Origin: a virus
IMG/VR virus record: IMGVR_UViG_3300045988_140928
Span: 32,001-96,000 of that record
Direction: 5' to 3' (one strand)
DNA length: 64,000 bases
Part shown: positions 1 through 64,000 of the stretch, piece by piece
Numbering within the stretch: position 1 is the first letter of the stretch
Layout of the letters: each line of letters starts with the position of its first letter
Made by a program: the position numbers and the translations under genes
The notes under the pieces: generated by a model
The model's input: only the letters and a program-made list of their open reading frames with translations
Databases searched by the model: none
Told to the model about the DNA's origin: nothing

Positions 1-829
1 TATTAGCAGAAGTATGTTGTTTAAAACCAATTCCAGTCTTTTCATCATCGGGGAGCAATTGATAACCATTAAGATTGGATTGTAAATCAGAAAAAGTAGA
101 TAACTGAATATTACTCATAATCTTAGCCATACCCTGACCTACAACCGTATAGGTTTCTTGTGCTCCATTATAATTAGCGTTACGAGTTAGATTAGAAATC
201 AACCCCGTATAAATACATTTATCAAATTGACGATACTGAGGATCGGGCAAGATATAGTCTACTCTAATTAAGTCATTAACAGCAAACAGTGAAGACCAAT
301 CATGACTATTACCTAAAATCATAGTCAAGGTTGGAATATCATTTTGCATATCATTTTGCACTTGAACTGAAATTAGATCAGCAATTAATTTATCTTGTGT
401 ATCATCTGGAATTTGATGAGAAACAGAACGAGGTACTAAAGGATAGGTACCGGAGATAGTTGCTACTGTTACTTGTAAATAACCAGACGTTGAAATTGAA
501 CCATACTTAGCAATATCCCCCGGACGGTGATCTATATGAGTAGGATAGCGAGGAGTAGGATCTCTTTTTAAATTCAAAGACTCCTGCATTATCTGTTTAT
601 AATTTTCATCAGCCTTTGAAATATCGCTATCATCTCCACCTTTGGAAGATCCAGACTTATGACCTTTATTCTTATAAGCGTCTGATACTCCACCATAAGC
701 GCCTACGTCAATATGTGATTTAATCTGTTTATGATCTAATGCTTGACCAGCAGATTTAGAATCAACATGAAAAGGTTTCTTCTTCTTACTTGCTACTTGT
801 CGATAAGCACCAATATCTATTTTTGGCAA
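1..829 (-). CDS. tail/baseplate-region protein, N-terminal part only (ORF runs off the window start)
   Basis: My minus-strand translation from TTG 829-827 (GAGGTG 6 nt upstream) reads LPKIDIGAYRQVASKKKKPFHVDSKSAGQALDHKQ... with no stop down to base 1. It lies directly downstream of the tape-measure-like genes. It is absent from the ORF track because it is truncated. Confidence 0.45.
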   Translation of the reverse strand, partial: MPKIDIGAYRQVASKKKKPFHVDSKSAGQALDHKQIKSHIDVGAYGGVSDAYKNKGHKSGSSKGGDDSDISKADENYKQIMQESLNLKRDPTPRYPTHIDHRPGDIAKYGSISTSGYLQVTVATISGTYPLVPRSVSHQIPDDTQDKLIADLISVQVQNDMQNDIPTLTMILGNSHDWSSLFAVNDLIRVDYILPDPQYRQFDKCIYTGLISNLTRNANYNGAQETYTVVGQGMAKIMSNIQLSTFSDLQSNLNGYQLLPDDEKTGIGFKQHTSAN

Positions 830-943
830 TATTTTCACCTCTTTATTTAGTTTTAATATAAAGCAAAATCCCCTATGCACGTCTGAAACATAGAGGATTT
901 TTGGGTGTGTATTAATAAATGTTCAGTTGAATTATAACTTCAT

Positions 944-3900
944 TTAAACTAGAAGTCCAGAAGTTTCATTAGCAAAGAATGTTTGTTGATTACTCATTGC
1001 CTGTTGACTATCATACTGACTTAACATTTCTCTTACCTTATTAGCTACTGTTTGAGCTAATGTATCTGGGTCATCAGTTCCACCATTGATAGTAAGATTA
1101 ATATTATAACTTGGATTAATAGTAGTTGATTTACCATTAGACTCAGAAACTCCCGGATTAACTACCTTTTTACCAAAAATACCAGCTAAGTCGTCTAAAG
1201 TAGAAAGTCCACTAAAGTAGTGACCTGCATTCAATGGAACATAAGCTTCTGTTCCAGCTTCACCATAAACGTCACTACCATTATTAGTAGATGGATGGTC
1301 TGTGATTAAAGGACTACCAGAGGCATATTGACGAATACCACCTGTAGCATACTGCTTAGCAAATCTATCCATTCCCCCAGCATACTCAGCAGGTGAAGTG
1401 GTAAAGTACCCTTTGCTATGTAATTGATTAGCCCAGTCATTAACAGACTTAATACTACTGTTAATACCCATCTTTTGTAGAGTAGAAGCATAAGCATTAG
1501 CAAAGTCGTCTAAACTATCAAAGTCCGCATAATTACCACTACCGTCTGGTTGATGTGAGCCAGCCTTTGCGCCTTTTTGACCAGCATAAACAATTCCACC
1601 ATAATTGTTTTTACCAGCCATGTGAGTACCACCGCCGGTTTCATGCATCAACTGTGCATAAACGAGTTTAGGGTCTACTCCAAGCTTTTTACCAATCGCC
1701 TTAGCAACACTCCGAATAGCCTTTTCTCCCTCACCAGAAGTTCCAGATATATCAGAGTCGTCCCCATCTTTCTTGGAACTAGAATCGCCACCATTTTTAA
1801 TAGATTTAGCAGATTGAACTACTCGCATAGCATGATCAAGCATTTTATCGTAACCACGTAAAATACGCCATGCTTCTGATTTTTCACTGTTCTTCTTAGA
1901 GGAAGCCTTAGCTTTACCTCCGAAAAAGTCGTCCATTAAACCTAGTCCAGCAACACCAAGAGCAACCCCCGGTAAGAAACGCTTACCATTCTTAACAATC
2001 CCTCTTAAAATTCCACCAGACTTATTATACTTACTTGCAGTTTTACGAGCACCTCTAAGTGATTGCCCTTTAGCTTTATTAATAGCCTTATCCTTAGATT
2101 TACCTACCTTACCCCCAAGGAAACCACCAAACTTATCACCTAGCCAACCACCGGCCACACTACCAGCTACAGCACCAACAGCAGTACCAGCACCGGGGAA
2201 AATTGAACCAATTAATCCGCCGACAACACCCCCAGCAACACTACCAGCAGATGACCCTAAACTAGACCCAACAGCTTTTCTACGGGCTTTAGTACCTTTC
2301 TTAGTAGTTGCAACAGAGGTGGCTAAGTCTAAACCACCAAAAACTAAATCACCAACACCCGGTAATCCAGCCTTAGCACCACGAACTAAACCTCTTAATT
2401 TACTAGACTTTAAAATACCAGAAGCAGTAGCCCTAATACCTGAACGGGAAACTGACTTAGCACCTGTTTTAACAGCCTGCTCTCCAGCCTTTGCAGTTAC
2501 TTTCTCAGCTTCTTTTTCTACAGGTGACTTTCCTCTCTTAAAGATACTATCTAAAATACCAGCTCCTGCACCGCCAGCACCTCCAGAGCCACCCCTACCT
2601 CTTAGTTTATCAAGAGCGTAGATACTCATAAGATTTCCTGCACCGGCACCAATAGCACCAGCAAAACCAGAGACTAATGGAGAAAAACCACCACCAGCTT
2701 TATAAGCTTTAGCAATAATACCACGTAAACCGTCTAAAGCTTGGCTAGCTTTCATAGCAGAATCAGCTAATGCAGAATTATACTTTTGAAGTTGCGAAGC
2801 ACCTGTATTATCATAATTCTGATCTGCTGTTCCACCTTTTTTACTAGCGTTAGATGATTTTTCTAATTTATCAATATGTTTCTTATCTAGCTTACCTGAG
2901 TCTGCAAGTTTAATCCACTGCTCAACAGTCTCAGCAGGTACACCCGTAGCAAGACTCAAGTTGGAAGCCGCAATCCTACGACTACCATAACTGTTTTCAG
3001 CATTTTGTAAAATACCTTTCATCTTCCAAGGCTGTTTTTGAAAATTCTGCATATCAAAAACCATATTAGCAGAACCTTCTACACCCGTATAACGACTAGG
3101 ATTCGACTGAGCAAAAAGTTGCCTCATCATTGGGTTATTATAGTTACCTAGTCCTTGAGCTAACTGCATAGTATTCTGAGCACCTTGTGTACCTTGGAAC
3201 TGTGCCCCACCACTAGCAATAGAACCTTGGAAACCTGCTAAGTTCTTTTCATCACGAGCAGTAAGACCTTGATTACTTGCGTTTTGGATCAACATAGACA
3301 ACCCTTGTTGCTGTTCAGTAGCCTTAGCACTCATACCAGAATTAATAATAGAATTAGTAATTGCATTACCAACACTACTCATTTGACTAGAATTTAAGTT
3401 AGCACTATTACCAACAGTCTGCTCTAACCCTAAAGTACTCTGTGTATTAGCCCCTGTAATACGAGATTGTCTAGCCCACGTCTGAGCAACACCAGCAACG
3501 TCTCTAACGCTTCCTACATTACCAGTAGTAGATGTATAAGCATTAGCAAACTGACCCATTTCTGCGCCATTATAACCATATCTATAGCCGTAGTCACCCA
3601 AAGTATTAAGAACTTCACCATCTCTACCACCATTAGCGTAAGCAGTAGATTTAATATCATCAAAACTAGAAAGCCTTAAACTATTACCTTGAGCATAAGC
3701 ACTACCAATAGAAGCACCTCCGGCAGAAAGAGCACCCCTTAAAATAGTATACTTACGCTTATTAAGCTGACCCATAAATGAATTAGGGTCATCGCCAATG
3801 GTCACACCTTGAGTATCATTTAAGCGATTGTTAAAAGACTCAAGATTTTTTTCAGCAGTTCTTAGTTCCTCTTCTTGTTTCTTAAACCGGTCATTAACCT

Positions 3901-4696
3901 TTTCTAGGTGTTTAACCTGTTCGTCTAAAGCTCTAGCATAGCGAACCTGTTCAGTAGTTGCACCCGGAGCAGAAGCAACGCTATTAGCTTCTTCAGCTTG
4001 GCTTTGTAAATTATGATAATAACTAGCAAAACGAGCAATATCACCAGTAGGAGAATTAAAACGATCTCGTTGATCATGCAAACGCTCTTGAATAGATTCC
4101 GAGGAAGCTTTGTATTGTTGGTAACGATTATATGAAATATAACCAGATTTTCTACCAACATCTAAATTTCCCATTTCACGTTTAAGAGAACTAGCTAAGT
4201 TATGAATATCAGAACGACTTTCTCTAGCTAAACTTTCATAGTGGAGATTTTGTTGACTAAAGTCTCCCCGCTCCCCACGAATAGTAGCACTCTCATCTCT
4301 AAATGCCCGAGAAGTGGTTGTACGAGCATTAAAGATAGAGTCGAGTTTAGTACTATTATTACCAGATCTTAACTCTCTTAAGCTATTAACAACTAAATCT
4401 AATTTAGGAGCTAAAGTATTAAGACTTTCCTCTAATTTAGGCCCGCTTTGAGTTGCTTTAGCTTGATTAAGAGCGTTATCTAAAGCAGACTTAACTTCGT
4501 CTAATCGTCCAAAACCATTTTGAACCCCAGCTAACTGCTTATTACTAATCTGACCATTATTATCCTGTACAGTACTAAATACCCGATTAATTTTTTGTTG
4601 GGTAGAACTAACTAAATCTTCAATTTCCCGAAGACTAGCCTTGGCAGGATCAACATCAGCCGTAACTTTAATATTTGTATCTTCTTGCTTGCTCAC
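944..4696 (-). CDS. tape-measure-like giant tail protein A with C-terminal glucosaminidase-type cell-wall hydrolase domain
   Basis: 1250 aa. Heptad-like N-terminus and a Gly/Ala/Lys-rich hydrophobic middle. Near the C-terminus, KLVYAQLMHETGGGTHMAGKNNYGGI resembles the FlgJ/LytD N-acetylglucosaminidase signature. It lies downstream of the chaperone pair. Confidence 0.7.
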   Translation of the reverse strand: MSKQEDTNIKVTADVDPAKASLREIEDLVSSTQQKINRVFSTVQDNNGQISNKQLAGVQNGFGRLDEVKSALDNALNQAKATQSGPKLEESLNTLAPKLDLVVNSLRELRSGNNSTKLDSIFNARTTTSRAFRDESATIRGERGDFSQQNLHYESLARESRSDIHNLASSLKREMGNLDVGRKSGYISYNRYQQYKASSESIQERLHDQRDRFNSPTGDIARFASYYHNLQSQAEEANSVASAPGATTEQVRYARALDEQVKHLEKVNDRFKKQEEELRTAEKNLESFNNRLNDTQGVTIGDDPNSFMGQLNKRKYTILRGALSAGGASIGSAYAQGNSLRLSSFDDIKSTAYANGGRDGEVLNTLGDYGYRYGYNGAEMGQFANAYTSTTGNVGSVRDVAGVAQTWARQSRITGANTQSTLGLEQTVGNSANLNSSQMSSVGNAITNSIINSGMSAKATEQQQGLSMLIQNASNQGLTARDEKNLAGFQGSIASGGAQFQGTQGAQNTMQLAQGLGNYNNPMMRQLFAQSNPSRYTGVEGSANMVFDMQNFQKQPWKMKGILQNAENSYGSRRIAASNLSLATGVPAETVEQWIKLADSGKLDKKHIDKLEKSSNASKKGGTADQNYDNTGASQLQKYNSALADSAMKASQALDGLRGIIAKAYKAGGGFSPLVSGFAGAIGAGAGNLMSIYALDKLRGRGGSGGAGGAGAGILDSIFKRGKSPVEKEAEKVTAKAGEQAVKTGAKSVSRSGIRATASGILKSSKLRGLVRGAKAGLPGVGDLVFGGLDLATSVATTKKGTKARRKAVGSSLGSSAGSVAGGVVGGLIGSIFPGAGTAVGAVAGSVAGGWLGDKFGGFLGGKVGKSKDKAINKAKGQSLRGARKTASKYNKSGGILRGIVKNGKRFLPGVALGVAGLGLMDDFFGGKAKASSKKNSEKSEAWRILRGYDKMLDHAMRVVQSAKSIKNGGDSSSKKDGDDSDISGTSGEGEKAIRSVAKAIGKKLGVDPKLVYAQLMHETGGGTHMAGKNNYGGIVYAGQKGAKAGSHQPDGSGNYADFDSLDDFANAYASTLQKMGINSSIKSVNDWANQLHSKGYFTTSPAEYAGGMDRFAKQYATGGIRQYASGSPLITDHPSTNNGSDVYGEAGTEAYVPLNAGHYFSGLSTLDDLAGIFGKKVVNPGVSESNGKSTTINPSYNINLTINGGTDDPDTLAQTVANKVREMLSQYDSQQAMSNQQTFFANETSGLLV

Positions 4697-4704
4697 TTAA
4701 TCAC

Positions 4705-7700
4705 CTACCCAACTTCATTACTATAATAGCTTGCATATTGTTCTGTTTTTTTAGATTGCAACCAAAGATTAAATTCATTATTAATTGTTTGATCTACAAT
4801 CTGCTGTAAATTAATAATTCGACTACGATTAATATTTACATTAACATTAACTTTTCCACGATTTCTCTGAACTTTAATATAGTTTTGAGACTTTCTAATA
4901 TTCTGTCTAAACAGCGTTTGTAATTCTAATGGGTGTTGTAAACTCATACTAAATTGATTACTAGTAGACCGGGCCACACGTGTACTATACGTGTCTCCAG
5001 TAGCATGGTAACGAATACCACCAGTAGCATTAGTTTTAATAGGATTACCAGTAGGACCCCATCCACCACCATAGTGAATATCTCTAGCCCAATTAGAATC
5101 ATTAAACAAAGCAAGCAATTGGTCATAACCAGATTTAATATTAGTATGACCTTTAACTGCATAATGTTCAAAAGTTGAAGGAACATATTGTAACAGACCT
5201 TGAGCCGGGTGACCATTAGCGGAGTTAATATCACTAATCTGCTGAGTAATAGTAGGATCTCCACCAGACTCAGCCTTAATCATGGAAACAATCATATTAA
5301 CCTGTTCGTCTGATACACTATGCCCCATTGCTTTGGCGGCTTTTTTAATATCATCTTTCCACTCTTCTGGAGGCTTAGCAGAATCTCCCCCTGAGTCACT
5401 ACCTACATCATCACTAGAGCTAGAACTACTACCAGACTCTTTAGCTTTACGCAAGAAAATATCCCAGTAAGTATTAAGATAGTCAATTAAACGCCACTCT
5501 GACCTATGAAGTCGCTTGTATTTATTTTGAACTTGCTTAGCTAACTTACTAACAGTCATACTAGAGGTTTTATGCTCTTTCTTACTATTAGATCTTTCTT
5601 TTTTATCTGACTTAGTGGGGTTGACTGTAGAAGCATGAGCTTTATTATCGTTCTTATAGCTATCATATAGTGCATAAGCTCCCATACCTACCCCGATTAA
5701 AGCGCCAACTTTTCCTACTCTCCTAATAGGAACTTTAGAACGTGAGATACCCCTAGAATTAATTTTAAGGCTATTTTTAGAGGCTTTACTTGCTTTAGTA
5801 CCAGATACATTAGAATTATGATTACCCGCCTTAGAGGGTTTTACAATTGAAATTACAGTATCTTTTAAATTACTACCTCTACCTTTAACAACAGATAGAG
5901 TATCTTTAAATCCCCTACTCTTAATACTACCCTTTAACTTCTGATAACCTTTCTTACCATAACCACCATAGATTAGGCCTACACCAAGATCACCAAGCAT
6001 AGATACACCCATAGCTGTTCCTGCCCCAGAAAAAAGATTACTTACCCAGAAAGTCTTATTTATCCAATTAAGCTTATGAGTAAAATGGTTCAAAGCATGA
6101 GAAGCTTTAATCTCGCTTTCTTGGATAGCCTTTTGCTGTTGCTGAATTGTTTTAGCACCAGTCTTATCATACTTATCCTTATTACCTTTACCATTCCCTT
6201 TAATAATCTTATTAACATTCTTCTTAGTAAACTTACCTTTTTGGTAAAGCTCTACTAAGTCTTTAGCTTGTTGTGGAGAAAGATTACCACCATTATCTTT
6301 TGATAACTGATAAAGGTTAGCAGAGGCAATAGTAGTGACACCTTTCTTAGTACGAGCTTGAGTCTTAGCACCTCTTACAAGATTATCAATAGCAGTTTTG
6401 TATTTATAAGGATGCTTAGAAGCGTCCTGCATATCAAAAATAGCCTGAGCATAACCCTCTCTTGTTTGGTAGGCTGGATTATTACCAGTAAACAATCTAA
6501 GAGAGGCTACGTTACTAGGCTGAAAAGCTGAGACCAAACCAGCATAAGCTTGCGCTCCCTGTTGCCCTTGTAATTCAGACTTACCTGTTTGAGCCATAAT
6601 TCCTTGAAAACCAGCAAGTTCCTTTTGATCCCTAGTAGTTAAAGTGCTACCAGAAGTGGTAAAAGCTGTTTGATACATATTAGCCAAAGCCTGCTGTTGT
6701 TCATTAGCTTTAGCCTGCATTTTAGAATTAGTAATCTCATTTTGAATTGCATTAGCTAAACTACTAAATTCCTTAGTACCTGCTAATGAAGTCATAGCAC
6801 TTACGTATTCTAAATTCTGTGTAGTAGAGTCATTAGCACCAGAATAGCGAGATAATCCAGCCCAAGACTTAGTTACATCTTTAATCTGATTTTGACTTAA
6901 ATTAGCATTTCCTGTAGCGGAGGTATAGTTATTAAGATATGTTCCCATCTCATCTAAACCATAACCCATACTATAACCTGCGTCTGCTAAAGTATTCTCT
7001 ACTTTATTTTCTCCTAAACCAGAAGCATAAGCAGTTGACTTAACATTATCAAAGTTATTTAGGATAAGATTATTTCCTGTATTGTAAGCACGGATTGTGC
7101 TACCAACAGCCCCGACAATAGCAGAGCGAGTAAAAATTCTCTTATGAGTATTAAAAAAGCCTTTTAGCGAATCCTTAGCAGGAAGAACGACTGTCTCTGT
7201 AGTCTGTTTATCATGTAACTTAGTACTAGAAAGATTAATTCTAGCACCGGTATTATTAAGTGTATTAGCTAGATCATTTAAAGTCTGGTCTACCTTCCTC
7301 ATCTTAACAATCTGTTCATCTAGTGCAGAACGTTTAGTAATATCTTCCTTACTACCATTACCAGATTGAATACGATTATTAAGAACATTTCGTTCCTTAG
7401 TCAACTGTTGTAACTGACCATCATATCTATTTTTTAATTCTTGGTATTGGTTACTATAAATATCATATTCATTAGACTGCGTTTGATTTTGATCTTGATA
7501 TTTCTGCCAGCGTTCATAGGTAACAGCCCCATTATGAACACCACGATCCCAACGCCTTTCTAGTATCTTACTTCGATTACTTAATTTTCCTACACTATCT
7601 TTTAAATCAGTTAAGTCATGTTGAAAGTCGGAATTAAGCTTATCAAAATCACTAGTTCTAAAAGCTCTTGACGAAGTAACTCTATAATTATTTACTTGAT

Positions 7701-8037
7701 TAAACTTATAAGAAGAAAAGAGTTGATTAGACTCCTCACTAGCGTCTGTCAACTCTTTTAATTCGTCTAAATACTTACTGATCTGGTCTGTAGAATTAAC
7801 AAGTCTTGCTTGGTCTAATTGTTCATTAGCCTGTTGTTTTTTATCATTAATTGCTTGTACAAGACCAGATAAATGACTTTGTAAGTTAGTTAGATCTTTG
7901 TCACTTACAGTATTGTTATTATCTTGACCTCGCTGATAGACCCGATCAATTTCTTTATTTAATCTGTTTAATTGACTAGCAAGAGATTTAAAACGACCAT
8001 CGCCAATATCAAGCTTTACTGTATATTGTGACATCAA
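4705..8037 (-). CDS. tape-measure-like giant tail protein B with C-terminal lytic transglycosylase (SLT-like) domain
   Basis: 1110 aa, colinear paralogue of 944..4696 (e.g. NFDNVKSTAYASG...TLADAGYSMGYGLDEMG). The C-terminal MIKAESGGDPTITQQISDINSANGHPAQGLLQYVPSTF is an SLT-type motif. Confidence 0.7.
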   Translation of the reverse strand: MMSQYTVKLDIGDGRFKSLASQLNRLNKEIDRVYQRGQDNNNTVSDKDLTNLQSHLSGLVQAINDKKQQANEQLDQARLVNSTDQISKYLDELKELTDASEESNQLFSSYKFNQVNNYRVTSSRAFRTSDFDKLNSDFQHDLTDLKDSVGKLSNRSKILERRWDRGVHNGAVTYERWQKYQDQNQTQSNEYDIYSNQYQELKNRYDGQLQQLTKERNVLNNRIQSGNGSKEDITKRSALDEQIVKMRKVDQTLNDLANTLNNTGARINLSSTKLHDKQTTETVVLPAKDSLKGFFNTHKRIFTRSAIVGAVGSTIRAYNTGNNLILNNFDNVKSTAYASGLGENKVENTLADAGYSMGYGLDEMGTYLNNYTSATGNANLSQNQIKDVTKSWAGLSRYSGANDSTTQNLEYVSAMTSLAGTKEFSSLANAIQNEITNSKMQAKANEQQQALANMYQTAFTTSGSTLTTRDQKELAGFQGIMAQTGKSELQGQQGAQAYAGLVSAFQPSNVASLRLFTGNNPAYQTREGYAQAIFDMQDASKHPYKYKTAIDNLVRGAKTQARTKKGVTTIASANLYQLSKDNGGNLSPQQAKDLVELYQKGKFTKKNVNKIIKGNGKGNKDKYDKTGAKTIQQQQKAIQESEIKASHALNHFTHKLNWINKTFWVSNLFSGAGTAMGVSMLGDLGVGLIYGGYGKKGYQKLKGSIKSRGFKDTLSVVKGRGSNLKDTVISIVKPSKAGNHNSNVSGTKASKASKNSLKINSRGISRSKVPIRRVGKVGALIGVGMGAYALYDSYKNDNKAHASTVNPTKSDKKERSNSKKEHKTSSMTVSKLAKQVQNKYKRLHRSEWRLIDYLNTYWDIFLRKAKESGSSSSSSDDVGSDSGGDSAKPPEEWKDDIKKAAKAMGHSVSDEQVNMIVSMIKAESGGDPTITQQISDINSANGHPAQGLLQYVPSTFEHYAVKGHTNIKSGYDQLLALFNDSNWARDIHYGGGWGPTGNPIKTNATGGIRYHATGDTYSTRVARSTSNQFSMSLQHPLELQTLFRQNIRKSQNYIKVQRNRGKVNVNVNINRSRIINLQQIVDQTINNEFNLWLQSKKTEQYASYYSNEVG

Positions 8038-8042
8038 TTCAC

Positions 8043-8525
8043 CTACTCATCATCAAATTCATAATTATTAGACTTCTCTATTAATTTTCTCCAGTTATCG
8101 TCTACTTGAGCTTCTGCATTACGTTGCTTCAATTCATGCTCTTCAATAGCTTGCTTAATCTTAAAATCAAGAACCTCATCATAGTTTTCACTAACACCTT
8201 GTCGAGCATCTTCTTTAGCCTTAAGTTTAAGCGTTTGCTTATAAATATCGTCTAAGTCGTCACCCTGTTCAAGAAGCTCAACATTTTCGTTAGAGTAGAA
8301 CTTCTTTTCAAAGCTCTTATCTTCTACACGAGATACCTCTTTTTCACCTTTAGCTTGACGTTCGGCTTCTTTTACGTCTTCATTCATAGACGCAATAATA
8401 AATTCCCGCTGAGCAAAAGTAAGAGACTTTAATAGGGGGTCATTAGGAAGCACTTTAAAGAACTTCATAATAGCCCACATATTTCGACCAGACGTAGAAC
8501 GAACTAAAGTTTCAATTCCACCCAA
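8043..8525 (-). CDS. tail assembly chaperone, frameshift-extension part (gpT-like)
   Basis: Acidic 160-aa ORF immediately upstream of the tape-measure genes. It has only a TTG start and no SD. Its frame stays open upstream to 8612 and overlaps the end of 8584..9216. Confidence 0.5.
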   Translation of the reverse strand: MGGIETLVRSTSGRNMWAIMKFFKVLPNDPLLKSLTFAQREFIIASMNEDVKEAERQAKGEKEVSRVEDKSFEKKFYSNENVELLEQGDDLDDIYKQTLKLKAKEDARQGVSENYDEVLDFKIKQAIEEHELKQRNAEAQVDDNWRKLIEKSNNYEFDDE

Positions 8526-8583
8526 GCGATTTAAGGCTGGAGAAAGATTGATATTCCAATCTGGATGTTCTTTTATATCTTTT

Positions 8584-9216
8584 CTACTGGAGCTGGTCTT
8601 GCAGAAAAAAGTCTAGCCATTCCTCGTAATCACGGAATACATCTAAAAGAATATCTACTCGATACGTCTTATCTACATCAGTAAACCAGTTAGGTACATT
8701 GTCACCAACCACACGGAAATAGCCAATAGCTAAGTATAGATCTTGTAAACCAGCCAAGAAACCAGCACCTCGCCCAGAAGTAAGATCAACAAACTCCTGT
8801 TGAATTTCAGCTTGTTCCATTACACTAGGTGCGTGCATTTTAACTACAAATTCACGCTTTTGTCCTTTAGCAGTAGAAACTGTATACTTCTTAACAAAAT
8901 GGTAGTCATCGTTATTTTGAATAACAGAGGACAAAGCCTCTTGTTCCTTTTGATAATCACTTACTTGTTGCTTACTCTCTACTTGGTCTTTTAAATCTGC
9001 CTTATCCCGTTTTAAAGCTTGAAGTCTTTCTTCAAGCTGTTTAATTCTTACATCATCAGAAACAGGCTCTTGTTTCTTTTCTTCTTTAGATTGTTTTTCT
9101 TCTACAGGTTGAGCTTCCCCACCACGTGGTGCTATCCCTGTATGTTCTCGCACTTCACGTTGTTGTGCTTGTGCTTTCTTCATTTCAGCTAAGATTTCTT
9201 CTTTTGTTTTAGCCAT
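8584..9216 (-). CDS. tail assembly chaperone (gpG-like)
   Basis: 210 aa between the sheath region and the tape-measure genes. Charged coiled-coil N-terminus, C-terminal YRVDILLDVFRDYEEWLDFF. Its 3' end overlaps the next ORF. Confidence 0.55.
   Translation of the reverse strand: MAKTKEEILAEMKKAQAQQREVREHTGIAPRGGEAQPVEEKQSKEEKKQEPVSDDVRIKQLEERLQALKRDKADLKDQVESKQQVSDYQKEQEALSSVIQNNDDYHFVKKYTVSTAKGQKREFVVKMHAPSVMEQAEIQQEFVDLTSGRGAGFLAGLQDLYLAIGYFRVVGDNVPNWFTDVDKTYRVDILLDVFRDYEEWLDFFLQDQLQ
8605..8610 (-). other. candidate +1 recoding site (UUU-UUU-C) joining the two chaperone ORFs
   Basis: GAC-TTT-TTT-CTG in the zero frame. The +1 frame TTT-TTC-TGC... is open from 8612 into ORF 8043..8525. Confidence 0.35.
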
Positions 9217-9251
9217 TTTATATCCTCGCTTTCAGTCAATATTTAATATAT

Positions 9252-9286
9252 GAAAAACCCCATACCAAGTTAATGATACAGGGTTA
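9252..9286 (-). terminator. intrinsic terminator after endonuclease gene
   Basis: Minus strand ACCCTGTATCA-TTAAC-TTGGTATGGGGT (11-bp stem with 3 GU pairs) followed by TTTTT. Confidence 0.5.
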
Positions 9287-9313
9287 TAATTTAATTAATT
9301 ATTTTATTGTAGA

Positions 9314-10459
9314 TCAGTCTGCATAATGAGTCTGAACATGGTTTTGAGCCTCGATCTTATCTAGGGTTTCCGATACCAATTTGCTAATACTTGATAAAGT
9401 ATCGTAAGTGTATTTTATCCTTAAAAGATTAATATTATTATCTAAACAAAATTGATCTTTTATTCTATCGTGTTTAACTAAGTCTGTAGAATAAAATTTA
9501 GAACCTCTATCAAAATGCTGTTTACCATCATATTCTATACATAAATTATAGTCTGGTAAATAAAAATCAAAGGGAAGCCTACGCTTATCTCTACACCCGT
9601 CAAACTTAAATTCTCTACAATACTCGATACTTAACTTATCCAATACCTTAGCAACCATAGAATTACCGTGACTAGATCCATGTTGAAAACACCAAGGGCA
9701 ACGGTGACCACTACCTATAAAATCATAAGGAATCATACTAAAACTCTTCCTACATATTTTATGCTTAAAAACAACTTTAGTCTTAGCATTTTTATATTTA
9801 CTCAATACTGTATAGTCACCATCAGTTAAGTTACATACAGTCTCTTCAAATTCTTGCTGTGTCCTTCTATGCTTTCCAAAACATCGAGGGCATCTTTCTC
9901 CTCCTAAGAAAGCAGTAGGACTAACCATATACACATTCCCACAAGAAAAATGTTTAACCTTGACCTTTGTATGTGAATTTTTATATACACTTAATAATTT
10001 ATAATCATCTTTTGCAACATAATAGAAGTCATGTTCAAACTGCTTAGGTGTTTTTCTAACTCCCCCTTTGCATCGAGGACATCTAGCACCCCGCAAAAAA
10101 GCACTAGGTGATACCTCATATTCATTCCCACACTTATTATGTTTCATCAAAATTTTAGTATTACTACCTACATATTCACCTAAAATAGAATATTCATTTC
10201 CTACTAAATTATATACCCTATCTCTAAATTCATCTGTAGTAAGTCTACACTTGATTCCTTTTTCTTTATCTGAGCAATAAAGACAAGTAGCTCCCCTATA
10301 AATATTACTAGGAAACATTAAGTTAATATGACCACATTTTAAATGCTTAACCCTAACTCTCGTAGTTGAGTTAACATACTTATCCAAAATAGCGTAATCG
10401 GAACCTAAAGCTCTAGTTGCCCTCTGAAGAAATTCTTCATTAGTTAATTTCCTAGACAT
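9314..10459 (-). CDS. free-standing homing-endonuclease-like protein: 4 zinc-ribbon repeats plus C-terminal PD-(D/E)XK (Vsr/DUF559-like) nuclease
   Basis: Four repeats of about 55 aa with the pattern Y..L..Y.n..tKv..KH..CG.....P..F..G.RCP.C. C-terminus RLPFDFYLPDYNLCIEYDGKQHF...HDRIKD. The last 18 aa duplicate the sheath C-terminus. Confidence 0.7.
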   Translation of the reverse strand: MSRKLTNEEFLQRATRALGSDYAILDKYVNSTTRVRVKHLKCGHINLMFPSNIYRGATCLYCSDKEKGIKCRLTTDEFRDRVYNLVGNEYSILGEYVGSNTKILMKHNKCGNEYEVSPSAFLRGARCPRCKGGVRKTPKQFEHDFYYVAKDDYKLLSVYKNSHTKVKVKHFSCGNVYMVSPTAFLGGERCPRCFGKHRRTQQEFEETVCNLTDGDYTVLSKYKNAKTKVVFKHKICRKSFSMIPYDFIGSGHRCPWCFQHGSSHGNSMVAKVLDKLSIEYCREFKFDGCRDKRRLPFDFYLPDYNLCIEYDGKQHFDRGSKFYSTDLVKHDRIKDQFCLDNNINLLRIKYTYDTLSSISKLVSETLDKIEAQNHVQTHYAD

Positions 10460-10520
10460 TCCCCATCACCTAACCTTACATAGTTAAGCATAGAATAACC
10501 CTACAAAGTAAAGAAGTCAA

Positions 10521-10556
10521 AAGAAAAAAAAAAGAAAAGGACTTAATATCCCCTTC
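10521..10556 (-). terminator. intrinsic terminator after sheath-like gene
   Basis: Minus strand AAGGGG-ATATTAAGT-CCTTTT followed by a run of more than 10 T. Confidence 0.45.
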
Positions 10557-10569
10557 TATTTATCCTAAA

Positions 10570-12513
10570 TTACATATCTGCATAGTGAGTCTGGACTCTT
10601 GAGTTGGCTTCAATCCCAGCCACAGTCTCCGTGTCTGGGTTAATTCCGTTCCCTTCAATTCCACTGTAATCAGAGTTAGAACCACCATTACCACCAGCAC
10701 TTGATACAAAGTTAGTATAAGTACCAGCAACGTAGATAGTTCGTAGTCCACGTGATGGAGCACAGGAGAATGAAACATAAGCTTGATTACCATTGATTAC
10801 TGTTTGGATTGATGTAGCATCATAACTAGCTAACATACCATCAGAAACACGTTGTTTCAAGAATGCTTCAATAAAAGTATTAATCAAACCACTTGTAATT
10901 TGATGTACCGGCATACCAATGAAGTTGTCTTCAAGGTAATAACGCAAGTCATCAAATAAGAAGTCTGTAATTTCCTGTAATGAAACAACATTCTTAGTAG
11001 GTTCGTTAGTAGAGTTATAAGTAGTTACGTCTTCTACAATAGTAAATCCACCGGACGTATTTCTACGTACTTGGTTTTCAATAGCGATAACACCATTAGC
11101 GTCTAATTGGTCCAGTTCGTCACCATCAAAGTTTTGATCTAAACTTACTAAGTTAAGATGCTTATAAGTAACTGGTGTACCAATAGGTAAACTAGAAGCA
11201 ATACCAGCAACATAAGAAGCCATGAGGTAAGCAGGAATATGAACTTCCTTACCAGACAAATTAGTGTAAGTACCAGAGTTAGCAACAAGAGCTACACGGT
11301 TGGATTGCAGACCTAGCTGACGGTTAATTGCATAATTGAAATCTTCGTTATAGCCACCACCTACAAATGACATGTAGTTATAACCTAAAATGTTTTCTTC
11401 ACTAAGGAATTCAGCTAATTCAGCATGAACGTTTTCTTCAGCTGTTAATGGAACAATGTAGTAAACATTCTTACCATGTACATTCTTAAATTTATCAGCC
11501 CATGAAATAGGTACTTGACCATCGTCTCCACCAGAAAGGTATTCATTAGCAAAAATTTGAATATCTTTCTTAACTGGAGTAGCAGTAATAGTAGCACCAT
11601 CAGCAGTAGGAGTAGCCTTAACTTCTGTAGGTGCACCTAATGAATTAATGCTTACTGAAATGTAAGGGTCCATTCGAGTAGATAACTTCAAATCACCGTA
11701 AACACTAGTAACAGTAGTAGGTTCTTCTTCCGTACCAATCAATACGTAGTCGTCACCCGGTGTTAAATCTAAGTCTGCCGTGTTAATACGGGCACAAGTC
11801 TTCAAAACTGTCGATTGAAAGCCCGGTGTTGCATTAATAGCAGACAAAAGCTTTTGAACCTGATCAAATGAAACTTTAGTAAGGTCCAATTCACGTACTA
11901 CTTGCATATTCTTAGGATCATCACCCATAGCTAGGATAAACTTATTAGCACGAGCAACATTACCTACAACTTTATAACCGTAGTACTTTGCAGTAGCTTG
12001 GCGACCTCCATGGTAAATGCCAAAGATATTACCAATGTTAGTGTAGTTCTTAGCGTACATTTGTGGTTCATATTCTACCCGTAAAGTATAACCCTGTGAT
12101 AAAGCGTCCCGAGTAAATGAAACCCCAATCTTATTAGCACTAGCACCAAAAACTTTAGAAGTAATAGTGATGGGGCCTTCTTCTAGTGAAGCTTGCGTAG
12201 CATTTTCAACCCGCATAGCGTAAACCTTACCACCATTTTGGTAGTAATCACCAGTTGGATTCCAGATTAATTCCATTGCCTTTACTAAGTCACCAGAACC
12301 AAAAATCTTTCGAGCACTGGCAGATGACTTAATTTCATAAACATTATTAGGATTACCTTCTGTTGCTGAACCTAGCAAAAAGATATTCTTTTCTGAGTCT
12401 GAAGATTGGTTAGTTAAGGCTGAGTCATCATAACTTGTTTCAACATGAGGACGTGAATTATAAAACTTTGGATAGATTCGCTTCATAGTATCAGATGAAG
12501 GAATTAATGCCAT
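10570..12513 (-). CDS. tail sheath-like protein
   Basis: About 647 aa from ATG 12513 (AAGGAACGGG upstream). The central and C-terminal blocks (YYIVPLT...LAEFL, RVALVANSG, YLMASYVAGIASSLPIGTPVTYKHLNLVSL, LDANGVIAIEN, FTIVEDVTTY) match my recollection of sheath domain patterns. No tube gene is recognisable next to it. Confidence 0.6.
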   Translation of the reverse strand: MALIPSSDTMKRIYPKFYNSRPHVETSYDDSALTNQSSDSEKNIFLLGSATEGNPNNVYEIKSSASARKIFGSGDLVKAMELIWNPTGDYYQNGGKVYAMRVENATQASLEEGPITITSKVFGASANKIGVSFTRDALSQGYTLRVEYEPQMYAKNYTNIGNIFGIYHGGRQATAKYYGYKVVGNVARANKFILAMGDDPKNMQVVRELDLTKVSFDQVQKLLSAINATPGFQSTVLKTCARINTADLDLTPGDDYVLIGTEEEPTTVTSVYGDLKLSTRMDPYISVSINSLGAPTEVKATPTADGATITATPVKKDIQIFANEYLSGGDDGQVPISWADKFKNVHGKNVYYIVPLTAEENVHAELAEFLSEENILGYNYMSFVGGGYNEDFNYAINRQLGLQSNRVALVANSGTYTNLSGKEVHIPAYLMASYVAGIASSLPIGTPVTYKHLNLVSLDQNFDGDELDQLDANGVIAIENQVRRNTSGGFTIVEDVTTYNSTNEPTKNVVSLQEITDFLFDDLRYYLEDNFIGMPVHQITSGLINTFIEAFLKQRVSDGMLASYDATSIQTVINGNQAYVSFSCAPSRGLRTIYVAGTYTNFVSSAGGNGGSNSDYSGIEGNGINPDTETVAGIEANSRVQTHYADM

Positions 12514-12542
12514 TTTATCCCGTTCCTTTCTACTTAACAATA

Positions 12543-12752
12543 TTAACCATTAATATAATGGTCTAGTTCTTCAAGATATACATGTGGATCGTATACAAAA
12601 AGCATATCCTTAGAACGCATTAAGTTACTAAATCCAGCAAGCTGTATATCAGTTAATTTTCGATACTTAGCCATTCCCTTAACTGTAGACAAAAAGTCTT
12701 CCAAAGAGTAAAGGGCTAGCTTTTGAGCTTTCTTCACCAATCTATTCACCAC
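12543..12752 (-). CDS. hypothetical small protein
   Basis: 69-aa ORF packed between structural genes. Confidence 0.4.
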   Translation of the reverse strand: MVNRLVKKAQKLALYSLEDFLSTVKGMAKYRKLTDIQLAGFSNLMRSKDMLFVYDPHVYLEELDHYING

Positions 12753-13587
12753 CTAAAATAATCTTATCTAATGTTTGATTCATATTCTGTTTAATCGTTT
12801 GGGTTACATGATAATTTACAGTTAAACGGCGATAGTACAATTGTTGACCACCAAGACTATTTTCTGCTGTACTTACGTCTTGAACCATATCCATACCATT
12901 TAACTCAACACTAGGCAAAAAGACAGCGCCGTTATCCTCTAATGACTTTCGCAAATAGGTTTCAATATAAACAAATATTCCAGAAAGACAACGAATAGTA
13001 TTTGTATTATTGGAGATAAAATCTATTGTTACAGCTTCTATGGTATTTATACCTATTGGATAAGACTGACCTGTATTTTCTTCTTTAATTATATAGAACA
13101 GATCAAATTTAGAATCTTTATTATAGATAGGTAAATAGGGAATATAGACCTTATTGTCCCTTACTTCATATACATTAGTTTGCGGAATTGAGTAAACACT
13201 TTTAATAGGTTTACTAGGTTGTAAATAAGCTTGTTTACCATCAACAACCACAGGTAATTTTTCATGGGTTAAATTCCCGTTATCATTAGAAACTAAATTA
13301 CCTTGGTAATTACCTAATACTGCGTTATCCTCGTCTTCCTGTGATCCCTTAAACTGTGCTAATAAAAAAGCTGTTTTAGGGGGTGTCTGGGGAAAAGCAA
13401 AATAAAGAGGAATTTCAACCCCATGATTACCCTTTCCAATTCCGTATGTATTAATAAAGTTATCTACAATTTTGTCGGGAAGTTGGCTAAGTATTTCCTG
13501 TTTTATAATATAGGGATTAGCAAGTATACCTTTTAAGAGGGAATTAACCTCATCGACTATATGCTGATCTACTAATTCAATACTCAT
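12742..13587 (-). CDS. virion neck/tail-proximal structural protein (unassigned)
   Basis: 281 aa. Start and stop are coupled to neighbouring ORFs in the head-to-tail region. Confidence 0.45.
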   Translation of the reverse strand: MSIELVDQHIVDEVNSLLKGILANPYIIKQEILSQLPDKIVDNFINTYGIGKGNHGVEIPLYFAFPQTPPKTAFLLAQFKGSQEDEDNAVLGNYQGNLVSNDNGNLTHEKLPVVVDGKQAYLQPSKPIKSVYSIPQTNVYEVRDNKVYIPYLPIYNKDSKFDLFYIIKEENTGQSYPIGINTIEAVTIDFISNNTNTIRCLSGIFVYIETYLRKSLEDNGAVFLPSVELNGMDMVQDVSTAENSLGGQQLYYRRLTVNYHVTQTIKQNMNQTLDKIILGGE

Positions 13588-14300
13588 TAACTATTCTCAC
13601 CTGCCTTATTGTATCTATCTATAATTTGTTCAATTGCCTGCTGTACAACTTTAGCGACCTCTTGTGCTTGTTGTTCATTTTCTGTTTCTTGATTAATTTT
13701 TGCATTCATACCCGATTTTGAGGTGACCCATGAATTAGGATCTGACTTATCTGAAACAGTACGGAATGATATATACTGTCCTCTTGTAGCTGAACTACCA
13801 AACCGTTCACGAGTAACGCTAGTAGACTTCCACTGATAAGCAATTGGACTACTATTAACTCCTCCAGCATTAGATAAAATCTTTTGAAACCTAGCTATAT
13901 TCTCATCTGCACTAGAAGTAGTACCAAACTCAGTATGACTAATTGTGTCCCATAGTCTACGACCAAAAGCTTGACGATATTCCGTTGCACGATTTGAAAT
14001 TGGTATTCTAATATACCAACCCCCATCTTTAGTAGGCTTAGCCTTAGGCGAACGAGCAAAAGCCTGTTTTAAATCATAAAACCCTACATTCTCATTATTA
14101 GCATCATTCAGAATTCGATAAGCCACAGACACACTAGATCCACTATCTCTAACTGCAAGATTACCAAAAGTCTTTTTTAATTCATTAGCTAAACCTTTAG
14201 TATAGGACTCAGTAATCTGCTTTTCGTCTATCTGCTTATTAAAGAAATCATGGAGACCTCTAATAGACTCATTACTAATTAAATCTGATATTTGAGCCAT
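13587..14300 (-). CDS. head-tail connector-type protein (unassigned)
   Basis: 237 aa. Blocks GGWYIRIPIS and YISFRTVSDKSDPNSW. Position between the capsid and sheath genes. Confidence 0.45.
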   Translation of the reverse strand: MAQISDLISNESIRGLHDFFNKQIDEKQITESYTKGLANELKKTFGNLAVRDSGSSVSVAYRILNDANNENVGFYDLKQAFARSPKAKPTKDGGWYIRIPISNRATEYRQAFGRRLWDTISHTEFGTTSSADENIARFQKILSNAGGVNSSPIAYQWKSTSVTRERFGSSATRGQYISFRTVSDKSDPNSWVTSKSGMNAKINQETENEQQAQEVAKVVQQAIEQIIDRYNKAGENS

Positions 14301-14303
14301 TAC

Positions 14304-15335
14304 TTAGCCCCCTAAGAAGTCGTCAAACTCATTCAATGTTGGGTCCTTAATTACAGACTGATTCTTACCGTCTGAGGTTGCCAAGTTAACATTAGAGAAG
14401 TAAAGATTTTCTCTTCTAATTAGTAATGTAGGAGGCATCCTAAAAATCTGGTGCTTACCAATTACAATCTGTGCTCCATCACGATTTACTACCTGAGGAT
14501 AAGAACGTAACTGAGCCTGTTTAATATTCTTAGGAACAATACTACTCATATCATTAGGATTAACATATTCATTACCTAATTGATCATCTTCATTAATAAC
14601 AGTCTCGTCTTCATTAACTGCACGGGTACCATTACCTAAAGCCCATAGTTTTTGATTAAGCTTATAATATTGTTGATAACGTAATTCTTTAATCATTGAG
14701 ACAACATAAAAACGCTTAATAACTTCTAATGATAAAGTAATAACTCTACCTAATAAGCTTTCGTCCTTAATCTCTAATTGATTACCTTCATTAATTAGTA
14801 AGGAACTATCAACATCATCAATAGATTTCAATTCTCCATTTTCAATATAATAAGCTTCATTAATAGACGCTACATCAAAGGGTAAAAATAGACCATCTTG
14901 TAAGCGTTCATTAGTCACATTAAATGTATAAGAGTCATTAGTCGTCCACCCAGTAACTGTAATTCTGTCGCCCGGTTTAATTCCTTGTTCAATTCCATTT
15001 ACAGTAACTTGTGGCGTTGCTTTACTAGTACCTAAATTATCCATACCAGTAGGATTTAGACTAAAATTCTTTTCATCACCTTGAATTGCCATATCAATTG
15101 TTCTTGGATGTAAATAAATCCAACCTTGACCATGACAAACAGGACAATTAGGCTGAGGTTGACCTGTCTGCTCATCTAAACAAGGACAATGATAAGCCTG
15201 CTCCCAAACAACGTTAACTGCGTGTTGCTGAATTAATTGAACTACCCTATCAATATCAAGAGGATTCATATTATTCTTAGCTGGGTAAAACGGATTAGCA
15301 GACTCTACTTTTTCATGCAAAGGATTATCAGCCAT
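14304..15335 (-). CDS. virion structural protein with zinc-knuckle (CPC...CPVC)
   Basis: 343 aa. AYHCPCLDEQTGQPQPNCPVCHGQGWIY. GGTGAAAT SD-like sequence before the ATG. Confidence 0.45.
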   Translation of the reverse strand: MADNPLHEKVESANPFYPAKNNMNPLDIDRVVQLIQQHAVNVVWEQAYHCPCLDEQTGQPQPNCPVCHGQGWIYLHPRTIDMAIQGDEKNFSLNPTGMDNLGTSKATPQVTVNGIEQGIKPGDRITVTGWTTNDSYTFNVTNERLQDGLFLPFDVASINEAYYIENGELKSIDDVDSSLLINEGNQLEIKDESLLGRVITLSLEVIKRFYVVSMIKELRYQQYYKLNQKLWALGNGTRAVNEDETVINEDDQLGNEYVNPNDMSSIVPKNIKQAQLRSYPQVVNRDGAQIVIGKHQIFRMPPTLLIRRENLYFSNVNLATSDGKNQSVIKDPTLNEFDDFLGG

Positions 15336-15386
15336 TGTAATTTCACCTACTTTCTATTTATCCTCTTTAATATAGGTTGAATTTAA

Positions 15387-15417
15387 AACACAAAAAAGAC
15401 ACCTAAATTAATAGGTG
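15387..15417 (-). terminator. intrinsic terminator
   Basis: Minus strand AGGCACCTA-TTAAT-TTAGGTGTCT followed by TTTTTT. Confidence 0.6.
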
Positions 15418-15495
15418 CCTTAAAAACCCAAAAGTAGTATATAGGTGTAAATGTATTAAGCCAAAATCGAAATGAATTAATGAACCTACAAATAC

Positions 15496-15524
15496 TATAG
15501 TAGCATATTAATTTTAACTGTCAA
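15496..15524 (-). promoter_or_regulatory. sigma-70-type promoter (TTGACA-16 nt-TGcTACTAT)
   Basis: Read on the minus strand just after the endonuclease stop. Extended -10 TG is present. Confidence 0.5.
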
Positions 15525-15540
15525 CACGTTTAACAGTAAA

Positions 15541-16638
15541 TTATAAAACAGCCTTTAAGAACTTCTTAATACCTTGGGGTGTATTAATTTTATAAGGAAT
15601 TCTAATTAAATAAATACCATGTGACTGACAATACCAGTCCTTTATGTGGTCACGTAACTTAGCCTCTCTAAAGTCATCTACTGTTCGCTGAAAATGATTT
15701 CTTTGAAAATGCTGTATACCATCGTATTCAATAGCAACCCCTATCTTGGGTAACCAAAAATCAAAAGGTAGTGTTCTTTTATATCTACACTGCTCAAATC
15801 TCTTTTGTATTTCATAAGCTATCCCCATCTTATCTAATACAGACTTAATATATTTCTCTCCAGTAGACTCATTACAATAAGGGCAACCAGTATTATTCTT
15901 AAGCAACCCAGTAGGTTGTGCTATAAATGTATGACCACAGATATTATGCTTAAACAATAGACGCTTTTGAGGTTTATAATCTTCTACTAAAGTATATTCA
16001 CCATGATAAATTTTGTTTAACTTATAATTATATTCGTCCTTAGTATATACATGATAAGTCTGGCACCTAGGACAACCCTTTAAATAATAAAAAGAATGGG
16101 GAGTTATCATCCATACATAGCCACATCTATTACACTGACACCTTATTCTTACTTCGTTACCTTGATAAGAATCCAAAAACTTAAACTGCCCATTATTTTT
16201 ACTTTCAACTCTCCTATAAAAATCATCTGAGGGGACTGATACTGCATGATTACAATAGGGACAACCAGTACCCCTAAAAAGATTATGAGCAATCGGATGA
16301 AAGATACGTCCACATTTTAGACACTTAACATCTAACCGTTCGTTAGCAAAAGTATACTTACTTAATACTACATACCTTCCATGATTAACTTTAGCAATCT
16401 TCTTATTAAAGTCTTCCTGTGTATAGGTCTGTTTCAAAACTCTACTTACTAACCCACACTTAGGGCAACGTTGTCTCCGTAAAAATGAATTAGGTGTCAT
16501 ATAAAATACATTACCACAGTCTATATGATAAAAAGCAACCTTAATCTTACTATTTTTATATGTAGTTAATGGAATAAACTCTTCACCTACTAAATTCTGA
16601 ACTTCCTCAGTAAATTCTTCATTAGTTTTTCTTCTCAT
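15541..16638 (-). CDS. free-standing homing-endonuclease-like protein (zinc-ribbon repeats plus PD-(D/E)XK)
   Basis: Paralogue of 9314..10459. Probable start is MRRKTNEEF at 16638. C-terminus TLPFDFWLPKIGVAIEYDGIQHF. Confidence 0.7.
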   Translation of the reverse strand: MRRKTNEEFTEEVQNLVGEEFIPLTTYKNSKIKVAFYHIDCGNVFYMTPNSFLRRQRCPKCGLVSRVLKQTYTQEDFNKKIAKVNHGRYVVLSKYTFANERLDVKCLKCGRIFHPIAHNLFRGTGCPYCNHAVSVPSDDFYRRVESKNNGQFKFLDSYQGNEVRIRCQCNRCGYVWMITPHSFYYLKGCPRCQTYHVYTKDEYNYKLNKIYHGEYTLVEDYKPQKRLLFKHNICGHTFIAQPTGLLKNNTGCPYCNESTGEKYIKSVLDKMGIAYEIQKRFEQCRYKRTLPFDFWLPKIGVAIEYDGIQHFQRNHFQRTVDDFREAKLRDHIKDWYCQSHGIYLIRIPYKINTPQGIKKFLKAVL

Positions 16639-16753
16639 AACTTCCATACCTTTCAAATATTTCGATATAACTAAAATAAATAGGAATAATCCCATTTATA
16701 TTATACCCCCAGAGACTAAATAAGCAACCAACTCATAAAAAGAAATAATGAGG

Positions 16754-17734
16754 TTAAGAAAGAAATCCAATCTCAGGATTGCCGTAATAAGAGAGTAAGC
16801 GTTGTTCTATAGGTTTCATATCTCGAACCATCTGGTCTACTTCGGCAGTGGCGGCTGAGTTTTCAGCAGAAGCTGTAGTATTAAGACTAGTAGATATACC
16901 GTCCACTGAAACACTGTATGACGCAATACCCGCCCCAACAATATTTCTTGACCACTTCTCCAAAATTTCTACAGCACCTAACTTAGCAATATACGAAAGC
17001 ATATCAGGCTGAATCATCCAGTCATAATTAACCCCGTCTTTACCAGTATGTGGCATCATACCAGCAACATAAGTTACACCTAGCATTTGAGGCGCAAATT
17101 CCATTTGAGTAAAAGGACTAGGAGTCATTCCATATGGAGAATTAATTAAAGGATAAATAGTAGGGTTAATAGTAGTATTCAATCCTTGCATTAACACCGA
17201 AGGAGATACTTGTAATTGACCTGTACGATTAGTTACTTTAATCCATTCGTCTGGAATGTGCATAATATCTTGATTATTATAGTAAAGCAATAAGTCCTTA
17301 ACACTTAGAATAGGTCTCATTGTTGTATGTAGATAAGCAAAAGCATTAAAATCTGAACGATGATAATCTAAACGATCTACTTGTAAACGAGGGACAATTG
17401 CCACGTCAAAAATCTTTTCAGCTTGTGCAACCACCCGATTTAAAATCATCTTATAAAAACTATCTGGATAAGGTTCATTAGTAACAGGATCTACTAAGTC
17501 TCTTTCCATACCCATAAGTTCATTTTTAATTAAGTCAATATTAATACCTAAAGAGTCTAATGTTACATCTTCATAGTCACTGCCTAGAGCATAATCTGGA
17601 TTACCATTATAAGTCTGGATTGCTCCGGGCTGTTTTTGAATTTGAAAATAATTTCTTATATCTTCTTTCGACAAAATTTTAACCTGCCTTTCTGTTGAAG
17701 GTTTACCTAATTGTAATATAAAAAGACTACTCAT
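16754..17734 (-). CDS. virion-associated protein (unassigned)
   Basis: The ORF-track N-terminus overlaps the upstream gene. The first plausible start is ATG 17734, 20 nt after the upstream stop. The start is uncertain. Confidence 0.4.
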   Translation of the reverse strand: MSSLFILQLGKPSTERQVKILSKEDIRNYFQIQKQPGAIQTYNGNPDYALGSDYEDVTLDSLGINIDLIKNELMGMERDLVDPVTNEPYPDSFYKMILNRVVAQAEKIFDVAIVPRLQVDRLDYHRSDFNAFAYLHTTMRPILSVKDLLLYYNNQDIMHIPDEWIKVTNRTGQLQVSPSVLMQGLNTTINPTIYPLINSPYGMTPSPFTQMEFAPQMLGVTYVAGMMPHTGKDGVNYDWMIQPDMLSYIAKLGAVEILEKWSRNIVGAGIASYSVSVDGISTSLNTTASAENSAATAEVDQMVRDMKPIEQRLLSYYGNPEIGFLS

Positions 17735-17753
17735 TTGAGCAGTCTTTAATAAC

Positions 17754-19994
17754 CTAATTAAATTTAATAATAGGACCATCAACTTGATACAATTGCTTAA
17801 CCAACTTTGGGGTAAACTCAGTTTCATTATTCTCAATACAGAACTTATACCAAGGTTCAGCTCCATAATGCCATGAGGTCTTTTCTCTACCTTTATTATA
17901 CTGATCTAAAGCTTGGCGCAACTCTTTTGCCTTTAAGTAAAAAGGTGATTTCCACTTTAATAATTTGTTCTGACCATAAAGAACTAATCCTTCTCGTAAA
18001 GGATATTTTTCATTATAATCTTTAATCATTTCCTCTAGTTCAGCTTTATTCTTAGCAACGCCAATCTTAGTTTCGTCATTAATAACTTGCATTAATTTAG
18101 CACGGGCTGGATTATCAGCTTGTAATAATGAGTCTACTACCTTCCCTTGTGTATTATTAGTAATTACTGCTAAAGGAATTGCAGTCTTCTCTGTATACAA
18201 CTCAATATGAGGATTGTTAATTGGATCTATGATTTCAAAAACAACAGTCGTATTCTGATTAGCAAGATCAGAAAAATACTCATTCTTAAGAAATTCCCAA
18301 TACGTTTGGTGACGTGTATTAGGGAAAGGAATATCTTTTAAAACCTGTTCCCCAAACAAAGAATAAGTATAGTCACCGGCTTTTGAATAACATTTAACCT
18401 GTTTAAATTTTTTATCATAGAAAGTATATACAGGAAAACCATTCCACTTACGGGCTACCTCTACTGGATATTTAATAGTGCCTAAACTGTCTTGGGAACC
18501 CCGCTCATCAATAGCAAAGAATTTATCAAACCCACGTCCAATAATTTGATTATCACGAGAAAACAACCCACGTGCTTTAATTCGTTCATTGTTAAACTTA
18601 TTCTTAATAAAGATTTTAGAGTTAAAGTTATTAGCAACAATATCATGATCTAAAGAGGACTGTTTAATATCATGGTCATCAGACAACTTTTCAATTAGAG
18701 ACTTAGTATCAATCCGATCAATTTCATGTGGAATAATCTTATCTTTAGTTAAAGTAACCCAACGAAACTTATCTTCTGCTGTTAAATTAATACTATTATT
18801 TAGTACAAAATGATTAAATTGATTACGATGACCATGAATATTGAATGATAAAGGGTCTTTATAAGTACTCCATATTTTATCAACATCTCGATCATAAGGA
18901 TTATGTGTCTCATTATCTGGAACACCCATTACAAACTCTTCTTCATTAGCTAAGCCTAAAAAATTCGCAGAAGGCTCTAAACCAGCGTGAGTAATATAAA
19001 AACGCTTACGATCCCAGATAAAATAAAGATAGTCTAAAAATTTGTCTTCCATCTTATCAATTCGGCGATCAAGTTCTTTTTCTCCATACTTACTAAGTAA
19101 AACATCTAAAGTTTGGTGACCAAACTGACCAGTCTTTCTTCTTTGATTACGCCAAATCTCCCATGACAATTCATGATTTCCTCGCAAAAAGAATAAGTTA
19201 CTACCCGACAACTCACTAGTAATAAAATCAAATACCTTATCAGAAGCTGAACCACGATCTAAATAATCACCAACAAAAACATAAGCAGTTCCCGACTCAT
19301 GATTATCGAATACCTTTTCTAAAGCACTCATATCACCATGCACATCACCAATTATTTGAATCTTTTTAAACCGCTTATCAAAATCCAAAGGGCTAATATC
19401 TTGATCTAATCCATTATAAATAATACCGAATATATCGTTGTCATTAGACCCAACACTTAGAGGGGGATAGACCTCGGCAGATCTAGGTATGTTTCCACCA
19501 TTATCTAAATAACGATCAACAAACTTCTTAATAGTAGATATTTCAACTCTCTTATAAAAGCTTCTCTTATTATTATAATTACTTAATTGAGCAATTACTT
19601 GATCATACCAATCCTCACCGTACTTATGCTTGCAACGCTTAATCAGATCAGCCATAAAATCAATTACTATAACTTTATAATGATATTTCTTTACTAATTT
19701 ATTAATAGGTGACCAAGCTTTTTTGTATAACATAGTAGAGTCAAATACAGTTGTCATTCCATGCTTCATTCTATTTTCTAGCATCTCATAAGCAGTATTA
19801 AATACTTCTTTATTATATGATTGAGAAATAGATTGATCTAATCCATCTTGACCATTAATGGCAATTGTCTCTGGACTAGCATAAAGCATTCTAATATTAT
19901 CAACCTCAATCGTATAAGGTCCTAAATCATTTTGTTTAATCCAATATGACTTTCCTGAACCGGGTGCCCCTAAAGTAACAATTAATTTTCTCAT
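17754..19994 (-). CDS. three-domain polynucleotide kinase / metallophosphatase / RNA-ligase-type enzyme (bacterial Pnkp-like RNA repair architecture)
   Basis: Start MRKLIVTLGAPGSGKS (P-loop) with GGGAGG SD. Middle domain GDVHGD, GDYLDRG, RGNHE. C-terminus KWNG, EGLVLYG, LLKWKSP resemble nucleotidyltransferase motifs I, IV and V. Confidence 0.65.
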   Translation of the reverse strand: MRKLIVTLGAPGSGKSYWIKQNDLGPYTIEVDNIRMLYASPETIAINGQDGLDQSISQSYNKEVFNTAYEMLENRMKHGMTTVFDSTMLYKKAWSPINKLVKKYHYKVIVIDFMADLIKRCKHKYGEDWYDQVIAQLSNYNNKRSFYKRVEISTIKKFVDRYLDNGGNIPRSAEVYPPLSVGSNDNDIFGIIYNGLDQDISPLDFDKRFKKIQIIGDVHGDMSALEKVFDNHESGTAYVFVGDYLDRGSASDKVFDFITSELSGSNLFFLRGNHELSWEIWRNQRRKTGQFGHQTLDVLLSKYGEKELDRRIDKMEDKFLDYLYFIWDRKRFYITHAGLEPSANFLGLANEEEFVMGVPDNETHNPYDRDVDKIWSTYKDPLSFNIHGHRNQFNHFVLNNSINLTAEDKFRWVTLTKDKIIPHEIDRIDTKSLIEKLSDDHDIKQSSLDHDIVANNFNSKIFIKNKFNNERIKARGLFSRDNQIIGRGFDKFFAIDERGSQDSLGTIKYPVEVARKWNGFPVYTFYDKKFKQVKCYSKAGDYTYSLFGEQVLKDIPFPNTRHQTYWEFLKNEYFSDLANQNTTVVFEIIDPINNPHIELYTEKTAIPLAVITNNTQGKVVDSLLQADNPARAKLMQVINDETKIGVAKNKAELEEMIKDYNEKYPLREGLVLYGQNKLLKWKSPFYLKAKELRQALDQYNKGREKTSWHYGAEPWYKFCIENNETEFTPKLVKQLYQVDGPIIKFN

Positions 19995-19995
19995 T

Positions 19996-20721
19996 TCATA
20001 ACCTCCCATCTACAATAGCAAAAGGGTCAATTAAAGACGTAGGCAAGTCATTAGTTATACCATCTCCAATATAATAGCCAATAAAGTCGTCAACTGGAGT
20101 CACGTCTTTTGTATAGTCTGGTCTAGTAGCTAATAATTCGACATGACGAGGATTATTACTCTCTACTAACCGATGTTTTACATAGTTACTAATAGGATAA
20201 ATTCGATAGAGTAAATCGGTTCTAACTTGTCCTAGAGTTAAGAAATTATCAACCCAGAAATTCTTCTGCTTTTTAGTATGCTTATCGTTAGAAAGTAAAT
20301 CCTCTTGTAATTCTCTAAAAGTCCAAAGACCAGTTTCACGACCCTTTAGCTCTTCAATCAAAAATCCAAAGAATTGGTCTGCTAAATAACCTTCGGGATC
20401 AGCAATCTTAGAATTACGGTCTGGATAGAGAGTTTCCTTATAATTCTTTTCGGGACTATAAAGACGAGTAATAGTCTCAGCGTCATAAGTATGGTATTTA
20501 TGAACATTAACCCGATCTAAATAAACCTTAGGGTAAACACCAATAAAGCCCCGTTTATAAGCACGAGACATACAAATATTACAGAGCTTTTCATCTTTAT
20601 ATTCCCGTACATCTTTTACATCTGGATTAGCATTATAGTTTTCACGACACAAAGAATGATTATGATCCTCTGGATCAACTATGTGCCATTTCTTTTGTAT
20701 ACCTAATCGAAAAATTTTCAT
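19996..20721 (-). CDS. hypothetical protein
   Basis: 241 aa, ATGA-coupled to neighbouring ORFs. Cys pairs are present (CRENY...CNIC). Confidence 0.5.
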   Translation of the reverse strand: MKIFRLGIQKKWHIVDPEDHNHSLCRENYNANPDVKDVREYKDEKLCNICMSRAYKRGFIGVYPKVYLDRVNVHKYHTYDAETITRLYSPEKNYKETLYPDRNSKIADPEGYLADQFFGFLIEELKGRETGLWTFRELQEDLLSNDKHTKKQKNFWVDNFLTLGQVRTDLLYRIYPISNYVKHRLVESNNPRHVELLATRPDYTKDVTPVDDFIGYYIGDGITNDLPTSLIDPFAIVDGRL

Positions 20722-20936
20722 AACAATTTAGCCCTCAACTTTTCAATATACTTATTATGTTGTTCGGTCATTTCATTAGCATAATCAGTCAACTCCCGTT
20801 CTAGCAACATTCTAGTTTGCTCTTTAATCATTTTCATTTTAACATCCAATGTAACAATAGATTCCTCGTTACCATCAGAGTCAAGAGTTAACATAGTCTT
20901 AATAAAATCAAAATAATCTTTATATTTCTTTTCCAT
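20718..20936 (-). CDS. hypothetical small protein
   Basis: Start MEKKYKDYF at 20936 with AAGGAG SD. The longer ORF-track version overlaps the upstream gene. Confidence 0.5.
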   Translation of the reverse strand: MEKKYKDYFDFIKTMLTLDSDGNEESIVTLDVKMKMIKEQTRMLLERELTDYANEMTEQHNKYIEKLRAKLL

Positions 20937-20949
20937 ACTTAATAACTCC

Positions 20950-21297
20950 TTAATAAGATAACGTAGGTAAATTAATAAAATCAACTTTAACATCTTTTGG
21001 GGGTTCACTAATTGCTTTAACACAAGCTTTTAAAATTTCTTGCATTCCATCCCACTTAGCAACGTACTCTTCTGAAATATCCCAAACCCATTCATTGTGA
21101 GTTGTATTAAAGGCTTGTCTAAGAGGACTGGCATAAATATAATACTTAAAATTTAAATTAATAAAACCAACACTACAATAAGAAAGCTGACTAATCTCAC
21201 TAACTTTATCAAGTATATACTTCTTATCCTTACCCTCAAAATATTTAGTTACGTCAACACCCACAGGATTTTCATAGTTGAATGGCTCTACACTCAT
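20950..21297 (-). CDS. hypothetical protein
   Basis: 115 aa, preceded by copy 1 of the duplicated promoter/leader cassette. Confidence 0.5.
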   Translation of the reverse strand: MSVEPFNYENPVGVDVTKYFEGKDKKYILDKVSEISQLSYCSVGFINLNFKYYIYASPLRQAFNTTHNEWVWDISEEYVAKWDGMQEILKACVKAISEPPKDVKVDFINLPTLSY

Positions 21298-21329
21298 TAT
21301 TATACTTCCTTTCCTTAACTTATGTTTTC

Positions 21330-21357
21330 AACATAACACTTTTAGCTAAATATTCAA
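21330..21357 (-). promoter_or_regulatory. promoter, cassette copy 1 (TTGAAT-16 nt-TGtTATGTT)
   Basis: Part of a direct repeat of about 65 nt (21300-21365 vs 21633-21700) that ends in AAGGAAAGGAAG and a start codon. Confidence 0.5.
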
Positions 21358-21395
21358 CTTTCTAGCATAACTATTTCTACTATTGATATGCTATC

Positions 21396-21632
21396 CTACT
21401 TGTTTTTTAATTCTTCTCGTGTTTTAGCAGTTTCTTTATCATTTTCAGCGTCTTCATTACTCTGTTCATTTGATGAATTATCAAACTCAATATCAGTGCC
21501 GAAACAATTAAGTACAAAACACGTAAGCACTCCAGAGATAATTGCCATTAGTATTGAATACCCAAACCAAGCACCCATTACAAATTGAATTACCGAAATA
21601 TAACCAGCCGTTGAAGTCTTAATCATTCTCAT
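21396..21632 (-). CDS. small membrane protein with acidic tail
   Basis: 78 aa, two hydrophobic helices, preceded by cassette copy 2. Confidence 0.5.
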   Translation of the reverse strand: MRMIKTSTAGYISVIQFVMGAWFGYSILMAIISGVLTCFVLNCFGTDIEFDNSSNEQSNEDAENDKETAKTREELKNK

Positions 21633-21665
21633 TTTAATTACTTCCTTTCCTTAACTTATGTTTTA

Positions 21666-21693
21666 AGTATAACACTTTTAGTTAAATATTCAA
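21666..21693 (-). promoter_or_regulatory. promoter, cassette copy 2 (TTGAAT-16 nt-TGtTATACT)
   Basis: Second copy of the promoter/leader repeat. Confidence 0.5.
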
Positions 21694-21751
21694 CTACTTT
21701 TGTACAAAAAAGTAAAATAAAAAAGACTGAATAACAGTCATTTACTCTAAA

Positions 21752-24115
21752 CTAACTAATTAAGTATGTAGCTAAAGGTTGGTAAGCAGTCTTATAATGC
21801 TTAACTATATCCTTAGGACTAGGAATATCAATTGTATGGCCTTTAACCTCTCTACGGTTAACATCAATGGCCTTATGAATAGAAGAACGACTAGCACCTA
21901 CAATCTTTCTAACTTTAGTCATTCCCTCTACCCAGTTACCATCAACAATAAAGTCATGATTATACTTAGTACTCTTCTTAGCTTTTTCTACTAATTTTTT
22001 AGCAACCTCTGAGGTGTAATCATCTGGTCTACAAAAGACAAATCCACCAAGAGATCCTTTTTTATCCTCTAAACAATGCTTAATGTTACGTTCACCTACA
22101 CCTAAAATTTCTGCACATGACCTAATAGACTCAAATTGGAATACTTGTAAAGTCTTAGTACTAATAGCATAGACAGGAGCAAAATGCTTATTAACTTTTT
22201 TAACAACCTTAGGCTTAATAGGTTTAGCTACTTCCTCATTATCACCATTCCAGTCATAATTAGGAAATGCTTTAAGCAATTCAGTCTCTGTATAAACTTT
22301 ATTTTCTTGACGATCGCGGATTAAACGTTCTTCTGTATCGCCTACTGAGTAATGAATACTGTCTTGCTTAGGGTAAGGTTCAATATCAAACTTTAAGGTC
22401 TTACGAGCTTGCTTCTTAAAGGTTTTTGAACCTAAGAACATAATGTAACGATACTTAATTGAACGTAAAATAAAGAAACGGTAATGATGTCCTTTAACCC
22501 ATTTACCACCTTTCTTATCTGGCCCATTATAGCAGAAAATACCAGAATCTGTAGTTCCACAGTATAAGAAATTAGTAGCTTGATAGATTGCTCCAGTATG
22601 GTGCATTCCTTGATCAGCAAAAGAGATAATAAACCAATTGCCTTCTTGTTCTTTCTTTAACTGTCTTAAAGTCCATGAAACAAACCTAGAGGTAATATTC
22701 TTTAAGTTTTGACTTACTTCGTCTTTAATGTATAGTCGGGATAATTCTAGGGTGTTATCTTTATTGGCTAAAGGTGAAATTGAGAAAGCTAAGGATTTGC
22801 GAACGTGAGTATATGTAACCATTCCTACTAGTTGATTTTGGTAATACATTCCATAAGCATACTTACAAGCTACTACCCGGTGCAGGTAATGGTACTTAAC
22901 CATTAATTCATGTAATTCACTACTATCAACTTTCCTAAAGCTAACATCACTAAATTCATCTACTTTATTCATAGTTAAATCTAACCCCCTGCTTTTTAAA
23001 TAATTCATTATTTGTTCTTCTGTACTTTCAGTATAAGGTATTCTGATAAGTTCAATATTATGATCTTTACAATATTTATCCTTTAAATTATCTCTATACT
23101 GCCTATTTTTATAGCTATCTCGCTTATCAAACATTCTATTAGGCTTATAATGTTGTTCACCGTCATATTCTATGCAAAGGTTGTAATCTGGTAAATAAAA
23201 GTCAAAAGGTAATTTACGATTACTATGTGGATTTATACAATCCTCAAATCGTTTTTGAGGAATTGACTTAACCCCTCTTTTATTTAATATTCGTTCAACC
23301 ATTAATTCACCCTTAGAACGATTACAATAGGGACAACGCTCACCCCCAAGAAAGCTATAAGGGGTCATTTTAAATACTCTATTACATTTATTATGCCTAA
23401 TTAATATCTTGGTTTTACTATTTTTATATTTACCTAAAACAGTATATTCTTTATCTACTTGTTGATATACTTCCCGTTTAAATTGACTATCACTCTTTTT
23501 AGCGTTGCCATAACAATATGGGCATCTCTGACCCATTAAGAATTTAGGAGGTTTTACTTGATATACTTTTCCACATTTTAAGTGTTTAATAGTAACGTCT
23601 GTTCTAGCATTAACATAAGGAGTTATTAATTGATACTCTCCTCTATTTTCCCTCTTAACTTTATCTTCAAATTCAAGCTTACTCTTAATATTACGTACCC
23701 TACCACCCCTCTTATAACGACAAGCTGGGCATCTCTGACCTACGGTTAAGAATAAATAAGCAGACATCTTAAAAATATTACCACAATCATTATGTCTAAA
23801 AGTAAGCTTACTATCAGCATTAACATATGTATCACTTAAAAGAGTATAGTGGTTACCAACCTGCTCTCTAACTTCTTTAAGAATTTGACTATAGGTTTTC
23901 TTCTCATGGTGGTTTGACTCACAAGTAGGGCATCTAGTGCCTCTTAAAAAGTTGTTAGGAACTACTTCCCACTCAGTGTTACACTTATTATGTTTCATTA
24001 ATATTTTAGTTTTACTATTCTTATATTCACCTAAAACAGTGTATTCGTTACCTACTAAACCATATACGTCTTGCTTAAACTCTTTAGTTGTTTTTCTTCT
24101 AGTAGACCTTACCAT
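21752..24115 (-). CDS. chimeric protein: zinc-ribbon/PD-(D/E)XK endonuclease module plus GNAT-like (Mom-like?) domain plus two NUMOD1-like DNA-binding modules
   Basis: Start MVRSTRRKTTKEF at 24115 (AAGGAGG SD). The first ~390 aa are colinear with the other three endonuclease paralogues. Then KYHYLHRV...ELSRLYI...FADQGMHHTGAIYQATNFLYCGT. Then VYAISTKTLQVFQFESIRSCAEILGVGERNIKHCL and MTKVRKIVGASRSSIHKAI. Confidence 0.6.
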   Translation of the reverse strand: MVRSTRRKTTKEFKQDVYGLVGNEYTVLGEYKNSKTKILMKHNKCNTEWEVVPNNFLRGTRCPTCESNHHEKKTYSQILKEVREQVGNHYTLLSDTYVNADSKLTFRHNDCGNIFKMSAYLFLTVGQRCPACRYKRGGRVRNIKSKLEFEDKVKRENRGEYQLITPYVNARTDVTIKHLKCGKVYQVKPPKFLMGQRCPYCYGNAKKSDSQFKREVYQQVDKEYTVLGKYKNSKTKILIRHNKCNRVFKMTPYSFLGGERCPYCNRSKGELMVERILNKRGVKSIPQKRFEDCINPHSNRKLPFDFYLPDYNLCIEYDGEQHYKPNRMFDKRDSYKNRQYRDNLKDKYCKDHNIELIRIPYTESTEEQIMNYLKSRGLDLTMNKVDEFSDVSFRKVDSSELHELMVKYHYLHRVVACKYAYGMYYQNQLVGMVTYTHVRKSLAFSISPLANKDNTLELSRLYIKDEVSQNLKNITSRFVSWTLRQLKKEQEGNWFIISFADQGMHHTGAIYQATNFLYCGTTDSGIFCYNGPDKKGGKWVKGHHYRFFILRSIKYRYIMFLGSKTFKKQARKTLKFDIEPYPKQDSIHYSVGDTEERLIRDRQENKVYTETELLKAFPNYDWNGDNEEVAKPIKPKVVKKVNKHFAPVYAISTKTLQVFQFESIRSCAEILGVGERNIKHCLEDKKGSLGGFVFCRPDDYTSEVAKKLVEKAKKSTKYNHDFIVDGNWVEGMTKVRKIVGASRSSIHKAIDVNRREVKGHTIDIPSPKDIVKHYKTAYQPLATYLIS

Positions 24116-24196
24116 TACTACTACCTCCTTACAAGTATTACTATACACCATAGTAAGTTAAATGTAAAGATGGTATATCAAATAATACAAATCAAT

Positions 24197-24232
24197 ATAA
24201 AAAGACGTAAGAACTTAATCATACGTCTTTTT
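24197..24232 (-). terminator. intrinsic terminator after major capsid gene
   Basis: Minus strand AAGACGTA-TGATTAAGTTCT-TACGTCTT followed by TTT. Confidence 0.6.
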
Positions 24233-24251
24233 ATACTTTATTAAATTCTAG

Positions 24252-25769
24252 CTAGTCGATTACACTAGAGGGAATTGACTTAGCTGTTGAGTTGTATAAT
24301 GTGTTATGGAGCAAAGCTACCCGCTTAGGGAAGATCAAAGCTAAACTTCCGTACCAGAGGTAAGCTTGATTTGTTGCAGTGCTGGTAATTGCGAGCGGGA
24401 ATTTAGTGATTGGCGCAAATTCAAGATAACGTACTGTAGTTGGACGATTTTCAATAATGAATACGTCACCAGTACCCGGAATAGTTTCGTTGTTATCTTC
24501 GAATACGATAGTACCGTCACCGGCCATCTTAGAGATAGCTACCCGACCTACAAGCCAGAATTGGTCATCACCCGGAACATCTGACTTTCTGTAAATTGCT
24601 ACATAATCAGGAATGTTAGCAACCATACGATTAAGAGTTGCAGTAATCTTAACAGTATCAGTAGGGTTCTTAACTTGAACCTTAACTTCATCAGAAGGTA
24701 ATGAGTCTTGTTGGCCTACAGCAACTACACGGTAAGTCAAGTCAACACCAACAGACTTGTTAAGAACAACTTTACCATCCTTGTCCTTCTTGTCGTCTGC
24801 CATAAACATACCAGCATCACCAGTAACAACTTCTGCCTTAACAGTTGGAGCTACTGGAGCGTCTTGATCTACAGCACCGTCCATATCAAGCTTCTTATCA
24901 AGGTCCATAATAGTTGAACCATGAAGAGCAATGTTACCACGAGCTGAAATGAACCGTTGAATATCAAGACCAACTTGCATACCAGCACCAGCTGAATTAG
25001 GTTGTAAGATACGTTGTGCGCCAAGGTGTTCGTTAACAAAATCAGCCTTAATACCTACAGGCATGTAAGCATCAGTTGGTGTACCATAACCTTGAGCAAT
25101 CTTAACAGCGGCTAAGTTAAGTGCTTGTGGCGTAAGAGAAGAACCACGCATATCAATCTTGTTATGTTCGTCCATTAACTTTTCAAGACCGTCAAACTCA
25201 AGACCTTCACCGTCTTGTTGAGCCAAGTCTGAGTCACCATAGAAAGTAGCATATTCAATAGCCTTAGCAATGTTGTTAATAGCTGAGATTTCCAACAGGA
25301 TGTTGGTATCAACAGTTGTATTAGCCCATTGCATTGCGAATGAACTACCCTTAGTGTCTACAAGGAACTTAACGTTAACAGTCTTTTGCCGTGCATGAGG
25401 TTCGTTAGAACGAAGCTTAGCAATTTCTGGTTGGAACATTTGGTGTCCTGTACGACCATGTGAGTAGTAAACAGTATACTTTTGAACTGTTTGGTTAACA
25501 GGTACCTTAGCAAGATCCTTATAGATTGTGTAATCTTCGTCTCCATAAGTAGAGATGTTAAGTTCTGGATCTAAAGCTTCCATACGATAAGCGGCACCAT
25601 CTGGTTGTGTTTCTGGTGTAATACCAGTACCAGCAGTAAAGGCTTTAACAACCCGGTCTGCCTTATCATTATTTAAAGACTTATTTAACTTGTCTTCTTG
25701 ATCTTTCTTAAAAACAGACTTTACTACAGTCTTTTTCTTTAATTCTGGCAAAATTTTCATCCTTTCCAT
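24252..25769 (-). CDS. major capsid protein
   Basis: About 500 aa, directly after the scaffold gene in a portal-protease-scaffold-capsid order and followed by a strong terminator. The start may be the second ATG (25760). Confidence 0.7.
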   Translation of the reverse strand: MERMKILPELKKKTVVKSVFKKDQEDKLNKSLNNDKADRVVKAFTAGTGITPETQPDGAAYRMEALDPELNISTYGDEDYTIYKDLAKVPVNQTVQKYTVYYSHGRTGHQMFQPEIAKLRSNEPHARQKTVNVKFLVDTKGSSFAMQWANTTVDTNILLEISAINNIAKAIEYATFYGDSDLAQQDGEGLEFDGLEKLMDEHNKIDMRGSSLTPQALNLAAVKIAQGYGTPTDAYMPVGIKADFVNEHLGAQRILQPNSAGAGMQVGLDIQRFISARGNIALHGSTIMDLDKKLDMDGAVDQDAPVAPTVKAEVVTGDAGMFMADDKKDKDGKVVLNKSVGVDLTYRVVAVGQQDSLPSDEVKVQVKNPTDTVKITATLNRMVANIPDYVAIYRKSDVPGDDQFWLVGRVAISKMAGDGTIVFEDNNETIPGTGDVFIIENRPTTVRYLEFAPITKFPLAITSTATNQAYLWYGSLALIFPKRVALLHNTLYNSTAKSIPSSVID

Positions 25770-25826
25770 TTTACCATTCGTTGTCTATATCTAATATAGA
25801 CATAAGTATGGTTTTTTAATTAAAAA

Positions 25827-26945
25827 CTAAATTTCGTTATATCTTTCAATAAAACTATCGGGAACTGTAGCACCTTTAAGTCCTCGAGTATCAGCTAAAA
25901 GACTCTTTAAAGCCCGCTTACGTTCCAAGTTAACGCCACTTTGTACACCGTCAAAGCCAAGCAATGACTTAGCAATTACATTTTCAAGAGCTTCCTTAGT
26001 AACGCCTTCTTCTTTAGGTGCTTCTACTGACTTGTCAACTGTATCTGCTTCTTCTGAACCAGTAGCAACTGCCTTACCAGTAGGGATTGACTTTTCAGCC
26101 TTATCTTCTTCTGCTGGTTCTTCAACTGATTTTTCAGCTTCATCAGCAGGTTCGTCCACAGACTTCTTAGCTTTATCTTCCTTGTCGTCTTTAGCTCCAC
26201 TGTCTGCACTATCTTCTGGTTCTTGGTTATCATCAGCAGACTTCTTAGCCTTATCCTTTTTATCAGCAGATTCTTCTACGCCAGCATCATCACCGGACTT
26301 TTCAACAGACTTTTCAGCTTGATCTTCAATAGGATCTTGCTTAGCTAAGAATGACTTAGCAATTTCCATAGAAGCCTCTGCTAATTCCTTATAAGACTTT
26401 TGCATTTCAGCCATAGTATCAACAGACTTAGTTAATGCGTCAATTACAGCATTAGTATCAAATGACTTAGAAGCTTCTTCGTGTCCCTTAGGGTCCTCAA
26501 CATCAGCTAATTCTTTATGCTGTTTAGCCTTAGTTTCTTCGGTCTTAGCGTCTGTGTTCTTTTCTACAACAGGTTCGTTTTCTGATTTTTCAGCTTCGTC
26601 AACCGACTTAGTTGACTTATCATCTTTATTACATACGCACTTGCTTAAAGGCTTGCCACACTTCTTGCAAGTTTCTTCGTCTTCTGACTTCTTAGCCTTA
26701 TCAGCAGATTCTTCTACATCATCATCGTCAACGTCTTTGGTTACCTTTTCATTATCGTCTGAAATAGTAGCTTGGTTAACATGCTTTTCAGCTTCATCTG
26801 TAGACTTAGTTGCTTCTTCTTGTGCTTTTACGTCTGAATCAGTCTTTTCAACCTCAGCAGACTTTTCTACCGTATCTTCTGTAGAAGCTAATGACTTACG
26901 AGCTTTATCAATAGCTTCCATAGCATTCTTTAATTTATCAGGCAA
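25827..26945 (-). CDS. scaffolding protein
   Basis: 372 aa, highly acidic and low complexity, with repeated AEKSV/DKAKKS units. Lies between the protease and the capsid gene. Confidence 0.65.
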   Translation of the reverse strand: MPDKLKNAMEAIDKARKSLASTEDTVEKSAEVEKTDSDVKAQEEATKSTDEAEKHVNQATISDDNEKVTKDVDDDDVEESADKAKKSEDEETCKKCGKPLSKCVCNKDDKSTKSVDEAEKSENEPVVEKNTDAKTEETKAKQHKELADVEDPKGHEEASKSFDTNAVIDALTKSVDTMAEMQKSYKELAEASMEIAKSFLAKQDPIEDQAEKSVEKSGDDAGVEESADKKDKAKKSADDNQEPEDSADSGAKDDKEDKAKKSVDEPADEAEKSVEEPAEEDKAEKSIPTGKAVATGSEEADTVDKSVEAPKEEGVTKEALENVIAKSLLGFDGVQSGVNLERKRALKSLLADTRGLKGATVPDSFIERYNEI

Positions 26946-26957
26946 AATTAATCCTCC

Positions 26958-27881
26958 TTAGTCATCATCAGTGATGTCGTCCGCACCACTTAAAATTCTT
27001 TCTAATCTATTAGTAGTTAAATTATTAGTATTGATTGCATGAACAACAGCTTGTGAATCGTTATAAGAAAGACCCTCGAACAATTGTAAGAACAAAATCA
27101 TTACATCGTCTCCTGTGTCCTTATGAGCTAAAATATCAGCTACTGAATTAGCAACTGGTCTTAATCCAATTTTACGAGCCTGTTTCATGTTCTCCGCTAA
27201 ACTAACCAATTGACCAGAAAGAGCTTCTGTTCTAAATGCTCCACCATCAGTCTGAGTACTAGGAGTAATCCCATGACCAGCAGTTAGAGCTTTATTTGTC
27301 TTATCTAATTTTACAGTCATACTTAGCATTGGCTTAGAATCTGTAGTATCTGGAGTCTTAGAAGGCTCTTTATCATCTTCTAGACCAAAAATAGATTTAG
27401 AAACCAATTCCCAAGTAGCATGAGTATTAGCTGGATTCTTAGTTACAGCCACACCAGTAATTTGAACTTGTCTAATGATAGAGTCGTCACTAGCATCTCG
27501 CTCTAAAACATTACCCTCAATTGAAAAGCCAAGTTGTCGATCAATATGATTATCTTTAATATTATGGTAAAGCTTAATAATATCTTGTACCTGTGGCATA
27601 TTCTTGAAAAGCTTAGCTTCAAGGAACAAACCTTTAGAATCCACATATGTATTTTCTGTTGGTACTCCGATTACTTGGTCACGATCATGTTCAAAGTCTA
27701 CTCAAACAAATCCTGAACTCTTCAAATAACTAGCGTCAATACCAGCAGGATCAATCGCTTCGCCCTGTAAATCAACATCTGGAGTAGAGGCATAACCCTT
27801 CACTAAGTAAGTATTGTCTTCGTCTCCAGACTTTTCAACTTTATCAAAAGGTAAAAATACGTTAAATGATTTATTTAGGAT
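26958..27881 (-). CDS. prohead serine protease (HK97/S78-like) interrupted by an in-frame TGA; probable AUC start
   Basis: The ORF-track part (26958..27644) has LGFSIEG and ITGVAVTKNPANTHA but lacks the catalytic-His block. The same frame continues upstream as ...YLVKGYASTPDVDLQGEAIDPAGIDASYLKSSGFV-TGA(27704-27702)-VDFEHDRDQVIGV. GGTGGTGA-N6-ATC lies at 27881. Confidence 0.6.
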
Positions 27882-27945
27882 TTTTAATCACCACCCATCT
27901 ACTTAGAATACATAAACTTTTCTGTTTAATAATATAGGAAACTAG

Positions 27946-29535
27946 CTAATCTGTATTCCCTACGTTAGTATCTTCTGGATTCTTAGGGTCTTGTTTATTA
28001 GGATCTTCCTTAGCATCTGGTTTCTTATCTAATGACTGTTCGTGTCCCGGCTTATAATCATTCTGGTGTTGTTGTTCTGCATTAGCTTCTGGATTCATCT
28101 TATCTTGAATAGCTAACCATTGAATAAGGTTATCAGAGTTACCCGGAATATCCGGTATATCAAGCTTAGGAAGATGCATTAACGCTCTCGCCTCTGAAAT
28201 TGTCATTCCATTCTTAAGCTTTAATGCTAATTCGTCTTGCAATTGCTTTTCCTTACCTTGGTCACTTGGACTAAAGACAAACATATAATCAGAGTCAACA
28301 TAGCGTAAGATCTTATCAGTCATTAGACGTTCAATATACTTCATAACAGGCTCTAACCCATTATTACGTGAAGCGTCAATTTTGGTCCTAGTAGTATTAC
28401 CCTCGTTTAAAGTACTACCACCAGTCTTACCATTAGCTCCTCCACGATTAGGAAAGTTGATCTCATCTGGCTGAATATTAAAATCAGCACAGATAATATT
28501 ATTAAGATAATTAAGGAAATTAATAAATTCCATATCCTTAGATGATTGTGTCATATTCACATATTTAGCATCATGAGCTTGGATAATGGGAATCTTCCAC
28601 GAACCATTAATTCCTTGTGCTGGAGTTAAATTACGCCTTAGAGCGTCTAAATTAGATTGAGATGTACCAGAACCATCACCCGGATCTAAAAGCAACAGAC
28701 CACGAGTCATACCACCTTGACTAAAGAAACGAGCATTGAACTGTTCTACATTAATGTGGTATTGAATATGTTCCATACCAGCTTCTACAGGAGAAAAACC
28801 ATAACCACCTGAATAAGGCTTATCTTGACTCCAATAAGTAGAGAATACTAATTCCTTACTGTTAAAATAGATTCTATCTTTATCACTAGCATTACTATTA
28901 ACTACCTGCACAAAAGATTTAGGCTTATCAATACTAGTGGGGTATTTATCAATTAAAACCGTAGAAGCGTCTACGTGGTTAAAATGATTTAATTTGTTAG
29001 AACGTTTACTCTCATAAACCCGTTCAATATTAACTTGGTCAAACACATAAAAGTCATAAATAATCTTAGCCAAGAAAGTAGGGAAATCATCTCGCCAATC
29101 TAATTGATCTTTACCTGTATAAAAGATAAAGTCCTCTAACCTTTTAGCAACATTCTTTTCATGTGTTGTCATATCACTAAGTTGCTTACCCTTTTTAACT
29201 ACTCTAAACCCATTATCGTCACTAGAAAGACGGGCAGGAGTAGCAAAGTTTAAGATCTGATTAGTTCTAGTTCTAATAATTGCTTGAACTAAAAGATCAT
29301 CTGCATAAGCTCTTAGTTGATCTTTCTTTCTTAAATAATAATCTTGATTAATCTTTTCACGCTGGGGATTTTGGCGACTATGACTGTCTACACCAATTTG
29401 AATATAAGCATTATCAACCCGCTGATCTGATTTCCCAGCTCTAAAACTTTTAGCAACTTCTTGCTTATTCAATTGTTCAAGATCAATATAATCATCAGCG
29501 TTATCAGAGCCGAACCAGCGATCTAAAAAACTCAT
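27946..29535 (-). CDS. portal protein
   Basis: 529 aa between the terminase and the protease. Confidence 0.7.
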   Translation of the reverse strand: MSFLDRWFGSDNADDYIDLEQLNKQEVAKSFRAGKSDQRVDNAYIQIGVDSHSRQNPQREKINQDYYLRKKDQLRAYADDLLVQAIIRTRTNQILNFATPARLSSDDNGFRVVKKGKQLSDMTTHEKNVAKRLEDFIFYTGKDQLDWRDDFPTFLAKIIYDFYVFDQVNIERVYESKRSNKLNHFNHVDASTVLIDKYPTSIDKPKSFVQVVNSNASDKDRIYFNSKELVFSTYWSQDKPYSGGYGFSPVEAGMEHIQYHINVEQFNARFFSQGGMTRGLLLLDPGDGSGTSQSNLDALRRNLTPAQGINGSWKIPIIQAHDAKYVNMTQSSKDMEFINFLNYLNNIICADFNIQPDEINFPNRGGANGKTGGSTLNEGNTTRTKIDASRNNGLEPVMKYIERLMTDKILRYVDSDYMFVFSPSDQGKEKQLQDELALKLKNGMTISEARALMHLPKLDIPDIPGNSDNLIQWLAIQDKMNPEANAEQQHQNDYKPGHEQSLDKKPDAKEDPNKQDPKNPEDTNVGNTD

Positions 29536-29600
29536 ATAATCTTCACCCCTTTACTTAAAATATACATTAAAGCACCTACAATTCTCTTTATAATATAGCT

Positions 29601-29640
29601 GAAAAAGACCTCTACTAGCTTTTACACTAGTAGAGGTCTT
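29601..29640 (-). terminator. intrinsic terminator between terminase and portal
   Basis: Perfect 14-bp stem AAGACCTCTACTAG/CTAGTAGAGGTCTT, followed by TTTTT on the minus strand. Confidence 0.65.
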
Positions 29641-29648
29641 CTACTTAA

Positions 29649-30911
29649 TTAGAACTCGGTTTCATTCCTAATCTCATATTCACGTTGTATATCAGTCTGC
29701 TCTGGAGTAAAGATGTCATTATCAAGATAATCAATCTGAGTTGACTTTCTACGCTTCATTGCGTCCTCTTTCATTAACTTATCAAGCCCAGCCATAGCAT
29801 ATACCATTGACTGGAAATAATGATCTGGGCCTTTACGTAAGATAACCTTACTATACTCAATTAAATGTGTTTGCTGATTTTCTTTTTCATCAGTACGAAT
29901 AACAACATTTTTACCATGGGTAATAAGCTTTCTAACTTCTGAGTCATTCTGAGAACCAGACCAGAAATGAATATCGCCACGTTTAATATTACCCATAAGA
30001 ATAACATTTTGAGTAAGCTTATCCAAAGTAACGGTGGAATCCGTATCATTAAAGTGTGCATTAAAATCACCATTAGTCTTTGCAGACCTAACAACAACCC
30101 CGTATACACGCTGAATACCATAATAAGCCATCATCTTTTGTACATAATTACCAGAAAATCCTAAATCAGGACAAATAATATCAGGTTGATACTGATTTAT
30201 CTTTCTCATGACTAAATTTAAGTCTTCTTCAATATGTTCTACACCAGTTGATCTAGGAATTTGAGTAAGATCCATAAGGTCAATTTGACCATTACCTCTC
30301 ATACCTAAAGTAACAATTGAATGCACGTGCTCTCCCCAATCAACACCAATAGATACATACTTGTAATTACTTCTATCGTCTGGCTTATTATAACTACTAT
30401 CAATATGAGTTAAAACGTCCTCATCTCTAAAGGTTGCACCTTTATCTTCATAAGGCATCCCAAGCGAGTAATTATAGAAGAACTGCTTGGAAGGTGCTCT
30501 CATTTCCTCTTCCTTCAGTTTATCCGCCGTGATCCACACTGCATCCATTTGTGAAATAGCATAACCATGCCTACGCCCTGAACCGGGACGAGTTACAACC
30601 CATCTTGCATCGTACCATCTATCCAGCAATTTTCCACATTTCTGACAAACAAACTGAAAAGTACCCGGCTGTACAACTCTAGCGTCTGTATCTATACCAT
30701 CTTTATTTACTTGTTTTACATTCTTCTCATAGTCAAGAACCTGTTCAAAACCACAATGAGGACAAGTATGTACCCAACGTCTCTGGTCTGATTGTAAAAA
30801 CAGACGATGTATCCCGTAATTTTGTACTGTAGGCGTTGACCATCTACTTACAATCTTATAGGGTGAAGACTGCATAGACTGGATTGCTGACTGCTCTGCT
30901 AAAGGATTTAA
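29649..30911 (-). CDS. terL: terminase large subunit, exon 3 (nuclease half); 5' boundary approximate
   Basis: The 421-aa ORF has no credible start context. It continues the exon-2 reading ...LALDEYDRIEN / LNPLAEQSAIQ. The intron ends in G just before TTA at 30911. Confidence 0.7.
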   Translation of the reverse strand, partial: LNPLAEQSAIQSMQSSPYKIVSRWSTPTVQNYGIHRLFLQSDQRRWVHTCPHCGFEQVLDYEKNVKQVNKDGIDTDARVVQPGTFQFVCQKCGKLLDRWYDARWVVTRPGSGRRHGYAISQMDAVWITADKLKEEEMRAPSKQFFYNYSLGMPYEDKGATFRDEDVLTHIDSSYNKPDDRSNYKYVSIGVDWGEHVHSIVTLGMRGNGQIDLMDLTQIPRSTGVEHIEEDLNLVMRKINQYQPDIICPDLGFSGNYVQKMMAYYGIQRVYGVVVRSAKTNGDFNAHFNDTDSTVTLDKLTQNVILMGNIKRGDIHFWSGSQNDSEVRKLITHGKNVVIRTDEKENQQTHLIEYSKVILRKGPDHYFQSMVYAMAGLDKLMKEDAMKRRKSTQIDYLDNDIFTPEQTDIQREYEIRNETEF

Positions 30912-32357
30912 CAATTATATTAACTACTTATTTCTAAGTAGATTAGACTATATCTTTATCCTACTAGGATATTCCCTATATAGTCGTTAGACCTGTTTTA
31001 ACTTGGTACGGGATTAGCCTGCCTTACTTAAATTATAAGGTTTAGCTTCTCTTATCACCTTATTACGGTAAGCCCGTTTAGGGGATATTTATTTAACAGA
31101 TATTACTATCTGTGACCGCTTAAATGCTTAGTTAAAATTGATTTTATTTGTTTCTTAGTCGTAATAGTATATGGAATACGAATTAAAGTAATATCATTAT
31201 TTTTACAATAGGTGTCCTTAAGATAATCTCGATATACTAAACTTTTATAATTATCTATACCACCCCAAAAACTAATAGGCTTATAATGTTGTTCTCCATC
31301 ATATTCAATTGCTATCTTTTTATTAGGAAACCAAAAGTCAAAATGAAGATTATTCTTATACTTTAAATCTGGAATAATATACCCATAAGTAAAATCATTT
31401 CCCTCAGAATAATGGAAATCTTGGGTTAAAGACGATAATATTAATCTTTCACCGTAACTTGATCGTTCATGTAAAGCACAATAAGGGCAACCTGTATGGT
31501 TATATTGAATATCACCATACCTAGCTTCATACACAGTATTGCATACTAAATGCTTAATCTTAATATGTTGGCGATTGCCTTTATACTCATCATCTTTAGT
31601 TAGCACTACATATTCACTACCTAGAATATCTTTAATATTCTCCCTTACCTGAGATAAAGGAGTCCTTTGATTAATTCCAATCTTAGGTGAACGATCTACA
31701 TAGGAACATTTTAGGCATCCATGACCCCTCAAAAAATCAGCAGGACGTGTCATATAAATATTACCACATCTATTATGCTTAACTTTTACTAAAGTATCTG
31801 AATTTTTATATATAGATAATACGATATACTCATTACCCCACTGTTTCTTAACTCTACTTAAAAATTCGCTATTAGTCATAGTTCTTAATTTAACTCTGTG
31901 TTCCTTAGCACATTCAGGACAACGCTGACCATTCAAAAAGCTATTAGGATTCATCATAAAATGATGATTGCATTTAAGATGAATAAACTCTACCTTAGTT
32001 TTATTATTCTTATAAGGGGGTAATACACTATATTCATCTTTAGTTAATGACTTAACTTCATCTCTAAACTGCTCATATGACTTTCTTCTACCACGCTTTT
32101 TATTACTACATTTCGGACAACGTTGACCACATAAAAAATTATGTGGTGTCATATCAAAAACAGTCCCACATTTGATATGCTTAAAAGTAGTTTTATCATG
32201 AGTTCGAGTATATTCACCTTGAAGTTCATACTCACCTCCAGTCAATAAAGTAACTTTATCATTAAATGTTTTCGTATTCCAATATATTCTTTTAGTCATT
32301 ATAATTTACCTCTTTTCAAGATAAATTATAACATGACAAGCTTTATAATGCTATTAA
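30912..32357 (-). mobile_element. group I intron A in terL, carrying an endonuclease ORF (boundaries +/-10 nt)
   Basis: Interrupts terL right after the Walker-B-like LALDEYD. Stops occur in all terL frames. Its 3' 190 nt share colinear blocks with intron B, e.g. 30977-31016 vs 32641-32679 TATATAGTCGTTAGACCT.TTTTA.CTTGGTACGGGATTA (minus strand ...GGTCTAACGACTATATA). Confidence 0.65.
31106..32299 (-). CDS. intron-encoded homing-endonuclease-like protein (zinc-ribbon repeats plus PD-(D/E)XK)
   Basis: 397 aa, paralogue of 9314..10459. C-terminus LHFDFWFPNKKIAIEYDGEQHY. It lies wholly inside the terL interruption. Confidence 0.7.
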   Translation of the reverse strand: MTKRIYWNTKTFNDKVTLLTGGEYELQGEYTRTHDKTTFKHIKCGTVFDMTPHNFLCGQRCPKCSNKKRGRRKSYEQFRDEVKSLTKDEYSVLPPYKNNKTKVEFIHLKCNHHFMMNPNSFLNGQRCPECAKEHRVKLRTMTNSEFLSRVKKQWGNEYIVLSIYKNSDTLVKVKHNRCGNIYMTRPADFLRGHGCLKCSYVDRSPKIGINQRTPLSQVRENIKDILGSEYVVLTKDDEYKGNRQHIKIKHLVCNTVYEARYGDIQYNHTGCPYCALHERSSYGERLILSSLTQDFHYSEGNDFTYGYIIPDLKYKNNLHFDFWFPNKKIAIEYDGEQHYKPISFWGGIDNYKSLVYRDYLKDTYCKNNDITLIRIPYTITTKKQIKSILTKHLSGHR

Positions 32358-32576
32358 ATTCTCGATACGGTCATACTCATCCAGTGCAAGTCGATCAATT
32401 TTTAGACCTTCCATAGAGCTACCTTGTGAACTAGTACGGAAAATCAAATTAGAGTCTCTAATTTTCATACCATTCATTGTAGTTGTCTTAGGATCTTTAA
32501 TTAAAGACTTATAATATCCAGACTCAAACTCAGGTAGAATACGTTGCTTATAGAAGTCATTAAGTTGTCTGTAGGT
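32358..32576 (-). CDS. terL: terminase large subunit, exon 2 (boundaries approximate)
   Basis: My translation: TYRQLNDFYKQRILPEFESGYYKSLIKDPKTTTMNGMKIRDSNLIFRTSSQGSSMEGLKIDRLALDEYDRIEN. Too short to appear in the ORF track. Confidence 0.65.
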
Positions 32577-32783
32577 TTACAAATGTAAACGTAATTTATT
32601 ACGCCGTAAGACTATATCCCTATCTATATAAGATAACCTGTATATAGTCGTTAGACCTTTTTTACTTGGTACGGGATTAACTCTACTCTATAAGAGCTTA
32701 GTCTTTCTTACCAGCTTTTTAAGCTTTGCCCGTTTAGCAGGTTTATTTCAATTAACATTACTGTTAAAAGCCCCACCCTATCT
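32577..32783 (-). mobile_element. group I intron B in terL, ORF-less, about 207 nt (boundaries approximate)
   Basis: Homologous to the core of intron A. A P1-like pairing is possible, CCCU^A...UGGGG, with U.G at the exon-1 end. Confidence 0.55.
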
Positions 32784-33140
32784 AGGGAATGTATATAAAC
32801 CATTAGGCTTATCAACGCTATGTATATCAAGCCAATAAATCATCTGTTCAATTCCGACTTCCGAAAAACCCAACTGACGACTTTTAATTACGCACAGATC
32901 TGGATAATTAACATCGTCAATAACCATTTTCTGCCAAGGACGATGTGAAAGCGCTTTCGTAGTATCGTGATCAGGAACACTAAACGTTAATGGTTTACCA
33001 TTTATCGTATGGTGTTGAAGTAAATAATTACTAGGTCTACTCATACCCAGCACATAATTTAATTGGTCAACCGTAATAGGATCTTTAGGACCCAAGTTAA
33101 ACATAGACCTAGCCAACTTTGTTAATTGTTTACCGTCCAC
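32784..33140 (-). CDS. terL: terminase large subunit, exon 1 (Walker A region)
   Basis: GTG start abutting the stop of the upstream small ORF. CVIKSRQLGFSEVGIEQ is an RQ.G.S-type terminase ATPase motif. The ORF closes 2 codons after ...LYTFP. Confidence 0.7.
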
Positions 33141-33359
33141 TTAATTATCATCTTCCTCTCGAATCTCTTGTGCTAATCTACTAATCTTTACATCAATAGC
33201 AATACTAAGCTGTTCTAAGATCTTCATTTGTTGCTCTTTAGTTAGTCCTAAGTGCTTATACTTTAGCAAAATCCGATCAATATCAGGCAAAAACGTCTCA
33301 GCACTAGTATTATCAACAACTTTCTGTAAAGACTTTCGATAAATTGTTTTTAAGCTAAT
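33141..33359 (-). CDS. small protein upstream of terL with probable AUU start (small-terminase role not supported)
   Basis: 72 codons: ISLKTIYRKSLQKVVDNTSAETFLPDIDRILLKYKHLGLTKEQQMKILEQLSIAIDVKISRLAQEIREEDDN. AAGGTGGTGA-N6-ATT. Its stop TAA abuts the terL GTG. Not in the ORF track. Confidence 0.35.
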   Translation of the reverse strand: MSLKTIYRKSLQKVVDNTSAETFLPDIDRILLKYKHLGLTKEQQMKILEQLSIAIDVKISRLAQEIREEDDN

Positions 33360-33396
33360 CAGCTATCACCACCTTTGCACCACTTAATTATAGCAT

Positions 33397-33430
33397 AATA
33401 AAAAAGCCTAAGAACTTAATCCTAGACTTT
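33397..33430 (-). terminator. intrinsic terminator
   Basis: Minus strand AAGTCTA-GGATTAAGTTCT-TAGGCTT followed by a T run. The loop is almost identical to the terminator loop at 24210-24221. Confidence 0.5.
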
Positions 33431-33438
33431 TTCATTTA

Positions 33439-33852
33439 CTAATCTTCTGGATAATGTACATTTAATTCGTCAAACATACCCATAGAAACACTAATAAGAT
33501 AAGAGTCACTCTTTAGTAAATCATCATCTATGGTAACACTATAAATATTAACATCATAAAGATAACTAAAAATTTTAATAGCACTAACAAAGTAAGAATC
33601 AATATTATTTAGTGCTTCTACCTTAAACCGTTCTTCACCTAAATAACCTCTAAGATCCTTATAGGTAAGTTTGAATGTAAAGGTACCCCCTAAATTAACA
33701 TATTCTTTAGACAAACCCAGTAAACACTTTTCTAGTGCGTCTGAAAAAGGACCATAGACTGGATTATTCCTCATTGCACTTGTTAAAGCCTTCTGTTTTA
33801 CCTTAGCTACATGATCTTCTATCTCTTTAAATGTAAAAGTACAACCATCCAT
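33439..33852 (-). CDS. hypothetical protein
   Basis: 137-aa ORF. Confidence 0.45.
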   Translation of the reverse strand: MDGCTFTFKEIEDHVAKVKQKALTSAMRNNPVYGPFSDALEKCLLGLSKEYVNLGGTFTFKLTYKDLRGYLGEERFKVEALNNIDSYFVSAIKIFSYLYDVNIYSVTIDDDLLKSDSYLISVSMGMFDELNVHYPED

Positions 33853-33854
33853 AA

Positions 33855-34133
33855 TTACAACTCCCTACCGCAAAAAGGACAAAACTTAATTTCAATCTGC
33901 TCCACAATATCAGCCAATAAATCCTCATCAAAGTTGCCCGTATGCTCTACAGATAGATAAGGCTGAATAACACCTAAGTCGTCACATTCGATTGATACTC
34001 CCATTCCACTATCAGGCAAATACTCTACCTTATGAGGATAATGACAATAAGGACAGCCAGTAGAAACAGCTACCTTAGCTAATTCTTCTTTTTTAGGACT
34101 TTCTTTTGTTTGCATTAGCCAAACTCTTTTCAC
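33855..34133 (-). CDS. small zinc-ribbon protein
   Basis: 92 aa with CPYC...CPFC. Confidence 0.5.
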   Translation of the reverse strand: MKRVWLMQTKESPKKEELAKVAVSTGCPYCHYPHKVEYLPDSGMGVSIECDDLGVIQPYLSVEHTGNFDEDLLADIVEQIEIKFCPFCGREL

Positions 34134-34162
34134 AACAATTTAATACAATTATAATCTAAAAA

Positions 34163-34216
34163 GAGCAAAAAGAAAAGCCCACAGTCCATTGGAGATTGAT
34201 AATACTGTAGGCTTTT
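34163..34216 (-). terminator. intrinsic terminator after methyltransferase gene
   Basis: 12-bp stem AAAGCCTACAGT/ACTGTGGGCTTT (1 mismatch), followed by TTTTCTTTTT on the minus strand. Confidence 0.5.
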
Positions 34217-34310
34217 CAAACACTATAAATACTAATATTAATAAAGAGGATAGAATCTATTAAATAAATAGATCCTACAATTATTATATTAGACTCGTTC
34301 GCAATAGATG

Positions 34311-35195
34311 TCAATAATTTTTAATTAAAATTTCATCACTTTTACCAGATTTAGTATGATAAGTTGAATTAGAATAATCCATATTAAAATGAATAACTTT
34401 AAGATCTGGATTAGCTTTAATAAACTCTGCTAAAACTTTATTCTCTTTTCCACGATGTGATAGCACATTAGACATCGCAGTCTTGATTCCAGCTTGCGTT
34501 AAATCTCTAAAATAATTTACTAACTTAACATCGTCTTCCTCAGTCCAATTAAGACCTCGCTTACCATCATTATAAGTAGCCGTAGTTAGACTATAAGGCG
34601 GATCCATATAAACTAAATCATTATCATGAATAGTATTAAGATTAATAACCTTATCATAACTTTTACTGATAAAGCGAAAGGGGTCATTTTTAACTATTTT
34701 AATGAATTCACCAAGAATATTTAATTTATTACTTAAATAACGTTTATTAACCCGTTCAGAATTAGCATAAGGCATATTATACTCAAAAGCTTTATTGAAA
34801 CGAGGCAAACCATTAAAAGAAGCAATAATCAGCAAATAGAGAGAAATGGATTTATCAAAATCATATTCAAAATAATCAGAATTATAATCAGATCTTAGCT
34901 TCAAAAATTCGTCCTTACTGGTTAAAGCTAATGACATACTCTTTAGAGCCTCAAATTGCAAAGAATTTAAAGTAGATAAGTCTCTGAACATTTGAACCAA
35001 AGGAGTAGAAAGATCATTCCAAATATGAAATCGAGCCTTAACATTTAAAGAAACATTACCAGCACCTGCAAACAAGTCAAAGAAAGTATCAATATTATCT
35101 TGTTGTAGTTCTGGTAATAACTGAGGGAGTAAACGTCTCTTACTACCCATATAATTAATTGGAGATTTAATTATCTTTTGTTTTACCATTCGCAC
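34311..35195 (-). CDS. Dam-like (D12 class) N6-adenine DNA methyltransferase
   Basis: INYMGSKRRLLPQL, FDLFAGAGNV, DLVYMDPPY. Confidence 0.8.
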   Translation of the reverse strand: MRMVKQKIIKSPINYMGSKRRLLPQLLPELQQDNIDTFFDLFAGAGNVSLNVKARFHIWNDLSTPLVQMFRDLSTLNSLQFEALKSMSLALTSKDEFLKLRSDYNSDYFEYDFDKSISLYLLIIASFNGLPRFNKAFEYNMPYANSERVNKRYLSNKLNILGEFIKIVKNDPFRFISKSYDKVINLNTIHDNDLVYMDPPYSLTTATYNDGKRGLNWTEEDDVKLVNYFRDLTQAGIKTAMSNVLSHRGKENKVLAEFIKANPDLKVIHFNMDYSNSTYHTKSGKSDEILIKNY

Positions 35196-35562
35196 CCCGC
35201 TTAAAATGAAGATAACCTACCTGTACTATAAAAGTAGTTACGGTACTTAAAAACATATCAATAACAACAAAAATAAAAGAATTGTCTTTAATTCCTAAAC
35301 AGGTAAATATAATTCCATAAAAGAAAATAAATATAATAGATAACCATGCTTTTAACTTTATATTGAAAATATCATTAGCAATTACTAAACCTAACATAAA
35401 AATATAAGAGGCTAATAGGATTATCCAAAAGCTAACATGAGCAAAGATTGGCAAAAATGAGACAAGCCATGTAAACACCGCCGAAATAGTACCACATAAA
35501 AGAGTTGCAGTAATAATATGTAGCCACACATAACCCTTATTTTTCACTCCACATACCTCCAA
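35167..35562 (-). CDS. polytopic membrane protein
   Basis: About 4 hydrophobic helices. Start uncertain. Confidence 0.45.
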   Translation of the reverse strand: MEVCGVKNKGYVWLHIITATLLCGTISAVFTWLVSFLPIFAHVSFWIILLASYIFMLGLVIANDIFNIKLKAWLSIIFIFFYGIIFTCLGIKDNSFIFVVIDMFLSTVTTFIVQVGYLHFKRGANGKTKDN

Positions 35563-35743
35563 TTAGACTAAAGCAAACACAGGTTGCTCCACCAGCAAAC
35601 ACAGCATTTAAAAAGCTAAAATCAACAGTAATATGGAAAAGTGAAATTAAAAATAATACACTATAACCAACAATAGCAAAAAGAATAACAATAACAGCTA
35701 AAATTAACAAACTAAAAAGTATAGCTTTAACCCATGTTCCCAT
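35537..35743 (-). CDS. small membrane protein
   Basis: 68 aa, 2-3 hydrophobic helices. Confidence 0.45.
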   Translation of the reverse strand: MGTWVKAILFSLLILAVIVILFAIVGYSVLFLISLFHITVDFSFLNAVFAGGATCVCFSLIGGMWSEK

Positions 35744-36437
35744 TAATTCTCTCCTCTGCTAACTTAAAATAATCTGGATCTTTTTCAATTCCAATAAAAT
35801 TACGATTTAGGTTCTTACAAGCAACTCCAGTCGAACCGGAACCCATTACGTTATCTAATACAGTCATACCCTCATTAGTATATGTTTTAATTAGATACTC
35901 TAATAGATCAACTGGTTTTTGGGTAGGATGCACTGTCTTTGCTAATTTATTAAAATGAATAGCGTTAACTGGATAACGAGTACCTTTATTATCTGTAACC
36001 CAACCGGTTTTATAAGAACCCCAATTACTACTCTTAGTATCATTTTTAGCTTTATATGGCTTTCCCTTAAGCATTTGTGGATTATAAAGAGGAAGCCTAG
36101 GGTAAAAAATAGAAATAGTTTCAACAGCTTTTAATGGCATTTTCTTAGCATTAAGAAAACCAGAACCTCGATTTTTAATCCAATACCAATCATAACGATA
36201 CCATTTAGGATTAGATAATCTTAAACTAGATGAAAAAGGTTCGTCACCAAACAAGGCAACCACCCCACCCGCTTTTAGTAAACGTTTATACTGTTTCCAA
36301 AGCTGGTCCATTGGAATAATATGATCCCACTCATTACGAGTCGTCTCAAAAGGTAAATCAGCTAAAACCATATCTACACTATGGTCTGGTAAAGTCGGTA
36401 AAATTTTTAAACAATCATTATTATACAACTTAATCAA
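35727..36437 (-). CDS. beta-class N4/N6 DNA methyltransferase (ParB-less, N6_N4_Mtase type)
   Basis: VDMVLADLPFE sits in the DPPY position. TQKPVDLLEYLI. VLDNVMGSGSTGVACKNLNRNFIGIEKDPDYF. Confidence 0.75.
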   Translation of the reverse strand: MIKLYNNDCLKILPTLPDHSVDMVLADLPFETTRNEWDHIIPMDQLWKQYKRLLKAGGVVALFGDEPFSSSLRLSNPKWYRYDWYWIKNRGSGFLNAKKMPLKAVETISIFYPRLPLYNPQMLKGKPYKAKNDTKSSNWGSYKTGWVTDNKGTRYPVNAIHFNKLAKTVHPTQKPVDLLEYLIKTYTNEGMTVLDNVMGSGSTGVACKNLNRNFIGIEKDPDYFKLAEERINGNMG

Positions 36438-36503
36438 CTAAAATAACCACCTAACCTAAGATTTATTCCTAGTTTAAGTGGTTTTTCTGATTAATTAAAA
36501 ATT

Positions 36504-37085
36504 TTATAGAGGAGTAGCTAAATCTCCTACCTCTAATTTTAGTCCTTTATATACTGCCTTATTTCCTGCTGTAGATCCTTGCTCACCACAATAGATTAAA
36601 AATTTATAAGGACCTTTGGATAAATTTGTAGGATCACCATTAATTTCAATAGTAACAGCAAGATCATTTCCATATACAGAGGTTGAAGTACCAAAATTAA
36701 TACTTAGATTATCATTAAATATTCCTACAACAAAACGATTAGTTATACCATTATCTACTAATAGATTAGCCTCTTTAATACTAACAGTAAATCTATCGCC
36801 ATTCCTTAAAGTCTTAACATCAATATAATACTGATTAAAACACCAATTATTATAATTTCCAGTTTCCTTAGTACCGTCAACTAAATACTCATCTGGAGGA
36901 TCCTTAACAATGTTAGGATTCTTAATCAAAGATAAATGTTTTTGTAAGCCTATCATATCAAACAAGGATAATTGATTTTCAACCTTAGTTAAATCACGAT
37001 ACCCGTCTGCTAATGTTTTTAATTGACTAGAAACAGTTGTTAACTTAGATTTTAATTCGTCATTATTATAATGATATTCAGTCAT
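36504..37085 (-). CDS. fibre/receptor-binding accessory protein with CBM-like module
   Basis: N-terminus LKTLADGYRDLTKVENQLSLFDM (shared motif). C-terminus YKGLKLEVGDLATPL. Confidence 0.5.
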   Translation of the reverse strand: MTEYHYNNDELKSKLTTVSSQLKTLADGYRDLTKVENQLSLFDMIGLQKHLSLIKNPNIVKDPPDEYLVDGTKETGNYNNWCFNQYYIDVKTLRNGDRFTVSIKEANLLVDNGITNRFVVGIFNDNLSINFGTSTSVYGNDLAVTIEINGDPTNLSKGPYKFLIYCGEQGSTAGNKAVYKGLKLEVGDLATPL

Positions 37086-37220
37086 AATAAAAACTCCTTA
37101 TACTTTTTTATTCAGTATAAAGAGTTTGTTTTTTTTTTCTTTTTGTATAGCAAAAGGTAACTACTGTAATAGCTACCTCAAAAGAAAAACACCATACATA
37201 AGTTTGACCTACTTGCTATT

Positions 37221-37248
37221 ATAATAGCATAATTATTTAATAAGTCAA
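37221..37248 (-). promoter_or_regulatory. sigma-70-type promoter (TTGACT-16 nt-TGcTATTAT)
   Basis: Minus strand, just after the stop at 37252. It precedes a leader of about 130 nt whose last hairpin contains the AAGGAG SD of gene 36504..37085. Confidence 0.55.
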
Positions 37249-37251
37249 TAA

Positions 37252-37674
37252 TTAAGCTTCATTAGCTTTATAATTAAGCTTATTTTGTTCCTTAAATTGA
37301 TCTGATACCATTTTATCAATATCTTTAGAGGATAAATCAATTAAATCGTCTTGATCCACTCGTTTCTTATTTTCGTCCTGTGGATCTTTATAAACAGGGA
37401 TAGAGTCATTAAAAATATCACTCATACCAGCAGGGGCTTGTGGAGCACCTGTTTGAGTATCATCTCCAGCAGATGTTTGTTGTAATAATGTATAAACAGA
37501 AGCCAAGTCCTTTAAGTCTTTAACATCAAGTTCAGAAGTTCCACTCATTGCCTGATCTAAAAGCTTCTTAGAAACCAGCTCAATAGTCTGTTTAATATTA
37601 TCAGTTGCTTGTTCTTTATCAGCCGTCTCTCCTGCTGAAATCATTTGACGAATTGAATCTGTTAAACCAGACAA
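37252..37674 (-). CDS. acidic hypothetical protein
   Basis: 140-aa ORF. Confidence 0.45.
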   Translation of the reverse strand: MSGLTDSIRQMISAGETADKEQATDNIKQTIELVSKKLLDQAMSGTSELDVKDLKDLASVYTLLQQTSAGDDTQTGAPQAPAGMSDIFNDSIPVYKDPQDENKKRVDQDDLIDLSSKDIDKMVSDQFKEQNKLNYKANEA

Positions 37675-37675
37675 G

Positions 37676-37942
37676 TTATTTCACTTCCTTTCTTAAATAA
37701 CGGTAACAGCTATGAGGACTATAGCAAACAGAACCAGAGAAAAAAGTCCCATTTACATAATAATGAATATGTTTAACAGAGGTAACAAACTCACCTGTTT
37801 TAAATACATAGGACGTAAGAGGACGACCACAAACAGCACAATAACGAGTTTCTGTATTATGTGATTTACGTTTAAATATTCTCTTACGATCTACATGCTT
37901 AAATAATTTCTTACGCTTAATAAGAATATCGTCATAAGTCAT
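37676..37942 (-). CDS. small basic Cys-rich protein
   Basis: Start MTYDDILIKRKK with AGGTGA SD. Contains CAVCG...C. Confidence 0.45.
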   Translation of the reverse strand: MTYDDILIKRKKLFKHVDRKRIFKRKSHNTETRYCAVCGRPLTSYVFKTGEFVTSVKHIHYYVNGTFFSGSVCYSPHSCYRYLRKEVK

Positions 37943-38136
37943 TCTTATCACCTGTAATGTAATATAGGGAATTAAACCTATACAAACAAAAAGATACAAA
38001 AGTGTAAAAGAAAAGCCCTAGCTCACAAATAGCATGAGTAGGACTTAGACTAGCCTTTAATGTACTTTGCAGGGATTTGTACTTACCCCTCGCAGTAGAT
38101 CCCGTAGGATTACTACCACTCTTATAATAGATTATA

Positions 38137-39192
38137 TCACAAATTACCAATCTTAGTAAGTCTCAAATTTCTAATTTGTAAAGTATAGGGATAGAATTTA
38201 CCATCATAAATATACTTTTTTTCAGTTCTTATAATCCAACTAGTACCTTTACCCAATGTTGTGTCATCTGGATCATATTTTATATCTTGAGTATATAAAG
38301 TCCAATTCTTATGGAGATAAAAAGTATTACGACTATCCTGATACCCAGAAGAACGATCATTCCAAGCAAACCAAAATGACTGTAAATAATCACTTGTCCG
38401 CTCTACATTAGAACGATACCAAAAAGATAAGCGATAAACACCTCTTGTAATAGACGTATCAATATTAGAATGGATTGCATCTACATAGGAGTCTGCTGTA
38501 TCACCAACCGCATCTTTAGATACAGTATAATCAGCATTATTATATCCTTGACCCCAAACAGAAACCCACGAACACCATGGAACATTATTCGTTATACCTA
38601 GAGCATAATTAGTAACATCAAGTATAGGGTTACGAACTATTTTAAAATTAGTTATCTTAACACTATCAACAGAAGCTTGAACATAGAAATTACTCGATAG
38701 TACCTCACCAAACTGCACCTTATCAATAGTGTAACTTTCAACCTGATGTTCTTTGCCACTTTCTTTATTCATATAAGTCCAGCAATCAATGTAATTATAA
38801 TTACTATTGGTAACACCATTAACATTTAATTCATATCCAATACGATCCTTACTAGAATTAATATCACTAGTAGGTTTAAAACCAGACCACTCAATATCAT
38901 AACTAATAGTAATCGTACTACGACCCTTCATAAAAAGTGAATTCAGTAGATCTGTATTCTGTTTAGCCGTTCTTGAACTAAATAAAGGAGTGGGCTTGCC
39001 AGAACTCATTAATAACATATCATCACTAGTATTACTAGGAAAACTAAACCCAGTAGTATCTAACTCAATAATATTTTTAGGGACAAGATCATTAATTAGG
39101 ATATTCATTTGATTAAACGTTAATTGATCTGTTATACCATAAGCATTTCTAAAACCATCTCCAAGAGAATTAAAAGTATCTTTTACAGTCAT
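38137..39192 (-). CDS. fibre-module protein (shared N-terminal motif)
   Basis: MTVKDTFNSLGDGFRNAYGITDQLTFNQMNILINDL aligns with the N-termini of 39790 and 42998. Confidence 0.55.
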   Translation of the reverse strand: MTVKDTFNSLGDGFRNAYGITDQLTFNQMNILINDLVPKNIIELDTTGFSFPSNTSDDMLLMSSGKPTPLFSSRTAKQNTDLLNSLFMKGRSTITISYDIEWSGFKPTSDINSSKDRIGYELNVNGVTNSNYNYIDCWTYMNKESGKEHQVESYTIDKVQFGEVLSSNFYVQASVDSVKITNFKIVRNPILDVTNYALGITNNVPWCSWVSVWGQGYNNADYTVSKDAVGDTADSYVDAIHSNIDTSITRGVYRLSFWYRSNVERTSDYLQSFWFAWNDRSSGYQDSRNTFYLHKNWTLYTQDIKYDPDDTTLGKGTSWIIRTEKKYIYDGKFYPYTLQIRNLRLTKIGNL

Positions 39193-39244
39193 ATTACCAC
39201 CCTTTCAAATAGACGAAAAAGTGACAACATAGGAAAAAGATAAT

Positions 39245-39790
39245 TTATTCTCCCCCCCCCCTAACTAGGGTATTAGGAGTATAAGGTAAAGGGAAAGTAC
39301 CTAAATTTAACATAGGATTAGAATAGCGAATTATTCCTTTAGTATAAGGATTACCAGATAAGCCAAACTTAACAGTATCTTCTACACCAAGCTGAAATGT
39401 AACGCTAACTAGTCCTTTATTACCAGCCAAAATCCAATTATTTGAATAGGCTCCCCAAACGGGGCAACTAGCATTTAAAGCTTTATTAGCCCCAGATATA
39501 TCAGTCCATTCTACTCGATTAGACGTAGAATTATGGTCATTAGTTAAGTCTACATAAATAGAATAAGTATAAATACCAGCAGGTAGCTTTACATTATCAT
39601 AAAGAATAGCAGACCACTGATTATAGTCTACTGATAAATCTTTTACCTTACTAGTAGTATTAGACAAAAGATTGTAAGTTGTCAGTCCTGTAGCCATACT
39701 ACTCATATCGGCTAAGGAAAGCTTATTTTGATAACCAGAAGCAGAGCGTAAATTATTAGCTAATGTACCTAAAGTATCTTGTATACTCAT
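39245..39790 (-). CDS. fibre-module protein with CBM-like module
   Basis: MSIQDTLGTLANNLRSASGYQNKLSLADMSSM... ending in PMLNLGTFPLPYTPNTLVRGGGE. The GGG is encoded by a G10 tract. Confidence 0.55.
   Translation of the reverse strand: MSIQDTLGTLANNLRSASGYQNKLSLADMSSMATGLTTYNLLSNTTSKVKDLSVDYNQWSAILYDNVKLPAGIYTYSIYVDLTNDHNSTSNRVEWTDISGANKALNASCPVWGAYSNNWILAGNKGLVSVTFQLGVEDTVKFGLSGNPYTKGIIRYSNPMLNLGTFPLPYTPNTLVRGGGE
39252..39261 (-). repeat. G10 homopolymer (C10 on plus strand) at the 3' end of a fibre-module gene
   Basis: Counted directly. Encodes RGGG followed by E and stop. Confidence 0.9.
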
Positions 39791-39794
39791 GTTG

Positions 39795-42700
39795 TCACCT
39801 CCTTACATTGTTGTAAAGAAACGACAGCATAAGCAAACAATATAAAACTAAGGAGTTTATACCCCCCCCAAGCGTAATATCATCTAATTGAATTAAACTT
39901 GGGGAAGCAAAGTCAGCGTCAAGTTTACCATTTAACCCAAACGCAAAACTAACAGTTTTATCATTATAAAAACTATCAGTCTTAAAGGTATAAGTAAACT
40001 TAGTCCAATCTTTTGATTTAAGGGTAAACCACTGATACCAAGATTGTGTATTTGTACTCATAGACCACCCACGTAAAAAGATGGTTCCACCGTTACCAGT
40101 ATAATCTTGAGGTAAACGGGCATAAATAGACGCTTGATAAGTACCTTTTTGATAATTTACAGGGCGTTGACTAAAATCTCGATTACCTTGAATATTACCA
40201 CGCATTCTAAAGTAATTACCAACACCCAAAGAAGAATTACCAGTATCAAATGAAACACTTCCAGTCCCATTACCGCCAGAAGCTACAACCCAACGAGTAT
40301 CAGTAAAATCTTCATTCTTAGTAACAACAAAGACATCTGTAGAAGAAGGAGAAACGTGATTTAGAACGTTACGTCCAAGTCTCCTCCCCCCCTCAGTCCA
40401 AAAGGTAGGTTTATGACCTATTTCTAACTTCGGTAAGTAAATATAAGAAACTGTAGGTACATAGTCATTATTAATCTGAGTACCAAACAATCTAACAGAA
40501 TTCATTCCTTTATTACTATTATTTCTAAGAGTTATAGATTTACGTTTAGCTGATTCCAAAGGGGTTTCATCTGTAGATCTCGTACCAGATTGAATTTTAC
40601 ATCTAGTAATCTTAAAATAAGTACCACTATTAAATATTTTAAATACTTGATCATATCCACTCATATCAAATAGTCTAACTTTATAATCTTTCTTATTATT
40701 TAATTTATAGGTAGAAATAATCTTATAGTGCACTGCATCCAATTTAATTATTGTAGCAGGTTGTGTGTCATGACCATCACCTAAAGTAAACCAAGTAATA
40801 TTCATTGAGGAGTCAAGGTCTACATTACAGTCTGTCTCAACCCAAATCGTTTGAGTATATGATTTATCTGCACTTAAAAGAGCATACATAACTTTTGAAG
40901 TATTTGTATCTTGTGTTACCAACTCACCATTATTATATGTAGTAGGCAAACTAAGATAAGCACTATTTGTATTATCTTTCCACTCGGTACTAGGTGTTCC
41001 ATACCCAAACGTAAATGGGATATTAGAATCAGCAGTATCAACAAGCGTGTCAGAAACACTTATATCCAACATACTCGTATCACCATTATTTAATATTTCA
41101 CCATCAGCTCTAACTACGTTAGGTAAGAAAGAACCACCACTAGCATTTCTTAAATACCAATTCATACGAACTGGAGTAGTCAAATTATAGCTATAAGTAT
41201 AACGAGTACCCCTTAATAATAAATCTGTATCTTGATAAGCTTCTTGCCAAGCACCAGTCAATCTAATAGAATTATGTTCTTTACCATTGATAATACTTAC
41301 ACCAGAGTGGTTAGTATCTCCACCACCATCTAAAGTCCAATCTTTTAAAGTTTGTGTATTATGGAGCATGTTTACCCCAGTCATATCACAAAGTTTTTCT
41401 CCAGCTTGGCTGGTGTAATAAGGCGGAACATCTTGATTAGTGGAAAGTTGCAATCCACCATATCTAATAGTAGTACTTTGTGACCCATTATTAAGACTAT
41501 TTAGTTCAACTCTAGGAGTAACATATCCGTCTTTAGATACATTAAAATGATAACCAATCCGTCTAAAATGATCCATATTAGGGTTACCCTTAATATCAAA
41601 GTAAGGATCAGTTGTAAAATCATATTTAATTACTGCTCTTTCAATTGACCCACCAATTGGATCTGGCATATAAGGAGTAGTGTTATCTAATAACAAAGCT
41701 ACCTTAGCGTCATTATCAGTTTGTACATAAGCAGAAATAGTATAATCTACACCGTTTTGTAGATAAACTGGTTGCGCTCTACCTGTACCGGTATCTGTAA
41801 AGTAGTAAGAACCAATCTTATTATTAGATCCTTGAACTTTGATACTAGAACCGGTTACAGTTCCTATTTTGGTCCAGACACTATCATCAGTCATATTATC
41901 TGTATCATAAAGTAGATTCATAACAGGGGATAATTCCCAACCAATAGATTGACCTGTATAAATCCACGAATGACAAACCCCTACGTCAAGGAAACTAGCA
42001 CTCTTTAAGTCTAAATGATATAAATTGTACATATACAAATTAACAGTTTCTTCCGCTTCCCAACAAGCAGTTAAGCGATAAGTGTTTAAAGCTATCTGTT
42101 CAACCGTTGCTTGGTAAACATGAGATTGACCATTATAGAAGAAATCAAAACCAGCTTTCTTGATCTGGCTTGCATCAGTCGTAATAATAACTTCCTGTTT
42201 TACTTTTTCACCTGCTGGAATATTCTTTAGTCTATCAGCAGAAGGATAGACTTGTAAATTATGATCTCCTGTAGATGAAAAATTAAATCTATAAGCTTGT
42301 GCACTAATATTGTAATTTATTAAATGACTTTGTCTATAAGAATTATTAGTACCTCTAGCTCCATCTAAATCACGATAACTAAAAATAGATAAAGAACGGT
42401 CTAAAACAGAAGCAGTGAAAGTACCGTTTGAAGTTGTAGAGTCTACAGAATTGGGAGTCCAAACGCCGGGTTGCCTACCTTTATAAAGACGTTCATTCTT
42501 TACTTGTACTTGTTCTCCACTTACTGCTTTACCATCTTGAGCAATAAGATAACATCTCAAAGTATCAGCAGTACCACTTCTCTGAATATAAACAGTTACA
42601 TCTTTATTACATTCACCGGGATTAACTACTACAGAATGACCATTAATTGGGTAGCCAGCATCAGAAGTACCTTGAATAGGTGTAGTACCTCTGCAATTCC

Positions 42701-42998
42701 AAACTTCAAGATCAATAGGATGAGTACCATAATTAGAAATAGTAGCAGAATATGCAAACCAATCCCCTACTTTTTCATCATGATAGGTATAATAAGGAGA
42801 ATTAGCAGTGGTTTTACCAAACCAGACGCTATCTACATATAAGGTTTGATATTGATCAGAGGTACCCGAAAGGAGGTTGTGATTTACCCAAGATAATTCA
42901 TTAACATGATCTTTCATCTCAGGAACAGTCATTTTTTCTTTATAACCAGTACGGGAGCGGATATTATCAGCTAAACCAGTCAGCTCATCATTTAGCAT
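39795..42998 (-). CDS. large multi-module receptor-binding-type protein (several CBM-like repeats)
   Basis: Probable start MLNDELTGLADNIRSRTGYKEKMTVPEM at 42998. Internal module end KLEIGHKPTFWTEGG (G7 tract at 40386-40392). Terminal ...DDITLGGG (G8) is followed by an odd 21-aa hydrophobic tail. Confidence 0.6.
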   Translation of the reverse strand: MLNDELTGLADNIRSRTGYKEKMTVPEMKDHVNELSWVNHNLLSGTSDQYQTLYVDSVWFGKTTANSPYYTYHDEKVGDWFAYSATISNYGTHPIDLEVWNCRGTTPIQGTSDAGYPINGHSVVVNPGECNKDVTVYIQRSGTADTLRCYLIAQDGKAVSGEQVQVKNERLYKGRQPGVWTPNSVDSTTSNGTFTASVLDRSLSIFSYRDLDGARGTNNSYRQSHLINYNISAQAYRFNFSSTGDHNLQVYPSADRLKNIPAGEKVKQEVIITTDASQIKKAGFDFFYNGQSHVYQATVEQIALNTYRLTACWEAEETVNLYMYNLYHLDLKSASFLDVGVCHSWIYTGQSIGWELSPVMNLLYDTDNMTDDSVWTKIGTVTGSSIKVQGSNNKIGSYYFTDTGTGRAQPVYLQNGVDYTISAYVQTDNDAKVALLLDNTTPYMPDPIGGSIERAVIKYDFTTDPYFDIKGNPNMDHFRRIGYHFNVSKDGYVTPRVELNSLNNGSQSTTIRYGGLQLSTNQDVPPYYTSQAGEKLCDMTGVNMLHNTQTLKDWTLDGGGDTNHSGVSIINGKEHNSIRLTGAWQEAYQDTDLLLRGTRYTYSYNLTTPVRMNWYLRNASGGSFLPNVVRADGEILNNGDTSMLDISVSDTLVDTADSNIPFTFGYGTPSTEWKDNTNSAYLSLPTTYNNGELVTQDTNTSKVMYALLSADKSYTQTIWVETDCNVDLDSSMNITWFTLGDGHDTQPATIIKLDAVHYKIISTYKLNNKKDYKVRLFDMSGYDQVFKIFNSGTYFKITRCKIQSGTRSTDETPLESAKRKSITLRNNSNKGMNSVRLFGTQINNDYVPTVSYIYLPKLEIGHKPTFWTEGGRRLGRNVLNHVSPSSTDVFVVTKNEDFTDTRWVVASGGNGTGSVSFDTGNSSLGVGNYFRMRGNIQGNRDFSQRPVNYQKGTYQASIYARLPQDYTGNGGTIFLRGWSMSTNTQSWYQWFTLKSKDWTKFTYTFKTDSFYNDKTVSFAFGLNGKLDADFASPSLIQLDDITLGGGINSLVLYCLLMLSFLYNNVRR
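39862..39869 (-). repeat. G8 homopolymer near the 3' end of the 1077-aa ORF
   Basis: Counted directly. With G7 the ORF would end TLGGV-stop, like its paralogues. Confidence 0.9.
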
Positions 42999-43545
42999 AA
43001 GATCCCCCCCCTTCTTCGACTGTTCCACAATAAGGAGTCATTTCAGATCCACGCTCTAATTTAGGGCCATATTGACCAATTAAAAGATTACTATATTCTG
43101 AGGTATCACACTGAAAATCAATTTCAAAACGAGGTTTAATATAACCATCATTGAGAGCTTTAAACGTATAAGAAAACCGTTGCCAATTCTTAGTGACTTG
43201 AATTTGCTTGGCATTAGACCCACTTGCATCTTGAATATGTGCTAGTTTATGAGTAACATCAAATCCAAACTCATTATCAGAATTAAGTTCAATATAAAAT
43301 CTGGATAGGGGTAAACTATCGGGTCCTGAATATTCTTTAAGGTAAATACTAAAAGTATAAGTTTCCCCAGCACTAACTTTAGCATACTGAGAATTACCAT
43401 TCCATCTTTGAACTGGGGTAGTTATCAGAACATTAAAGTCTGGAAGATCTGGATCTTGGTAAAGATATTCACCACCTACAAATAAACCTAACCAATCTCC
43501 CGTAAAATATCTAGTACCAGTCAATAAATTAGGATTAATATTCAA
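42988..43545 (-). CDS. CBM-like fibre-module protein
   Basis: 185 aa ending in GPKLERGSEMTPYCGTVEEGGGSYAK. Confidence 0.5.
   Translation of the reverse strand: MNINPNLLTGTRYFTGDWLGLFVGGEYLYQDPDLPDFNVLITTPVQRWNGNSQYAKVSAGETYTFSIYLKEYSGPDSLPLSRFYIELNSDNEFGFDVTHKLAHIQDASGSNAKQIQVTKNWQRFSYTFKALNDGYIKPRFEIDFQCDTSEYSNLLIGQYGPKLERGSEMTPYCGTVEEGGGSYAK
43004..43011 (-). repeat. G8 homopolymer in the overlap of 42988..43545 and the 1077-aa ORF
   Basis: Counted directly. Loss of one G fuses the two ORFs in frame. The tract may also serve as the SD for ATG 42998. Confidence 0.9.
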
Positions 43546-43552
43546 ACACTAC

Positions 43553-45568
43553 TCACCACTTTCCGTTTAAGATTGCGTCATTTACATACGATTTAATTTC
43601 ATTTTTATCTGCGTCAGTCCAATAATCAGTACCACGTACGGGTGTTCTACCTTGCATATTACCAATAACAGCACCTATATCAAAGGTACCACCGCCTGTA
43701 GTAGCACTATTGTCAACTTTAATTCCAGTTACCTGCGTAATCATACCGTTAGTTTGGATAACTAAGTCACCAACCTGTGGACCAAATCCTATCTTAGTAT
43801 TATAAAGATCAGACCAGTATTGACCACCTAAATTACCACCTCTGGCATACTTACTAAACCAGATACTTAAACCACGATCACCTTTTGATCCCTGAGCACC
43901 AGTAGCCCCAGTTTCACCTTTAGGACCAGCAGGACCAATTGGGCCTTGGCTACCTGTAGCACCAGTATCACCTTTATCCCCCTTAACACCTTGGGGACCT
44001 TGAGATCCAGTATCACCTTTTTCACCTTTAGGTCCTTGAGCACCAGTTGCTCCAGTTTCACCTTTATCTCCTTTAGGCCCCTGAATACCTTGAATACCAT
44101 GCAAGTCAGCGAGTAGTTCACCAATTCCATAGGTCTTAGGAGAAGCATTATTATTAATCCCAGTAATTTGATAAACTTTTCCTGATGGCATAATAACATG
44201 TTCCCCAACACGTGGAGGATTAGCAGTTGGGTGTAGATCACTCCAAAACATCGTATTTTGGTTAGGGCTTGCTTCATATGTAGAATAATAAAAATTATAA
44301 CCTAGATCTCCTCTTTCACCTTGAGGTCCTTGGTCTCCTTTATCTCCCTTTGGTCCTTGGGGTCCGGTTAAACCCTGTTTACCTTGAATACCCTGAATAC
44401 CTTGTATACCTTGTGGTCCTTGAATACCTTGTGCACCAGATAAGTCAGAAATGTAAACAAACTTACTGCCATCCCAAACATAGAGTTTAGAATTATCAGG
44501 ATCATTAACATTGCTTGCAATCATTGTAAAGTCACCGTCAGTAAATCCAGCGCCTTTACTTGCATTCATTGCAGATACAGAGTCAAAAGTCTTCTTAATA
44601 TTAAAGTTCTTACCAGCAGGACCTACAGGACCTTGTGGACCAGTAGCCCCAGTATTACCTTGAATACCTTGGGGACCTTGTAAACCAGTAGCACCACGTT
44701 CACCACGAGGACCAGCCACACCAGCTAAATTAGCTAAATAAGGACCATAATTAAAAGTACCCCCACCAGCTTCGGGGACACCACCGTAGCTAACACCAGT
44801 TACTTGAACTAAATGACCACTACTTAAAACCACTAAGTCACTAACCTGTGGTCCACGGTCAGGAGCAGATCCCTTTAAGTCAGTCCAATAAGAACCACGA
44901 TAGTTTTCACCATAATCGTGAATATCAAACCAGATGTTATAACCTCGATCACCTTTTGGTCCAGTTGGTCCAACTAAAGTCTTTTCATAATCTTTAAAAC
45001 TACCAGTAAAACCAGCGTCACGTGCTAATTCATATAAAGACTTACCAGTTTCACCTTTAGGAATATCGAAGTGCAAAACATCGTATTGATCTAAATAAAC
45101 GTTAGCATTTTTATTAGAGTCAATAGTCGATACTTTAATATCTTTAATATCAATATCATGAACATGTAAAACTCGTCGTTCAATAATCTTGCTAGTATCA
45201 GGAGGAGTAATATTAGTAGCTTCAGGAGTAAAGATACTCTTAAAAACCAGTCTATTATTACTATAAGCCAAAGTAATATACTTTGCTGTATTGCTAGGAT
45301 AATACTCCATATGGTCTGAATAACGCATACTAAGGTAAAAAGCATATGTTCCTAGCCCTAATGAAGATAACTGGCTTAGCTTAAAGTAAACACCATCATC
45401 ATTAGCATTTACTGGAATAGTTAAACGACTATTACCACTAAGATCATAGAAGTGCATATTTAATTCCACATTAAAGAATTGAAGACTCTTTTGCGAATTA
45501 GTAGGCACTAAATAAATTGTTGTATCATTGTCACTAGGAATGCTTGAAATAAAGCTTAATTTATTCAT
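43553..45568 (-). CDS. collagen-like tail fibre protein with three interspersed knob domains
   Basis: Start MNKLSFISS at 45568. Long Gly-X-Y runs ([23 protein letters not shown]...) alternate with three paralogous ~70-aa blocks ([11 protein letters not shown]..., [11 protein letters not shown]..., [11 protein letters not shown]...). Confidence 0.7.
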
Positions 45569-45762
45569 TAGACCTTTGCATTCCCCTTTCATATCACATA
45601 GTTTCGCTATATGTAATATAGGGGATTTAGACACAAACAAAATAAAAACCTTTCCTGAATTATAACAAGAAAGGCTGTAAACAAGATTATAAGTATAGTG
45701 ACAATTAATATCCCATATTCAACTTAATTAAAGTATAACATAATTAACTAAATTATCAATAA

Positions 45763-47085
45763 TTATTTTTTAGGGACACCAAGAATAAATCCATAATATC
45801 TTAATGACGAAACATTAACTACCCCGTCTGCCCCTACATTTAATTTTTGAGGTTCTAAATTACTTAAATCAAAATAATACCAATCATGATTAGTTACTCC
45901 TAGTTTAAGCGTTACCTTAATATCTTGAGCTGGAGTAACACTACAATTAGCATTCGTATCTCGCCATTCGGTATTAGTGGTTCTGAGGTTAATTAAACTT
46001 AAACCTAAATAATCACTCTTATTACCACGACTAATCCCACAAACTTTACCAGATTGCAAGCTATCTACACTACCGCCATCAATAGTAGCTAAACCATCTA
46101 CCTGATAACCTAAACCTATGATTTCTTTAAAAGCAACAAAGAAATCATACATCATTGGTAAATAGCTATCTTTAAGCATTGAAGGAAGATTAAGATTACT
46201 ATTAGGGAAATACTCATTACAGAGCATATGCTCACCCATTTCTAGGTGCGTAGCACCACTAGCCATAATTACTAAGTCAGCCAGAATGATTCCGTCTGCA
46301 TTAAAATATTTACCAGCATTATTTTTAGCAAAGTCATAGTCCATATAACCAGCTATAATAACACCTTTCTTTTTCTTATTACTATCAAAAGATTCTGTTA
46401 ATCCTCGAACTAGTCTAAGCATATCGTCATAAGTCTTACGATTATCCCAGACCTCCGTGTAAAAGTATTTTAAAGAAGTAACTGGTTTCATATCATTAAT
46501 TCCATATTCACCAACAGAATTAACTCCAATATCCCAGCCCATGTTACCGGCTTTATTTAAGAAATAATGAATCCCACTAGCTAATAAAGAGCTAGATAAT
46601 TCATTACCATTATTATCATACTTATTACCGGGATCACCAAACATATCAATGTGCCAGCCGTCAAAAGGCATATTATCCTTAACTATCTTCATTTGATTAA
46701 CAATATAATCTTGCCAAGGACCATTCATCCAATTCATATTATAAAGATTATATTTACCCCAGCCTTTAGACTTATCTAATGTTTTATAAACATGATCTAA
46801 ATTCTTAGAATTATCGTCAAACAAAAACATTTCCGCAGAAAGACCGTGTACTAATTGGTTAGTATCTGAACCATTCATTGCCATATAAGCTAAAGGCTTC
46901 ATACCATAATCTTTAGCTAAATTACAATAATCATCAATAACTTTCTTTCTAGTCAAACGATTACCAATATCAGTCCAAGTATTTGAAACTTGCAAGCTAT
47001 CACCAACAGAAGAAACTGGTAGTGGCAATGAATGCAGGTCAAACCAATCGTAAAACTGTACTAAATTAATATGCAGACGCTTCAA
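45763..47085 (-). CDS. GH66 (dextranase-family)-like catalytic part of a fibre depolymerase, +1 frame relative to 47066..47698
   Basis: HINLVQFYDWFDLHS and FDGWHIDMFGDPG match my recollection of GH66 signature blocks. The frame is open upstream through the A10 tract (KEKKNLDYLKRLHIN...). Confidence 0.6.
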   Translation of the reverse strand: MKRLHINLVQFYDWFDLHSLPLPVSSVGDSLQVSNTWTDIGNRLTRKKVIDDYCNLAKDYGMKPLAYMAMNGSDTNQLVHGLSAEMFLFDDNSKNLDHVYKTLDKSKGWGKYNLYNMNWMNGPWQDYIVNQMKIVKDNMPFDGWHIDMFGDPGNKYDNNGNELSSSLLASGIHYFLNKAGNMGWDIGVNSVGEYGINDMKPVTSLKYFYTEVWDNRKTYDDMLRLVRGLTESFDSNKKKKGVIIAGYMDYDFAKNNAGKYFNADGIILADLVIMASGATHLEMGEHMLCNEYFPNSNLNLPSMLKDSYLPMMYDFFVAFKEIIGLGYQVDGLATIDGGSVDSLQSGKVCGISRGNKSDYLGLSLINLRTTNTEWRDTNANCSVTPAQDIKVTLKLGVTNHDWYYFDLSNLEPQKLNVGADGVVNVSSLRYYGFILGVPKK

Positions 47086-47698
47086 ATAGTCTAAGTTTTT
47101 TTTTTCTTTCTACCGAAGAGTCATTATCATATTTAGAAAGAAACCCCATAATAGGAAAATTATAAACATCATTACTTACGTTAATTGCAATCGTCTTTGT
47201 TGCTACATTATTACCAACATGATTTTCAATTACGACAGCATAACCAATATTATCGTCAGCAGGTAAAAACCATGACCAACTAATCTCAGAAGTTCCATAA
47301 TAAATTTCCTTAGTAGCAACTAAATTATTCAAATGATAATACTTAACTACTAAGTGACCATGACCAGAAACACTAGTAGCATGAAAAACTACTTTTTCAG
47401 ACGGATAATAAACAGCCTTATCAGTATTAAGATCTAACAAAGTAGCTGAGTCATCTTGATCCTTCATACCTACTGAATATTGAGTAATAGTGTTACCTAT
47501 CTTCCAATGACCATTACTATCAATCTGTGGAGTAAGCCCGTCATTACCCTTAGGTCCAGTATCACCCTTGTCCCCTTTAGGACCTTGAGGACCAGCAGAT
47601 CCGGTCTTTCCTACAGGTCCCTGAGGTCCGGTAGCACCAGTCTTTCCCACAGGCCCTTGAGGTAAAGATCCTAAATCTATATCAGTCTGTAAACTCAC
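47066..47698 (-). CDS. collagen-like N-terminal part of the same depolymerase fibre
   Basis: [51 protein letters not shown]... then a beta-rich domain ending in NFPIMGFLSKYDNDSSVERKKK at the A10 tract. Confidence 0.6.
   Translation of the reverse strand: MSLQTDIDLGSLPQGPVGKTGATGPQGPVGKTGSAGPQGPKGDKGDTGPKGNDGLTPQIDSNGHWKIGNTITQYSVGMKDQDDSATLLDLNTDKAVYYPSEKVVFHATSVSGHGHLVVKYYHLNNLVATKEIYYGTSEISWSWFLPADDNIGYAVVIENHVGNNVATKTIAINVSNDVYNFPIMGFLSKYDNDSSVERKKKLRLFEASAY
47096..47105 (-). repeat. A10 tract (T10 on plus strand) separating the collagen-like and GH66-like reading frames
   Basis: Counted directly. A9 (or a +1 ribosomal shift) gives ...VERKKNLDYLKRLHINLVQFYDW... Confidence 0.9.
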
Positions 47699-47715
47699 CT
47701 ATAAACATCTCCTCA

Positions 47716-48471
47716 CTAATTCTGATAGTCCGTAACTAATTTCATATGTAAATGACCATCACTAGAAACGTAAGGAACATACACAGGTCCAGCAGAACCT
47801 CTATCACCCTTAGGACCTTGACTACCTACGTCTCCTTTATCTCCCTTGGGTCCTTGTATTCCTTGCGGTCCTCTATCTCCTGTATTACCTTTAGCACCCG
47901 TAGCACCAGTATCACCTTTAGGACCAGCAGGTCCCATTGGTCCAGTAGGTCCTTCAATTCCCTGCGGGCCACGTTCACCTTGAGGACCTTGAATACCGGG
48001 TTGGCCTTTCATAGCAATAACAAAATCAAGCTCAGAACCTTTATTACCATTGTCTAACCAAGATTGATAAGCTGATTTACCTGCTGAACCTTGTTCACCT
48101 TTATCTCCTTTAGGTCCTTGTGGACCAACTGGACCTTGACTACCCGTAGCACCAGTTTTACCAGCGGGTCCTTGAGGTCCTGTATCTCCTTTAGGTCCCT
48201 GAACACCTTTAAAACTTTCTACAAACTGAGCCTCTGTTCCTTTATTCCCTACGTTTAGCCAAGATTGATAGACTGAATATCCATTATCACCCTTGTCTCC
48301 TTTGGGTCCTTGATCTCCCTTAGGACCTTGAAAGCCACGTGGACCCATAGGACCAGTACTACCAGTATCACCTTTTGGACCAGCAGGACCTTGTGGACCT
48401 GTCTTACCTTGGGGACCCATTGGACCTACAGGACCTTGAGCTTTAACTTTTAAGTCAATATCTTTTTCCAT
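47716..48471 (-). CDS. collagen-like protein
   Basis: 251 aa, mostly Gly-X-Y, with two short SWL(N/D)xGNKG(T/S)E inserts. Confidence 0.7.
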   Translation of the reverse strand: MEKDIDLKVKAQGPVGPMGPQGKTGPQGPAGPKGDTGSTGPMGPRGFQGPKGDQGPKGDKGDNGYSVYQSWLNVGNKGTEAQFVESFKGVQGPKGDTGPQGPAGKTGATGSQGPVGPQGPKGDKGEQGSAGKSAYQSWLDNGNKGSELDFVIAMKGQPGIQGPQGERGPQGIEGPTGPMGPAGPKGDTGATGAKGNTGDRGPQGIQGPKGDKGDVGSQGPKGDRGSAGPVYVPYVSSDGHLHMKLVTDYQN

Positions 48472-49109
48472 TAACTTAACTCACCTTGATCCGTTTCTTT
48501 AACGTGCCAATTACCGTCTGAACCAATGTAAGGAATATAACTAGTTCCGTCTCTACCATTAGTACCATCTAATCCTCTAGCACCTACAGGTCCCTGTGGT
48601 CCTTCATCACCTCTAGGACCAACTGGACCCTGTTTACCTTTAGGAATACCTATAATCAAGGTATTATTAATAATTCTGGAGTAGGCTTGCTTGTCCTCAT
48701 CTAAAGTAACTACTTGTACAGAATTAAAGGGCATATTACTATTACCTGTATCTAAATTCTTAAAATAATCAGCCGGAATATCTTTTAAAATAGATAGCTT
48801 TGCGTCTGTAGTCAAAATCAAATAAAGCACTTCCTGCCCCGGAAAATAATTACGCTCTGTACGAGTTCTAATCTCTAAATAAAGCCCATAAACTTTACCC
48901 GCAGACAAGCCAATCAAATTAATAGGATCAAAATAAACACCGTTACTGTCATAATTACCCGCAATAGTAGTAATCTTATTTCCCTCTAAGTCTATAAGAT
49001 GAAAAGTTAAAAAAGCATTATCATAACTTACTACTCCCGTAGAGTCTACAGGCAGAAAATAAACCTTAGAACGATCACTAATAGAGTCTAAAGTGTTTAA
49101 ATAGTTCAA
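48471..49109 (-). CDS. fibre protein: BppU-like Ig N-domain (tentative) plus short collagen-like C-terminus
   Basis: The N-terminus is paralogous to the N-termini of 43553..45568 and 50468..52114. Contains GKQGPVGPRGDEGPQGPVGARGLDGTNGRDG. Confidence 0.55.
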   Translation of the reverse strand: MNYLNTLDSISDRSKVYFLPVDSTGVVSYDNAFLTFHLIDLEGNKITTIAGNYDSNGVYFDPINLIGLSAGKVYGLYLEIRTRTERNYFPGQEVLYLILTTDAKLSILKDIPADYFKNLDTGNSNMPFNSVQVVTLDEDKQAYSRIINNTLIIGIPKGKQGPVGPRGDEGPQGPVGARGLDGTNGRDGTSYIPYIGSDGNWHVKETDQGELS

Positions 49110-49127
49110 TTACAATCACCTCTTTAA

Positions 49128-50234
49128 TTAAATACCAATATTTTTATTTGACTTATTACCGCCATCTTGAAATGCAGAACCCTCTGTAGTATAAACTACC
49201 CAATTATTGTTAGCTTCACCATTAATAATGACTTTACCATTCGTATTAGGAATGGTAATCACATTACTAGCTACTCGATTATAGTCTCCTTTTCTAATCA
49301 ATAAACCAGTAGTATCAGTGGGAGTATTATTAGCTAAAATATTATTACCAGTAATTGCATTATTAAAAGCTTGCAAGTGAACTATTCCCCACATTTTATC
49401 TTTACCGTCTGGATTATCTTTATATGACTCTAAAGCAATTACATTACCTGAAATAACATTACCATTTCCATAAGCTCCACTATCATTAGGTAAAAACTCA
49501 ATAATTCCATTATAGTAAGCCGAAATCGTATTACCTACGATAGAACCATGTACAGGATTTAATATCCTAATAGCAGAAGCACCGTCTGGGTAAATATTGT
49601 TTCCAGTGATATTAAACCTATCTGGATTTTCCATGTATATAGTTGTCCCGTTAGGTTGTGCACCTAGCGAATTGTTCTTAATTTCTGCTTGTTGACTTGC
49701 TCCAGTTAAAAGAATAGCCGATTGAGTTTCAGCAATCCATGAATTACTGATTTTAGGGGCGTCCGCACCATTAAGACGTACACCAATACCAACATTATTA
49801 ATAGTCATATTATCAATAACCGTACGATCAGTATTACTTATCCCATCAATTCCAACTCCCGCATTCGTGTCACCACGAAGATCAAACCCGCTGAAAGTAA
49901 TACCTGAAAGCCTATTACTGTTATGGGTATTTTCTAGTTTAAAAGCAGTAGTTGGATTTTGAACAGTAACTTTTGCCCCACCGCCTCCAGTCTGAGTAGA
50001 ACCGTCTGTAGCATCAATTCCGCTACGAAGTCCATTGTTAAAACCCATTATATGAACATAAGAACGATCAATAGTAACAGTAGATTTTAAAAAATAGTTA
50101 CCATTAGGAATAAAAACTGTCCCACCAACAGATGGTAAGGCTTGAATTGCTTTGTTGAAAGCAGGGGCACTATCAAAATTTACATTTTCAGGCTGAGCGC
50201 CAAAGTCTAAAACATTGACAAACATCGAACTCAT
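49128..50234 (-). CDS. right-handed beta-helix depolymerase (pectate-lyase-3-like), +1 frame relative to the upstream collagen-like leader
   Basis: VNVLDFGAQPENVNFDSAPAFNKAIQALPSVGGTVFIPNGNYFL. Repeated N.I.GN beta-helix rungs. No SD before ATG 50234. The frame is open up to 50285. Confidence 0.65.
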   Translation of the reverse strand: MSSMFVNVLDFGAQPENVNFDSAPAFNKAIQALPSVGGTVFIPNGNYFLKSTVTIDRSYVHIMGFNNGLRSGIDATDGSTQTGGGGAKVTVQNPTTAFKLENTHNSNRLSGITFSGFDLRGDTNAGVGIDGISNTDRTVIDNMTINNVGIGVRLNGADAPKISNSWIAETQSAILLTGASQQAEIKNNSLGAQPNGTTIYMENPDRFNITGNNIYPDGASAIRILNPVHGSIVGNTISAYYNGIIEFLPNDSGAYGNGNVISGNVIALESYKDNPDGKDKMWGIVHLQAFNNAITGNNILANNTPTDTTGLLIRKGDYNRVASNVITIPNTNGKVIINGEANNNWVVYTTEGSAFQDGGNKSNKNIGI

Positions 50235-50265
50235 CTTAGACGTTATCTTAGCTATATCCTCAGTA

Positions 50266-50391
50266 TTAGTTCCTATATTTTTTTTTTATAACAGATACAT
50301 CAGGAACTTGTCCCGGATCTCCCTTATCTCCTTTATCACCCTTGGGTCCCTTTGGCAATAGCCCTAAATCTATATCCTTTAATAAATCCAT
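50266..50391 (-). CDS. 41-aa collagen-like leader ORF ending just after an A10 tract
   Basis: My translation: [41 protein letters not shown]-stop. The N-terminus resembles those of 47698 and 48471. Confidence 0.5.
   Translation of the reverse strand: MDLLKDIDLGLLPKGPKGDKGDKGDPGQVPDVSVIKKKYRN
50278..50287 (-). repeat. A10 tract (T10 on plus strand) separating the collagen-like leader from the beta-helix depolymerase frame
   Basis: Counted directly. A9 or A12 gives ...VSVIKK(K)NIGTNTEDIAKITSKMSSMFVNVLDFGA... Confidence 0.9.
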
Positions 50392-50432
50392 TGTCAATTA
50401 ACCTTTCATTCTATCCTTTTCTTGGTTTAATA

Positions 50433-50462
50433 TAAAAAAGCCTAGCAATTAAGCTAGACTCT
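50433..50462 (-). terminator. intrinsic (bidirectional-looking) terminator
   Basis: AGTCTAGC-TTAATT-GCTAGGCT with T runs on both sides. Confidence 0.55.
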
Positions 50463-50467
50463 TTTTA

Positions 50468-52114
50468 TTACTTTTTTACTAAACCAAAAGGTTTTAAGTC
50501 TCCCACAGAAAAAATACCGAGTTCATACATAACTCTTAACATAACTTTTTGATGATCACATTGAAATTGTCCTTTTTTAGCTCTAGAGTCGTCATTAAAA
50601 TAAACATTACTCCAATCATAACCACCTGCGTCAGTCCTTATTGGATTAATAACTTTAGTATTAGGTCCCCAGTAGTCAGCACGATCAGTTATTTTTGAAA
50701 TAGCGTCTAAAGTCAAAGTCCCCCGACTTGCCGACATAATACCACCAATCAAAGGCCACATATCAAGGTTTGTATTCTGAACGTTCGCAGAATAACCATA
50801 GCCATAAATAGTTGCAAAGGTTCCATAATCAGGAATTTGTAACCCACAACCGTTATCAAACCAGATAGTCCAAGGAGTTGTAGTCCGATCTAAAGTATAT
50901 CCTGTAGGAGCATGGCGAACATTAGTCGCTTTTAGTGATTGAATCCACTGTGACTCAGTACCGTTAAAACCATTTGAAACAGCTAACTCATAAGCAGATC
51001 TTCCGTCTTTTCCAGTCTTCCCTGTAGGACCCTGTAAAGAAACTAAAACCTTACTAAAGTCCAAAGTTTCCGCTTCGTGGTCAATTTTAGCAACTTCAAC
51101 TAAGCTACCATTAGGTTGTAACAAATAATCTCCTACATTAGGTACCACATTAGAGTCAACTAATAAATCAGGGTAGCTAACAGAGGTTAAATTACCACCC
51201 AAAGTAAGTTTAGTTAAATATATTGAACGTCCTTGATCTCCTTTTGGTCCTTGCAATCCTCGTGGACCAGTTTTTCCAATAGAACCTTGAATACCTTGAG
51301 GCCCTTCTTCACCGTCAGCACCCTTAGGACCAACCGGACCTCGATCACCCTTAGAACCTTTAAGATAACTAAAGAAATCATCCTCCGTACCGGAATGACC
51401 ACTATTAAGCCAAACCTGATAAGCAGAAAGACCGTCAGAACCATCCTTACCAACAGAACCCTTATCTCCTTTGGGTCCAATAGGTCCTTGGTCTCCCTTA
51501 TCGCCCTTTGGACCTGCTGGACCCCGCTCACCTTGAGGACCAACCGGACCAATAGATCCGTCTTTACCATTTTCACCTCTAGGACCCTGTGGTCCAATTG
51601 GTCCTTGCTCACCCTTTGGTCCAGCAGGACCTATAGGACCAACACTACCAGTATCACCTTTGTCCCCTTTTGGTCCTTGTGGTCCAGCGGGTCCGGGAGG
51701 CCCTTGAACAGCAGTCGAACTACTAGACGCTATTTCCTTTCTAAGCTCATCAATAGTTATAGTACTAATTACCTTACCATTAACATTTTCAATATTATTA
51801 GCAAGATAAATACTCTTCGTACCATCATCAGGATAAATTGAATTCCTACCATTCTCGTCTGTTACCCACACCTCAAAATAGTAGTAATCAGATGGTAAGT
51901 CTTTAAACTGTTCACTACCAATATTAATTGCTTTATCCGTAACTTCACAGTCAACGTCTTTTAAGTAACCAGTTTTATTACCCATTTTTACAACAACGTT
52001 ATCACTATCGTTAAATGATACTTTATATCCTTGCTCATCCGTTAAGGTAAAGATATAAGTTCTACTTGTATCTCCCGATTTTTGCCAAATCGAATTTATA
52101 AATAAGTCTCTCAT
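50468..52114 (-). CDS. collagen-like fibre protein with Ig-like N-domain and globular C-terminal head
   Basis: 548 aa. About 150 aa of Gly-X-Y, a knob block ([13 protein letters not shown]...) and a 170-aa C-terminal domain. Confidence 0.65.
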
Positions 52115-53412
52115 TAGTAACTCAAGACCTGTCCGGGATAAATTAGGTTAGCATTTCTTAAACCATTAGTAGCTACTAAATGATTTACAGAAGTACCTAA
52201 GCGATAAGCAATTGTTGAAAGGTTATCGCCATAACGAACAGTATAAGATCTACGTTGTTGTACTTGAGCATTTCCACTAATCTTTAATACTTGACCGGGG
52301 TAGATAGTATTGTAAATACTCTTACCATTAATTTGTGCAAGAGTGTACATACTCATACCATGATCATTAGCAATCTTCCACCAGCTATCCCCGTAACGGA
52401 CAGTATAGGTTGAAGTTTGTTGAGTATTATTGTTAGCATTAGGAACTGGTTTTTGAACCTTGTTAGATACAGAATTACCTTCGCCCTTGTCAGCTACCCG
52501 AAGAACTTGTCCCGGATAGATAACAGAATTAATAGTGCTTCCATTAAGTTTAGCTAAGGCGTACATATCCATTCCATGGTCATTAGCAATCTTCCACCAG
52601 CTATCACCAGACTTAACTGTGTAATTATGGGTATCTTGATGAAGTTGCTTACCCTGTTCTGTTGCTGGAGTTTCAGTCTTAGGTTTTTGAGCATTACCGT
52701 TAGTATAACCATTATCAGTAATACCAGTTAAGTCAATATTCCGATCAAGGCCACCAGCAATCGCCGTTGAAGTAAATTGGAACATACCAATGTTCTCGAA
52801 ACTAGGGAAGAAGTTATAGTTTGGTTCTCTAGTTACGGCGTAGTTTGGATACTCAGCCAACCAGAGTTGGTACTTACTTGCTAAATAATGAAGATCAGTA
52901 TTGTTTACAAGATAGTTCTTATAGCCATAGACCATTGGAGTATATCCTGCATCTTTAATCCGTTGACAAGCATGGTCAATAGCTTGTGTATTCTGGTAGC
53001 CTGATTCTACATCCAGAGCAATAATTGAGCCTTTAGGTGTTTGTACCTTAGGTAAAAAGTAATTCAATACTTGATCTGCTTGCTGAGTAGTTGTAACATT
53101 TTGCCACCAGATGTAATTATGCGCCCGTTTACCTTGTGCAATTGCACTTCTTACTTGTGATCCATAAGTCCACTGATCATAGAGATTCCAACCGGTAGTA
53201 GTGCCACCCATCTGAATAATGGCAAACTTATCATCTGGGTAGCCAAAGATTCCATTTGCGCCCTGATATTTCGACCAATCGACACCATGGTCACCTTTGG
53301 CCGCCATTACTGTTCCAGAGGAAAGAGACATCGTTGCCCCAAGAGTTACTAAGGCTACTGTTGCAACAGCTAATTTCTTAAAATAATGTTTTCCCATTGC
53401 TAGAGTTAGCAC
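52114..53412 (-). CDS. endolysin: signal peptide plus GH25 muramidase plus three LysM repeats
   Basis: MGKHYFKKLAVATVALVTLGATMSLSSGTVMAAKGDHGVDWSKYQG (the start is probably ATG 53397). Three YTV(K/R)(S/Y)GD..W(K)IA...G motifs. Confidence 0.8.
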   Translation of the reverse strand: MLTLAMGKHYFKKLAVATVALVTLGATMSLSSGTVMAAKGDHGVDWSKYQGANGIFGYPDDKFAIIQMGGTTTGWNLYDQWTYGSQVRSAIAQGKRAHNYIWWQNVTTTQQADQVLNYFLPKVQTPKGSIIALDVESGYQNTQAIDHACQRIKDAGYTPMVYGYKNYLVNNTDLHYLASKYQLWLAEYPNYAVTREPNYNFFPSFENIGMFQFTSTAIAGGLDRNIDLTGITDNGYTNGNAQKPKTETPATEQGKQLHQDTHNYTVKSGDSWWKIANDHGMDMYALAKLNGSTINSVIYPGQVLRVADKGEGNSVSNKVQKPVPNANNNTQQTSTYTVRYGDSWWKIANDHGMSMYTLAQINGKSIYNTIYPGQVLKISGNAQVQQRRSYTVRYGDNLSTIAYRLGTSVNHLVATNGLRNANLIYPGQVLSY

Positions 53413-53659
53413 TAGGAGAAACTAGGTTACGGCTAGGCTATCCTAGTCTAACATTCTAACCTCCTTATATTGAATTCAATACAAGAATAAGATTGTACAA
53501 TCTTGTATCAATATTAATATAAGGAAATAAAAGAAAAACACCCTGCGCTGGAGATACCACAAGGTGTTTAACAGAAAAATAAGAAAAAGAAGTATAATAA
53601 TGACCAAACACTATTATACGAGGCTAAGAAGAATAAAATGAGAAAGACTTCTTAGCCAA

Positions 53660-53840
53660 TAGCAATTGCAGGAGTCGAACCTACCTAGATAGAAAACAGA
53701 TAAGATAAAGAAATTGAAAGGACTTAAGCCGTTTTATGAATATAACTCAGTCTTCTATGTATTACAGCAAAATTATTTTGAAATCCAATTTTATTGGAAG
53801 GAGGTGTTTATATAAAATCTATCTATACCACTAAATTGCT
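53660..53840 (-). other. aberrant tRNA-like element (acceptor stem plus T arm enclosing about 150 nt)
   Basis: Minus strand AGCAATT (53840-53834) ... GTAGG-TTCGACT-CCTGC-AATTGCT-A (53684-53660). It starts 4 nt after tRNA-Arg. No normal D or anticodon arm could be drawn. Confidence 0.35.
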
Positions 53841-53844
53841 ACAA

Positions 53845-53917
53845 TGTCCCGACCGAGACTCGGACTCGGATTTTCGGATTAGAAATCCGATGTTTTATCC
53901 AGTTAGACTATCGAGAC
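53845..53917 (-). tRNA. tRNA-Arg (anticodon TCT)
   Basis: Hand fold: GTCTCGA TA GTCT-AACTGGATA-AAAC A TCGGA-TTTCTAA-TCCGA AAAT CCGAG-TCCGAGT-CTCGG TCGGGAC A. One D-stem mismatch, C at position 55. Confidence 0.65.
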
Positions 53918-54057
53918 AAGTGTGCTATTAACACACATGGTTACACTTATACGTCCGAACACAAATTACAAACCAAAATAAGAAACCACTATTCAACATC
54001 AAATGTCATTAAGAAGGAAGGACCTAGTTACCATCACCCAAAGATAGCTAAGCCCAA

Positions 54058-54130
54058 TTGCGGAGACAGGACTTGAACCTGTGACCTCCAGATAATGAGT
54101 CTGGCGAGCTACCAACTGCTCCACCCCACG
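54058..54130 (-). tRNA. tRNA-Met (anticodon CAT) with initiator-like C1:A72 mismatch
   Basis: Hand fold: CGTGGGG TG GAGC-AGTTGGT-AGCTC G CCAGA-CTCATTA-TCTGG AGGTC ACAGG-TTCAAGT-CCTGT CTCCGCA A. Confidence 0.75.
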
Positions 54131-54230
54131 ATAAGAAAGGATTGGTCATTTGACTAACATTTAATTAATGTATTTAACCAACAATTTTATAATACACCTG
54201 TCTTATCATAAAAGCAAGAGGAATCGTGAA

Positions 54231-54662
54231 TTAATTTCCGAAATCCATCTGATCTAACTCACTCATATCAAAACCCTGCCCGAAATCAAGGTTCTCTTGG
54301 CCGTTCGGAACCTTTTGTTCCTTTTTAAGTTGACCAATTAAACGCCCTGCGTCTTTCTTAGTTAAATTAGCTAGGTTTAGACTTTCAGGGTCTTTATTAG
54401 CCTTGTTAGCCAATTGGCGAATATAGTTAAGCTGGCGATTGGTAGCAGGCTCTCCTGCACGATTACGTGGTCTCATATCACCCAACTGTTTAGGCTGATA
54501 ACCTTGGTTAGCGATAGCCACTTTAACTAAGCAAAAAAGCACATTGTCTTCATCAAATGGAACAATATTAACTACTCGATATTCGTTCCCCGCATTAATT
54601 TTTTTAACCTTTTCTTCTACCTTATCTTTTTCAACTGTATAAGCTAAATCAATATAATTCAT
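54231..54662 (-). CDS. hypothetical protein
   Basis: 143-aa ORF with a PATNRQLNYIRQLA helix. Confidence 0.45.
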   Translation of the reverse strand: MNYIDLAYTVEKDKVEEKVKKINAGNEYRVVNIVPFDEDNVLFCLVKVAIANQGYQPKQLGDMRPRNRAGEPATNRQLNYIRQLANKANKDPESLNLANLTKKDAGRLIGQLKKEQKVPNGQENLDFGQGFDMSELDQMDFGN

Positions 54663-54663
54663 G

Positions 54664-55005
54664 TTAGTCGTCCTCCTCTGCTTCTGCTAATTGTGTTTCT
54701 AAATCAGCTACTTGATCTTCGTATTCAGCACGAACGTCATCAACAAAATTATCCCACTCATCGTCTTTTTGATCTAACTCGTTATCAAGGTTAGTAATTT
54801 GTGCAGTAGCCTCTCCAAGCAATTCAATTAAGCTGATAGCTAAGTCGCTGAAACGATCCTGTTCATTATCATAATATTTTGGATCTATATCTCGAAGGGT
54901 AGCATTAACATAATCAAGCCAACGGGTACGACCATTAGCAAGTCTAGCGTCTACATCAATGTTTTCGCCTGCATGAGCAATAAGCTCTTTAGTAGTAATT
55001 GCCAC
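54664..55005 (-). CDS. acidic hypothetical protein
   Basis: 113-aa ORF. Confidence 0.45.
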   Translation of the reverse strand: MAITTKELIAHAGENIDVDARLANGRTRWLDYVNATLRDIDPKYYDNEQDRFSDLAISLIELLGEATAQITNLDNELDQKDDEWDNFVDDVRAEYEDQVADLETQLAEAEEDD

Positions 55006-55115
55006 AATAAGTAATCCTCACATTCAACTAAAATTGGACTAATTAAGACAAAAATAAAAAGCCCTATGTATAACTTAAGTATAACATAAGACTAGTTGAT
55101 GTCAATTATTTAATT

Positions 55116-55769
55116 TTAATACCAACCATGTGATTGCCAGAATGATTGAGCATTAGCCCATGACCCATAGCGATTAGTAACGTATTGTTGAGCTACTCGT
55201 TCTTGGTTAGCTTCTGAATAGTCACCATTTAAGTAAGAAGCGTCTAATTGGTAACGTCCAATATAACGTCCATTAGTAGCTCCATAACTACCGCCAGACT
55301 CACGGTTAGCAATCCATTCTTTAGCTGATTGTTCTGAACCAGAAACAACTGGTGTAGCTGATTGACTTTGAGCTGGAGTAGTAGGTTGTTGTACAGGAGC
55401 TTGTGACTGTACTGGTTGAGTAGTTTGTACAGGTTGAGTATTAACAGTAGCTTGACTAGCTGGTTGAGCTTGGTTAGCTACTGGAGTTTGTACATTATTA
55501 GTAGTTGGTTGTTGCGCTTCTGGGGTAAGCACTAAAATATCACCAACGAAGATCTTGTTAGCATCGCTAAGTTGACTAGCAGATGCAATTGTTGATATAT
55601 CAGTTCCGTACTTGTTAGCGATGCTAGAAACAGTATCTCCAGCTTCTACACGTACATGAGTATCATCAATCTTAGTGTCAGCATTAGCTGTAGTAGCACC
55701 AAGTAAAGCACCAGCCATAACAGCACCGGCTAAAGCGAATTTAATATTGTTCTTCTTAGATAATAAAAT
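55116..55769 (-). CDS. secreted LysM plus lysozyme-like (Apf/transglycosylase-like) protein; probable AUU start
   Basis: The ORF-track Met falls inside a signal peptide. The frame extends to ATT 55769: (I)LLSKKNNIKFALAGAVMAGALLGATTANA. LysM motif VEAGDTVSSIANKYG. C-terminus AKEWIANRESGGSYGATNGRYIGRYQL. Confidence 0.6.
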   Translation of the reverse strand: MLLSKKNNIKFALAGAVMAGALLGATTANADTKIDDTHVRVEAGDTVSSIANKYGTDISTIASASQLSDANKIFVGDILVLTPEAQQPTTNNVQTPVANQAQPASQATVNTQPVQTTQPVQSQAPVQQPTTPAQSQSATPVVSGSEQSAKEWIANRESGGSYGATNGRYIGRYQLDASYLNGDYSEANQERVAQQYVTNRYGSWANAQSFWQSHGWY

Positions 55770-55945
55770 AAACCATCTATCCTTTCGTTTACATATGAAT
55801 TCTTTGTTTGTTCATATAAAATTCATATTTGATTACATCTTTACTATAGCACGCACCTATTACAGAACAACTACAGCAATGTTACAACAATATTACAGAA
55901 TTAAGGCAAAATAAAAAGACCTGTCAATTAGACAAGCCCTAATTC

Positions 55946-56281
55946 TTAATTATTATCTTTTGAACTGAGTAAACGTTTGAGGAATTCGATACTATCATCA
56001 TCTAAATCAATACCGTCAGAAGTAACTATTTCTAAGTCATCTTCATCTAATTCTTCATCAATATCATCGTCACTAGTAAGAATACCATTAATAATAGCAT
56101 TAGCTAATTCTTGAGGGTAACCATTAACTTCGCAAAGAGCGTCAACAGCTACACCAATTGAAAAGATGATGTCGTCAAAATTAACTCCATCCCAAGTATC
56201 ACCCATCTTTTCAATTAGGTCTTGGGCCATATCAATAGCATGTTCATAGTCTGCTTGTTGTTTCTTATTAAGTTCAGTCAT
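55946..56281 (-). CDS. acidic hypothetical protein
   Basis: Start MTELNKKQQ with GGAAAGGAAG SD. Confidence 0.45.
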   Translation of the reverse strand: MTELNKKQQADYEHAIDMAQDLIEKMGDTWDGVNFDDIIFSIGVAVDALCEVNGYPQELANAIINGILTSDDDIDEELDEDDLEIVTSDGIDLDDDSIEFLKRLLSSKDNN

Positions 56282-56343
56282 TATTATAACTTCCTTTCCT
56301 TTAATATGTTTCATATTTTAACTTCGATATTCTTGGAAGTCAA

Positions 56344-57126
56344 TTAGTTTTTACTTTTAATTGCTTCTTTTGCTAAATCCATTAGCTTTCGATCTGGAGT
56401 AGTGTAAACAAATAATACGTTAGGGAAATCTGCTAATCGTCTAACAATATCTTCTAATAAATCTGCATTTTTAACTTTTTGCCCATCAGTTTTAAGAAAT
56501 CCGTTTTTAATCCAAGTAGCTAACCAGCTTTTTCTAGTAAAGATATTAATTAGGTACTGATTATTAGTTCTTATCAAAATATGTTTTCTTTTATTTCCTT
56601 TATAATCTTTAAGAAAATAGTCTAAAGCTTTAAGAGCTAATCTAGGAGTATTATCCATTGTAACTTTAGCTAACGACCTATTATTTTTCTTATCCTTATT
56701 ATGATTAATTGAATATGCAAAAGCACCATAAGACTTATTAGGTTTATATCCTAACAAAGCAACATTACAAGTGATATTAGTAGGAATAGATTCTACTACC
56801 TTTAAAGGGGCGTAATTAATATGTTTTAAACTCTTTAATTTTTGAGGTTTATTTCTACGTTTATAGTTATGAATGAATATTCCAGCCTGTCTTTTAGATC
56901 TGAACTTCCTAAAGACTGGATCAGGATAATTTAGAATTTCTTTTTCACATCTGTTCCAATTATTGTAAATCCCAGTATGCCACCCTTTAGCAACTGCATA
57001 ATAGTAACCATTATTAGAGCTATAATTATACCCATAATTATTTCTTTTCCTTCTTTTACGCTTTTTATTATTTTTGGACTTACTGCCGGACTTTCTGAAA
57101 AAGATCTCGTCAACATAATTTGTCAT
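56344..57126 (-). CDS. RNase H1-like protein with N-terminal hybrid-binding domain and degenerate catalytic residues
   Basis: YYAVAKGWHTGIYNNWNRCEKEILNYPDPVFRKFRSKRQAGIFI is an HBD pattern. WLATWIKNGFLKTDGQKVKNADLLEDI aligns with the RNase HI basic protrusion. The D10, E48 and D70 equivalents read L, L and N. Confidence 0.6.
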   Translation of the reverse strand: MTNYVDEIFFRKSGSKSKNNKKRKRRKRNNYGYNYSSNNGYYYAVAKGWHTGIYNNWNRCEKEILNYPDPVFRKFRSKRQAGIFIHNYKRRNKPQKLKSLKHINYAPLKVVESIPTNITCNVALLGYKPNKSYGAFAYSINHNKDKKNNRSLAKVTMDNTPRLALKALDYFLKDYKGNKRKHILIRTNNQYLINIFTRKSWLATWIKNGFLKTDGQKVKNADLLEDIVRRLADFPNVLFVYTTPDRKLMDLAKEAIKSKN

Positions 57127-58200
57127 TATTACCACTCCTTATTCAAATTATCCATATGATAACTTCAAAAGTTGAAGAAGTAAATCACAAGTTCAATTAA
57201 TCGTCTCTTTTGACCTTTGTTAAATAATTCACAAGTACCTATAAAAATATAACTTATTATTTATTAGTAGTAAGCACTGAATCTATAACATTGAGCAATA
57301 TCTTATTTGTATTAAGACTAACTTTAGATAAGTAACTCTCCGTGTAATTTTAAACAATCTATTAATCTGAGTTAAATTATAACTTATTGTTACTTTTTTA
57401 CTGCTACTTAGATTATTCTTGGGGACGTACCTTTCCATCATAGGGAAAGGTAATTTCCCCAAACCCCTTTTGCCAAAGCTGTTAAATTCCAAGGAATTTA
57501 ATATTGTATATTTATTCTTAATTCTTATTTTTATACCTTAATTTTTTATTTCTTAAGTTAACATTATTTTTAATAATCTTAACTTAATTGATAAAGTAAT
57601 AATAAGGAATATGTTTAAATAAGATAATCTAAAGTATTGATATTAAGTAAGACTAGTAATACCTTTCCAGAGGGAGTGAGAGAAGAATATTTATCCCTGT
57701 TGGTTTAGAGACAAATATAAGTTAAATATTGCAAGTATATAATAAGACTACTAGTAAGTATATACTAATAGCTTTAATATACAATTACAGATAATCAACT
57801 TATGACGAAAAGGTAAACCTTTCCATCAGTCGGTCGGTCATCATTAATCAATTTATTGACTATAGCAAGTCAAGCTATAGTCATGCGCTAAGCTTTTTAC
57901 ATTCCTGTTGTCATCCCAAGAATGCTTTGTCAAACAATGTTACTTGTTTAACAGAGGTAATGAATAGCACTCCCACAACTTTAACCTCATACACTGCTAG
58001 GTACCCTAAAGCACTGGGTATCAGGATTTTTCTATCTTTTCACATTGGTTTTTAATCTATGTATGAGTAGACTCGTTTTATTAATTGACATTTACAACCG
58101 TGTGCTAACTACTACCATAAGGATGTGAATCTTTTAAATTCGAGCATCTGAACCTTATGCTTCATTCTCAAGTGTGTATGTAAATTTTAATACTGTTGAC

Positions 58201-58237
58201 TAAAAAGCTTAGCTAAGAAATGACTTAACTAAGCTTT
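58201..58237 (-). terminator. intrinsic terminator ending the candidate ncRNA
   Basis: Minus strand AAAGCTTAG-16 nt-CTAAGCTTT followed by TT. No T run follows on the plus strand. Confidence 0.45.
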
Positions 58238-58878
58238 AAAGCACGAAATGATGTTCAATATCTCAATTAACAATTCTGCAATCTCAACAGAAGCTAACAA
58301 ATCAACCTCCAGACCGTTGGGTCGTGGCGTCATCCCACTCCAACACTACACGGCGAATCTGTCGCCAGATCCTTTTCCAGACCAGATTAATTTTGGTCCC
58401 CTCTTTGTAGCGAGTTCCCTCTGTGATATAAAGTGTGGTAAGGGCTACACCTAGTTGATAATTAACACCGGGATCTCACAACGACAATAGTGCTTATTGC
58501 CCCAGCTTGCCCCCTCTGCAAATCCACCTTCGTGAGGTTTCATCTTGTGGTGTCTTGTCTTATCGAGGACGGTTAGTAACATCTACTATACACCCCCGTG
58601 GAAAAGCTCTCCATGCCCTTTTCTCATTAGGCTGGCTTATGCTCCAATTTATATTTGTTTTTGGACTGATTTATTAGATCAATCAATAAACCGCCCTTAT
58701 ATTCAATAAAGAAATTTCAAGCGGATTGCTACTTGACTATCTTGTCTGGGAAACTTGATAGTCAAGCAACAACAATTGTCTTCTTGTTTAAGCTGTCCTA
58801 TTTCAGTCTAGGTGTATCCCGTTCCTATTTTAGGAAATAAGATTGAATCTTATTAAGACAAAGCTGTCATTTGCAGAC
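58201..58878 (-). ncRNA. candidate large structured ncRNA (about 680 nt), class unknown
   Basis: No ORF of 60 aa or more on this strand. The extended -10 promoter at 58885-58893 and the terminator at 58201-58237 bracket it. Two 60-nt lines at 58301-58420 are 34/60 and 29/60 G+C by hand count, against 7/60 at 57541-57600. The minus strand is G-rich. It has many local hairpins, e.g. a 10-bp stem at 58742-58776. Confidence 0.45.
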
Positions 58879-58884
58879 AAATAG

Positions 58885-58893
58885 ATTATATCA
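58885..58893 (-). promoter_or_regulatory. extended -10 promoter element (TGaTATAAT)
   Basis: Minus strand ATGATATAAT. The -35 is weak. Confidence 0.4.
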
Positions 58894-59024
58894 TACTTTT
58901 ATCTACTAAAACCGTTTTGTAGTGAAAAAAAAATAAAAATTTCTTGCTATAAAATCAGCATTTGGGATTGAGTTTAGAGTTATAATTAAGTTATTAAATC
59001 TGAACAACGAAAAGGGAATAATTA

Positions 59025-59285
59025 ATGTATCATGCAATTATCTTTCATACGCCTAATTGTATGAAGTGTAAATTAACGGAGAAACAACTGTCCCAGTTGA
59101 TGCCAACAAAGATGATTTTAATTGATCGTTTGGCTGAAACTCGGATGGATATTATCAGTTACATGGAAAGTCACGGAATGGCTTCATCGCCTTTGGTTAG
59201 AATTTATCAAGGAAATAAGATGGTGGACGAATGGAATGACTTTCAAGTATCAAAAATTAAACAGTGGAAAGGCAGAGTTGGTTAA
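59025..59285 (+). CDS. nrdH: NrdH/glutaredoxin-like redoxin
   Basis: 86 aa, IIFHTPNCMKCKLTEKQL (CxxC after beta1), small thioredoxin-fold size. Confidence 0.6.
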   Translation: MYHAIIFHTPNCMKCKLTEKQLSQLMPTKMILIDRLAETRMDIISYMESHGMASSPLVRIYQGNKMVDEWNDFQVSKIKQWKGRVG

Positions 59286-59347
59286 TCAAGACTTATTATG
59301 TAAAACTGTATTACCTGTTCAAATACATTGGCTATTCTAATTATGAA

Positions 59348-59635
59348 ATGGTCAACATGATTGAAAATTTAATCAGTAATCCTTATTCAGACGTTTATAA
59401 GTTACGGGATCAGTTAGACGAGTTTGAATTAGTTAAATTTAGACAGCTTTCTGATGGTCCAGTCGCATATACCGTCTGTAAGGCACCAGAATGCGCTGGG
59501 GGCCGTTTTAAGGAAATTCTAGTACCATTAGCCGAAACAGGCGTAAAACACAATGTAGATACCTCCCTGTTGAAATTACAGCTTGACACAAATGTTCATG
59601 TAGCTGAGAATCGAATGTTGTTACTCCTGAAATAA
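59348..59635 (+). CDS. hypothetical protein
   Basis: In-frame ATG (MVNMIENL...) that avoids overlap with nrdH. Start uncertain. Confidence 0.4.
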   Translation: MVNMIENLISNPYSDVYKLRDQLDEFELVKFRQLSDGPVAYTVCKAPECAGGRFKEILVPLAETGVKHNVDTSLLKLQLDTNVHVAENRMLLLLK

Positions 59636-59644
59636 GGTGATAAG

Positions 59645-59980
59645 ATGGAATTTGAGGTTATTTCTCCACACCCATTAGTTGATAATCTAAAGGGCGAATT
59701 GTTAAAAATGGAGAAGCAAGTAAAGGAAATTCTTAAAGATCCTAACTTCGATGGTTTGTATTTTACTGATGGTTACCAAGGTGAAATTTTAGTTAATGCT
59801 ATGCACAAGAGAATCATTGGCAAGAAGTTAACTGGCTATTTTGCTATGAAACCAGATCTTTCTAATAGAGATCGGGTAATTGGTAGCATTGTTAGCGCTT
59901 GGCGACAACAAGCTACAGATCAAGGAGTTATGTATTTTAATCATTTTCTTAAACAAATGTATGACGAGGACGTGGAATAA
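59645..59980 (+). CDS. hypothetical protein
   Basis: 111-aa ORF with AAGGTGA SD. Confidence 0.5.
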   Translation: MEFEVISPHPLVDNLKGELLKMEKQVKEILKDPNFDGLYFTDGYQGEILVNAMHKRIIGKKLTGYFAMKPDLSNRDRVIGSIVSAWRQQATDQGVMYFNHFLKQMYDEDVE

Positions 59981-60006
59981 TCGAAAAGACGCTTTACCAA
60001 CATGTA

Positions 60007-60486
60007 TTGGATTTGTTGGATAAACGAAATGTTCCTGTAGAGTCTTTAGGTGGGCTTGTATATGCAGGACAAAAAGAACATAATCCAGATATTAAATTAG
60101 ACGAATGTATTGACGCTGTTTATCATGTATTACATAAGCGTGAAATCCAAAATATCCTGCTTTTAGGTATTAACGTTGATATGTGGGTTGATCGAGGGGT
60201 TGAAGATCGGTATCTTGCTGAGATTCTTAAACATGATGAAGGACAGTTTCAGTGTGATGAAACGCTTTCTCATGGTTGTGTTGAAATCTTTGGTGGGATT
60301 GGCATTTCAAATCTAGGCTATTTAGATCATGTAAAGCCCGGAATTATTGGTAAGGTAGACGCACGTAAAAATAGCTGTAATGTGTTTTTAGACGACATCT
60401 TAGCTGGAATTGTTGCGTCTGCTGAAGCCTATGTTGCTAATAAGCATCCTATGGGTGTCTACCAAGAATTCGAGGAGGAAAGGTAA
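60007..60486 (+). CDS. PgpA/YutG-like phosphatidylglycerophosphatase A family protein
   Basis: ECIDAVYHVLHKREIQNILLLGINVDMW, HDEGQFQCDETLSHG, GISNLGYLDHVKPGIIG and FLDDILAGIVASA match my recollection of B. subtilis YutG. Confidence 0.55.
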   Translation: MDLLDKRNVPVESLGGLVYAGQKEHNPDIKLDECIDAVYHVLHKREIQNILLLGINVDMWVDRGVEDRYLAEILKHDEGQFQCDETLSHGCVEIFGGIGISNLGYLDHVKPGIIGKVDARKNSCNVFLDDILAGIVASAEAYVANKHPMGVYQEFEEER

Positions 60487-60487
60487 T

Positions 60488-60628
60488 ATGGTTGGAATGA
60501 AAGCACAAGTTAAACATCAATTACGTTCTAAGGGTATTAGAACAATTACAACTGATACTGGTAAGGTTCTTAAGCTTCAACAAGCTAAGACATCTGAATT
60601 AATTAAAGTAGCAAGTAAGTTAGCTTAG
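60488..60628 (+). CDS. small basic protein
   Basis: MVGMKAQVKHQLRSKG..., GAGGAGGAAAGG SD. Confidence 0.45.
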   Translation: MVGMKAQVKHQLRSKGIRTITTDTGKVLKLQQAKTSELIKVASKLA

Positions 60629-60639
60629 GAGGAAAAGTA

Positions 60640-61182
60640 ATGGAAAGTTTAGTTAGTTTATATTTTGCTGAATATCAAGATCAGGAAGTTAAGTTTCATA
60701 CTAAACGGTTAGTTCAATTAATGGCCCAACGATTTTATTTTAGTGTTTTGCATAGTAAGCAGGAAGACGTAAAACCTGTGTTCGAACGTTTTATTAATAA
60801 AAATACTAAGACTGGTTATGTTCGTTTAACATATTCTAAGAATAGGGTAAGGTGTGCATATTCAGATAAGGGTTATCTCGACTACTCCATTAAGGACGTG
60901 ATGTTAGGTCTATTAGATAACTTCAACTTAAGATCTAATGTTCTTGACGTTACTACAGAAGACTTTCAAAAGTGGTTCTTAGGAGAACTTAAGTCTCTTG
61001 TTGATCAAGAAGAAGGAGTTACTTTAGTTGCAGAAGAATCTGTGGTTCAAAGTCCGTACGATAGTAACGATAAGGAAAACTATATAGTTCAATTAACCTT
61101 GGACGTAGATTTGCCTCGCTTGGAAGTAGAAAAAGACACAGAAGGAGCAGAAGAAAAAGATGGTAACAAGACGGTTGAATAG
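60640..61182 (+). CDS. hypothetical protein
   Basis: 180-aa ORF with AGGAGGAAAAG SD. Confidence 0.5.
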   Translation: MESLVSLYFAEYQDQEVKFHTKRLVQLMAQRFYFSVLHSKQEDVKPVFERFINKNTKTGYVRLTYSKNRVRCAYSDKGYLDYSIKDVMLGLLDNFNLRSNVLDVTTEDFQKWFLGELKSLVDQEEGVTLVAEESVVQSPYDSNDKENYIVQLTLDVDLPRLEVEKDTEGAEEKDGNKTVE

Positions 61183-61681
61183 CGATCGTCAACGTGTTTA
61201 TCAAGTTCTCTATGATATTGGAGTTAAATATCCCGGTATGTTAGTAATTAACTGCCGGGATATTTCTGATAAGCAGTTGGAACGATTAGAAAAGCAGAAT
61301 AAAATTTATCGTAACGATCGAAGAACAGAGCTTGACTTTGGTTTTACTGAGCACACTTACCGGTTTGCTGGGATTACAGACCAGTACTTAATGATTGATG
61401 ATCTAGTTAGTCAAATGATTGTGATGTCACTAGAGACAGTGCAAAAGGGGATTAGTGTTAAAGACTATCAAGCTCATCCAGATTTGCTTAAAGCAGTAGA
61501 CCAGACTAAGTGTTATCTACCAGAAGGGTTTATTCCTACTACAGAAATCAATAAAATGTTTGCTACTGGTGGTAAGATGTGTTTTTATAATAAAAAACTT
61601 ACAAATATTGGTCGTTTAGGTAGCATATTGCATGCTGGCGATTTTAATTTAAATAGTAATAATTTAGAAGAGTTAAAATAG
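61160..61681 (+). CDS. hypothetical protein
   Basis: 173-aa ORF. Confidence 0.45.
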   Translation: MVTRRLNSDRQRVYQVLYDIGVKYPGMLVINCRDISDKQLERLEKQNKIYRNDRRTELDFGFTEHTYRFAGITDQYLMIDDLVSQMIVMSLETVQKGISVKDYQAHPDLLKAVDQTKCYLPEGFIPTTEINKMFATGGKMCFYNKKLTNIGRLGSILHAGDFNLNSNNLEELK

Positions 61682-61704
61682 ACTCTTCTTTTTTAATTCT
61701 TCCT

Positions 61705-61734
61705 TGACTTCTTCTGAACTTTGAAGCTATACTT
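61705..61734 (+). promoter_or_regulatory. promoter upstream of tnpB (TTGACT-18 nt-TATACT)
   Basis: Read directly. AGAGGTGA SD follows. Confidence 0.45.
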
Positions 61735-61762
61735 CGTTTATAGATGAAAAGAGGTGAAATAA

Positions 61763-62932
61763 ATGCTAAAGGGAGTAAAATTACGTTTATATCCTAATGC
61801 TAAACAATGTGATCAACTGTTACAGATGTTTGGTAACAGTCGTTTTATCTGGAACATTATGTTAAACATGGCTAATGAACGTTATAAGAATAATCCTAGT
61901 TCTTCTTTTGTTGGTGAATATGATATGAATTATCTACTAAAGCGACTAAAAATTGAGTACCCCTTTTTGAAAGAAAGTGAGGCTAGAAGTTTACAAATAT
62001 CTAATCATTACTTAAACCAATCCTTTAAGATGTTATTTAAACACCAAGGTGGCTATCCTAGGTTTAAAAGTCGTAAAGCTACTAAACAATCTTATACTGG
62101 TGATGGTAGTCGTGGCGGTTGTCATATTATAGCTAAACGTTATATGAGACTACCTAAACTAGGCTCAATTAAAACTAGTAAAACAGGTAGGTTAGAAGGA
62201 TTAAAGATTAAAAGATATACAGTTACCTTAGATCCTACTGGTAGGTATTACTTGTCTTTAATTGTAGATGATCCTAATATCCAGCTACTAGAAAAGACTG
62301 GAGCAGTAGTAGGAATAGATATGGGAGTAGCAGACTTAGCTATTACTAGTGATGGTTATAAATACCCTAAGTTTGAAGCTAATTGGTATGAACAACAAGC
62401 TAATAAAGCTCAATCACGCTTTTCTAAGCGTAGACATAGAGCTTTAGTTGGGGTAAGACAATGGAACCATAATCATAAAGATATTAAGATGGAATTAGAA
62501 GATTATTCTAATTGGCAAAAAGCTAGGATTTCTAAGTCTCGTTATCAAGCTAAGATAGCTAATAAGCGTAAGGATTACTTACATAAGATAACAACTGAAT
62601 TAGTAAAGAGCTATGATGTGATTGTAATAGAAGATTTGAAAACCAAGAATCTTCTTAAAAATCATCATCTAGCTAAATCAATTTCTAATAATAGTTGGTA
62701 CTTATTTAGAGAAATGTTGGAGTATAAGTGTGAATGGTATGGTAAGAAACTTATTAAAGTAAGTCCAAACTATACTTCACAAATATGTTCTAATTGTGGT
62801 TATCATTCAGGCAAGAAACCATTAAATGTACGTGAATGGACTTGTCCTAAGTGTAATACATATCATGATCGAGATATTAATGCTTCAATTAACATTCTAA
62901 ATAGGGGATTAAAGGAATTAAATATAAATTGA
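61763..62932 (+). mobile_element. tnpB: TnpB (IS200/IS605-family OrfB, RNA-guided nuclease type), solo copy
   Basis: N-terminus KLRLYPNAKQCDQLLQMFGNSRFIWN. RuvC candidates VVGIDMGV, VIVIEDLK and YHDRDINASINI. Zinc ribbon CSNCG...CPKCN. No tnpA in the window. Confidence 0.85.
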
Positions 62933-63092
62933 CATTATTGTTAAATAGTGCCATAATATATTTATGGTTAAGATCTAGCCACGGTAAGATAGTCTAGTTC
63001 TGTAAGTTAGGTATAGTGAATACACTTGTAATATCCTAAATACTACTAGATGTTCCCAGAAACCGCTAATTTTTAATTAGTGTGTAGATCGA

Positions 63093-63158
63093 GGTCTAAT
63101 TGGCTATGACGCACGGTTGTCTCCCGTGAGATTGAGAGTTCGAGTCTCTCTAGGACCG
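63093..63158 (+). other. tRNA-like element i (Asp-GTC-like anticodon arm, truncated D region)
   Basis: GGTCTAA TTGGCTATGACG CACGG-TTGTCTC-CCGTG AGATT GAGAG-TTCGAGT-CTCTC TAGGACC G. Only 12 nt where about 19 are expected. Confidence 0.4.
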
Positions 63159-63310
63159 TACCCCGTGTTCATTAGGGCGCTTTACTTTCGTCTTCGGACT
63201 CCTTCTAGTTGCAGATCTAGTAGGTAAAAAGGTATGCACAAAAAGAAACGATTCTGCATGAGTGTTATATCCGTGAGTAAAGTATTAGGGTGCAAGTCCC
63301 TACGGGGTGG
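63159..63310 (+). other. tRNA-like element ii (acceptor plus T arm enclosing about 120 nt)
   Basis: TACCCCG ... TAGGG-TGCAAGT-CCCTA CGGGGTG G. It abuts element i. The interior contains a GTC-TTCG-GAC hairpin (63190-63199). Confidence 0.35.
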
Positions 63311-63366
63311 TAGGAGTGTATCCTCCGTCCTACCATTATGGTATATGTAAACAAGAACCGTGTTTA

Positions 63367-63402
63367 GGCTTTTATTACGAGAATTAAAAGCCCTTTTCTT
63401 TT
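63367..63402 (+). terminator. intrinsic terminator
   Basis: GGCTTTTA-TTACGAGAA-TTAAAAGCC followed by CTTTTCTTTT. Confidence 0.6.
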
Positions 63403-63518
63403 CAGTTCTTGAAGTAAGAACGAGATAGGGGTTAGTTAACTGTTACTCACCCTATCTAAAATAATAACGAGTATAAATGCAATTGCTGGAATATACTGTG
63501 AATGTTCTAAGCAGTGTA

Positions 63519-63577
63519 AGGGTAGTAGTTCAATGGTAGATCATGCAAGGACGGGGGTTCGATTCCTTCCTACCCTA
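63519..63577 (+). other. tRNA-like element iii (acceptor, D arm and T arm but no anticodon arm)
   Basis: AGGGTAG TA GTTC-AATGGTA-GATC ATGCAAGGAC GGGGG-TTCGATT-CCTTC CTACCCT A. 58 nt plus discriminator. Confidence 0.4.
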
Positions 63578-63611
63578 TTTCTTTATTACGTATTTAGTTC
63601 TCCTTTAACTA

Positions 63612-63620
63612 TGGTATAAT
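63612..63620 (+). promoter_or_regulatory. extended -10 promoter element (TGgTATAAT)
   Basis: Read directly, about 45 nt upstream of the next ORF. Confidence 0.4.
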
Positions 63621-63663
63621 TAATACATATCAAAGTTAGAGGAGTTTTTATTTTGTATTGAAG

Positions 63664-64000
63664 ATGTCTAAAAAGTTAAAAATAATTATAAGTGTCGTTA
63701 TATTTATAATTTTTGCCTTATCCTTTGTTATTCCGGTCCATAATAAGGTTATTTATAAGTCTACTGTTCAAGTAGATCAACCTTATCCTCGTACTATTAG
63801 TAGCGCTACGGTTACTTTAGACTATAAAGGGCCTCAAGAGGATTGGGACACTGATAATATTAACTACGGTAAAATTAAAAATTGGTCTGTGTACTTCTTT
63901 CCAGATGATACGGATGACGATACTGGTAAGGCTCAAGATTTACGACTCAATAAACATATTTTAGAGGATCGTAAGCCTTTATTACCTATCTACGAGTATT
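63664..64000 (+). CDS. membrane-anchored hypothetical protein, N-terminal part (runs off the window end)
   Basis: My translation: MSKKLKIIISVVIFIIFALSFVIPVHNKVIYKSTVQVDQPYPRT... No stop before base 64000. Confidence 0.5.
   Translation, partial: MSKKLKIIISVVIFIIFALSFVIPVHNKVIYKSTVQVDQPYPRTISSATVTLDYKGPQEDWDTDNINYGKIKNWSVYFFPDDTDDDTGKAQDLRLNKHILEDRKPLLPIYEY

What the first reader, a model, noticed from the sequence alone, without database searches (positions are those of the whole stretch)
21752..24115. Endonuclease module fused to a GNAT/Mom-like domain and NUMOD1-like DNA binders
After a full endonuclease module (roughly 24115-22990) the same ORF continues with about 200 aa. These read VKYHYLHRVVACKYAYGMYYQNQLVGMVTY...LELSRLYIKDEV..NITSRFVSW...IISFADQGMHHTGAIYQATNFLYCGT. 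From memory this resembles the GNAT-fold family that includes phage Mu Mom, an adenine carbamoylmethylation enzyme. Two helix-turn-helix modules typical of GIY-YIG/HNH endonuclease DNA-binding tails follow (FESIRSCAEILGVGERNIKHCL; KVRKIVGASRSSIHKAI). A nuclease, a putative DNA-base modifier and sequence readers in one polypeptide is an architecture I have not seen described. It could couple self-protection (modification) to cleavage, or it could be a domesticated endonuclease.
Basis: partly seen in the sequence, partly recalled or inferred. Interest (0 to 1): 0.65.

Follow-up and report, generated by a model that had tools for sequence, protein, structure and literature searches.

The report
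Homing nuclease fused to Mom DNA-modifier
A Lactobacillus-type phage carries one long, selected gene that joins a mobile DNA-cutting enzyme to an apparently active Mom-type DNA-adenine modifying enzyme and a DNA-binding tail. This kind of fusion has been predicted in other phages but never tested.

Summary
Window 24151..21752 (-) is one uninterrupted ORF of 799 aa. The likely start is the ATG at 24115, which has a strong ribosome-binding site.

It has four parts:
- four treble-clef zinc-ribbon modules;
- a Vsr-like (EDxHD-type) nuclease core;
- a canonical Mom GNAT domain (Pfam E=1e-30; best structural match is Mu Mom, 8BV8);
- a double helix-turn-helix tail of the I-HmuI NUMOD-like type.

The fusion is not an artefact. 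An independent assembly about 10% diverged keeps it, and every part is under purifying selection (dN/dS 0.04-0.11).

In seven of ten close relatives the same slot after the capsid gene holds two genes instead: nuclease, then Mom-tail, overlapping by ATGA in six of the seven. In four of these the Mom-tail gene also carries an HNH domain. A more distant phage has three nuclease-Mom fusions. Mom and tail stay about 90% identical across relatives, while the nuclease is swapped (27-89%).

The Mom residues that are invariant across the family are all present. Mu's essential R151 is Gly here, as in most of this subfamily.

The architecture is not undescribed. Iyer et al. 2021 reported Mom-REase fusions in jumbo phages and predicted restriction-modification-like logic, and PHROG 559 spans the nuclease and most of the Mom domain.

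Verdict: real, a new variant of a known but untested kind. The coupling of modification to cleavage is plausible but unproven.

The parts
21752..24151 (-). Maximal ORF of 799 aa. The likely CDS is 21752..24115 (787 aa).
   Evidence: ORF list. Ribosome-binding site and start. Full-length homologues P0001-P0006.
24196..24232 (-). Hairpin plus T-run after the capsid gene; likely terminator of the capsid transcript.
   Evidence: Read by eye from the sequence (AAAAGACGTA..TACGTCTTTTT). The scan did not call it because the stem has few G-C pairs.
24140..24168 (-). Promoter-like site, TTTACA-17-TATAGT.
   Evidence: 10 of 12 matches. This is a consensus match only. The count of such sites in the region is no higher than in shuffles.
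24113..24130 (-). Ribosome-binding site AAGGAGGT (24130-24123) and the likely start ATG (24115-24113).
   Evidence: The N-termini of P0003 and P0004 agree.
23318..24115 (-). Four tandem treble-clef zinc-ribbon modules (aa 13-278), of the CapR/DUF4379 type. CxxC motifs lie at aa 74, 141, 210 and 273.
   Evidence: Pfam DUF4379 3e-9 and CapR 7e-9. Repeat listing. Invariant Cys and His. Model pLDDT about 90.
22973..23317 (-). Vsr-like (EDxHD-type) PD-(D/E)XK nuclease core, aa 279-393. E282, D317, E328, H334, D354 and K357 are conserved.
   Evidence: Foldseek hits Vsr 1VSR/1CW0 and the I-Bth0305I catalytic domain 3R3P with probability 0.99-1.0 and target TM 0.53-0.57, but weak E-values. Invariant residues. 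The homologue Los1 gp005 hits Pfam MTES_1575 and Vsr. PHROG 'homing endonuclease' families match.
22367..22972 (-). Mom-family GNAT domain, aa 394-595. H421, Y422, R472, S488, D513 and Y523 correspond to Mu H58, Y59, R111, S124, D149 and Y159.
22244..22366 (-). Clade-specific extension of about 40 aa beyond the end of Mu Mom (aa 596-636; motif HY..GD.E.R.I.DR). Function unknown.
   Evidence: Conserved across the nuclease-associated Mom clade. The model shows a beta-hairpin plus a helix.
22184..22243 (-). Disordered linker, aa 637-656. Relatives carry a NUMOD4/HNH_3 nuclease domain of about 113 aa at this position.
   Evidence: pLDDT below 50. Comparison with P0010/L004/L007.
21755..22183 (-). 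DNA-binding tail, aa 657-799. It holds two strand-strand-helix-helix modules (about aa 660-707 and 733-775) of the I-HmuI NUMOD-like type.
   Evidence: Pfam PF22083 8e-6 and NUMOD1 0.007. Orthologues pass the cutoff. Secondary structure from the model. dN/dS 0.05-0.18.
21725..21739 (-). Terminator-like hairpin plus T-run, 13 nt after the stop codon.

Best explanation
The gene is a real, selected, in-frame fusion of what is a two-gene cassette in most close relatives.

Part 1 (shown): a free-standing homing-type nuclease. It has four zinc-ribbon DNA-reading modules and a Vsr-like/EDxHD catalytic core.

Part 2 (shown): a Mom-family GNAT with every family-invariant active-site residue, followed by an I-HmuI-type double helix-turn-helix tail. 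The tail is most simply read as what remains of an HNH homing endonuclease whose HNH domain has been lost; that direction is inferred.

Inferred mechanism:
- The Mom domain is an active enzyme that acylates N6 of adenine in double-stranded DNA. By analogy with Mu Mom, it would transfer glycine from host Gly-tRNAGly, which then rearranges to carbamoylmethyl-adenine.
- The tail, and the variable Mom insertion at aa 535-564, set where it acts.
- The phage genome is thereby marked as self.
- The linked nuclease cuts unmarked DNA, either from related co-infecting phages or from the host.
- The unit therefore behaves like a mobile, single-chain restriction-modification module built on a homing-endonuclease chassis. 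It may also protect the phage from host restriction.
For: Domain identities.

The fusion is real and selected. Independent full-length homologues exist. Contig L011 is continuous across the junction, with dN/dS of 0.11 (zinc ribbons), 0.08 (nuclease core) and 0.04 (Mom) at dS 0.46-0.78.

The Mom active site is kept. The equivalents of H58, Y59, R111, S124, D149 and Y159 are essentially invariant in the fused proteins (47/47; 46/47 for H58 and Y59, the one exception being an alignment gap) and nearly invariant (75-79 of 79) in stand-alone representatives. The core at aa 465-534 is 80-93% conserved in the clade, while the segment matching Mu's DNA-contacting insertion varies. Mom dN/dS is 0.03-0.10.

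There is a Rosetta-stone pattern in the same slot after the capsid gene:
- nuclease + Mom-tail as two genes;
- nuclease + Mom-HNH-tail as two genes;
- nuclease-Mom-tail fused;
- nuclease-Mom + a separate 152-aa tail gene.

Other support:
- The slot is occupied in 10 of 10 relatives, whereas other homing-gene slots are only sporadically filled.
- One phage has three nuclease-Mom units, each with its own intact Mom.
- Of the 11 nearest Mom representatives found with the Mom domain alone as query, at least 6 are fused to a nuclease region.
- Mom is also joined to HNH in both orders.
- Iyer et al. 2021 independently predicted the same logic for jumbo phages.
- The Mu Mom mechanism and its essential residues come from PMC13219725.
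Against: No biochemical data exist for any nuclease-Mom fusion.

Mu's essential R151 is Gly515 here. The HTH-like insertion is about 12 aa shorter than in Mu, and Mu's dimerisation residue W48 is not conserved. The donor, the chemistry and the oligomeric state may therefore differ from Mu.

Three Mom-less paralogues of the nuclease in the same window manage without their own Mom.

Among phages with 94-97% identical capsid proteins, the nuclease is replaced (27-89% identity) while Mom stays about 90% identical. This pattern also fits unrelated selfish genes repeatedly landing next to a useful resident gene.

Nothing shows that nuclease and Mom recognise the same sites.

In published Campylobacter and PA5oct-like phages, the Mom-like domain of such nucleases appears to have lost the S124 and D149 equivalents. 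Catalysis is therefore not obligatory for this architecture.
Confidence: 0.5

Rival explanations
1. Incidental fusion. Mom-tail is a resident anti-restriction gene of this phage lineage and acts genome-wide against host restriction enzymes, as in Mu. The zinc-ribbon/Vsr-like homing genes simply home into the site just upstream of it. A small indel then merged two overlapping reading frames. The two halves work independently, and the nuclease neither senses nor depends on the modification.
For: Mom-tail is fixed and about 90% identical across relatives, while the upstream nuclease is swapped between at least three types. The recombination break-points are variable on the left and constant on the right, just inside the Mom start. 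The same nuclease family is clearly mobile elsewhere: the copy at 15541-16695 is absent from seven relatives, and other copies split the terminase and portal genes. Six of the ten relatives keep two genes with a 4-nt ATGA overlap, one frame-shift away from fusion. The junction Met394 is kept, with a G-rich ribosome-binding-like stretch upstream. Three Mom-less paralogues lie in the window.
Against: The slot is always occupied, unlike any other homing slot. Nuclease-Mom fusions recur at 40-50% identity in many metagenomes, three times in one genome, and with HNH as well as Vsr-like nucleases. Chance adjacency does not predict this. The fused state persists under purifying selection.
Confidence: 0.3
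2. The Mom-like domain is a non-catalytic DNA-recognition or base-flipping module that the homing endonuclease has recruited, like a NUMOD. No DNA modification is made.
For: Homing endonucleases shuffle DNA-binding modules freely. In Campylobacter phage Los1 gp005 and Pseudomonas phage Ettore 0111, the C-terminal Mom-related region is not recognised by Pfam Mom and seems to lack the S124 and D149 equivalents. Ettore 0111 sits inside a split DNA polymerase gene. Mu R151 is missing here.
Against: In this clade all family-invariant catalytic residues are essentially strictly kept (47/47 fused members; 46/47 for the H58 and Y59 equivalents). The catalytic core is the most conserved part of the protein. 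R151 is also absent from most stand-alone Mom relatives, which have an invariant His three residues on. dN/dS is 0.03-0.10.
Confidence: 0.12
3. Assembly or sequencing artefact: a false frameshift joins two genes that are really separate.
For: Most close relatives have two genes in different frames at this junction.
Against: Fused forms occur in several independent assemblies with different nuclease variants: P0001-P0006, and loci L003 and L011. L011 differs at about half of its synonymous sites yet stays in frame.
Confidence: 0.02

Closest known systems
Bacteriophage Mu Mom (PDB 8BV8; Pfam PF25680), the tRNA-dependent adenine-N6 glycyl transferase that yields carbamoylmethyl-adenine
   Same: Same Pfam family and same GNAT fold. 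It is the best structural match. The equivalents of H58, Y59, R111, S124, D149 and Y159 are present.
   Different: About 20-22% identity. R151 is replaced by Gly, with an invariant His at Mu position 154 instead. The HTH-like insertion is about 12 aa shorter. W48 is not conserved. There is an extra conserved C-terminal extension of about 40 aa. The domain is embedded between a nuclease and a helix-turn-helix tail rather than standing alone. Activity and acyl donor are untested.
Mom-REase fusions of jumbo phages (Iyer, Anantharaman, Krishnan, Burroughs, Aravind 2021, PMC7824862), and PHROG 559 proteins such as Campylobacter phage Los1 gp005 and Pseudomonas phage Ettore 0111
   Same: Zinc ribbons, a Vsr-like REase-fold nuclease and a C-terminal Mom-related domain in one chain. 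These proteins occur in multiple copies per genome and are annotated as homing endonucleases. An R-M-like role has already been proposed for them.
   Different: The published examples checked here have a divergent Mom-like region that Pfam Mom does not detect and that has altered catalytic positions. The window protein has a canonical, intact Mom and an added NUMOD-like tail. It comes from a Herelleviridae-like Lactobacillus-type phage.
EDxHD / Vsr-like homing endonucleases (I-Bth0305I, phage Hef-type; PMC3239194)
   Same: The catalytic core has the Vsr-like fold and a conserved E...D...H...D set. It is joined to modular DNA-binding repeats in a two-part design. Paralogues are mobile and split essential genes.
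   Different: DNA binding is through four treble-clef zinc ribbons at the N-terminus instead of NUMODs. The gene stands free rather than sitting in an intron. There is no significant sequence match to 3R3P or Vsr. It carries a modification domain.
I-HmuI-type HNH homing endonucleases (NUMOD4 + HNH + NUMOD-like HTH tail)
   Same: The tail matches PF22083. In relatives L004 and L007 the same tail directly follows a NUMOD4/HNH_3 domain.
   Different: The HNH domain is absent from the window protein and is replaced by a 20-aa disordered linker.
Single-chain (type IIG/IIC-like) restriction-modification enzymes
   Same: Nuclease, DNA modifier and DNA-recognition elements lie in one polypeptide.
   Different: The modifier is a GNAT acyl-transferase, not a SAM methyltransferase. 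The nuclease is of homing type. The gene is phage-borne. There is no PADLOC hit. Shared specificity is unproven.

Membership tests
Mom family (PF25680) | Profile match above the curated cutoff, over the full domain length | tested here: met
   107.2 bits against a cutoff of 27.1; profile positions 3-202 of 202. Match to the 8BV8 sequence at E=3e-10.
Mom family (PF25680) | GNAT fold closest to Mu Mom | tested here: met
   Foldseek places 8BV8 at ranks 1 and 2 (E=6e-11, target TM 0.73), followed by generic GNATs. Model pLDDT in the domain is about 90.
Mom family (PF25680) | Residues shown important in Mu: H58, Y59, R111, S124, D149, Y159 | tested here: met
   They correspond to H421, Y422, R472, S488, D513 and Y523. 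They are essentially invariant in the fused homologues (47/47; 46/47 for H58 and Y59).
Mom family (PF25680) | Mu R151, essential in Mu | tested here: not met
   Gly515 occupies this position. It is Gly, Ala or Ser in most of this subfamily, which has an invariant His at Mu position 154.
Mom family (PF25680) | HTH-like insertion (Mu 175-209) and W181 | tested here: inconclusive
   An insertion is present but about 12 aa shorter, and it varies within the clade. A conserved Trp (W551) lies in it, but it does not align with W181.
Mom family (PF25680) | Forms N6-carbamoylmethyl-dA from Gly-tRNAGly on double-stranded DNA | not testable with these tools
   This needs LC-MS or enzymology.
EDxHD / Vsr-like homing endonucleases | Vsr-like nuclease fold | tested here: met
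   Foldseek hits 1VSR, 1CW0 and 3R3P with probability 0.99-1.0 and target TM 0.53-0.57, though with weak E-values of 0.016-0.044. The homologue Los1 gp005 hits Pfam Vsr and MTES_1575.
EDxHD / Vsr-like homing endonucleases | Conserved E, D, H, D catalytic set | tested here: inconclusive
   D317, H334 and D354 are invariant, and E282 is kept in at least 90% of 24 homologues, in the right order. The one-to-one mapping onto Vsr E25, D51, H69 and D97 is inferred, not aligned. There is no sequence-level hit to Vsr or 3R3P.
EDxHD / Vsr-like homing endonucleases | Mobility: presence/absence between related genomes, or insertion in conserved genes | tested here: met
   This is met for the paralogues. 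The copy at 15541-16695 is absent from seven relatives, and other copies split the terminase and portal genes. For the fused copy itself, the slot is always full but the nuclease type is exchanged.
EDxHD / Vsr-like homing endonucleases | Site-specific cleavage next to its own insertion site | not testable with these tools
   This needs cleavage assays.
I-HmuI NUMOD-like tail (PF22083) | Profile match above the cutoff | tested here: inconclusive
   The window protein scores 25.8 bits against a cutoff of 27. Its 91%-identical orthologue scores 27.7, and P0121 scores 32.9.
I-HmuI NUMOD-like tail (PF22083) | Occurs downstream of an HNH/NUMOD4 nuclease | tested here: met
   Met in relatives, not in the window protein. 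L004, L005 and L007 have Mom-NUMOD4/HNH_3 followed by the same tail at 87-92% identity.
Restriction-modification-like unit | Modification blocks cleavage by the linked nuclease, and both share specificity | not testable with these tools
   Only the physical and genomic linkage is shown.

The most novel reading that the evidence does not exclude
A whole clade of catalytically intact Mom enzymes lives inside homing endonucleases and gives them self-immunity through covalent base hypermodification. The element marks its carrier genome with a tRNA-derived adenine adduct at the nuclease's target sites, then cuts unmarked rival genomes. The variable Mom insertion, the zinc ribbons and the NUMOD tail would set a site specificity that can be swapped module by module. 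This would be the first homing endonuclease protected by DNA modification rather than by disruption of its target site. It would also be a natural, sequence-targeted DNA hypermodification enzyme.
Probability: 0.3. Interest if true: 0.75.

Novelty: new variant of a known kind. Interest (0 to 1): 0.47.

Why it matters
Mom was shown only in 2026 to use charged tRNA to modify DNA, and only stand-alone Mom enzymes have been studied.

This locus shows that the Mom clade nearest to it is mostly wired to homing-type nucleases. The natural split and fused variants point to a functional partnership between the two.

If the partnership is real, it would be a phage-borne, mobile restriction-modification logic based on an acyl adduct. 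It would also offer modular parts for targeted DNA modification.

If it is not real, the locus is still a clear example of selfish nucleases nesting around, and fusing with, a useful anti-restriction gene.

Tried and rejected
1. Near-identical DNA in GenBank phages: none. By protein search, no GenBank phage covers 80% or more of the query. The closest capsid is Lactobacillus phage LfeInf at 65%. Its gene order differs, so it gave no empty-site comparison.
2. Intron-encoded gene: rejected. Rfam finds no group I or II intron around this gene or around the terminase-splitting paralogue, even at E up to 1.
3. Defence-system membership: no PADLOC hit.
4. Sequence-level links from the nuclease or tail to solved structures: none, with either the single sequence or the profile. 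Only fold-level links were found.
5. NCBIfam: nothing meaningful.
6. A phage-encoded tRNA-Gly as a Mom co-substrate: not in this window. Only Arg and Met were found, plus two weak hits.
7. An empty slot (capsid gene directly followed by the 78-aa gene) in relatives, to prove mobility of the whole cassette: not found in ten loci.
8. Literature on 'Mom-like' together with homing endonucleases: nothing beyond Iyer et al. 2021. Iyer et al. 2009 (PMC2995806) is not held. The supplement of the 2026 Mom paper is not held, so I could not check whether its active homologues A and B carry R151.
Full report
**1. What is there**

On the minus strand, window 24151..21752 is one open reading frame of 799 aa. 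The first ATG has no ribosome-binding site. The ATG at 24115 lies 8 nt downstream of AAGGAGGT, and the orthologues P0003 and P0004 start there.

The gene lies 100 nt downstream of the major capsid gene (24252-25769). Between the two are a hairpin with a T-run (read by eye) and a promoter-like site. A terminator-like hairpin follows the stop codon. The gene therefore looks like its own small transcription unit. Rfam finds no intron around it.

The window comes from a Herelleviridae-like myovirus. Its nearest published capsid is that of Limosilactobacillus fermentum phage LfeInf, at 65% identity. The gene has no near-identical DNA in GenBank phages.

**2. Domain anatomy**

*Zinc ribbons, aa 13-278.* Four repeats of about 65 aa, each ending in CxxC. 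Pfam calls them CapR/DUF4379 treble-clef zinc ribbons.

*Nuclease core, aa 279-393.* A compact alpha/beta domain.
- An AlphaFold model of the N-terminal 395 aa (pLDDT 84) finds E. coli Vsr (1VSR, 1CW0) and the catalytic domain of the homing endonuclease I-Bth0305I (3R3P). Foldseek probability is 0.99-1.0 and target TM is 0.53-0.57, but E-values are weak.
- In an alignment of 24 homologues, D317, E328, G331, H334, D354 and K357 are invariant and E282 is nearly so. This order fits the E-D-x-H-D set that defines that family (PMC3239194). The residue-by-residue mapping is my inference.
- No sequence-level match to solved structures was found.

*Mom domain, aa 394-595.*
- Pfam PF25680, E=1.2e-30, over the full profile.
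- PHROG 1384 'Mom-like DNA modification protein'.
- Match to the Mu Mom crystal-structure sequence at E=3e-10.
- 8BV8 is the top structural match for the full-length model.

*Extension, aa 596-636.* A conserved stretch of about 40 aa beyond the end of Mu Mom, specific to this clade.

*Linker, aa 637-656.* Predicted disordered.

*Tail, aa 657-799.* Folds as two strand-strand-helix-helix modules. The first matches I-HmuI_NUMOD-like just below the cutoff. Orthologues pass the cutoff.

**3. Is the Mom domain likely to be an enzyme?**

The 2026 structure-function study of Mu Mom (PMC13219725) lists the following as important or essential: H58, Y59, R111, S124, D149, R151, Y159, W48 (dimer contact), W181 and the HTH-like insertion at 175-209. 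The PDB chain numbering is offset by 9 from that paper's numbering. The 231-aa GenBank and 2020-paper numbering is offset by 10.

The query has H421, Y422, R472, S488, D513 and Y523 at the six core positions. In an alignment of 131 family members, these six are essentially invariant in the 47 nuclease-fused proteins (47/47; 46/47 for H58 and Y59, the one exception being an alignment gap). They are nearly invariant (75-79 of 79) in the 79 stand-alone proteins.

R151 is Gly515. This holds for most of the subfamily, fused or not. The subfamily instead has an invariant His at Mu position 154.

The insertion is about 12 aa shorter than in Mu. It is the least conserved segment of the domain (aa 535-564, mean conservation 0.53-0.64). 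The catalytic core at aa 465-534 scores 0.79-0.93.

Pairwise dN/dS is 0.03-0.10 for Mom and 0.05-0.18 for the tail, at dS 0.16-0.8.

I conclude that the domain is very probably catalytic. Its donor and product may not be identical to Mu's.

**4. The fusion is real, and it is one state of a polymorphic cassette**

*Independent support for the fused state.* P0001 (796 aa, 90% identical) and P0002-P0006 are full-length fused homologues from other assemblies. IMG/VR contig L011 reads through the junction (…GLDLTMNKVD…). Its dN/dS is 0.11, 0.08 and 0.04 for zinc ribbons, nuclease core and Mom.

*The same slot in ten loci from phages whose capsid proteins are 94-97% identical*:
- One ORF, nuclease-Mom-tail: the window, L003 and L011.
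- Two genes, a 378-aa nuclease and a 405-aa Mom-tail, overlapping by ATGA: L008, L009 and L010.
- Two genes, a 378-aa nuclease and a 502-aa Mom-NUMOD4/HNH-tail: L004, L005, L007 and L012. The two overlap by ATGA in the first three, and in L012 they appear to lie in different frames without that overlap. The L012 contig ends within Mom, so its HNH and tail are assumed from its similarity to L004.

The Pfam content of these proteins is confirmed.

*Junction.* The split and fused forms differ by a 4-nt length change that brings the Mom ATG into the nuclease frame.

*Conservation pattern.* Across these genomes Mom is 90-93% identical and the tail 83-97%. The nuclease is 27-89% identical. DNA homology breaks inside the nuclease at variable points and resumes 33-60 nt after the Mom start codon.

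*A more distant phage (L016/L017, capsid 72%).* It carries three nuclease-Mom fusions within 8 kb. The first is followed by a separate 152-aa NUMOD-like gene. Their Mom domains are 63-68% identical to one another and keep all catalytic motifs. Their nucleases are only 31-39% identical.

*Other architectures in the protein databases*:
- Mom-HNH-NUMOD
- HNH-NUMOD-Mom
- Mom-NUMOD
- ZnR-Mom
- ParB_N-Mom

*Frequency of fusion.* With the Mom domain alone as query against 1.8 billion representatives, 1530 proteins match. Most are stand-alone proteins of 200-260 aa. Of the 11 closest, at least 6 are fused to a nuclease region.

**5. The nuclease family is mobile in this lineage**

The window holds three Mom-less paralogues: 9314-10459, 15541-16695 and 31106-32299.
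- The second is absent from the same slot in seven relatives.
- The third separates the terminase large-subunit gene into an N part (32778-33140) and a C part (29649-30914).
- Relatives carry other copies inside the portal gene (L009, L010) or the terminase gene (L007).

In Pseudomonas phage Ettore, a related 560-aa 'homing endonuclease' lies between two halves of a DNA polymerase gene.

In contrast, the slot next to Mom is filled in all ten relatives.

**6. Comparison with what is known**

The architecture is not new in kind. Iyer et al. [quoted passage not shown] They predict that momylation protects phage DNA while the nuclease attacks host or superinfecting DNA.

PHROG 559 aligns to aa 82-542 of the query, which covers the nuclease and most of Mom.

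However, the published members I checked have a divergent Mom-related region: Campylobacter phage Los1 gp005 and Ettore 0111.
- Pfam Mom does not detect it.
- In a local profile alignment it seems to lack the S124 and D149 equivalents.

The window protein belongs to a clade with a canonical, intact Mom. It adds a NUMOD-like tail inherited from an HNH-type endonuclease.

The two experimental Mom papers do not mention fusions. The 2026 study built its profile from sequences 'only containing Mom domains'.

**7. Mechanism: what is shown and what is inferred**

*Shown:*
- the domain identities;
- the intact catalytic motifs;
- purifying selection on every part;
- a linkage of nuclease, Mom and tail that is conserved in both split and fused forms;
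- mobility of the nuclease family.

*Inferred:*
- Mom modifies adenines in phage DNA.
- The nuclease spares modified DNA and cuts unmodified rivals.
- The tail and the variable insertion give targeting.

The main rival is that selfish nucleases repeatedly land beside a useful anti-restriction gene and sometimes fuse with it, without any functional cross-talk. The swap pattern in section 4 fits that rival well. The always-occupied slot, the multi-copy fused units and the recurrence with two unrelated nuclease types fit it less well.

A purely DNA-binding role for Mom is unlikely in this clade. An assembly artefact is excluded for practical purposes.

**8. Verdict**

The novelty claim is overstated. 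The functional coupling is plausible (about 0.5) but untested.

This is a new variant of a known, purely predicted kind of phage protein. It is of moderate interest, mainly as an experimentally tractable entry point into nuclease-linked Mom enzymes.

Noticed in passing
window 9314-10459, 15541-16695, 31106-32299 (all - strand): Three Mom-less paralogues (35-38% identical) of the zinc-ribbon/Vsr-like nuclease. The copy at 15541-16695 is absent from the same slot in seven close relatives, which is a homing-type presence/absence polymorphism.
   Followed up: partly
window 29649-33140 (- strand): The terminase large-subunit gene appears split. An N-terminal piece (32778-33140) and a C-terminal piece (29649-30914) are separated by the nuclease gene 31106-32299 and about 670 nt of non-coding DNA. 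No Rfam intron was detected, so whether this is an unrecognised intron or a truly split gene remains open.
   Followed up: partly
window 17754-20009 (- strand): A 751-aa fusion of an AAA_33 kinase, a metallophosphatase and a T4 Rnl1-type RNA ligase, which looks like a tRNA-repair protein. It is present in the window and L003 but missing from L004, L005 and L007-L010. It lies 1.7 kb from a gene whose Mu homologue uses charged tRNA. No link between the two has been established.
   Followed up: no
L016/L017 (ENA ERZ28614708 scaffold_36), locus L016 7781-15565: One phage carries three complete nuclease-Mom fusions (479, 554 and 542 aa), a zinc-ribbon-only gene and a separate 152-aa NUMOD-like gene, all interleaved with structural genes.
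   Followed up: partly
L009 1224-3884 and L010 1223-3882; L007 2-2171: In close relatives, paralogous nuclease genes interrupt the portal gene (L009, L010) and the terminase gene at a different place (L007).
   Followed up: partly
L015 (Pseudomonas phage Ettore, OR805294.1 87802-93028): A 560-aa 'homing endonuclease' with a degenerate Mom-like C-terminus sits between two ORFs that are both annotated as DNA polymerase.
   Followed up: partly
window 53844-54131 (-) and 63093-63577 (+): tRNA-Arg(tct) and tRNA-Met(cat) genes. Only Rfam finds two further weak tRNA-like hits on the plus strand. There is no tRNA-Gly.
   Followed up: no
window about 58000-60000: GC skew changes sign and the coding strand switches from minus to plus, which probably marks a boundary between divergent transcription modules.
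   Followed up: no
window 22244-22366 (aa 596-636): A conserved extension of about 40 aa (HY..GD.E.R.I.DR…) after the point where Mu Mom ends. It is specific to the nuclease-associated Mom clade and has no known function.
   Followed up: no

Follow-up and report, generated by a model that had tools for sequence, protein, structure and literature searches.

Hopping of ribosomes over an in-frame stop codon was described for synthetic E. coli constructs by Weiss, Dunn, Atkins and Gesteland (1987), with +6 stop-hops at sequences such as CUU UAG CUA that are characterised as low-level in a later review (PMC5009743). That review, published in 2016, stated that in-frame stop hopping was not known to occur in nature and suspected that some cases of "read-through" are in fact hops (PMC5009743). 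No report of a natural in-frame stop-hop was found in the literature after 2016. Hopping of tRNA-Val was reportedly observed by O'Connor et al. in 1989. The prohead protease gene analysed here, which lies in a 64-kb stretch of viral DNA (referred to as the window), contains a concrete candidate for a natural stop-hop: the site is conserved and located in an essential, easily assayed phage gene.

The protease gene and its in-frame stop

All features of the protease gene are given in window coordinates and lie on the minus strand. The Peptidase_S78 frame extends from 27887 to 26958 (-) and contains a single in-frame TGA (27702..27704), five codons ahead of the catalytic His codon, as proposed in a previous sequence-only reading and as read directly from the minus strand. 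The site consists of GGA (27713-11), TTT (27710-08), GTT (27707-05), TGA (27704-02) and GTA (27701-699), followed by GAC TTT GAA and the His codon CAT (27689-87), which is aligned with H63 of the homologues and spanned by the Pfam S78 match. Translation around the stop (...SSGFV*VDFEHDRDQVIGVPT...) was identical to that reported previously, and the codons between TGA and CAT (GTA GAC TTT GAA) indeed included no ATG, GTG or TTG. The called ORF (GTG 27644 to TAA 26958, 228 aa) contained LGFSIEG and TKNPAN and lacked the His, again in agreement with the earlier description. Assignment of the gene as a prohead serine protease was confirmed by Pfam, PHROG, the conserved blocks and the gene order. 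Briefly, the joined protein matched PF04586 (Peptidase_S78) with 48.9 bits (cut-off 21, E 1e-12) over residues 20-164, a range spanning the stop, and phrog_1028 (head maturation protease) with an E-value of 7e-109. The C-terminal segment (26958..27698) comprises the His block, the Ser block (catalytic codon TCA of GFSIEG at 27524-22), TKNPAN, a helical domain and the terminal TAA (26960-58). The head module is arranged in the order portal (27946-29535), protease, acidic ORF (25827-26945) and major head protein (24252-25769), with the protease as the sole Peptidase_S78 gene in the interval from portal to major head protein.

Nowhere else in the 64-kb window did a same-frame stop connect two long open stretches within one gene, the remaining same-frame stops being ordinary gene junctions or located in non-coding frames. 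TGA is the ordinary terminator of 8 of the 53 long ORFs in the window; since it terminates these ORFs and interrupts only one gene, an alternative code (UGA as Trp or Gly; codes 4 and 25) and phage-wide recoding were rejected for the window. No suppressor tRNA was found in the 64-kb window. Both the +1 and the -1 frame are closed immediately after the site (GAG TAG; TAG two codons on), which excludes single-nucleotide frameshifting.

The protease frame begins at 27887; the in-frame TGA that precedes it (27890-88) forms the last three bases of the directly read ribosome-binding site GGTGGTGA (27888..27895). A GGTGG/GGGGG core was present ahead of the protease gene in all relatives and in phages LfeInf and Semele. 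Between 27887 and 27803, the frame contained no ATG, GTG or TTG, and its first canonical codon, GTG 27803, is GTC in L005 and L063, two sequences that form one lineage with the window (95-97% identical). The sole near-cognate start upstream of the stop is ATC (27879..27881), located 9 nt after the GGTGG core, at the position where the range given in the sequence-only reading begins. ATC or ATT at an equal spacing of 8-9 nt from the ribosome-binding site was found at 12 related loci. ATT is the first codon of the frame in L116, where it directly follows a TAA, and L109 likewise has no canonical start. Just downstream of ATC, relatives differ by synonymous changes (CTA/CTG and TCA/TCG), which indicates that the frame is translated. 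As judged from these comparisons, the gene probably initiates at the conserved ATC/ATT codon. The N-terminal coding segment from ATC to the Val codon GTT (27705..27881, 59 codons) aligns with the N-termini of the homologues and lies partly within the Pfam S78 match. The internal starts GTG 27803 and GTG 27644 were rejected because they are replaced by GTC and GTA, respectively, in L005 and L063 and are thus not conserved. Bypass from an upstream mini-ORF (ATG GGT GGT GAT TAA) to GAT 27845 was also rejected, given that the skipped SFNVFLPF codons are conserved at the protein level and that the start of the mini-ORF is absent in L063 and L114. Gene callers return dozens of truncated protease ORF variants for these phages on many contigs. 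Such truncated calls stem from either the coding gap or the ATC/ATT start, and the loci concerned are to be joined into one CDS.

Conservation of the interruption

Twelve contigs, with 9 distinct sequences among them, share this interruption at an identical codon position; they were obtained from independent JGI, ENA and SRA/Logan assemblies and represent about 7 lineages (window, L063, L005, L114, L115, L016, L019/L020, L017/L018 and L107/L108). The stop is TGA in 8/9 sequences and TAA in L005, the latter variant being known from one contig. All interrupted genes follow the pattern GGA TTT GTY-stop-(CCS)-GTR GAY and have two (TGA GTR) or three (TGA CCG/CCC GTA) extra codons compared to the homologues, corresponding to a gap of 6 nt, as in the window (TGA + GTA, 27699..27704), or of 9 nt, as in L017 and L107, which differ from one another by CCG versus CCC. 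The codons flanking the stop encode Val on both sides in 9/9 cases, always with GTY at the 5' and GTR at the 3' side. The 5' context, GGA TTT GTT in the window (27705..27713), reads GGA TTT GTY in 9/9 sequences, and the GTR codon on the 3' side (27699..27701 in the window) is GTA in 7/9 and GTG in L016 and L019; past the proposed take-off codon GTY, no GUN triplet comes earlier than this GTR in any frame. At the single equivalent position of close uninterrupted clusters, Val and Ile alternate, with Ile in 58%. GGA accounts for 22% of the Gly codons in the window, and the uninterrupted relatives use GGT or GGG at this place. The remaining four Gly codons of the 153-nt alignment were all variable, and only at this spot do GGA and TTT show no synonymous variation, which suggests a signal at the mRNA level.

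Comparison of the window with L005 revealed 10 synonymous and no non-synonymous differences in the 61 codons from 27887 to the take-off codon, and 6 synonymous and no non-synonymous differences in the 25 codons from the gap to the first canonical start. Between lineages, pS was 0.67-0.88 (near saturation) and pN/pS was 0.08-0.34; on both sides of the stop, pN/pS ranged from 0.00 to 0.34 over all comparisons. Since the stop is kept in about 7 lineages at near-saturated pS and both flanks are under purifying selection, a nonsense mutation or a sequencing error, which the sequence-only reading had entertained, is refuted. No near-identical GenBank phage was found by which the base call could be checked. 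A tblastn search against GenBank returned solely relatives at ≤50% identity, all of them matching in a single place. IMG/VR contained seven relatives, six without the interruption and one, L014, whose state is unreadable because the N-terminal third of its gene is affected by indel noise. DNA pattern scans for the interruption gave no matches in IMG/VR or in the GTDB genomes, and a metagenome scan with variable gap returned 86 stretches, of which 85 were chance matches and one was real (L063).

The motif G-[FYW]-[VIL]-[DN]-[FYWH]-E-H was present in 105/105 full-length homologues with no insertions, and G57, H63 and S118 of the alignment were invariant in 68/68 homologues. The possibility that homologues start past the stop and carry their His elsewhere did not hold, the His being found at the aligned place. 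The stop replaces no homologous residue and sits in an insertion of 2-3 codons relative to 105/105 homologues. Removal of the gap (stop + GTR) restored G-F-V-D-F/Y-E-H in all lineages. TGA GTR can alternatively be aligned with TGG GTT (Trp-Val) of the closest uninterrupted relatives. In an AF2 model of P0001, a 91%-identical relative rather than the window protein itself, residues 21-160 had pLDDT values of 89-97, and the site falls within the 4-residue strand W58-F61 (pLDDT about 96), which runs straight into E62-H63. Foldseek comparison of this model returned herpesvirus proteases (E 3e-5, probability 1.0), and the predicted fold of the protease is assemblin-like.

Decoding of the interrupted gene

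The reading to which we give somewhat better than even chances is that of one functional prohead protease gene decoded by a short programmed bypass ("stop-hop"). Initiation would take place at ATC 27881, downstream of the strong ribosome-binding site. At codon 59 from ATC, peptidyl-tRNA-Val would be positioned on GUU (27707-05) in the P site, with UGA (27704-02) in the A site. In a fraction of the ribosomes, the anticodon of tRNA-Val would then unpair instead of termination taking place, the mRNA would slide by 6 nt, the tRNA would re-pair on the landing codon GUA (27701-699) and decoding would resume at GAC (27698-96). Nine nucleotides would in this way yield one Val, producing a protein (...SSGFVDFEHD...) collinear with every uninterrupted homologue, and non-hopping ribosomes would release a 59-residue N-terminal fragment. 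A +6 or +9 hop of peptidyl-tRNA-Val from GUY to GUR would give G-F-V-D-F/Y-E-H in every lineage, and among the candidate readings, the Val-to-Val hop is the only one predicted to do so in all interrupted genes. The computed MH+ is 1295.565 for the hop peptide SSGFVDFEHDR, 1580.713 for the Trp read-through peptide SSGFVWVDFEHDR and 496.240 for the C-terminus of the termination product (...SSGFV).

The third bases of the take-off and landing codons are never identical (Y versus R), and the hop requires either a single tRNA-Val able to read GUY as well as GUR or re-pairing on two bases only. A U34-modified tRNA-Val(UAC) may pair weakly with GUY when it takes off and well with GUR when it lands. 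By analogy with prfB, two stimulators may be at work, namely GGA, as a Shine-Dalgarno-like element placed 3 nt ahead of the P-site codon, and the weak E-site codon UUU. Conserved RNA structure at the site was not significant (z-scores of -0.8 to -2.2), and Rfam gave no match there; the RNA element common to the interrupted sequences is the 4-bp hairpin GUYU[GAGU]RGAY alone. A longer hairpin, seen in the window and L017, was rejected because it is lost in L115, L114 and L019. No interruption-specific nascent peptide was evident, with the same ...INSGF context occurring in the uninterrupted P0018. Synthetic stop-hops reach a level on the order of 1%, and low-level hopping combined with a non-AUG start seems to provide too little protease, barring additional stimulators. 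The suggestion that the stop is a dosage device is plausible and fits the non-canonical ATC start, and the weak start and the hop may jointly hold the protease dose low. Attenuation at two successive steps, by a non-AUG start and by a recoded stop, would suggest that a potentially toxic head protease is tightly limited. The natural variants (TGA/TAA, 6/9-nt gap, GTT/GTC take-off and GTA/GTG landing) represent a ready-made mutational series.

Programmed read-through, mediated by tRNA-Trp on UGA or by a suppressor tRNA from outside the window, would yield ...GFV-X-VDFEH..., with two extra residues (three in the CCS variant) beside the active site, and is judged rather unlikely. It would fit the zero frame of the downstream ORF, the gap lengths, which are both multiples of 3, the use of TGA in 8/9 interrupted sequences and the CCG and CCC codons of L017/L107, which are synonymous for Pro. 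UGA was reportedly described by Lovett et al. in 1991 as the leakiest stop in several Firmicutes, a property that would also favour read-through. With Trp inserted, W-V-D-F-E-H would equal the W58-H63 strand of the closest uninterrupted relatives (GGT TGG GTT GAT), and as 64 kb of the about 150-kb contig were scanned, a phage suppressor tRNA could lie outside. However, an insertion at the site was seen in 0/105 homologues, and the product would have Val where an invariant Gly precedes the aromatic residue. The other genes of the window have no internal stop, so that a general code change is absent. Read-through also leaves unexplained the constant Val/Val pair, given that Ile is commoner in uninterrupted relatives, and the freezing of GGA and TTT at synonymous sites. 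The matched Val codons flanking the stop argue for hopping rather than Trp read-through. The sequence-only reading was correct in that an active protease needs ribosomes to move past the stop, since the His is otherwise unjoined to the N-terminal 61 codons, whereas Trp insertion, which it regarded as the simplest route, is not favoured: the TAA of L005 is unreadable by tRNA-Trp, and read-through of the 9-nt variant would put Pro at the aromatic position.

A split gene, with termination followed by restart at the adjacent GTR and the upstream GGA, 9 nt away, as a weak ribosome-binding site, would require polypeptides of about 59 aa and about 246 aa to assemble into an active protease, and appears highly improbable. 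L016 and L019 carry GTG, a legitimate start, after the stop, and gene callers began P0038 and P0044 there (MDYEHD/MDFEHD), but 7/9 sequences have GTA, with two mismatches to the initiator anticodon, and 0/9 have ATG or TTG. The GGA-to-GTR spacing of 9 nt equals that between the ribosome-binding site and ATC, although ribosomes would bind very weakly to GGA alone. Homing endonucleases are known to split phage genes into halves that interact, with nrdA and Topo2L cited in a preprint (bioRxiv 10.1101/2022.08.31.505936); in the protease, a 4-residue beta-strand would be cut midway, two residues ahead of the catalytic His. Restart also leaves the strict Val before the stop unexplained and is at odds with the extra CCS codon between stop and GTA in L017 and L107. 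The chances are slimmer still, to the point of being negligible, for a non-functional gene or an artefact, whether through a nonsense mutation or an assembly error or as a pseudogene decaying in defective phage genomes. Every interrupted sequence comes from a metagenome or SRA assembly and none from a cultured phage, the feature is absent from the GenBank phages searched, and the gene also has no canonical start codon. Against this stand the identical structure obtained from independent assemblers and samples, the purifying selection seen on either side of the stop over synonymous divergence close to saturation, the intact state of the other window ORFs (including those of 1250, 1110 and 1077 aa), the role of the protease as the only Peptidase_S78 gene of the head module and the 6-nt insertion, which is atypical of sequencing errors.

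Mosaic context and comparison with known systems

Identity of the window to the uninterrupted L008 and L006 was 0.85-1.00 in most flank bins, dropped to 0.58-0.75 over the 240 nt (27681..27920) that span the ribosome-binding site, the start codon and, at the far end, the recoding site, and was back at ≥0.90 at 27680. The same mosaic pattern was observed for L017 versus L116. By these identity profiles, the start-to-stop segment of about 200 nt appears as a mosaic module. A single origin of the interruption was rejected because interrupted genes are interspersed with uninterrupted ones in the neighbour-joining tree, a distribution better explained by recombination of the N-terminal module than by repeated gain. 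HNH endonuclease genes of one family immediately precede the protease gene in L019, L114 and L006, and a member of this family adjoins terL in the window. The sequences of L019 and L114, which are both endonuclease carriers and both interrupted, were evenly about 75% identical, a level that did not change at the gap, so that recent co-mobilisation with the endonuclease is unsupported.

The presence of homing endonucleases nearby, together with the mosaic module, hints at the logic of the T4 gene 60 cassette. In a more far-reaching version of the stop-hop proposal, which we hold to be quite doubtful, the site would be the first natural selected stop-hop, and the gap would be a minimal gene 60-like insert, untranslated and located where the protease gene is most conserved and encodes the active site; it would shield the protease DNA from a homing endonuclease, be neutralised by the hop and set the protease dose. 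Circumstantial support for this endonuclease-shield reading comes from the HNH genes and from the spread of the gap, jointly with the ATC start, in a mosaic module of about 200 nt that has the gap at its 3' edge; a prfB-like GGA-N3 context would aid the hop, and a low protease dose would be tied to release-factor activity.

The window protease resembles the HK97-family proteases of Herelleviridae (LfeInf, LP65, Semele, P100 and the phage K group) in its PF04586 and phrog_1028 matches, at 40-50% identity, and shares with them the order portal, protease, acidic protein and major head protein as well as the same His and Ser blocks. In contrast to the window, all 761 GenBank phage matches were each reported in one place, the 40 listed being single uninterrupted alignment pieces, and the genes of LfeInf, LP65, Semele and P100 are annotated as single uninterrupted genes with ATG/GTG/TTG starts. 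The clade of the window has ATC/ATT starts, with the coding gap in a subset.

The +1 frameshift site of prfB (RF2) shares several features with the candidate stop-hop site: UGA occupies the A site, the tRNA in the P site is prone to shift, the E site holds a weakly pairing codon (UUU), and a Shine-Dalgarno-like element, in the protease just (A/G)GGA, lies exactly 3 nt ahead of the P-site codon; in both cases, efficiency would depend on release-factor activity. The protease site is not of the prfB type, its downstream ORF being in the zero frame. Unlike in prfB, the tRNA is proposed to move by +6 or +9 onto a codon that does not overlap the first, with the +1 frame closed, the Shine-Dalgarno-like element comprises 3-4 nt only, and no autoregulatory logic is evident.

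With the T4 gene 60 bypass (MobA cassette), the protease site shares its location in a phage gene, the stop after the take-off codon, the matched landing codon, a gap within a strongly conserved region of an enzyme, nearby HNH genes and a mosaic segment. The gene 60 gap measures 50 nt and leads from GGA to GGA, whereas that of the protease measures 6 or 9 nt and leads from Val GUY to GUR, with resumption in frame and with neither a nascent-peptide signal nor 5'/take-off stem-loops detected. The protease site is not of the gene 60 type, as it has no gap of about 50 nt, no GGA take-off and landing codons and no NTE-type peptide; the protease gap shares no sequence homology with the gene 60 cassette, and its endonuclease linkage is circumstantial.

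Closest in design are the synthetic stop-hops, in which matched synonymous codons likewise flank an in-frame stop, nine nucleotides yield one residue, the zero frame is kept and, in principle, neither a long gap nor an elaborate signal is needed; the product of such a hop is two residues shorter than that of read-through (PMC5009743). The protease site differs from them by the frozen upstream GGA TTT and the variant with a 9-nt gap and, unlike these artificial low-level hops, it is part of a natural essential gene that is conserved over diverged phage lineages.

Protease gene and its start

The protease frame, on the minus strand, is open from 27887 to the TAA at 26960-58 and directly preceded by an in-frame TGA (27890-88). 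Its only interruption is the TGA at 27704-27702, five codons before the catalytic His codon CAT (27689-27687), and the site reads directly as AGT TCA GGA TTT GTT TGA GTA GAC TTT GAA CAT GAT CGT. The single TGA in an otherwise open upstream frame, reported by the sequence-only reading, was thus borne out, as was its description of the mechanically listed minus-strand ORF (start GTG 27644, 228 aa) as containing LGFSIEG, the Ser block, along with TKNPAN while lacking the His block. Bridging the stop gives a protein that fits Pfam Peptidase_S78 in residues 20-164, a stretch that spans the stop (E 1e-12), and phrog_1028 'head maturation protease' along its entire length (E 7e-109); the gene product is a bona fide S78 protease. 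Around its gene lie those for the portal, the major head protein and the large terminase (its C-terminal part) as well as an acidic ORF, and the window is part of a Herelleviridae-type myovirus. Among the matches listed, the closest GenBank relatives were the Lactobacillus phages LfeInf (50% identity), LP65 and Semele, and the GenBank search returned no record near-identical to the window.

The highly acidic, repeat-rich ORF of 372 aa that separates the protease gene from that of the major head protein (25827-26945, minus strand) has AEKS/DKAKKS motifs and no PHROG match and, judged from its position, is probably the scaffold. Secondary tblastn matches and reciprocal PHROG cross-matches detected a motif of ~35 residues, ~60% identical, common to the protease C-terminal domain (ALTAGHGITPSTQTDGGAFRTEAL, 27250-27330, minus strand, residues ~189-223) and the N-terminal portion of the major head protein (AFTAGTGITPETQPDGAAYRMEAL, 25545-25660, residues ~38-75), which may be a capsid-interior docking or cleavage motif.

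Downstream of the ribosome-binding site GGTGGTGA (27895-88, minus strand, direct reading), the frame continues TTA AAA ATC CTA AAT AAA TCA TTT AAC, and no ATG, GTG or TTG lies ahead of the conserved F-N-V-F-L-P-F-D motif in the window protease frame. ATC or ATT is found 8-9 nt after the GGNGG core (GGTGG in the window) in 12 related loci, and the codon two positions upstream of it is variable (TTA, TTG, ATA, GTA). ATC is present in all interrupted genes; uninterrupted genes carry ATT or ATC in some cases and, in others, a TTG spaced 12 nt from the ribosome-binding site. In the uninterrupted locus L116 (1450-1475) the frame opens at ATT immediately after TAA, and L109, also uninterrupted, is again without a canonical start, its gene call beginning at Met-101. 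Initiation in this clade thus appears, from these comparisons, to occur at AUC/AUU, which would explain the gene callers' mix of truncated or extended N-termini; the calls start at assorted internal or upstream codons (window 27879-27895; L116; L109; L007). GTG 27803 and GTG 27644 were rejected as real starts because they are not conserved, being GTC and GTA in the interrupted loci L005 and L063. A five-codon mini-ORF in a different frame (ATG GGT GGT GAT TAA, 27884-27898, minus strand) overlaps the ribosome-binding site. Because equivalents, though present with a GTG or ATG start in several relatives, are absent from L063 and L114, this mini-ORF is probably incidental.

Conservation of the interruption

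A protein search returned uninterrupted relatives that are ~90% identical (P0001-P0005) together with many N-terminally truncated gene calls, and the DNA behind the latter was retrieved and compared at the site. Twelve contigs, drawn from JGI, ENA and Logan/SRA assemblies, carry the interruption at the identical position, in nine distinct sequences. The site reads GGA TTT GTT TGA GTA GAY in the window, L063 and L114, GGA TTT GTT TAA GTA GAT in L005, GGA TTT GTC TGA GTA GAT in L115, GGA TTT GTC TGA GTG GAC in L016 and L019/L020, GGA TTT GTC TGA CCG GTA GAT in L017/L018 and GGA TTT GTC TGA CCC GTA GAT in L107/L108. Between the window and L005, the 61 codons 5' of the stop contain 10 synonymous and no non-synonymous differences, and the 25 codons from the stop to the first canonical start contain six and none, respectively; comparisons of different lineages give a pS of 0.67-0.88 (near saturation) and a pN/pS of 0.08-0.34. 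These values argue that both gene halves are, and have long been, translated in this frame. The nonsense mutation or sequencing error that had been considered earlier is refuted by the nine sequences, the independent assemblies and the purifying selection on both sides. The IMG/VR relative L014 (IMGVR_UViG_3300043781_000002, 1580-1660) differs from this clean pattern: in its N-terminal third, the protease gene carries several small frame-breaking indels that resemble noise from assembly or long reads and not the conserved interruption.

Alignment showed that the stop replaces no homologous residue; it falls within inserted codons. Uninterrupted loci read GGT TGG GTT GAT (L006, L008), GGT TGG ATT GAC (L007), GGT TTC GTT GAC (L109), GGT TTT ATA GAC (L116), GGG TTT GTT GAT (Semele) and GGT TAT ATT GAC (LfeInf). 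The motif G-[FYW]-[VIL]-[DN]-[FYWH]-E-H is exact in 105/105 full-length proteins from the protein search, with G57 and H63 invariant in 68/68 homologues. Interrupted genes are longer here by two codons (stop and GTR) or by three (stop, CCS and GTA), and both flanking codons encode Val in all nine; the single equivalent position in the 48 closest uninterrupted clusters is Ile (58%) or Val (42%). GGA and TTT, directly 5' of the GTY codon, show no synonymous variation in interrupted sequences. Since GGA makes up 22% of Gly codons in the window, uninterrupted relatives use GGT or GGG at the site and the remaining four Gly codons of the 153-nt alignment are all variable, this invariance indicates a constraint at the mRNA level.

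Decoding of the stop

A change of the genetic code was rejected because TGA terminates 8 of the 53 long ORFs in the window and no other gene with an internal stop was found in the 64 kb; among the uninterrupted ORFs are three of 1250, 1110 and 1077 aa. The only tRNA genes in the window are tRNA-Arg(tct) and tRNA-Met(cat) (53844-54131, minus strand), with no tRNA-Val or suppressor tRNA. Single-nucleotide frameshifting was excluded, as each of the two other frames runs into a stop at its second codon (GAG TAG).

On comparative sequence evidence, which makes up the whole case, the gene is somewhat more probably decoded by a stop-hop than by any other means. With the stop in the A site, peptidyl-tRNA-Val would leave GUY and re-pair on the next GUN triplet, a GUR 6 or 9 nt downstream, to yield G-F-V-D-F/Y-E-H in every lineage. 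By analogy with the established recoding signals of prfB, (A/G)GGA, located three nt 5' of the codon in the P site, may base-pair with the anti-Shine-Dalgarno sequence of the ribosome, UUU may be a weakly held E-site codon, and a U34-modified tRNA-Val(UAC), pairing poorly with GUY and well with GUR, would set the direction of the hop. The stop-hop is favoured because it alone of three mechanisms yields the universal motif and spacing, because codon matching predicts the Val frozen on both sides, which neither read-through nor re-initiation needs, because the variation in stop (TGA/TAA) and gap (6/9 nt) suits an untranslated gap better than tRNA-Trp miscoding, and because GGA TTT is invariant at synonymous sites just 5' of take-off. 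Against it speak the low level described for synthetic stop-hops, third bases that in every case differ between the take-off and the landing codon, a TAA variant known from one contig, and gap lengths that are both multiples of three. Nor was significant conserved RNA structure (z-scores -0.8 to -2.2), an Rfam match at the site or a nascent peptide specific to interrupted genes found; a 4-bp hairpin, GUYU[GAGU]RGAY, is common to interrupted genes and longer hairpins are not.

Read-through, including by an unseen suppressor tRNA, is possible though unlikely: it retains the earlier idea that the stop is passed in frame, but its product (G-F-V-X-V-D... or G-F-V-X-P-V-D...) lacks the universal motif and spacing and, in the 9-nt variant, would put Pro at a position that is aromatic in all homologues. 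The Trp insertion proposed with it is disfavoured, as the stop is TGA or TAA and homologues have no insertion. Termination with re-initiation at GTR, giving two polypeptides, is improbable: the landing codon is GTA in 7/9 sequences and ATG or TTG in 0/9, and the two polypeptides would be divided within a core strand. In the AlphaFold model of P0001 (91% identical), which has the herpesvirus assemblin fold, the site falls midway along W58-F61, a strand of four residues (pLDDT ~96) that leads directly into E62-H63. That the gene is non-functional is hardly credible, and the remaining probability belongs to some explanation not considered. Stop-hop and read-through can be sharply distinguished by the predicted peptide (1295.565 for the hop, 1580.713 for Trp read-through).

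A mosaic segment and its relation to known systems

Relative to the uninterrupted loci L008 and L006 (90% identical), identity of the window is 0.85-1.00 in most flank bins, 0.58-0.75 over 27920-27681 (ribosome-binding site to gap) and again at least 0.90 at 27680; a like dip, ending at the gap, separates L017 (interrupted) from L116. As interrupted genes are also scattered among uninterrupted ones in the protease-domain tree, the start-to-gap segment behaves as an exchangeable allele. Between portal and protease, L019 (15-1214), L114 (1-1139) and L006 (420-1433), relatives both interrupted and uninterrupted, carry free-standing genes for HNH homing endonucleases of a single family (phrog_559); in the window, portal and protease are adjacent. 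An HNH homing-endonuclease-like gene of this family (31106-32299, minus strand, 397 aa; phrog_559, E 6e-90) lies directly upstream of the window's large-terminase ORF (29649-30914, minus strand), which matches positions 165-563 of a 576-position profile and is missing the ATPase N-terminus; a mobile element or an intron appears to split the terminase gene (29649-32299).

The bypass insert of T4 gene 60 travels together with the MobA endonuclease, against which it shields the DNA (bioRxiv 10.1101/2022.08.31.505936; PMC5009743). A similar, endonuclease-linked origin of the protease gap would be attractive but is unproven: no identity break at the gap was found between two interrupted endonuclease carriers (L019, L114), and one carrier is uninterrupted (L006). 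According to a 2016 review (PMC5009743), hopping over an in-frame stop has no known natural example; the literature search found no natural stop-hop reported after it and no report of stop-hopping in prohead proteases. The protease site falls outside the family of gene 60 cassettes, from which it differs in gap length, codons and signals alike.

Follow-up and report, generated by a model that had tools for sequence, protein, structure and literature searches.

Genes and features of the locus

The window (the whole stretch of 64,000 nucleotides that was analysed, i.e. positions 32,001 to 96,000 of the IMG/VR record IMGVR_UViG_3300045988_140928) comes from an uncultured, Herelleviridae-like myophage of the Lactobacillales type. 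The island studied here belongs to an ORF-poor stretch, the desert, which spans 1.75 kb up to a leftward RNase H-like gene (Table 1). Reading along the minus strand, the island is followed by the RNase H-like gene, small genes, a LysM protein gene, tRNA-Met and tRNA-Arg (54131-53844; 4 kb downstream of the island and on the same strand) and a 432-aa ORF, whose counterpart on related contigs matches Glyco_hydro_25 and LysM. The NrdH-like gene served as the anchor for finding relatives; in the nearest cultured phages with a homologue of it (Tybeckvirus and Watanabevirus), the gene occurs in another context, devoid of a desert.

Table 1. Coordinates of the features of the locus, in positions of the window.
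Feature	Position	Strand	Evidence or remark
Extended -10 promoter motif TGATATAAT	58893-58885	minus	Sequence motif and conservation across cassette types
5' domain, with local hairpins 58838-58852 and 58822-58836 and long hairpin 58728-58770	58600-58879	minus	Folding, substitutions
Near-invariant G-rich core, with hairpins 58355-58372 (GNRA-capped) and 58380-58398	58250-58600	minus	Conservation
Terminal hairpin of 14-17 bp with U5 run, terminator-like or 3'-end	58199-58242	minus	Fold and inverted repeat
Middle non-coding segment, covarying helices	57900-58198	minus	Double-sided changes
Second strongly folded, highly conserved element, four hairpins	57650-57900	minus	Folding and substitutions
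RNase H-like gene, 263 aa	56344-57135	minus	Pfam Cauli_VI 1.6e-13; downstream, same cassette
NrdH-like/thioredoxin-like small gene	59025-59285	plus	Divergently transcribed

The Pfam domain found in the 263-aa protein corresponds to the RNase H1 N-terminal domain, and no RNase_H match was obtained. When compared with E. coli RnhA, the protein carries L, A and N in place of D10, E48 and D70, respectively. It is a predicted catalytically dead RNase H homologue, the hybrid/dsRNA-binding domain of which is intact.

The extended -10 motif announced by the original prediction is present (ATTATATCAT on the plus strand at 58886-58895, i.e. ATGATATAAT on the minus strand). The motif TGNTATAAT occurs at chance frequency (7 copies in the window for 7.4 expected), and a consensus scan listed neither the extended -10 promoter nor the terminator hairpin; the finding exceeds chance because of the conservation and substitution pattern in relatives, not because of the motifs. 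All three types of cassettes described below have kept the block AAAGTRTGATATAMT together with the T-rich tract preceding it; their sequences part directly downstream of this block, and the DNA homology with the type A and B phages picks up again exactly at 58883-58887. From these motifs we infer a promoter, an RNA start around 58879 on the minus strand and a terminator.

Composition and coding capacity

The G+C content amounts to 45.3% in 58250-58660, as compared to 34.9% for the overall window (standard deviation 4.2% in 400-nt windows). Coding DNA at 47.5-48 kb and at 51.3 kb surpasses this excess of approximately +2.5 standard deviations. The G+C counts of 34/60 and 29/60 given earlier exactly match the lines 58300-58359 and 58360-58419, and the plus strand is C-rich over 58250-58660 as had been claimed (111 C for 75 G).

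Similarly, the absence of minus-strand ORFs of at least 60 aa was confirmed, the largest one within the island being 43 aa long. Gene callers predicted zero genes in the desert across seven related contigs; six-frame translations of the region matched nothing in Pfam and PHROGs in any frame; and the codon score of the region ranges from −0.16 to −0.25, versus 0.41 ± 0.17 in real genes. A decayed protein gene was rejected on the grounds of these low codon scores and absent Pfam/PHROG matches.

Conservation and substitutions among relatives

The island of the window (type C) was compared in five distinct variants from related uncultured phages, which are 90-99% identical. Only 10 of the 350 columns of the core are variable (2.9%), as compared to 7.7% for the whole RNA, about 18% for the start of the NrdH-like coding sequence and 22% for the RNase H-like coding sequence. 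No other stretch of the locus is as conserved as the island, and the purifying selection acting on it exceeds that on the adjoining coding sequence.

The examination of relatives proposed by the original prediction gave a divided answer, in that the conservation was found along with eight pairs with double-sided changes, whereas 10 of the 22 variable pairs are broken in the segment 58885-58195 (12 kept and 10 broken in the minus sense, versus nine and nine in the plus sense). These eight pairs compare with 3.5 ± 1.2 in shuffles (none of 500 reached eight) and 0-2 in slid controls, a count favoured by design, as the structure was produced by RNAalifold from the same five-sequence alignment. Four of them lie in the middle segment and one in the core. 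Together, these data support the view that the region is a putative non-coding element of the minus strand, on which purifying selection is strong and where some of the base-pair changes are compensatory.

Folding of the candidate RNA, segment by segment

For the whole interval, the minus-strand folding z is −5.9 (20 shuffles) or −4.6 (60 shuffles), versus about −3 on the plus strand. The five hairpins named in the original prediction were all found in the sequence, but its description of an interval packed with hairpins could not be demonstrated for the core, where z is about 0; the folding signal stems from the terminal hairpin and from the 5' domain. The 5' domain has z values of −4.0 (minus strand) and −1.5 (plus strand), which fall to between −5.0 and −5.5 in 200-nt windows of the minus strand. 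Its long hairpin folds in both variants (z about −8), and two series of changes, G-C to G.U to A-U and C-G to U.G, leave its pairing intact.

The folding z of the core is +0.4 on the minus strand and −0.7 on the plus strand (0.06 for 58240-58620). Its GNRA-capped hairpin, which folds in both variants, displays one compensatory pair (G-C to A-U) next to a G.U to A-U change. The GGCGA/TCGCC hairpin put forward earlier does exist, but it is probably not the real one, since the overlapping GGAUCUG-GCGA-CAGAUUC hairpin with its GNRA loop is backed by this G-C to A-U exchange.

The terminal hairpin, which reads AAAGCUUAGUUAAG-UCAUUU-CUUAGCUAAGCUUU at 58237-58202 followed by UU, has six varying pairs that all remain paired, one of them through a G-C to C-G exchange. 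As a putative intrinsic terminator, it combines a U5 run with an A/U-rich stem, and three of the U's are paired to a run of A's located upstream. The terminator proposed at 58237-58201 is present as a hairpin with a U run, but the RNA constraint extends beyond 58201, down to about 57650. The middle segment, where 11% of the columns are variable and the folding z is only −1.3, harbors helices at 58185-58176/58099-58090, 58159-58153/58122-58116 and 58061-58041. The following element folds strongly in the minus sense only (z −7.8, versus −0.4 on the plus strand) and has about 3% of variable columns; within 57640-57900, G.U-compatible transitions preserve seven of the eight variable pairs in the minus sense, versus none of eight in the plus sense. 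Two long-range helices were rejected: the 13-nt perfect inverted repeat 57887-57899/58201-58213, which is broken in the contigs L028 and L026, and the 58808-58825/58437-58454 pairing, which substitutions weaken and do not compensate. As the constraint reaches about 57650, the unit may be 1.25 kb long or more, or may comprise several RNAs.

This extension past the terminal hairpin is what one would expect of a long structured cis-acting 5' leader, a reading that we find possible but rather unlikely. The desert would then be the untranslated head of a leftward operon comprising the RNase H-like gene, an acidic protein gene, the LysM protein gene, the tRNAs and the endolysin gene, and the hairpins, including the terminator-like one, would govern read-through, timing or mRNA stability. 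The put RNA of phage HK022 is a leader of this general kind, like others that mediate processive antitermination. The co-orientation of all downstream genes fits such a leader, as do the lack of a strong consensus promoter on the minus strand of 58585-57375 and the exchange of the island together with the RNase H-like gene(s) as a single promoter-bounded cassette. Four points argue against it. First, a length of 1.75 kb would be exceptional. Second, the most conserved part is the farthest from the first gene. Third, the RNase H-like gene is directly preceded by a possible promoter of its own (TTTACT-17-TATCAT, 57184-57156) and a Shine-Dalgarno sequence. Fourth, variability in the locus is highest, and indels occur, in the stretches 57200-57400 and 57550-57600, which separate the gene from the structured RNA.

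Alternative islands in sister phages

In sister phages (L001-L007 and L015-L019), two other types of islands, A and B, stand behind the same promoter. Similarly to type C, they occupy the same position on the same strand, are ORF-free, have a G+C content of 0.42-0.48 and are each the most conserved part of their locus; they differ from it by their shorter length (about 450-520 nt). RNase H-fold genes come after the island in all three types, and each island is swapped jointly with its RNase H-like gene(s), as a cassette of which the promoter is one boundary. The type A enzyme looks active and lacks the binding domain, so that a dead binding protein is not a universal neighbour of these islands.

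Types A and B are mutually homologous, with blocks in common and one hairpin bearing three compensatory pairs. No relation of type C to them was detected: the k-mers shared are no more numerous than in shuffles, and nhmmer returned nothing in either direction. For the type B island, folding is at chance level (z −1.1). Both islands carry too few substitutions for within-type covariation, and column-based searches for helices in the A/B alignment are unreliable, as MAFFT misaligns its variable parts. The A/B motif pattern matched only five contigs of IMG/VR, all of them among those compared.

These islands also bear on the possibility that the region is something other than an RNA gene, namely a small protein gene (e.g. 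the plus-strand ORF of 68 aa at 58248-58454), a DNA site bound by a phage protein or the product of a recent cassette spread mimicking purifying selection; we consider this very unlikely. It is true that the 68-aa ORF is unbroken in the five variants, with four synonymous and three non-synonymous events, and that the core lacks a folding signal. However, this ORF has no Shine-Dalgarno sequence and no Pfam/PHROG similarity, its codon score is 3.4 standard deviations under that of real genes, and it was left uncalled on the related contigs. Furthermore, types A and B have no counterpart of it, and the conserved blocks of their alignment hold 2-nt, frame-breaking gaps. A recent exchange would fit with the contig L008, which is identical to the window across 57327-58664 and has different flanks, but hitch-hiking is insufficient alone because the RNase H-like gene of the same cassette diverged (83-92% protein identity) whereas the island stayed near-invariant. 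Lastly, the compensatory and G.U-compatible changes are strand-specific, in keeping with an RNA.

Searches against catalogued RNAs and sequence databases

The original prediction had envisaged a member of the known classes of large RNAs, and this was not borne out: the GOLLD, ROOL, OLE, raiA and HEARO models of Rfam 15 gave no match by cmscan, even at E≤10. These scans covered the entire window at gathering score, where only tRNAs were found, and 55500-59300 and 58150-58920 (771-nt query) at E≤10, on both strands. The other Rfam 15 families (introns, RNase P, tmRNA, 6S, riboswitches and ribozymes) gave no covariance-model match either; the best matches belong to unrelated families, with E values from 0.07 to 6.7, far under their gathering scores. 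The Rfam scans of the type A and B islands returned no match, and ARAGORN found neither tRNA nor tmRNA in the desert.

Using blastn (word size 11), the desert and the type A and B islands found no match in 50,697 phage records. An exact 22-mer of the core had no match in IMG/VR, and its sole match in GTDB (a Sphingobium MAG) was dismissed as a chance match that does not extend. The distribution is very narrow, i.e. a handful of metagenomic phage contigs, and the region is best read as a candidate new, narrowly distributed, phage non-coding RNA.

Proposed function of the locus

As the best overall explanation, to which we give about an even chance, we propose that 58201-58893 would constitute the promoter-proximal two thirds of a non-coding transcription unit of the minus strand, producing an RNA that acts in trans. 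The host RNA polymerase would start around 58879 and generate an RNA of about 677 nt, comprising the hairpin-rich 5' domain, the invariant G-rich core, and the terminal hairpin with its U run (58242-58203), while part of the transcripts would continue through more structured RNA to about 57650. The invariant core of this stable RNA would present a surface for binding, while the helices on either side would give it a scaffold and shield the RNA ends. The likeliest partner would be the next-encoded, presumably dead RNase H homologue, which keeps its domain for binding dsRNA or RNA-DNA hybrids; it is the adjacency of the island and the gene that suggests this partnership. The RNA-protein pair would act early in infection, in replication or host takeover. 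Within the window, complementarity to antisense targets never exceeds 14-16 nt.

The G-richness of the RNA calls for the consideration of another role, namely that of a replication-origin transcript forming a persistent R-loop on its C-rich template, with the RNase H-fold proteins binding or processing the hybrid to prime leading-strand synthesis. Replication is primed via R-loops in ColE1 (by RNA II), at oriF and oriG of phage T4 and in mitochondrial DNA. The minus-sense core (111 G for 75 C) contains G clusters, including G5-N6-G4 at 58514-58500, but its G content is only 27%, far under that of typical R-loop extension zones. The core is kept as a sequence lacking a folding signal, and the approximate size of 680 nt is near that of ColE1 RNA II (about 550 nt); the unit, however, closes with a hairpin and a U run, which ColE1-type primers do not have. 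The region coincides with a switch in gene orientation and the cumulative GC skew minimum, and is followed by the A/T-rich, indel-prone stretch 57200-57650, which comes after the structured RNA; yet gene orientation accounts equally well for the skew switch. An iteron or DnaA-type origin was rejected, as the desert has neither iterons or tandem repeats nor a cluster or excess of DnaA boxes. The RNase H-fold genes always adjoin the island, with or without the hybrid-binding domain, but their joint exchange with the RNA is not obviously needed since RNase H is not sequence-specific. Furthermore, the pattern of substitutions, G.U pairs included, points to selection at the level of RNA hairpins rather than of the DNA duplex. 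On balance, we regard an origin transcript as doubtful.

A broader proposal, which we likewise hold to be improbable, is that the three types represent interchangeable cassettes of an RNA and an RNase H-fold protein in the Lactobacillales myophages. The core of a large RNA would adopt an architecture, tertiary or multimeric, that nearest-neighbour folding does not see, and the RNA would form a ribonucleoprotein with the dead RNase H; this complex would either hold an R-loop to start phage replication or act as a decoy against a nucleic-acid-sensing defence of the host. Under this view, types A/B and C would have answered one task either independently or through hyper-divergence, in the way suggested for GOLLD and ROOL.

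Returning to the trans-acting RNA that we favor, its interest is as follows. To our knowledge, RNAs of bacteria and phages that exceed 500 nt and have no assigned function are rare, and GOLLD, ROOL, OLE and raiA proved structurally remarkable. The locus would be an additional large-RNA candidate absent from all catalogues, and it remains a candidate drawn from the comparison of a few metagenomic contigs. It is unusual in three respects: a non-coding core more conserved than the adjoining genes; at least two unrelated-looking alternatives behind the same promoter in sister phages; and a steady linkage to RNase H-fold genes, including an apparently dead enzyme retaining only its nucleic-acid-binding domain.

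Comparison with known systems

ColE1 RNA II and other R-loop primers are G-rich transcripts of several hundred nucleotides with a partial structure; they have a constitutive promoter and involve RNase H. The candidate RNA resembles RNA II in its length of several hundred nucleotides, its G-richness, its partial structure, its presumed constitutive promoter and the adjoining RNase H-fold gene. It differs from RNA II in its terminator-like 3' hairpin, its moderate G content and the predicted inactivity of its RNase H homologue; no antisense regulator was found.

GOLLD and ROOL are large non-coding RNAs (about 580-800 nt) of Lactobacillales and their phages, which often occur near tRNA genes (PMC5737381, PMC12286853). 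The island of the window shares with them the proximity of tRNA genes, downstream on the same strand. Unlike GOLLD and ROOL, it has a very narrow distribution, no covariance-model match and a core with no predicted fold advantage; no counterpart of their multistem junctions or pseudoknots is evidenced in the five near-identical sequences compared.

A parallel in position is provided by lnc001 and lnc002 of phage K (Herelleviridae), two early lncRNAs, 635 and 1154 nt long and abundant, that lie upstream of the tRNA and lysis genes; lnc002 has its own early promoter (PMC9241854). In the gene order of phage K, gp191 is followed by lnc002, three tRNAs, the holin and the endolysin. Several differences exist. 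First, blastn (word size 7) of the island against the phage K regions 37679-38832 and 13595-14229 gave only chance matches of at most 22 nt. Second, these regions have a G+C content of 0.27-0.36 with no marked G+C island, unlike the window. Third, the phage K annotation has no RNase H-like neighbour. Fourth, RNA-seq revealed the RNAs of phage K, whereas the island is known here from its sequence. The likenesses are that the phages belong to the same or a closely related family, that the lengths are comparable (635 and 1154 nt versus about 680 to 1250 nt or more for the island), and that both the phage K lncRNAs and the island occupy an ORF-free interval upstream of, and co-oriented with, tRNA genes and the lysis module. 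As its position matches that of the early lncRNAs of phage K, a therapeutic phage, the function of the island could explain a wider feature of the Herelleviridae.

Genomic Setting of the Candidate RNA

The window appears to come from a large lytic Lactobacillales myophage. At the DNA level it weakly matches Enterococcus phages and two Lactobacillus phages, LP65 and Lb338-1; among cultured phages, the nearest homologues of its NrdH-like protein belong to Herelleviridae that infect Levilactobacillus brevis. Minus-strand genes (long ORFs, lysis-type genes, two tRNAs) fill about 57 kb up to 57135, the plus-strand genes start at 59025, and the interval in between (the desert) has no ORF longer than 69 aa.

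In this desert, the original prediction placed a structured minus-strand RNA of about 680 nt, running from an extended -10 motif through a G+C-rich island to a terminator at 58201. All of its literal statements proved right: the G+C counts of 34/60 and 29/60 (sequence lines 58300 and 58360) were confirmed exactly, the plus strand is indeed C-rich (111 C vs 75 G in 58250-58660), and both the motif and a terminator-like hairpin are present. However, TGNTATAAT occurs at chance frequency, and a consensus scan flagged neither promoter nor terminator. The G+C content of 58250-58660 is 45.3% vs 34.9% for the window, about 2.5 sd above the mean, and other stretches of the window are richer. By themselves, these features of composition, motif and hairpin are weak.

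Coordinates of the features (L002, L004: type B and type A loci; L025: phage K record)
Feature	Record	Position	Strand	Basis
Extended -10 motif TGATATAAT	window	58893-58885	minus	read from sequence
14-bp hairpin, then U's (terminal hairpin)	window	58237-58202	minus	fold and inverted-repeat search
RNase H-like gene	window	56344-57135	minus	
RNase H-fold genes	L002	2770-4802		
RNase H-fold gene	L004	3818-4921		
69-aa ORF	window	57283-57492	minus	
68-aa ORF	window	58248-58454	plus	
Variable hairpin	window	58728-58770		
GNRA-loop hairpin	window	58355-58372		
Second non-coding element	window	57650-57900	minus	
Long A/U hairpin	window	57719-57801		
Hairpin-forming stretch	L002	5030-5229	minus	
ACCTTTCCA copies	window	57429-57437, 57661-57669, 57817-57825		
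Inverted repeat GCTAAGCTTTTTA / TAAAAAGCTTAGC	window	57887-57899 / 58201-58213		
389-aa ORF	window	61763-62932	plus	
tRNA match, 59 nt	window	63519-63577	plus	Rfam
tRNA match, 58 nt	window	63093-63150	plus	Rfam
DUF3800-I RNA match	L025	2133-2269 (record 13632-13768)	minus	43.4 bits, E 5e-4

Elsewhere in the window, a 389-aa ORF has counterparts on related contigs that match the OrfB_IS605 and Cas12f-like TnpB Pfam families, and the 3' part of this ORF is similar to 'transposase' genes in the Lactobacillus phages LP65, Lb338-1 and Lbab1. Two short tRNA matches, at which ARAGORN called no tRNA, lie within a patch of 0.43-0.46 G+C; the 59-nt match is devoid of the anticodon arm (13 model positions replaced by none), and both may be remnants of tRNAs or elements resembling them.

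Three Cassette Types Downstream of a Common Putative Promoter

Cultured phages gave no match to the desert. Using as anchors the NrdH-like protein (in IMG/VR, metagenomes, ENA and Logan assemblies) and close homologues of the RNase H-like protein (in ENA and Logan assemblies), we recovered about 20 loci of uncultured phages, the flanks of which show 80-92% alignment identity. From about 56371 to 58883-58887, these loci carry three alternative versions: type C, the window with L008/L009 (99%), L030 (92%), L028/L029 (91.5%) and L026/L027 (90%); type A, L001 and L003-L006; and type B, L002, L007 and L015-L019. All three types possess an ORF-free island of 0.42-0.48 G+C immediately 3' of the common promoter block, and cross-type sequence identity stops just past the -10 motif. 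Types A and B are mutual homologues, which have in common the blocks AACCGACA...UAGUCGGU, GCUAAAAC, GGACCNAGGGU and GGUUAAANAUGGA, and a hairpin with three compensatory pairs (CUCAGGGA/UCCCUGAG vs CUUAGGUG/CACCUAAG); neither k-mers nor profile search related type C to them. Within the reach of exact and profile searches, the element is confined to one group of uncultured phages.

In all cassette types, RNase H-fold genes come next, on the same strand as the island. The 263-aa protein of the window clearly carries the N-terminal domain of RNase H1, which binds hybrids and dsRNA, and its catalytic D10, E48 and D70 are replaced, as judged by alignment to the E. coli sequence. Judging from their sequences, the type B genes comprise one active-looking copy, one apparently dead and one partial; one of these three, like the window copy, has lost the catalytic residues and kept the binding domain. 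In type A, the copy is active-looking, is devoid of this domain and has a 200-aa N-terminal extension of no assigned type.

Conservation and Coding Potential of the Island

Across the five distinct type C sequences, variable columns amount to 10/350 (2.9%) in the core (58250-58600), about 3% in 57650-57850 and 7.7% over the whole of 58200-58880, as compared with 22% in the RNase H-like CDS and about 18% at the start of the NrdH-like CDS. Identity of the cassette's own protein has dropped to 83-92%, and recent cassette spread alone therefore cannot account for the near-invariance of the island. The same contrast between island and genes is seen in types A and B. The conserved non-coding element is real, and unusual.

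As originally predicted, the minus strand of the island has no ORF of 60 aa or more, the longest being 43 aa. The 68-aa plus-strand ORF inside the conserved core is open in all five type C variants, which show four synonymous and three non-synonymous events. This ORF lacks a ribosome-binding site, scores 3.4 sd under real genes in codon usage, is absent from the gene calls of related contigs, and has no counterpart in types A and B, where 2-nt gaps occur inside conserved blocks. No frame of the island matched Pfam or PHROGs.

Folding and Strand-Specific Base Pairing

On the minus strand, the whole interval folds with z-scores of -5.9 and -4.6 vs dinucleotide shuffles (two runs), and of about -3 on the plus strand (350-nt windows of the same phage: mean -0.8, sd 1.4, minimum -4.7). 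This signal originates from the 5' part (58600-58880, z -4.0) and the terminal hairpin, not from the G+C core, where z is +0.4 (minus) and -0.7 (plus) for 58250-58600, and 0.06 for 58240-58620. With z near zero on both strands, folding lends no support to an ornate, hairpin-packed core. A much stronger signal lies beyond the predicted coordinates, at 57650-57860 (z -7.8 minus vs -0.4 plus).

The small hairpins named in the prediction all exist, but the GGCGA/TCGCC one is overlapped by a competing hairpin (GGAUCUG-GCGA-CAGAUUC, GNRA loop), in which G-C is exchanged for A-U and G.U for A-U. Another hairpin (58728-58770) changes from G-C to G.U to A-U, and from C-G to U.G, with a folding z of about -8 in both variants, and the six varying pairs of the terminal hairpin all remain paired. 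In the RNAalifold structure over 58885-57640, computed from the same five-sequence alignment, eight pairs have changes on both sides, vs 3.5 ± 1.2 in shuffles (0/500 reach eight) and 0-2 in slid controls. Just one covarying pair falls in the core, and kept (12) and broken (10) variable pairs are nearly balanced in 58885-58195 alone. Four of the eight pairs occur at 58185-58041, downstream of the supposed terminator, and in 57640-57900 the minus sense keeps 7/8 variable pairs, all via G.U-compatible transitions, and the plus sense none. The extent of the element is larger than predicted.

The second non-coding element, which has about 3% variable columns and, on the minus sense alone, folds far better than shuffled sequence, may belong to the same RNA or constitute an RNA of its own. 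In the A/T-rich part of the type B desert, locus L002 has a long stretch prone to form a hairpin (z -6.1 minus, -3.3 plus), similar to the long A/U hairpin of the window. The motif ACCTTTCCA is present three times in the 64-kb window (0.8 expected), always in the desert, and is conserved among type C relatives; on the minus sense it reads UGGAAAGGU, and AUG precedes two of the copies. One arm of the terminal hairpin is repeated 301 nt away, forming a perfect 13-nt inverted repeat; the relatives do not support it as a conserved pairing, since a substitution breaks one pair in L028 and L026.

Identity and Possible Role of the Element

At the gathering score, the only Rfam 15 matches were tRNAs; with E ≤ 10, queries of 3.8 kb and 771 nt yielded just noise. 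The suggested membership of GOLLD or ROOL finds no match in either scan; these two classes, OLE, raiA and HEARO, and likewise introns, RNase P, tmRNA and other Rfam 15 families, are ruled out as far as the Rfam 15 models can see. The element is probably an RNA and a candidate for a new RNA class; the evidence best supports one non-coding RNA gene, or a small cluster of such genes, on the minus strand, with a conserved putative promoter and absent from catalogues. A cis-acting leader of the leftward operon is a less likely alternative. An R-loop primer for replication could account for a G-rich, sequence-conserved and fold-poor core, and for the link to RNase H-fold genes, but this reading, the less likely of the two alternatives, is weakened by the moderate G content, the terminal hairpin, the substitution pattern at the RNA level and a search for origin-type repeats that found none. 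We favour the proposal that the non-coding RNA would act in trans, its invariant core serving as a binding surface, the partner of which might be the adjacent dead RNase H-like protein.

The lncRNAs of phage K are abundant, early and unexplained. The phage K lnc001 region has a match to DUF3800-I RNA just under the gathering score (44.2), and part of lnc001 may belong to this known motif. By position, the early lncRNAs of phage K are the closest to the window's element, being also located upstream of tRNA and lysis genes.
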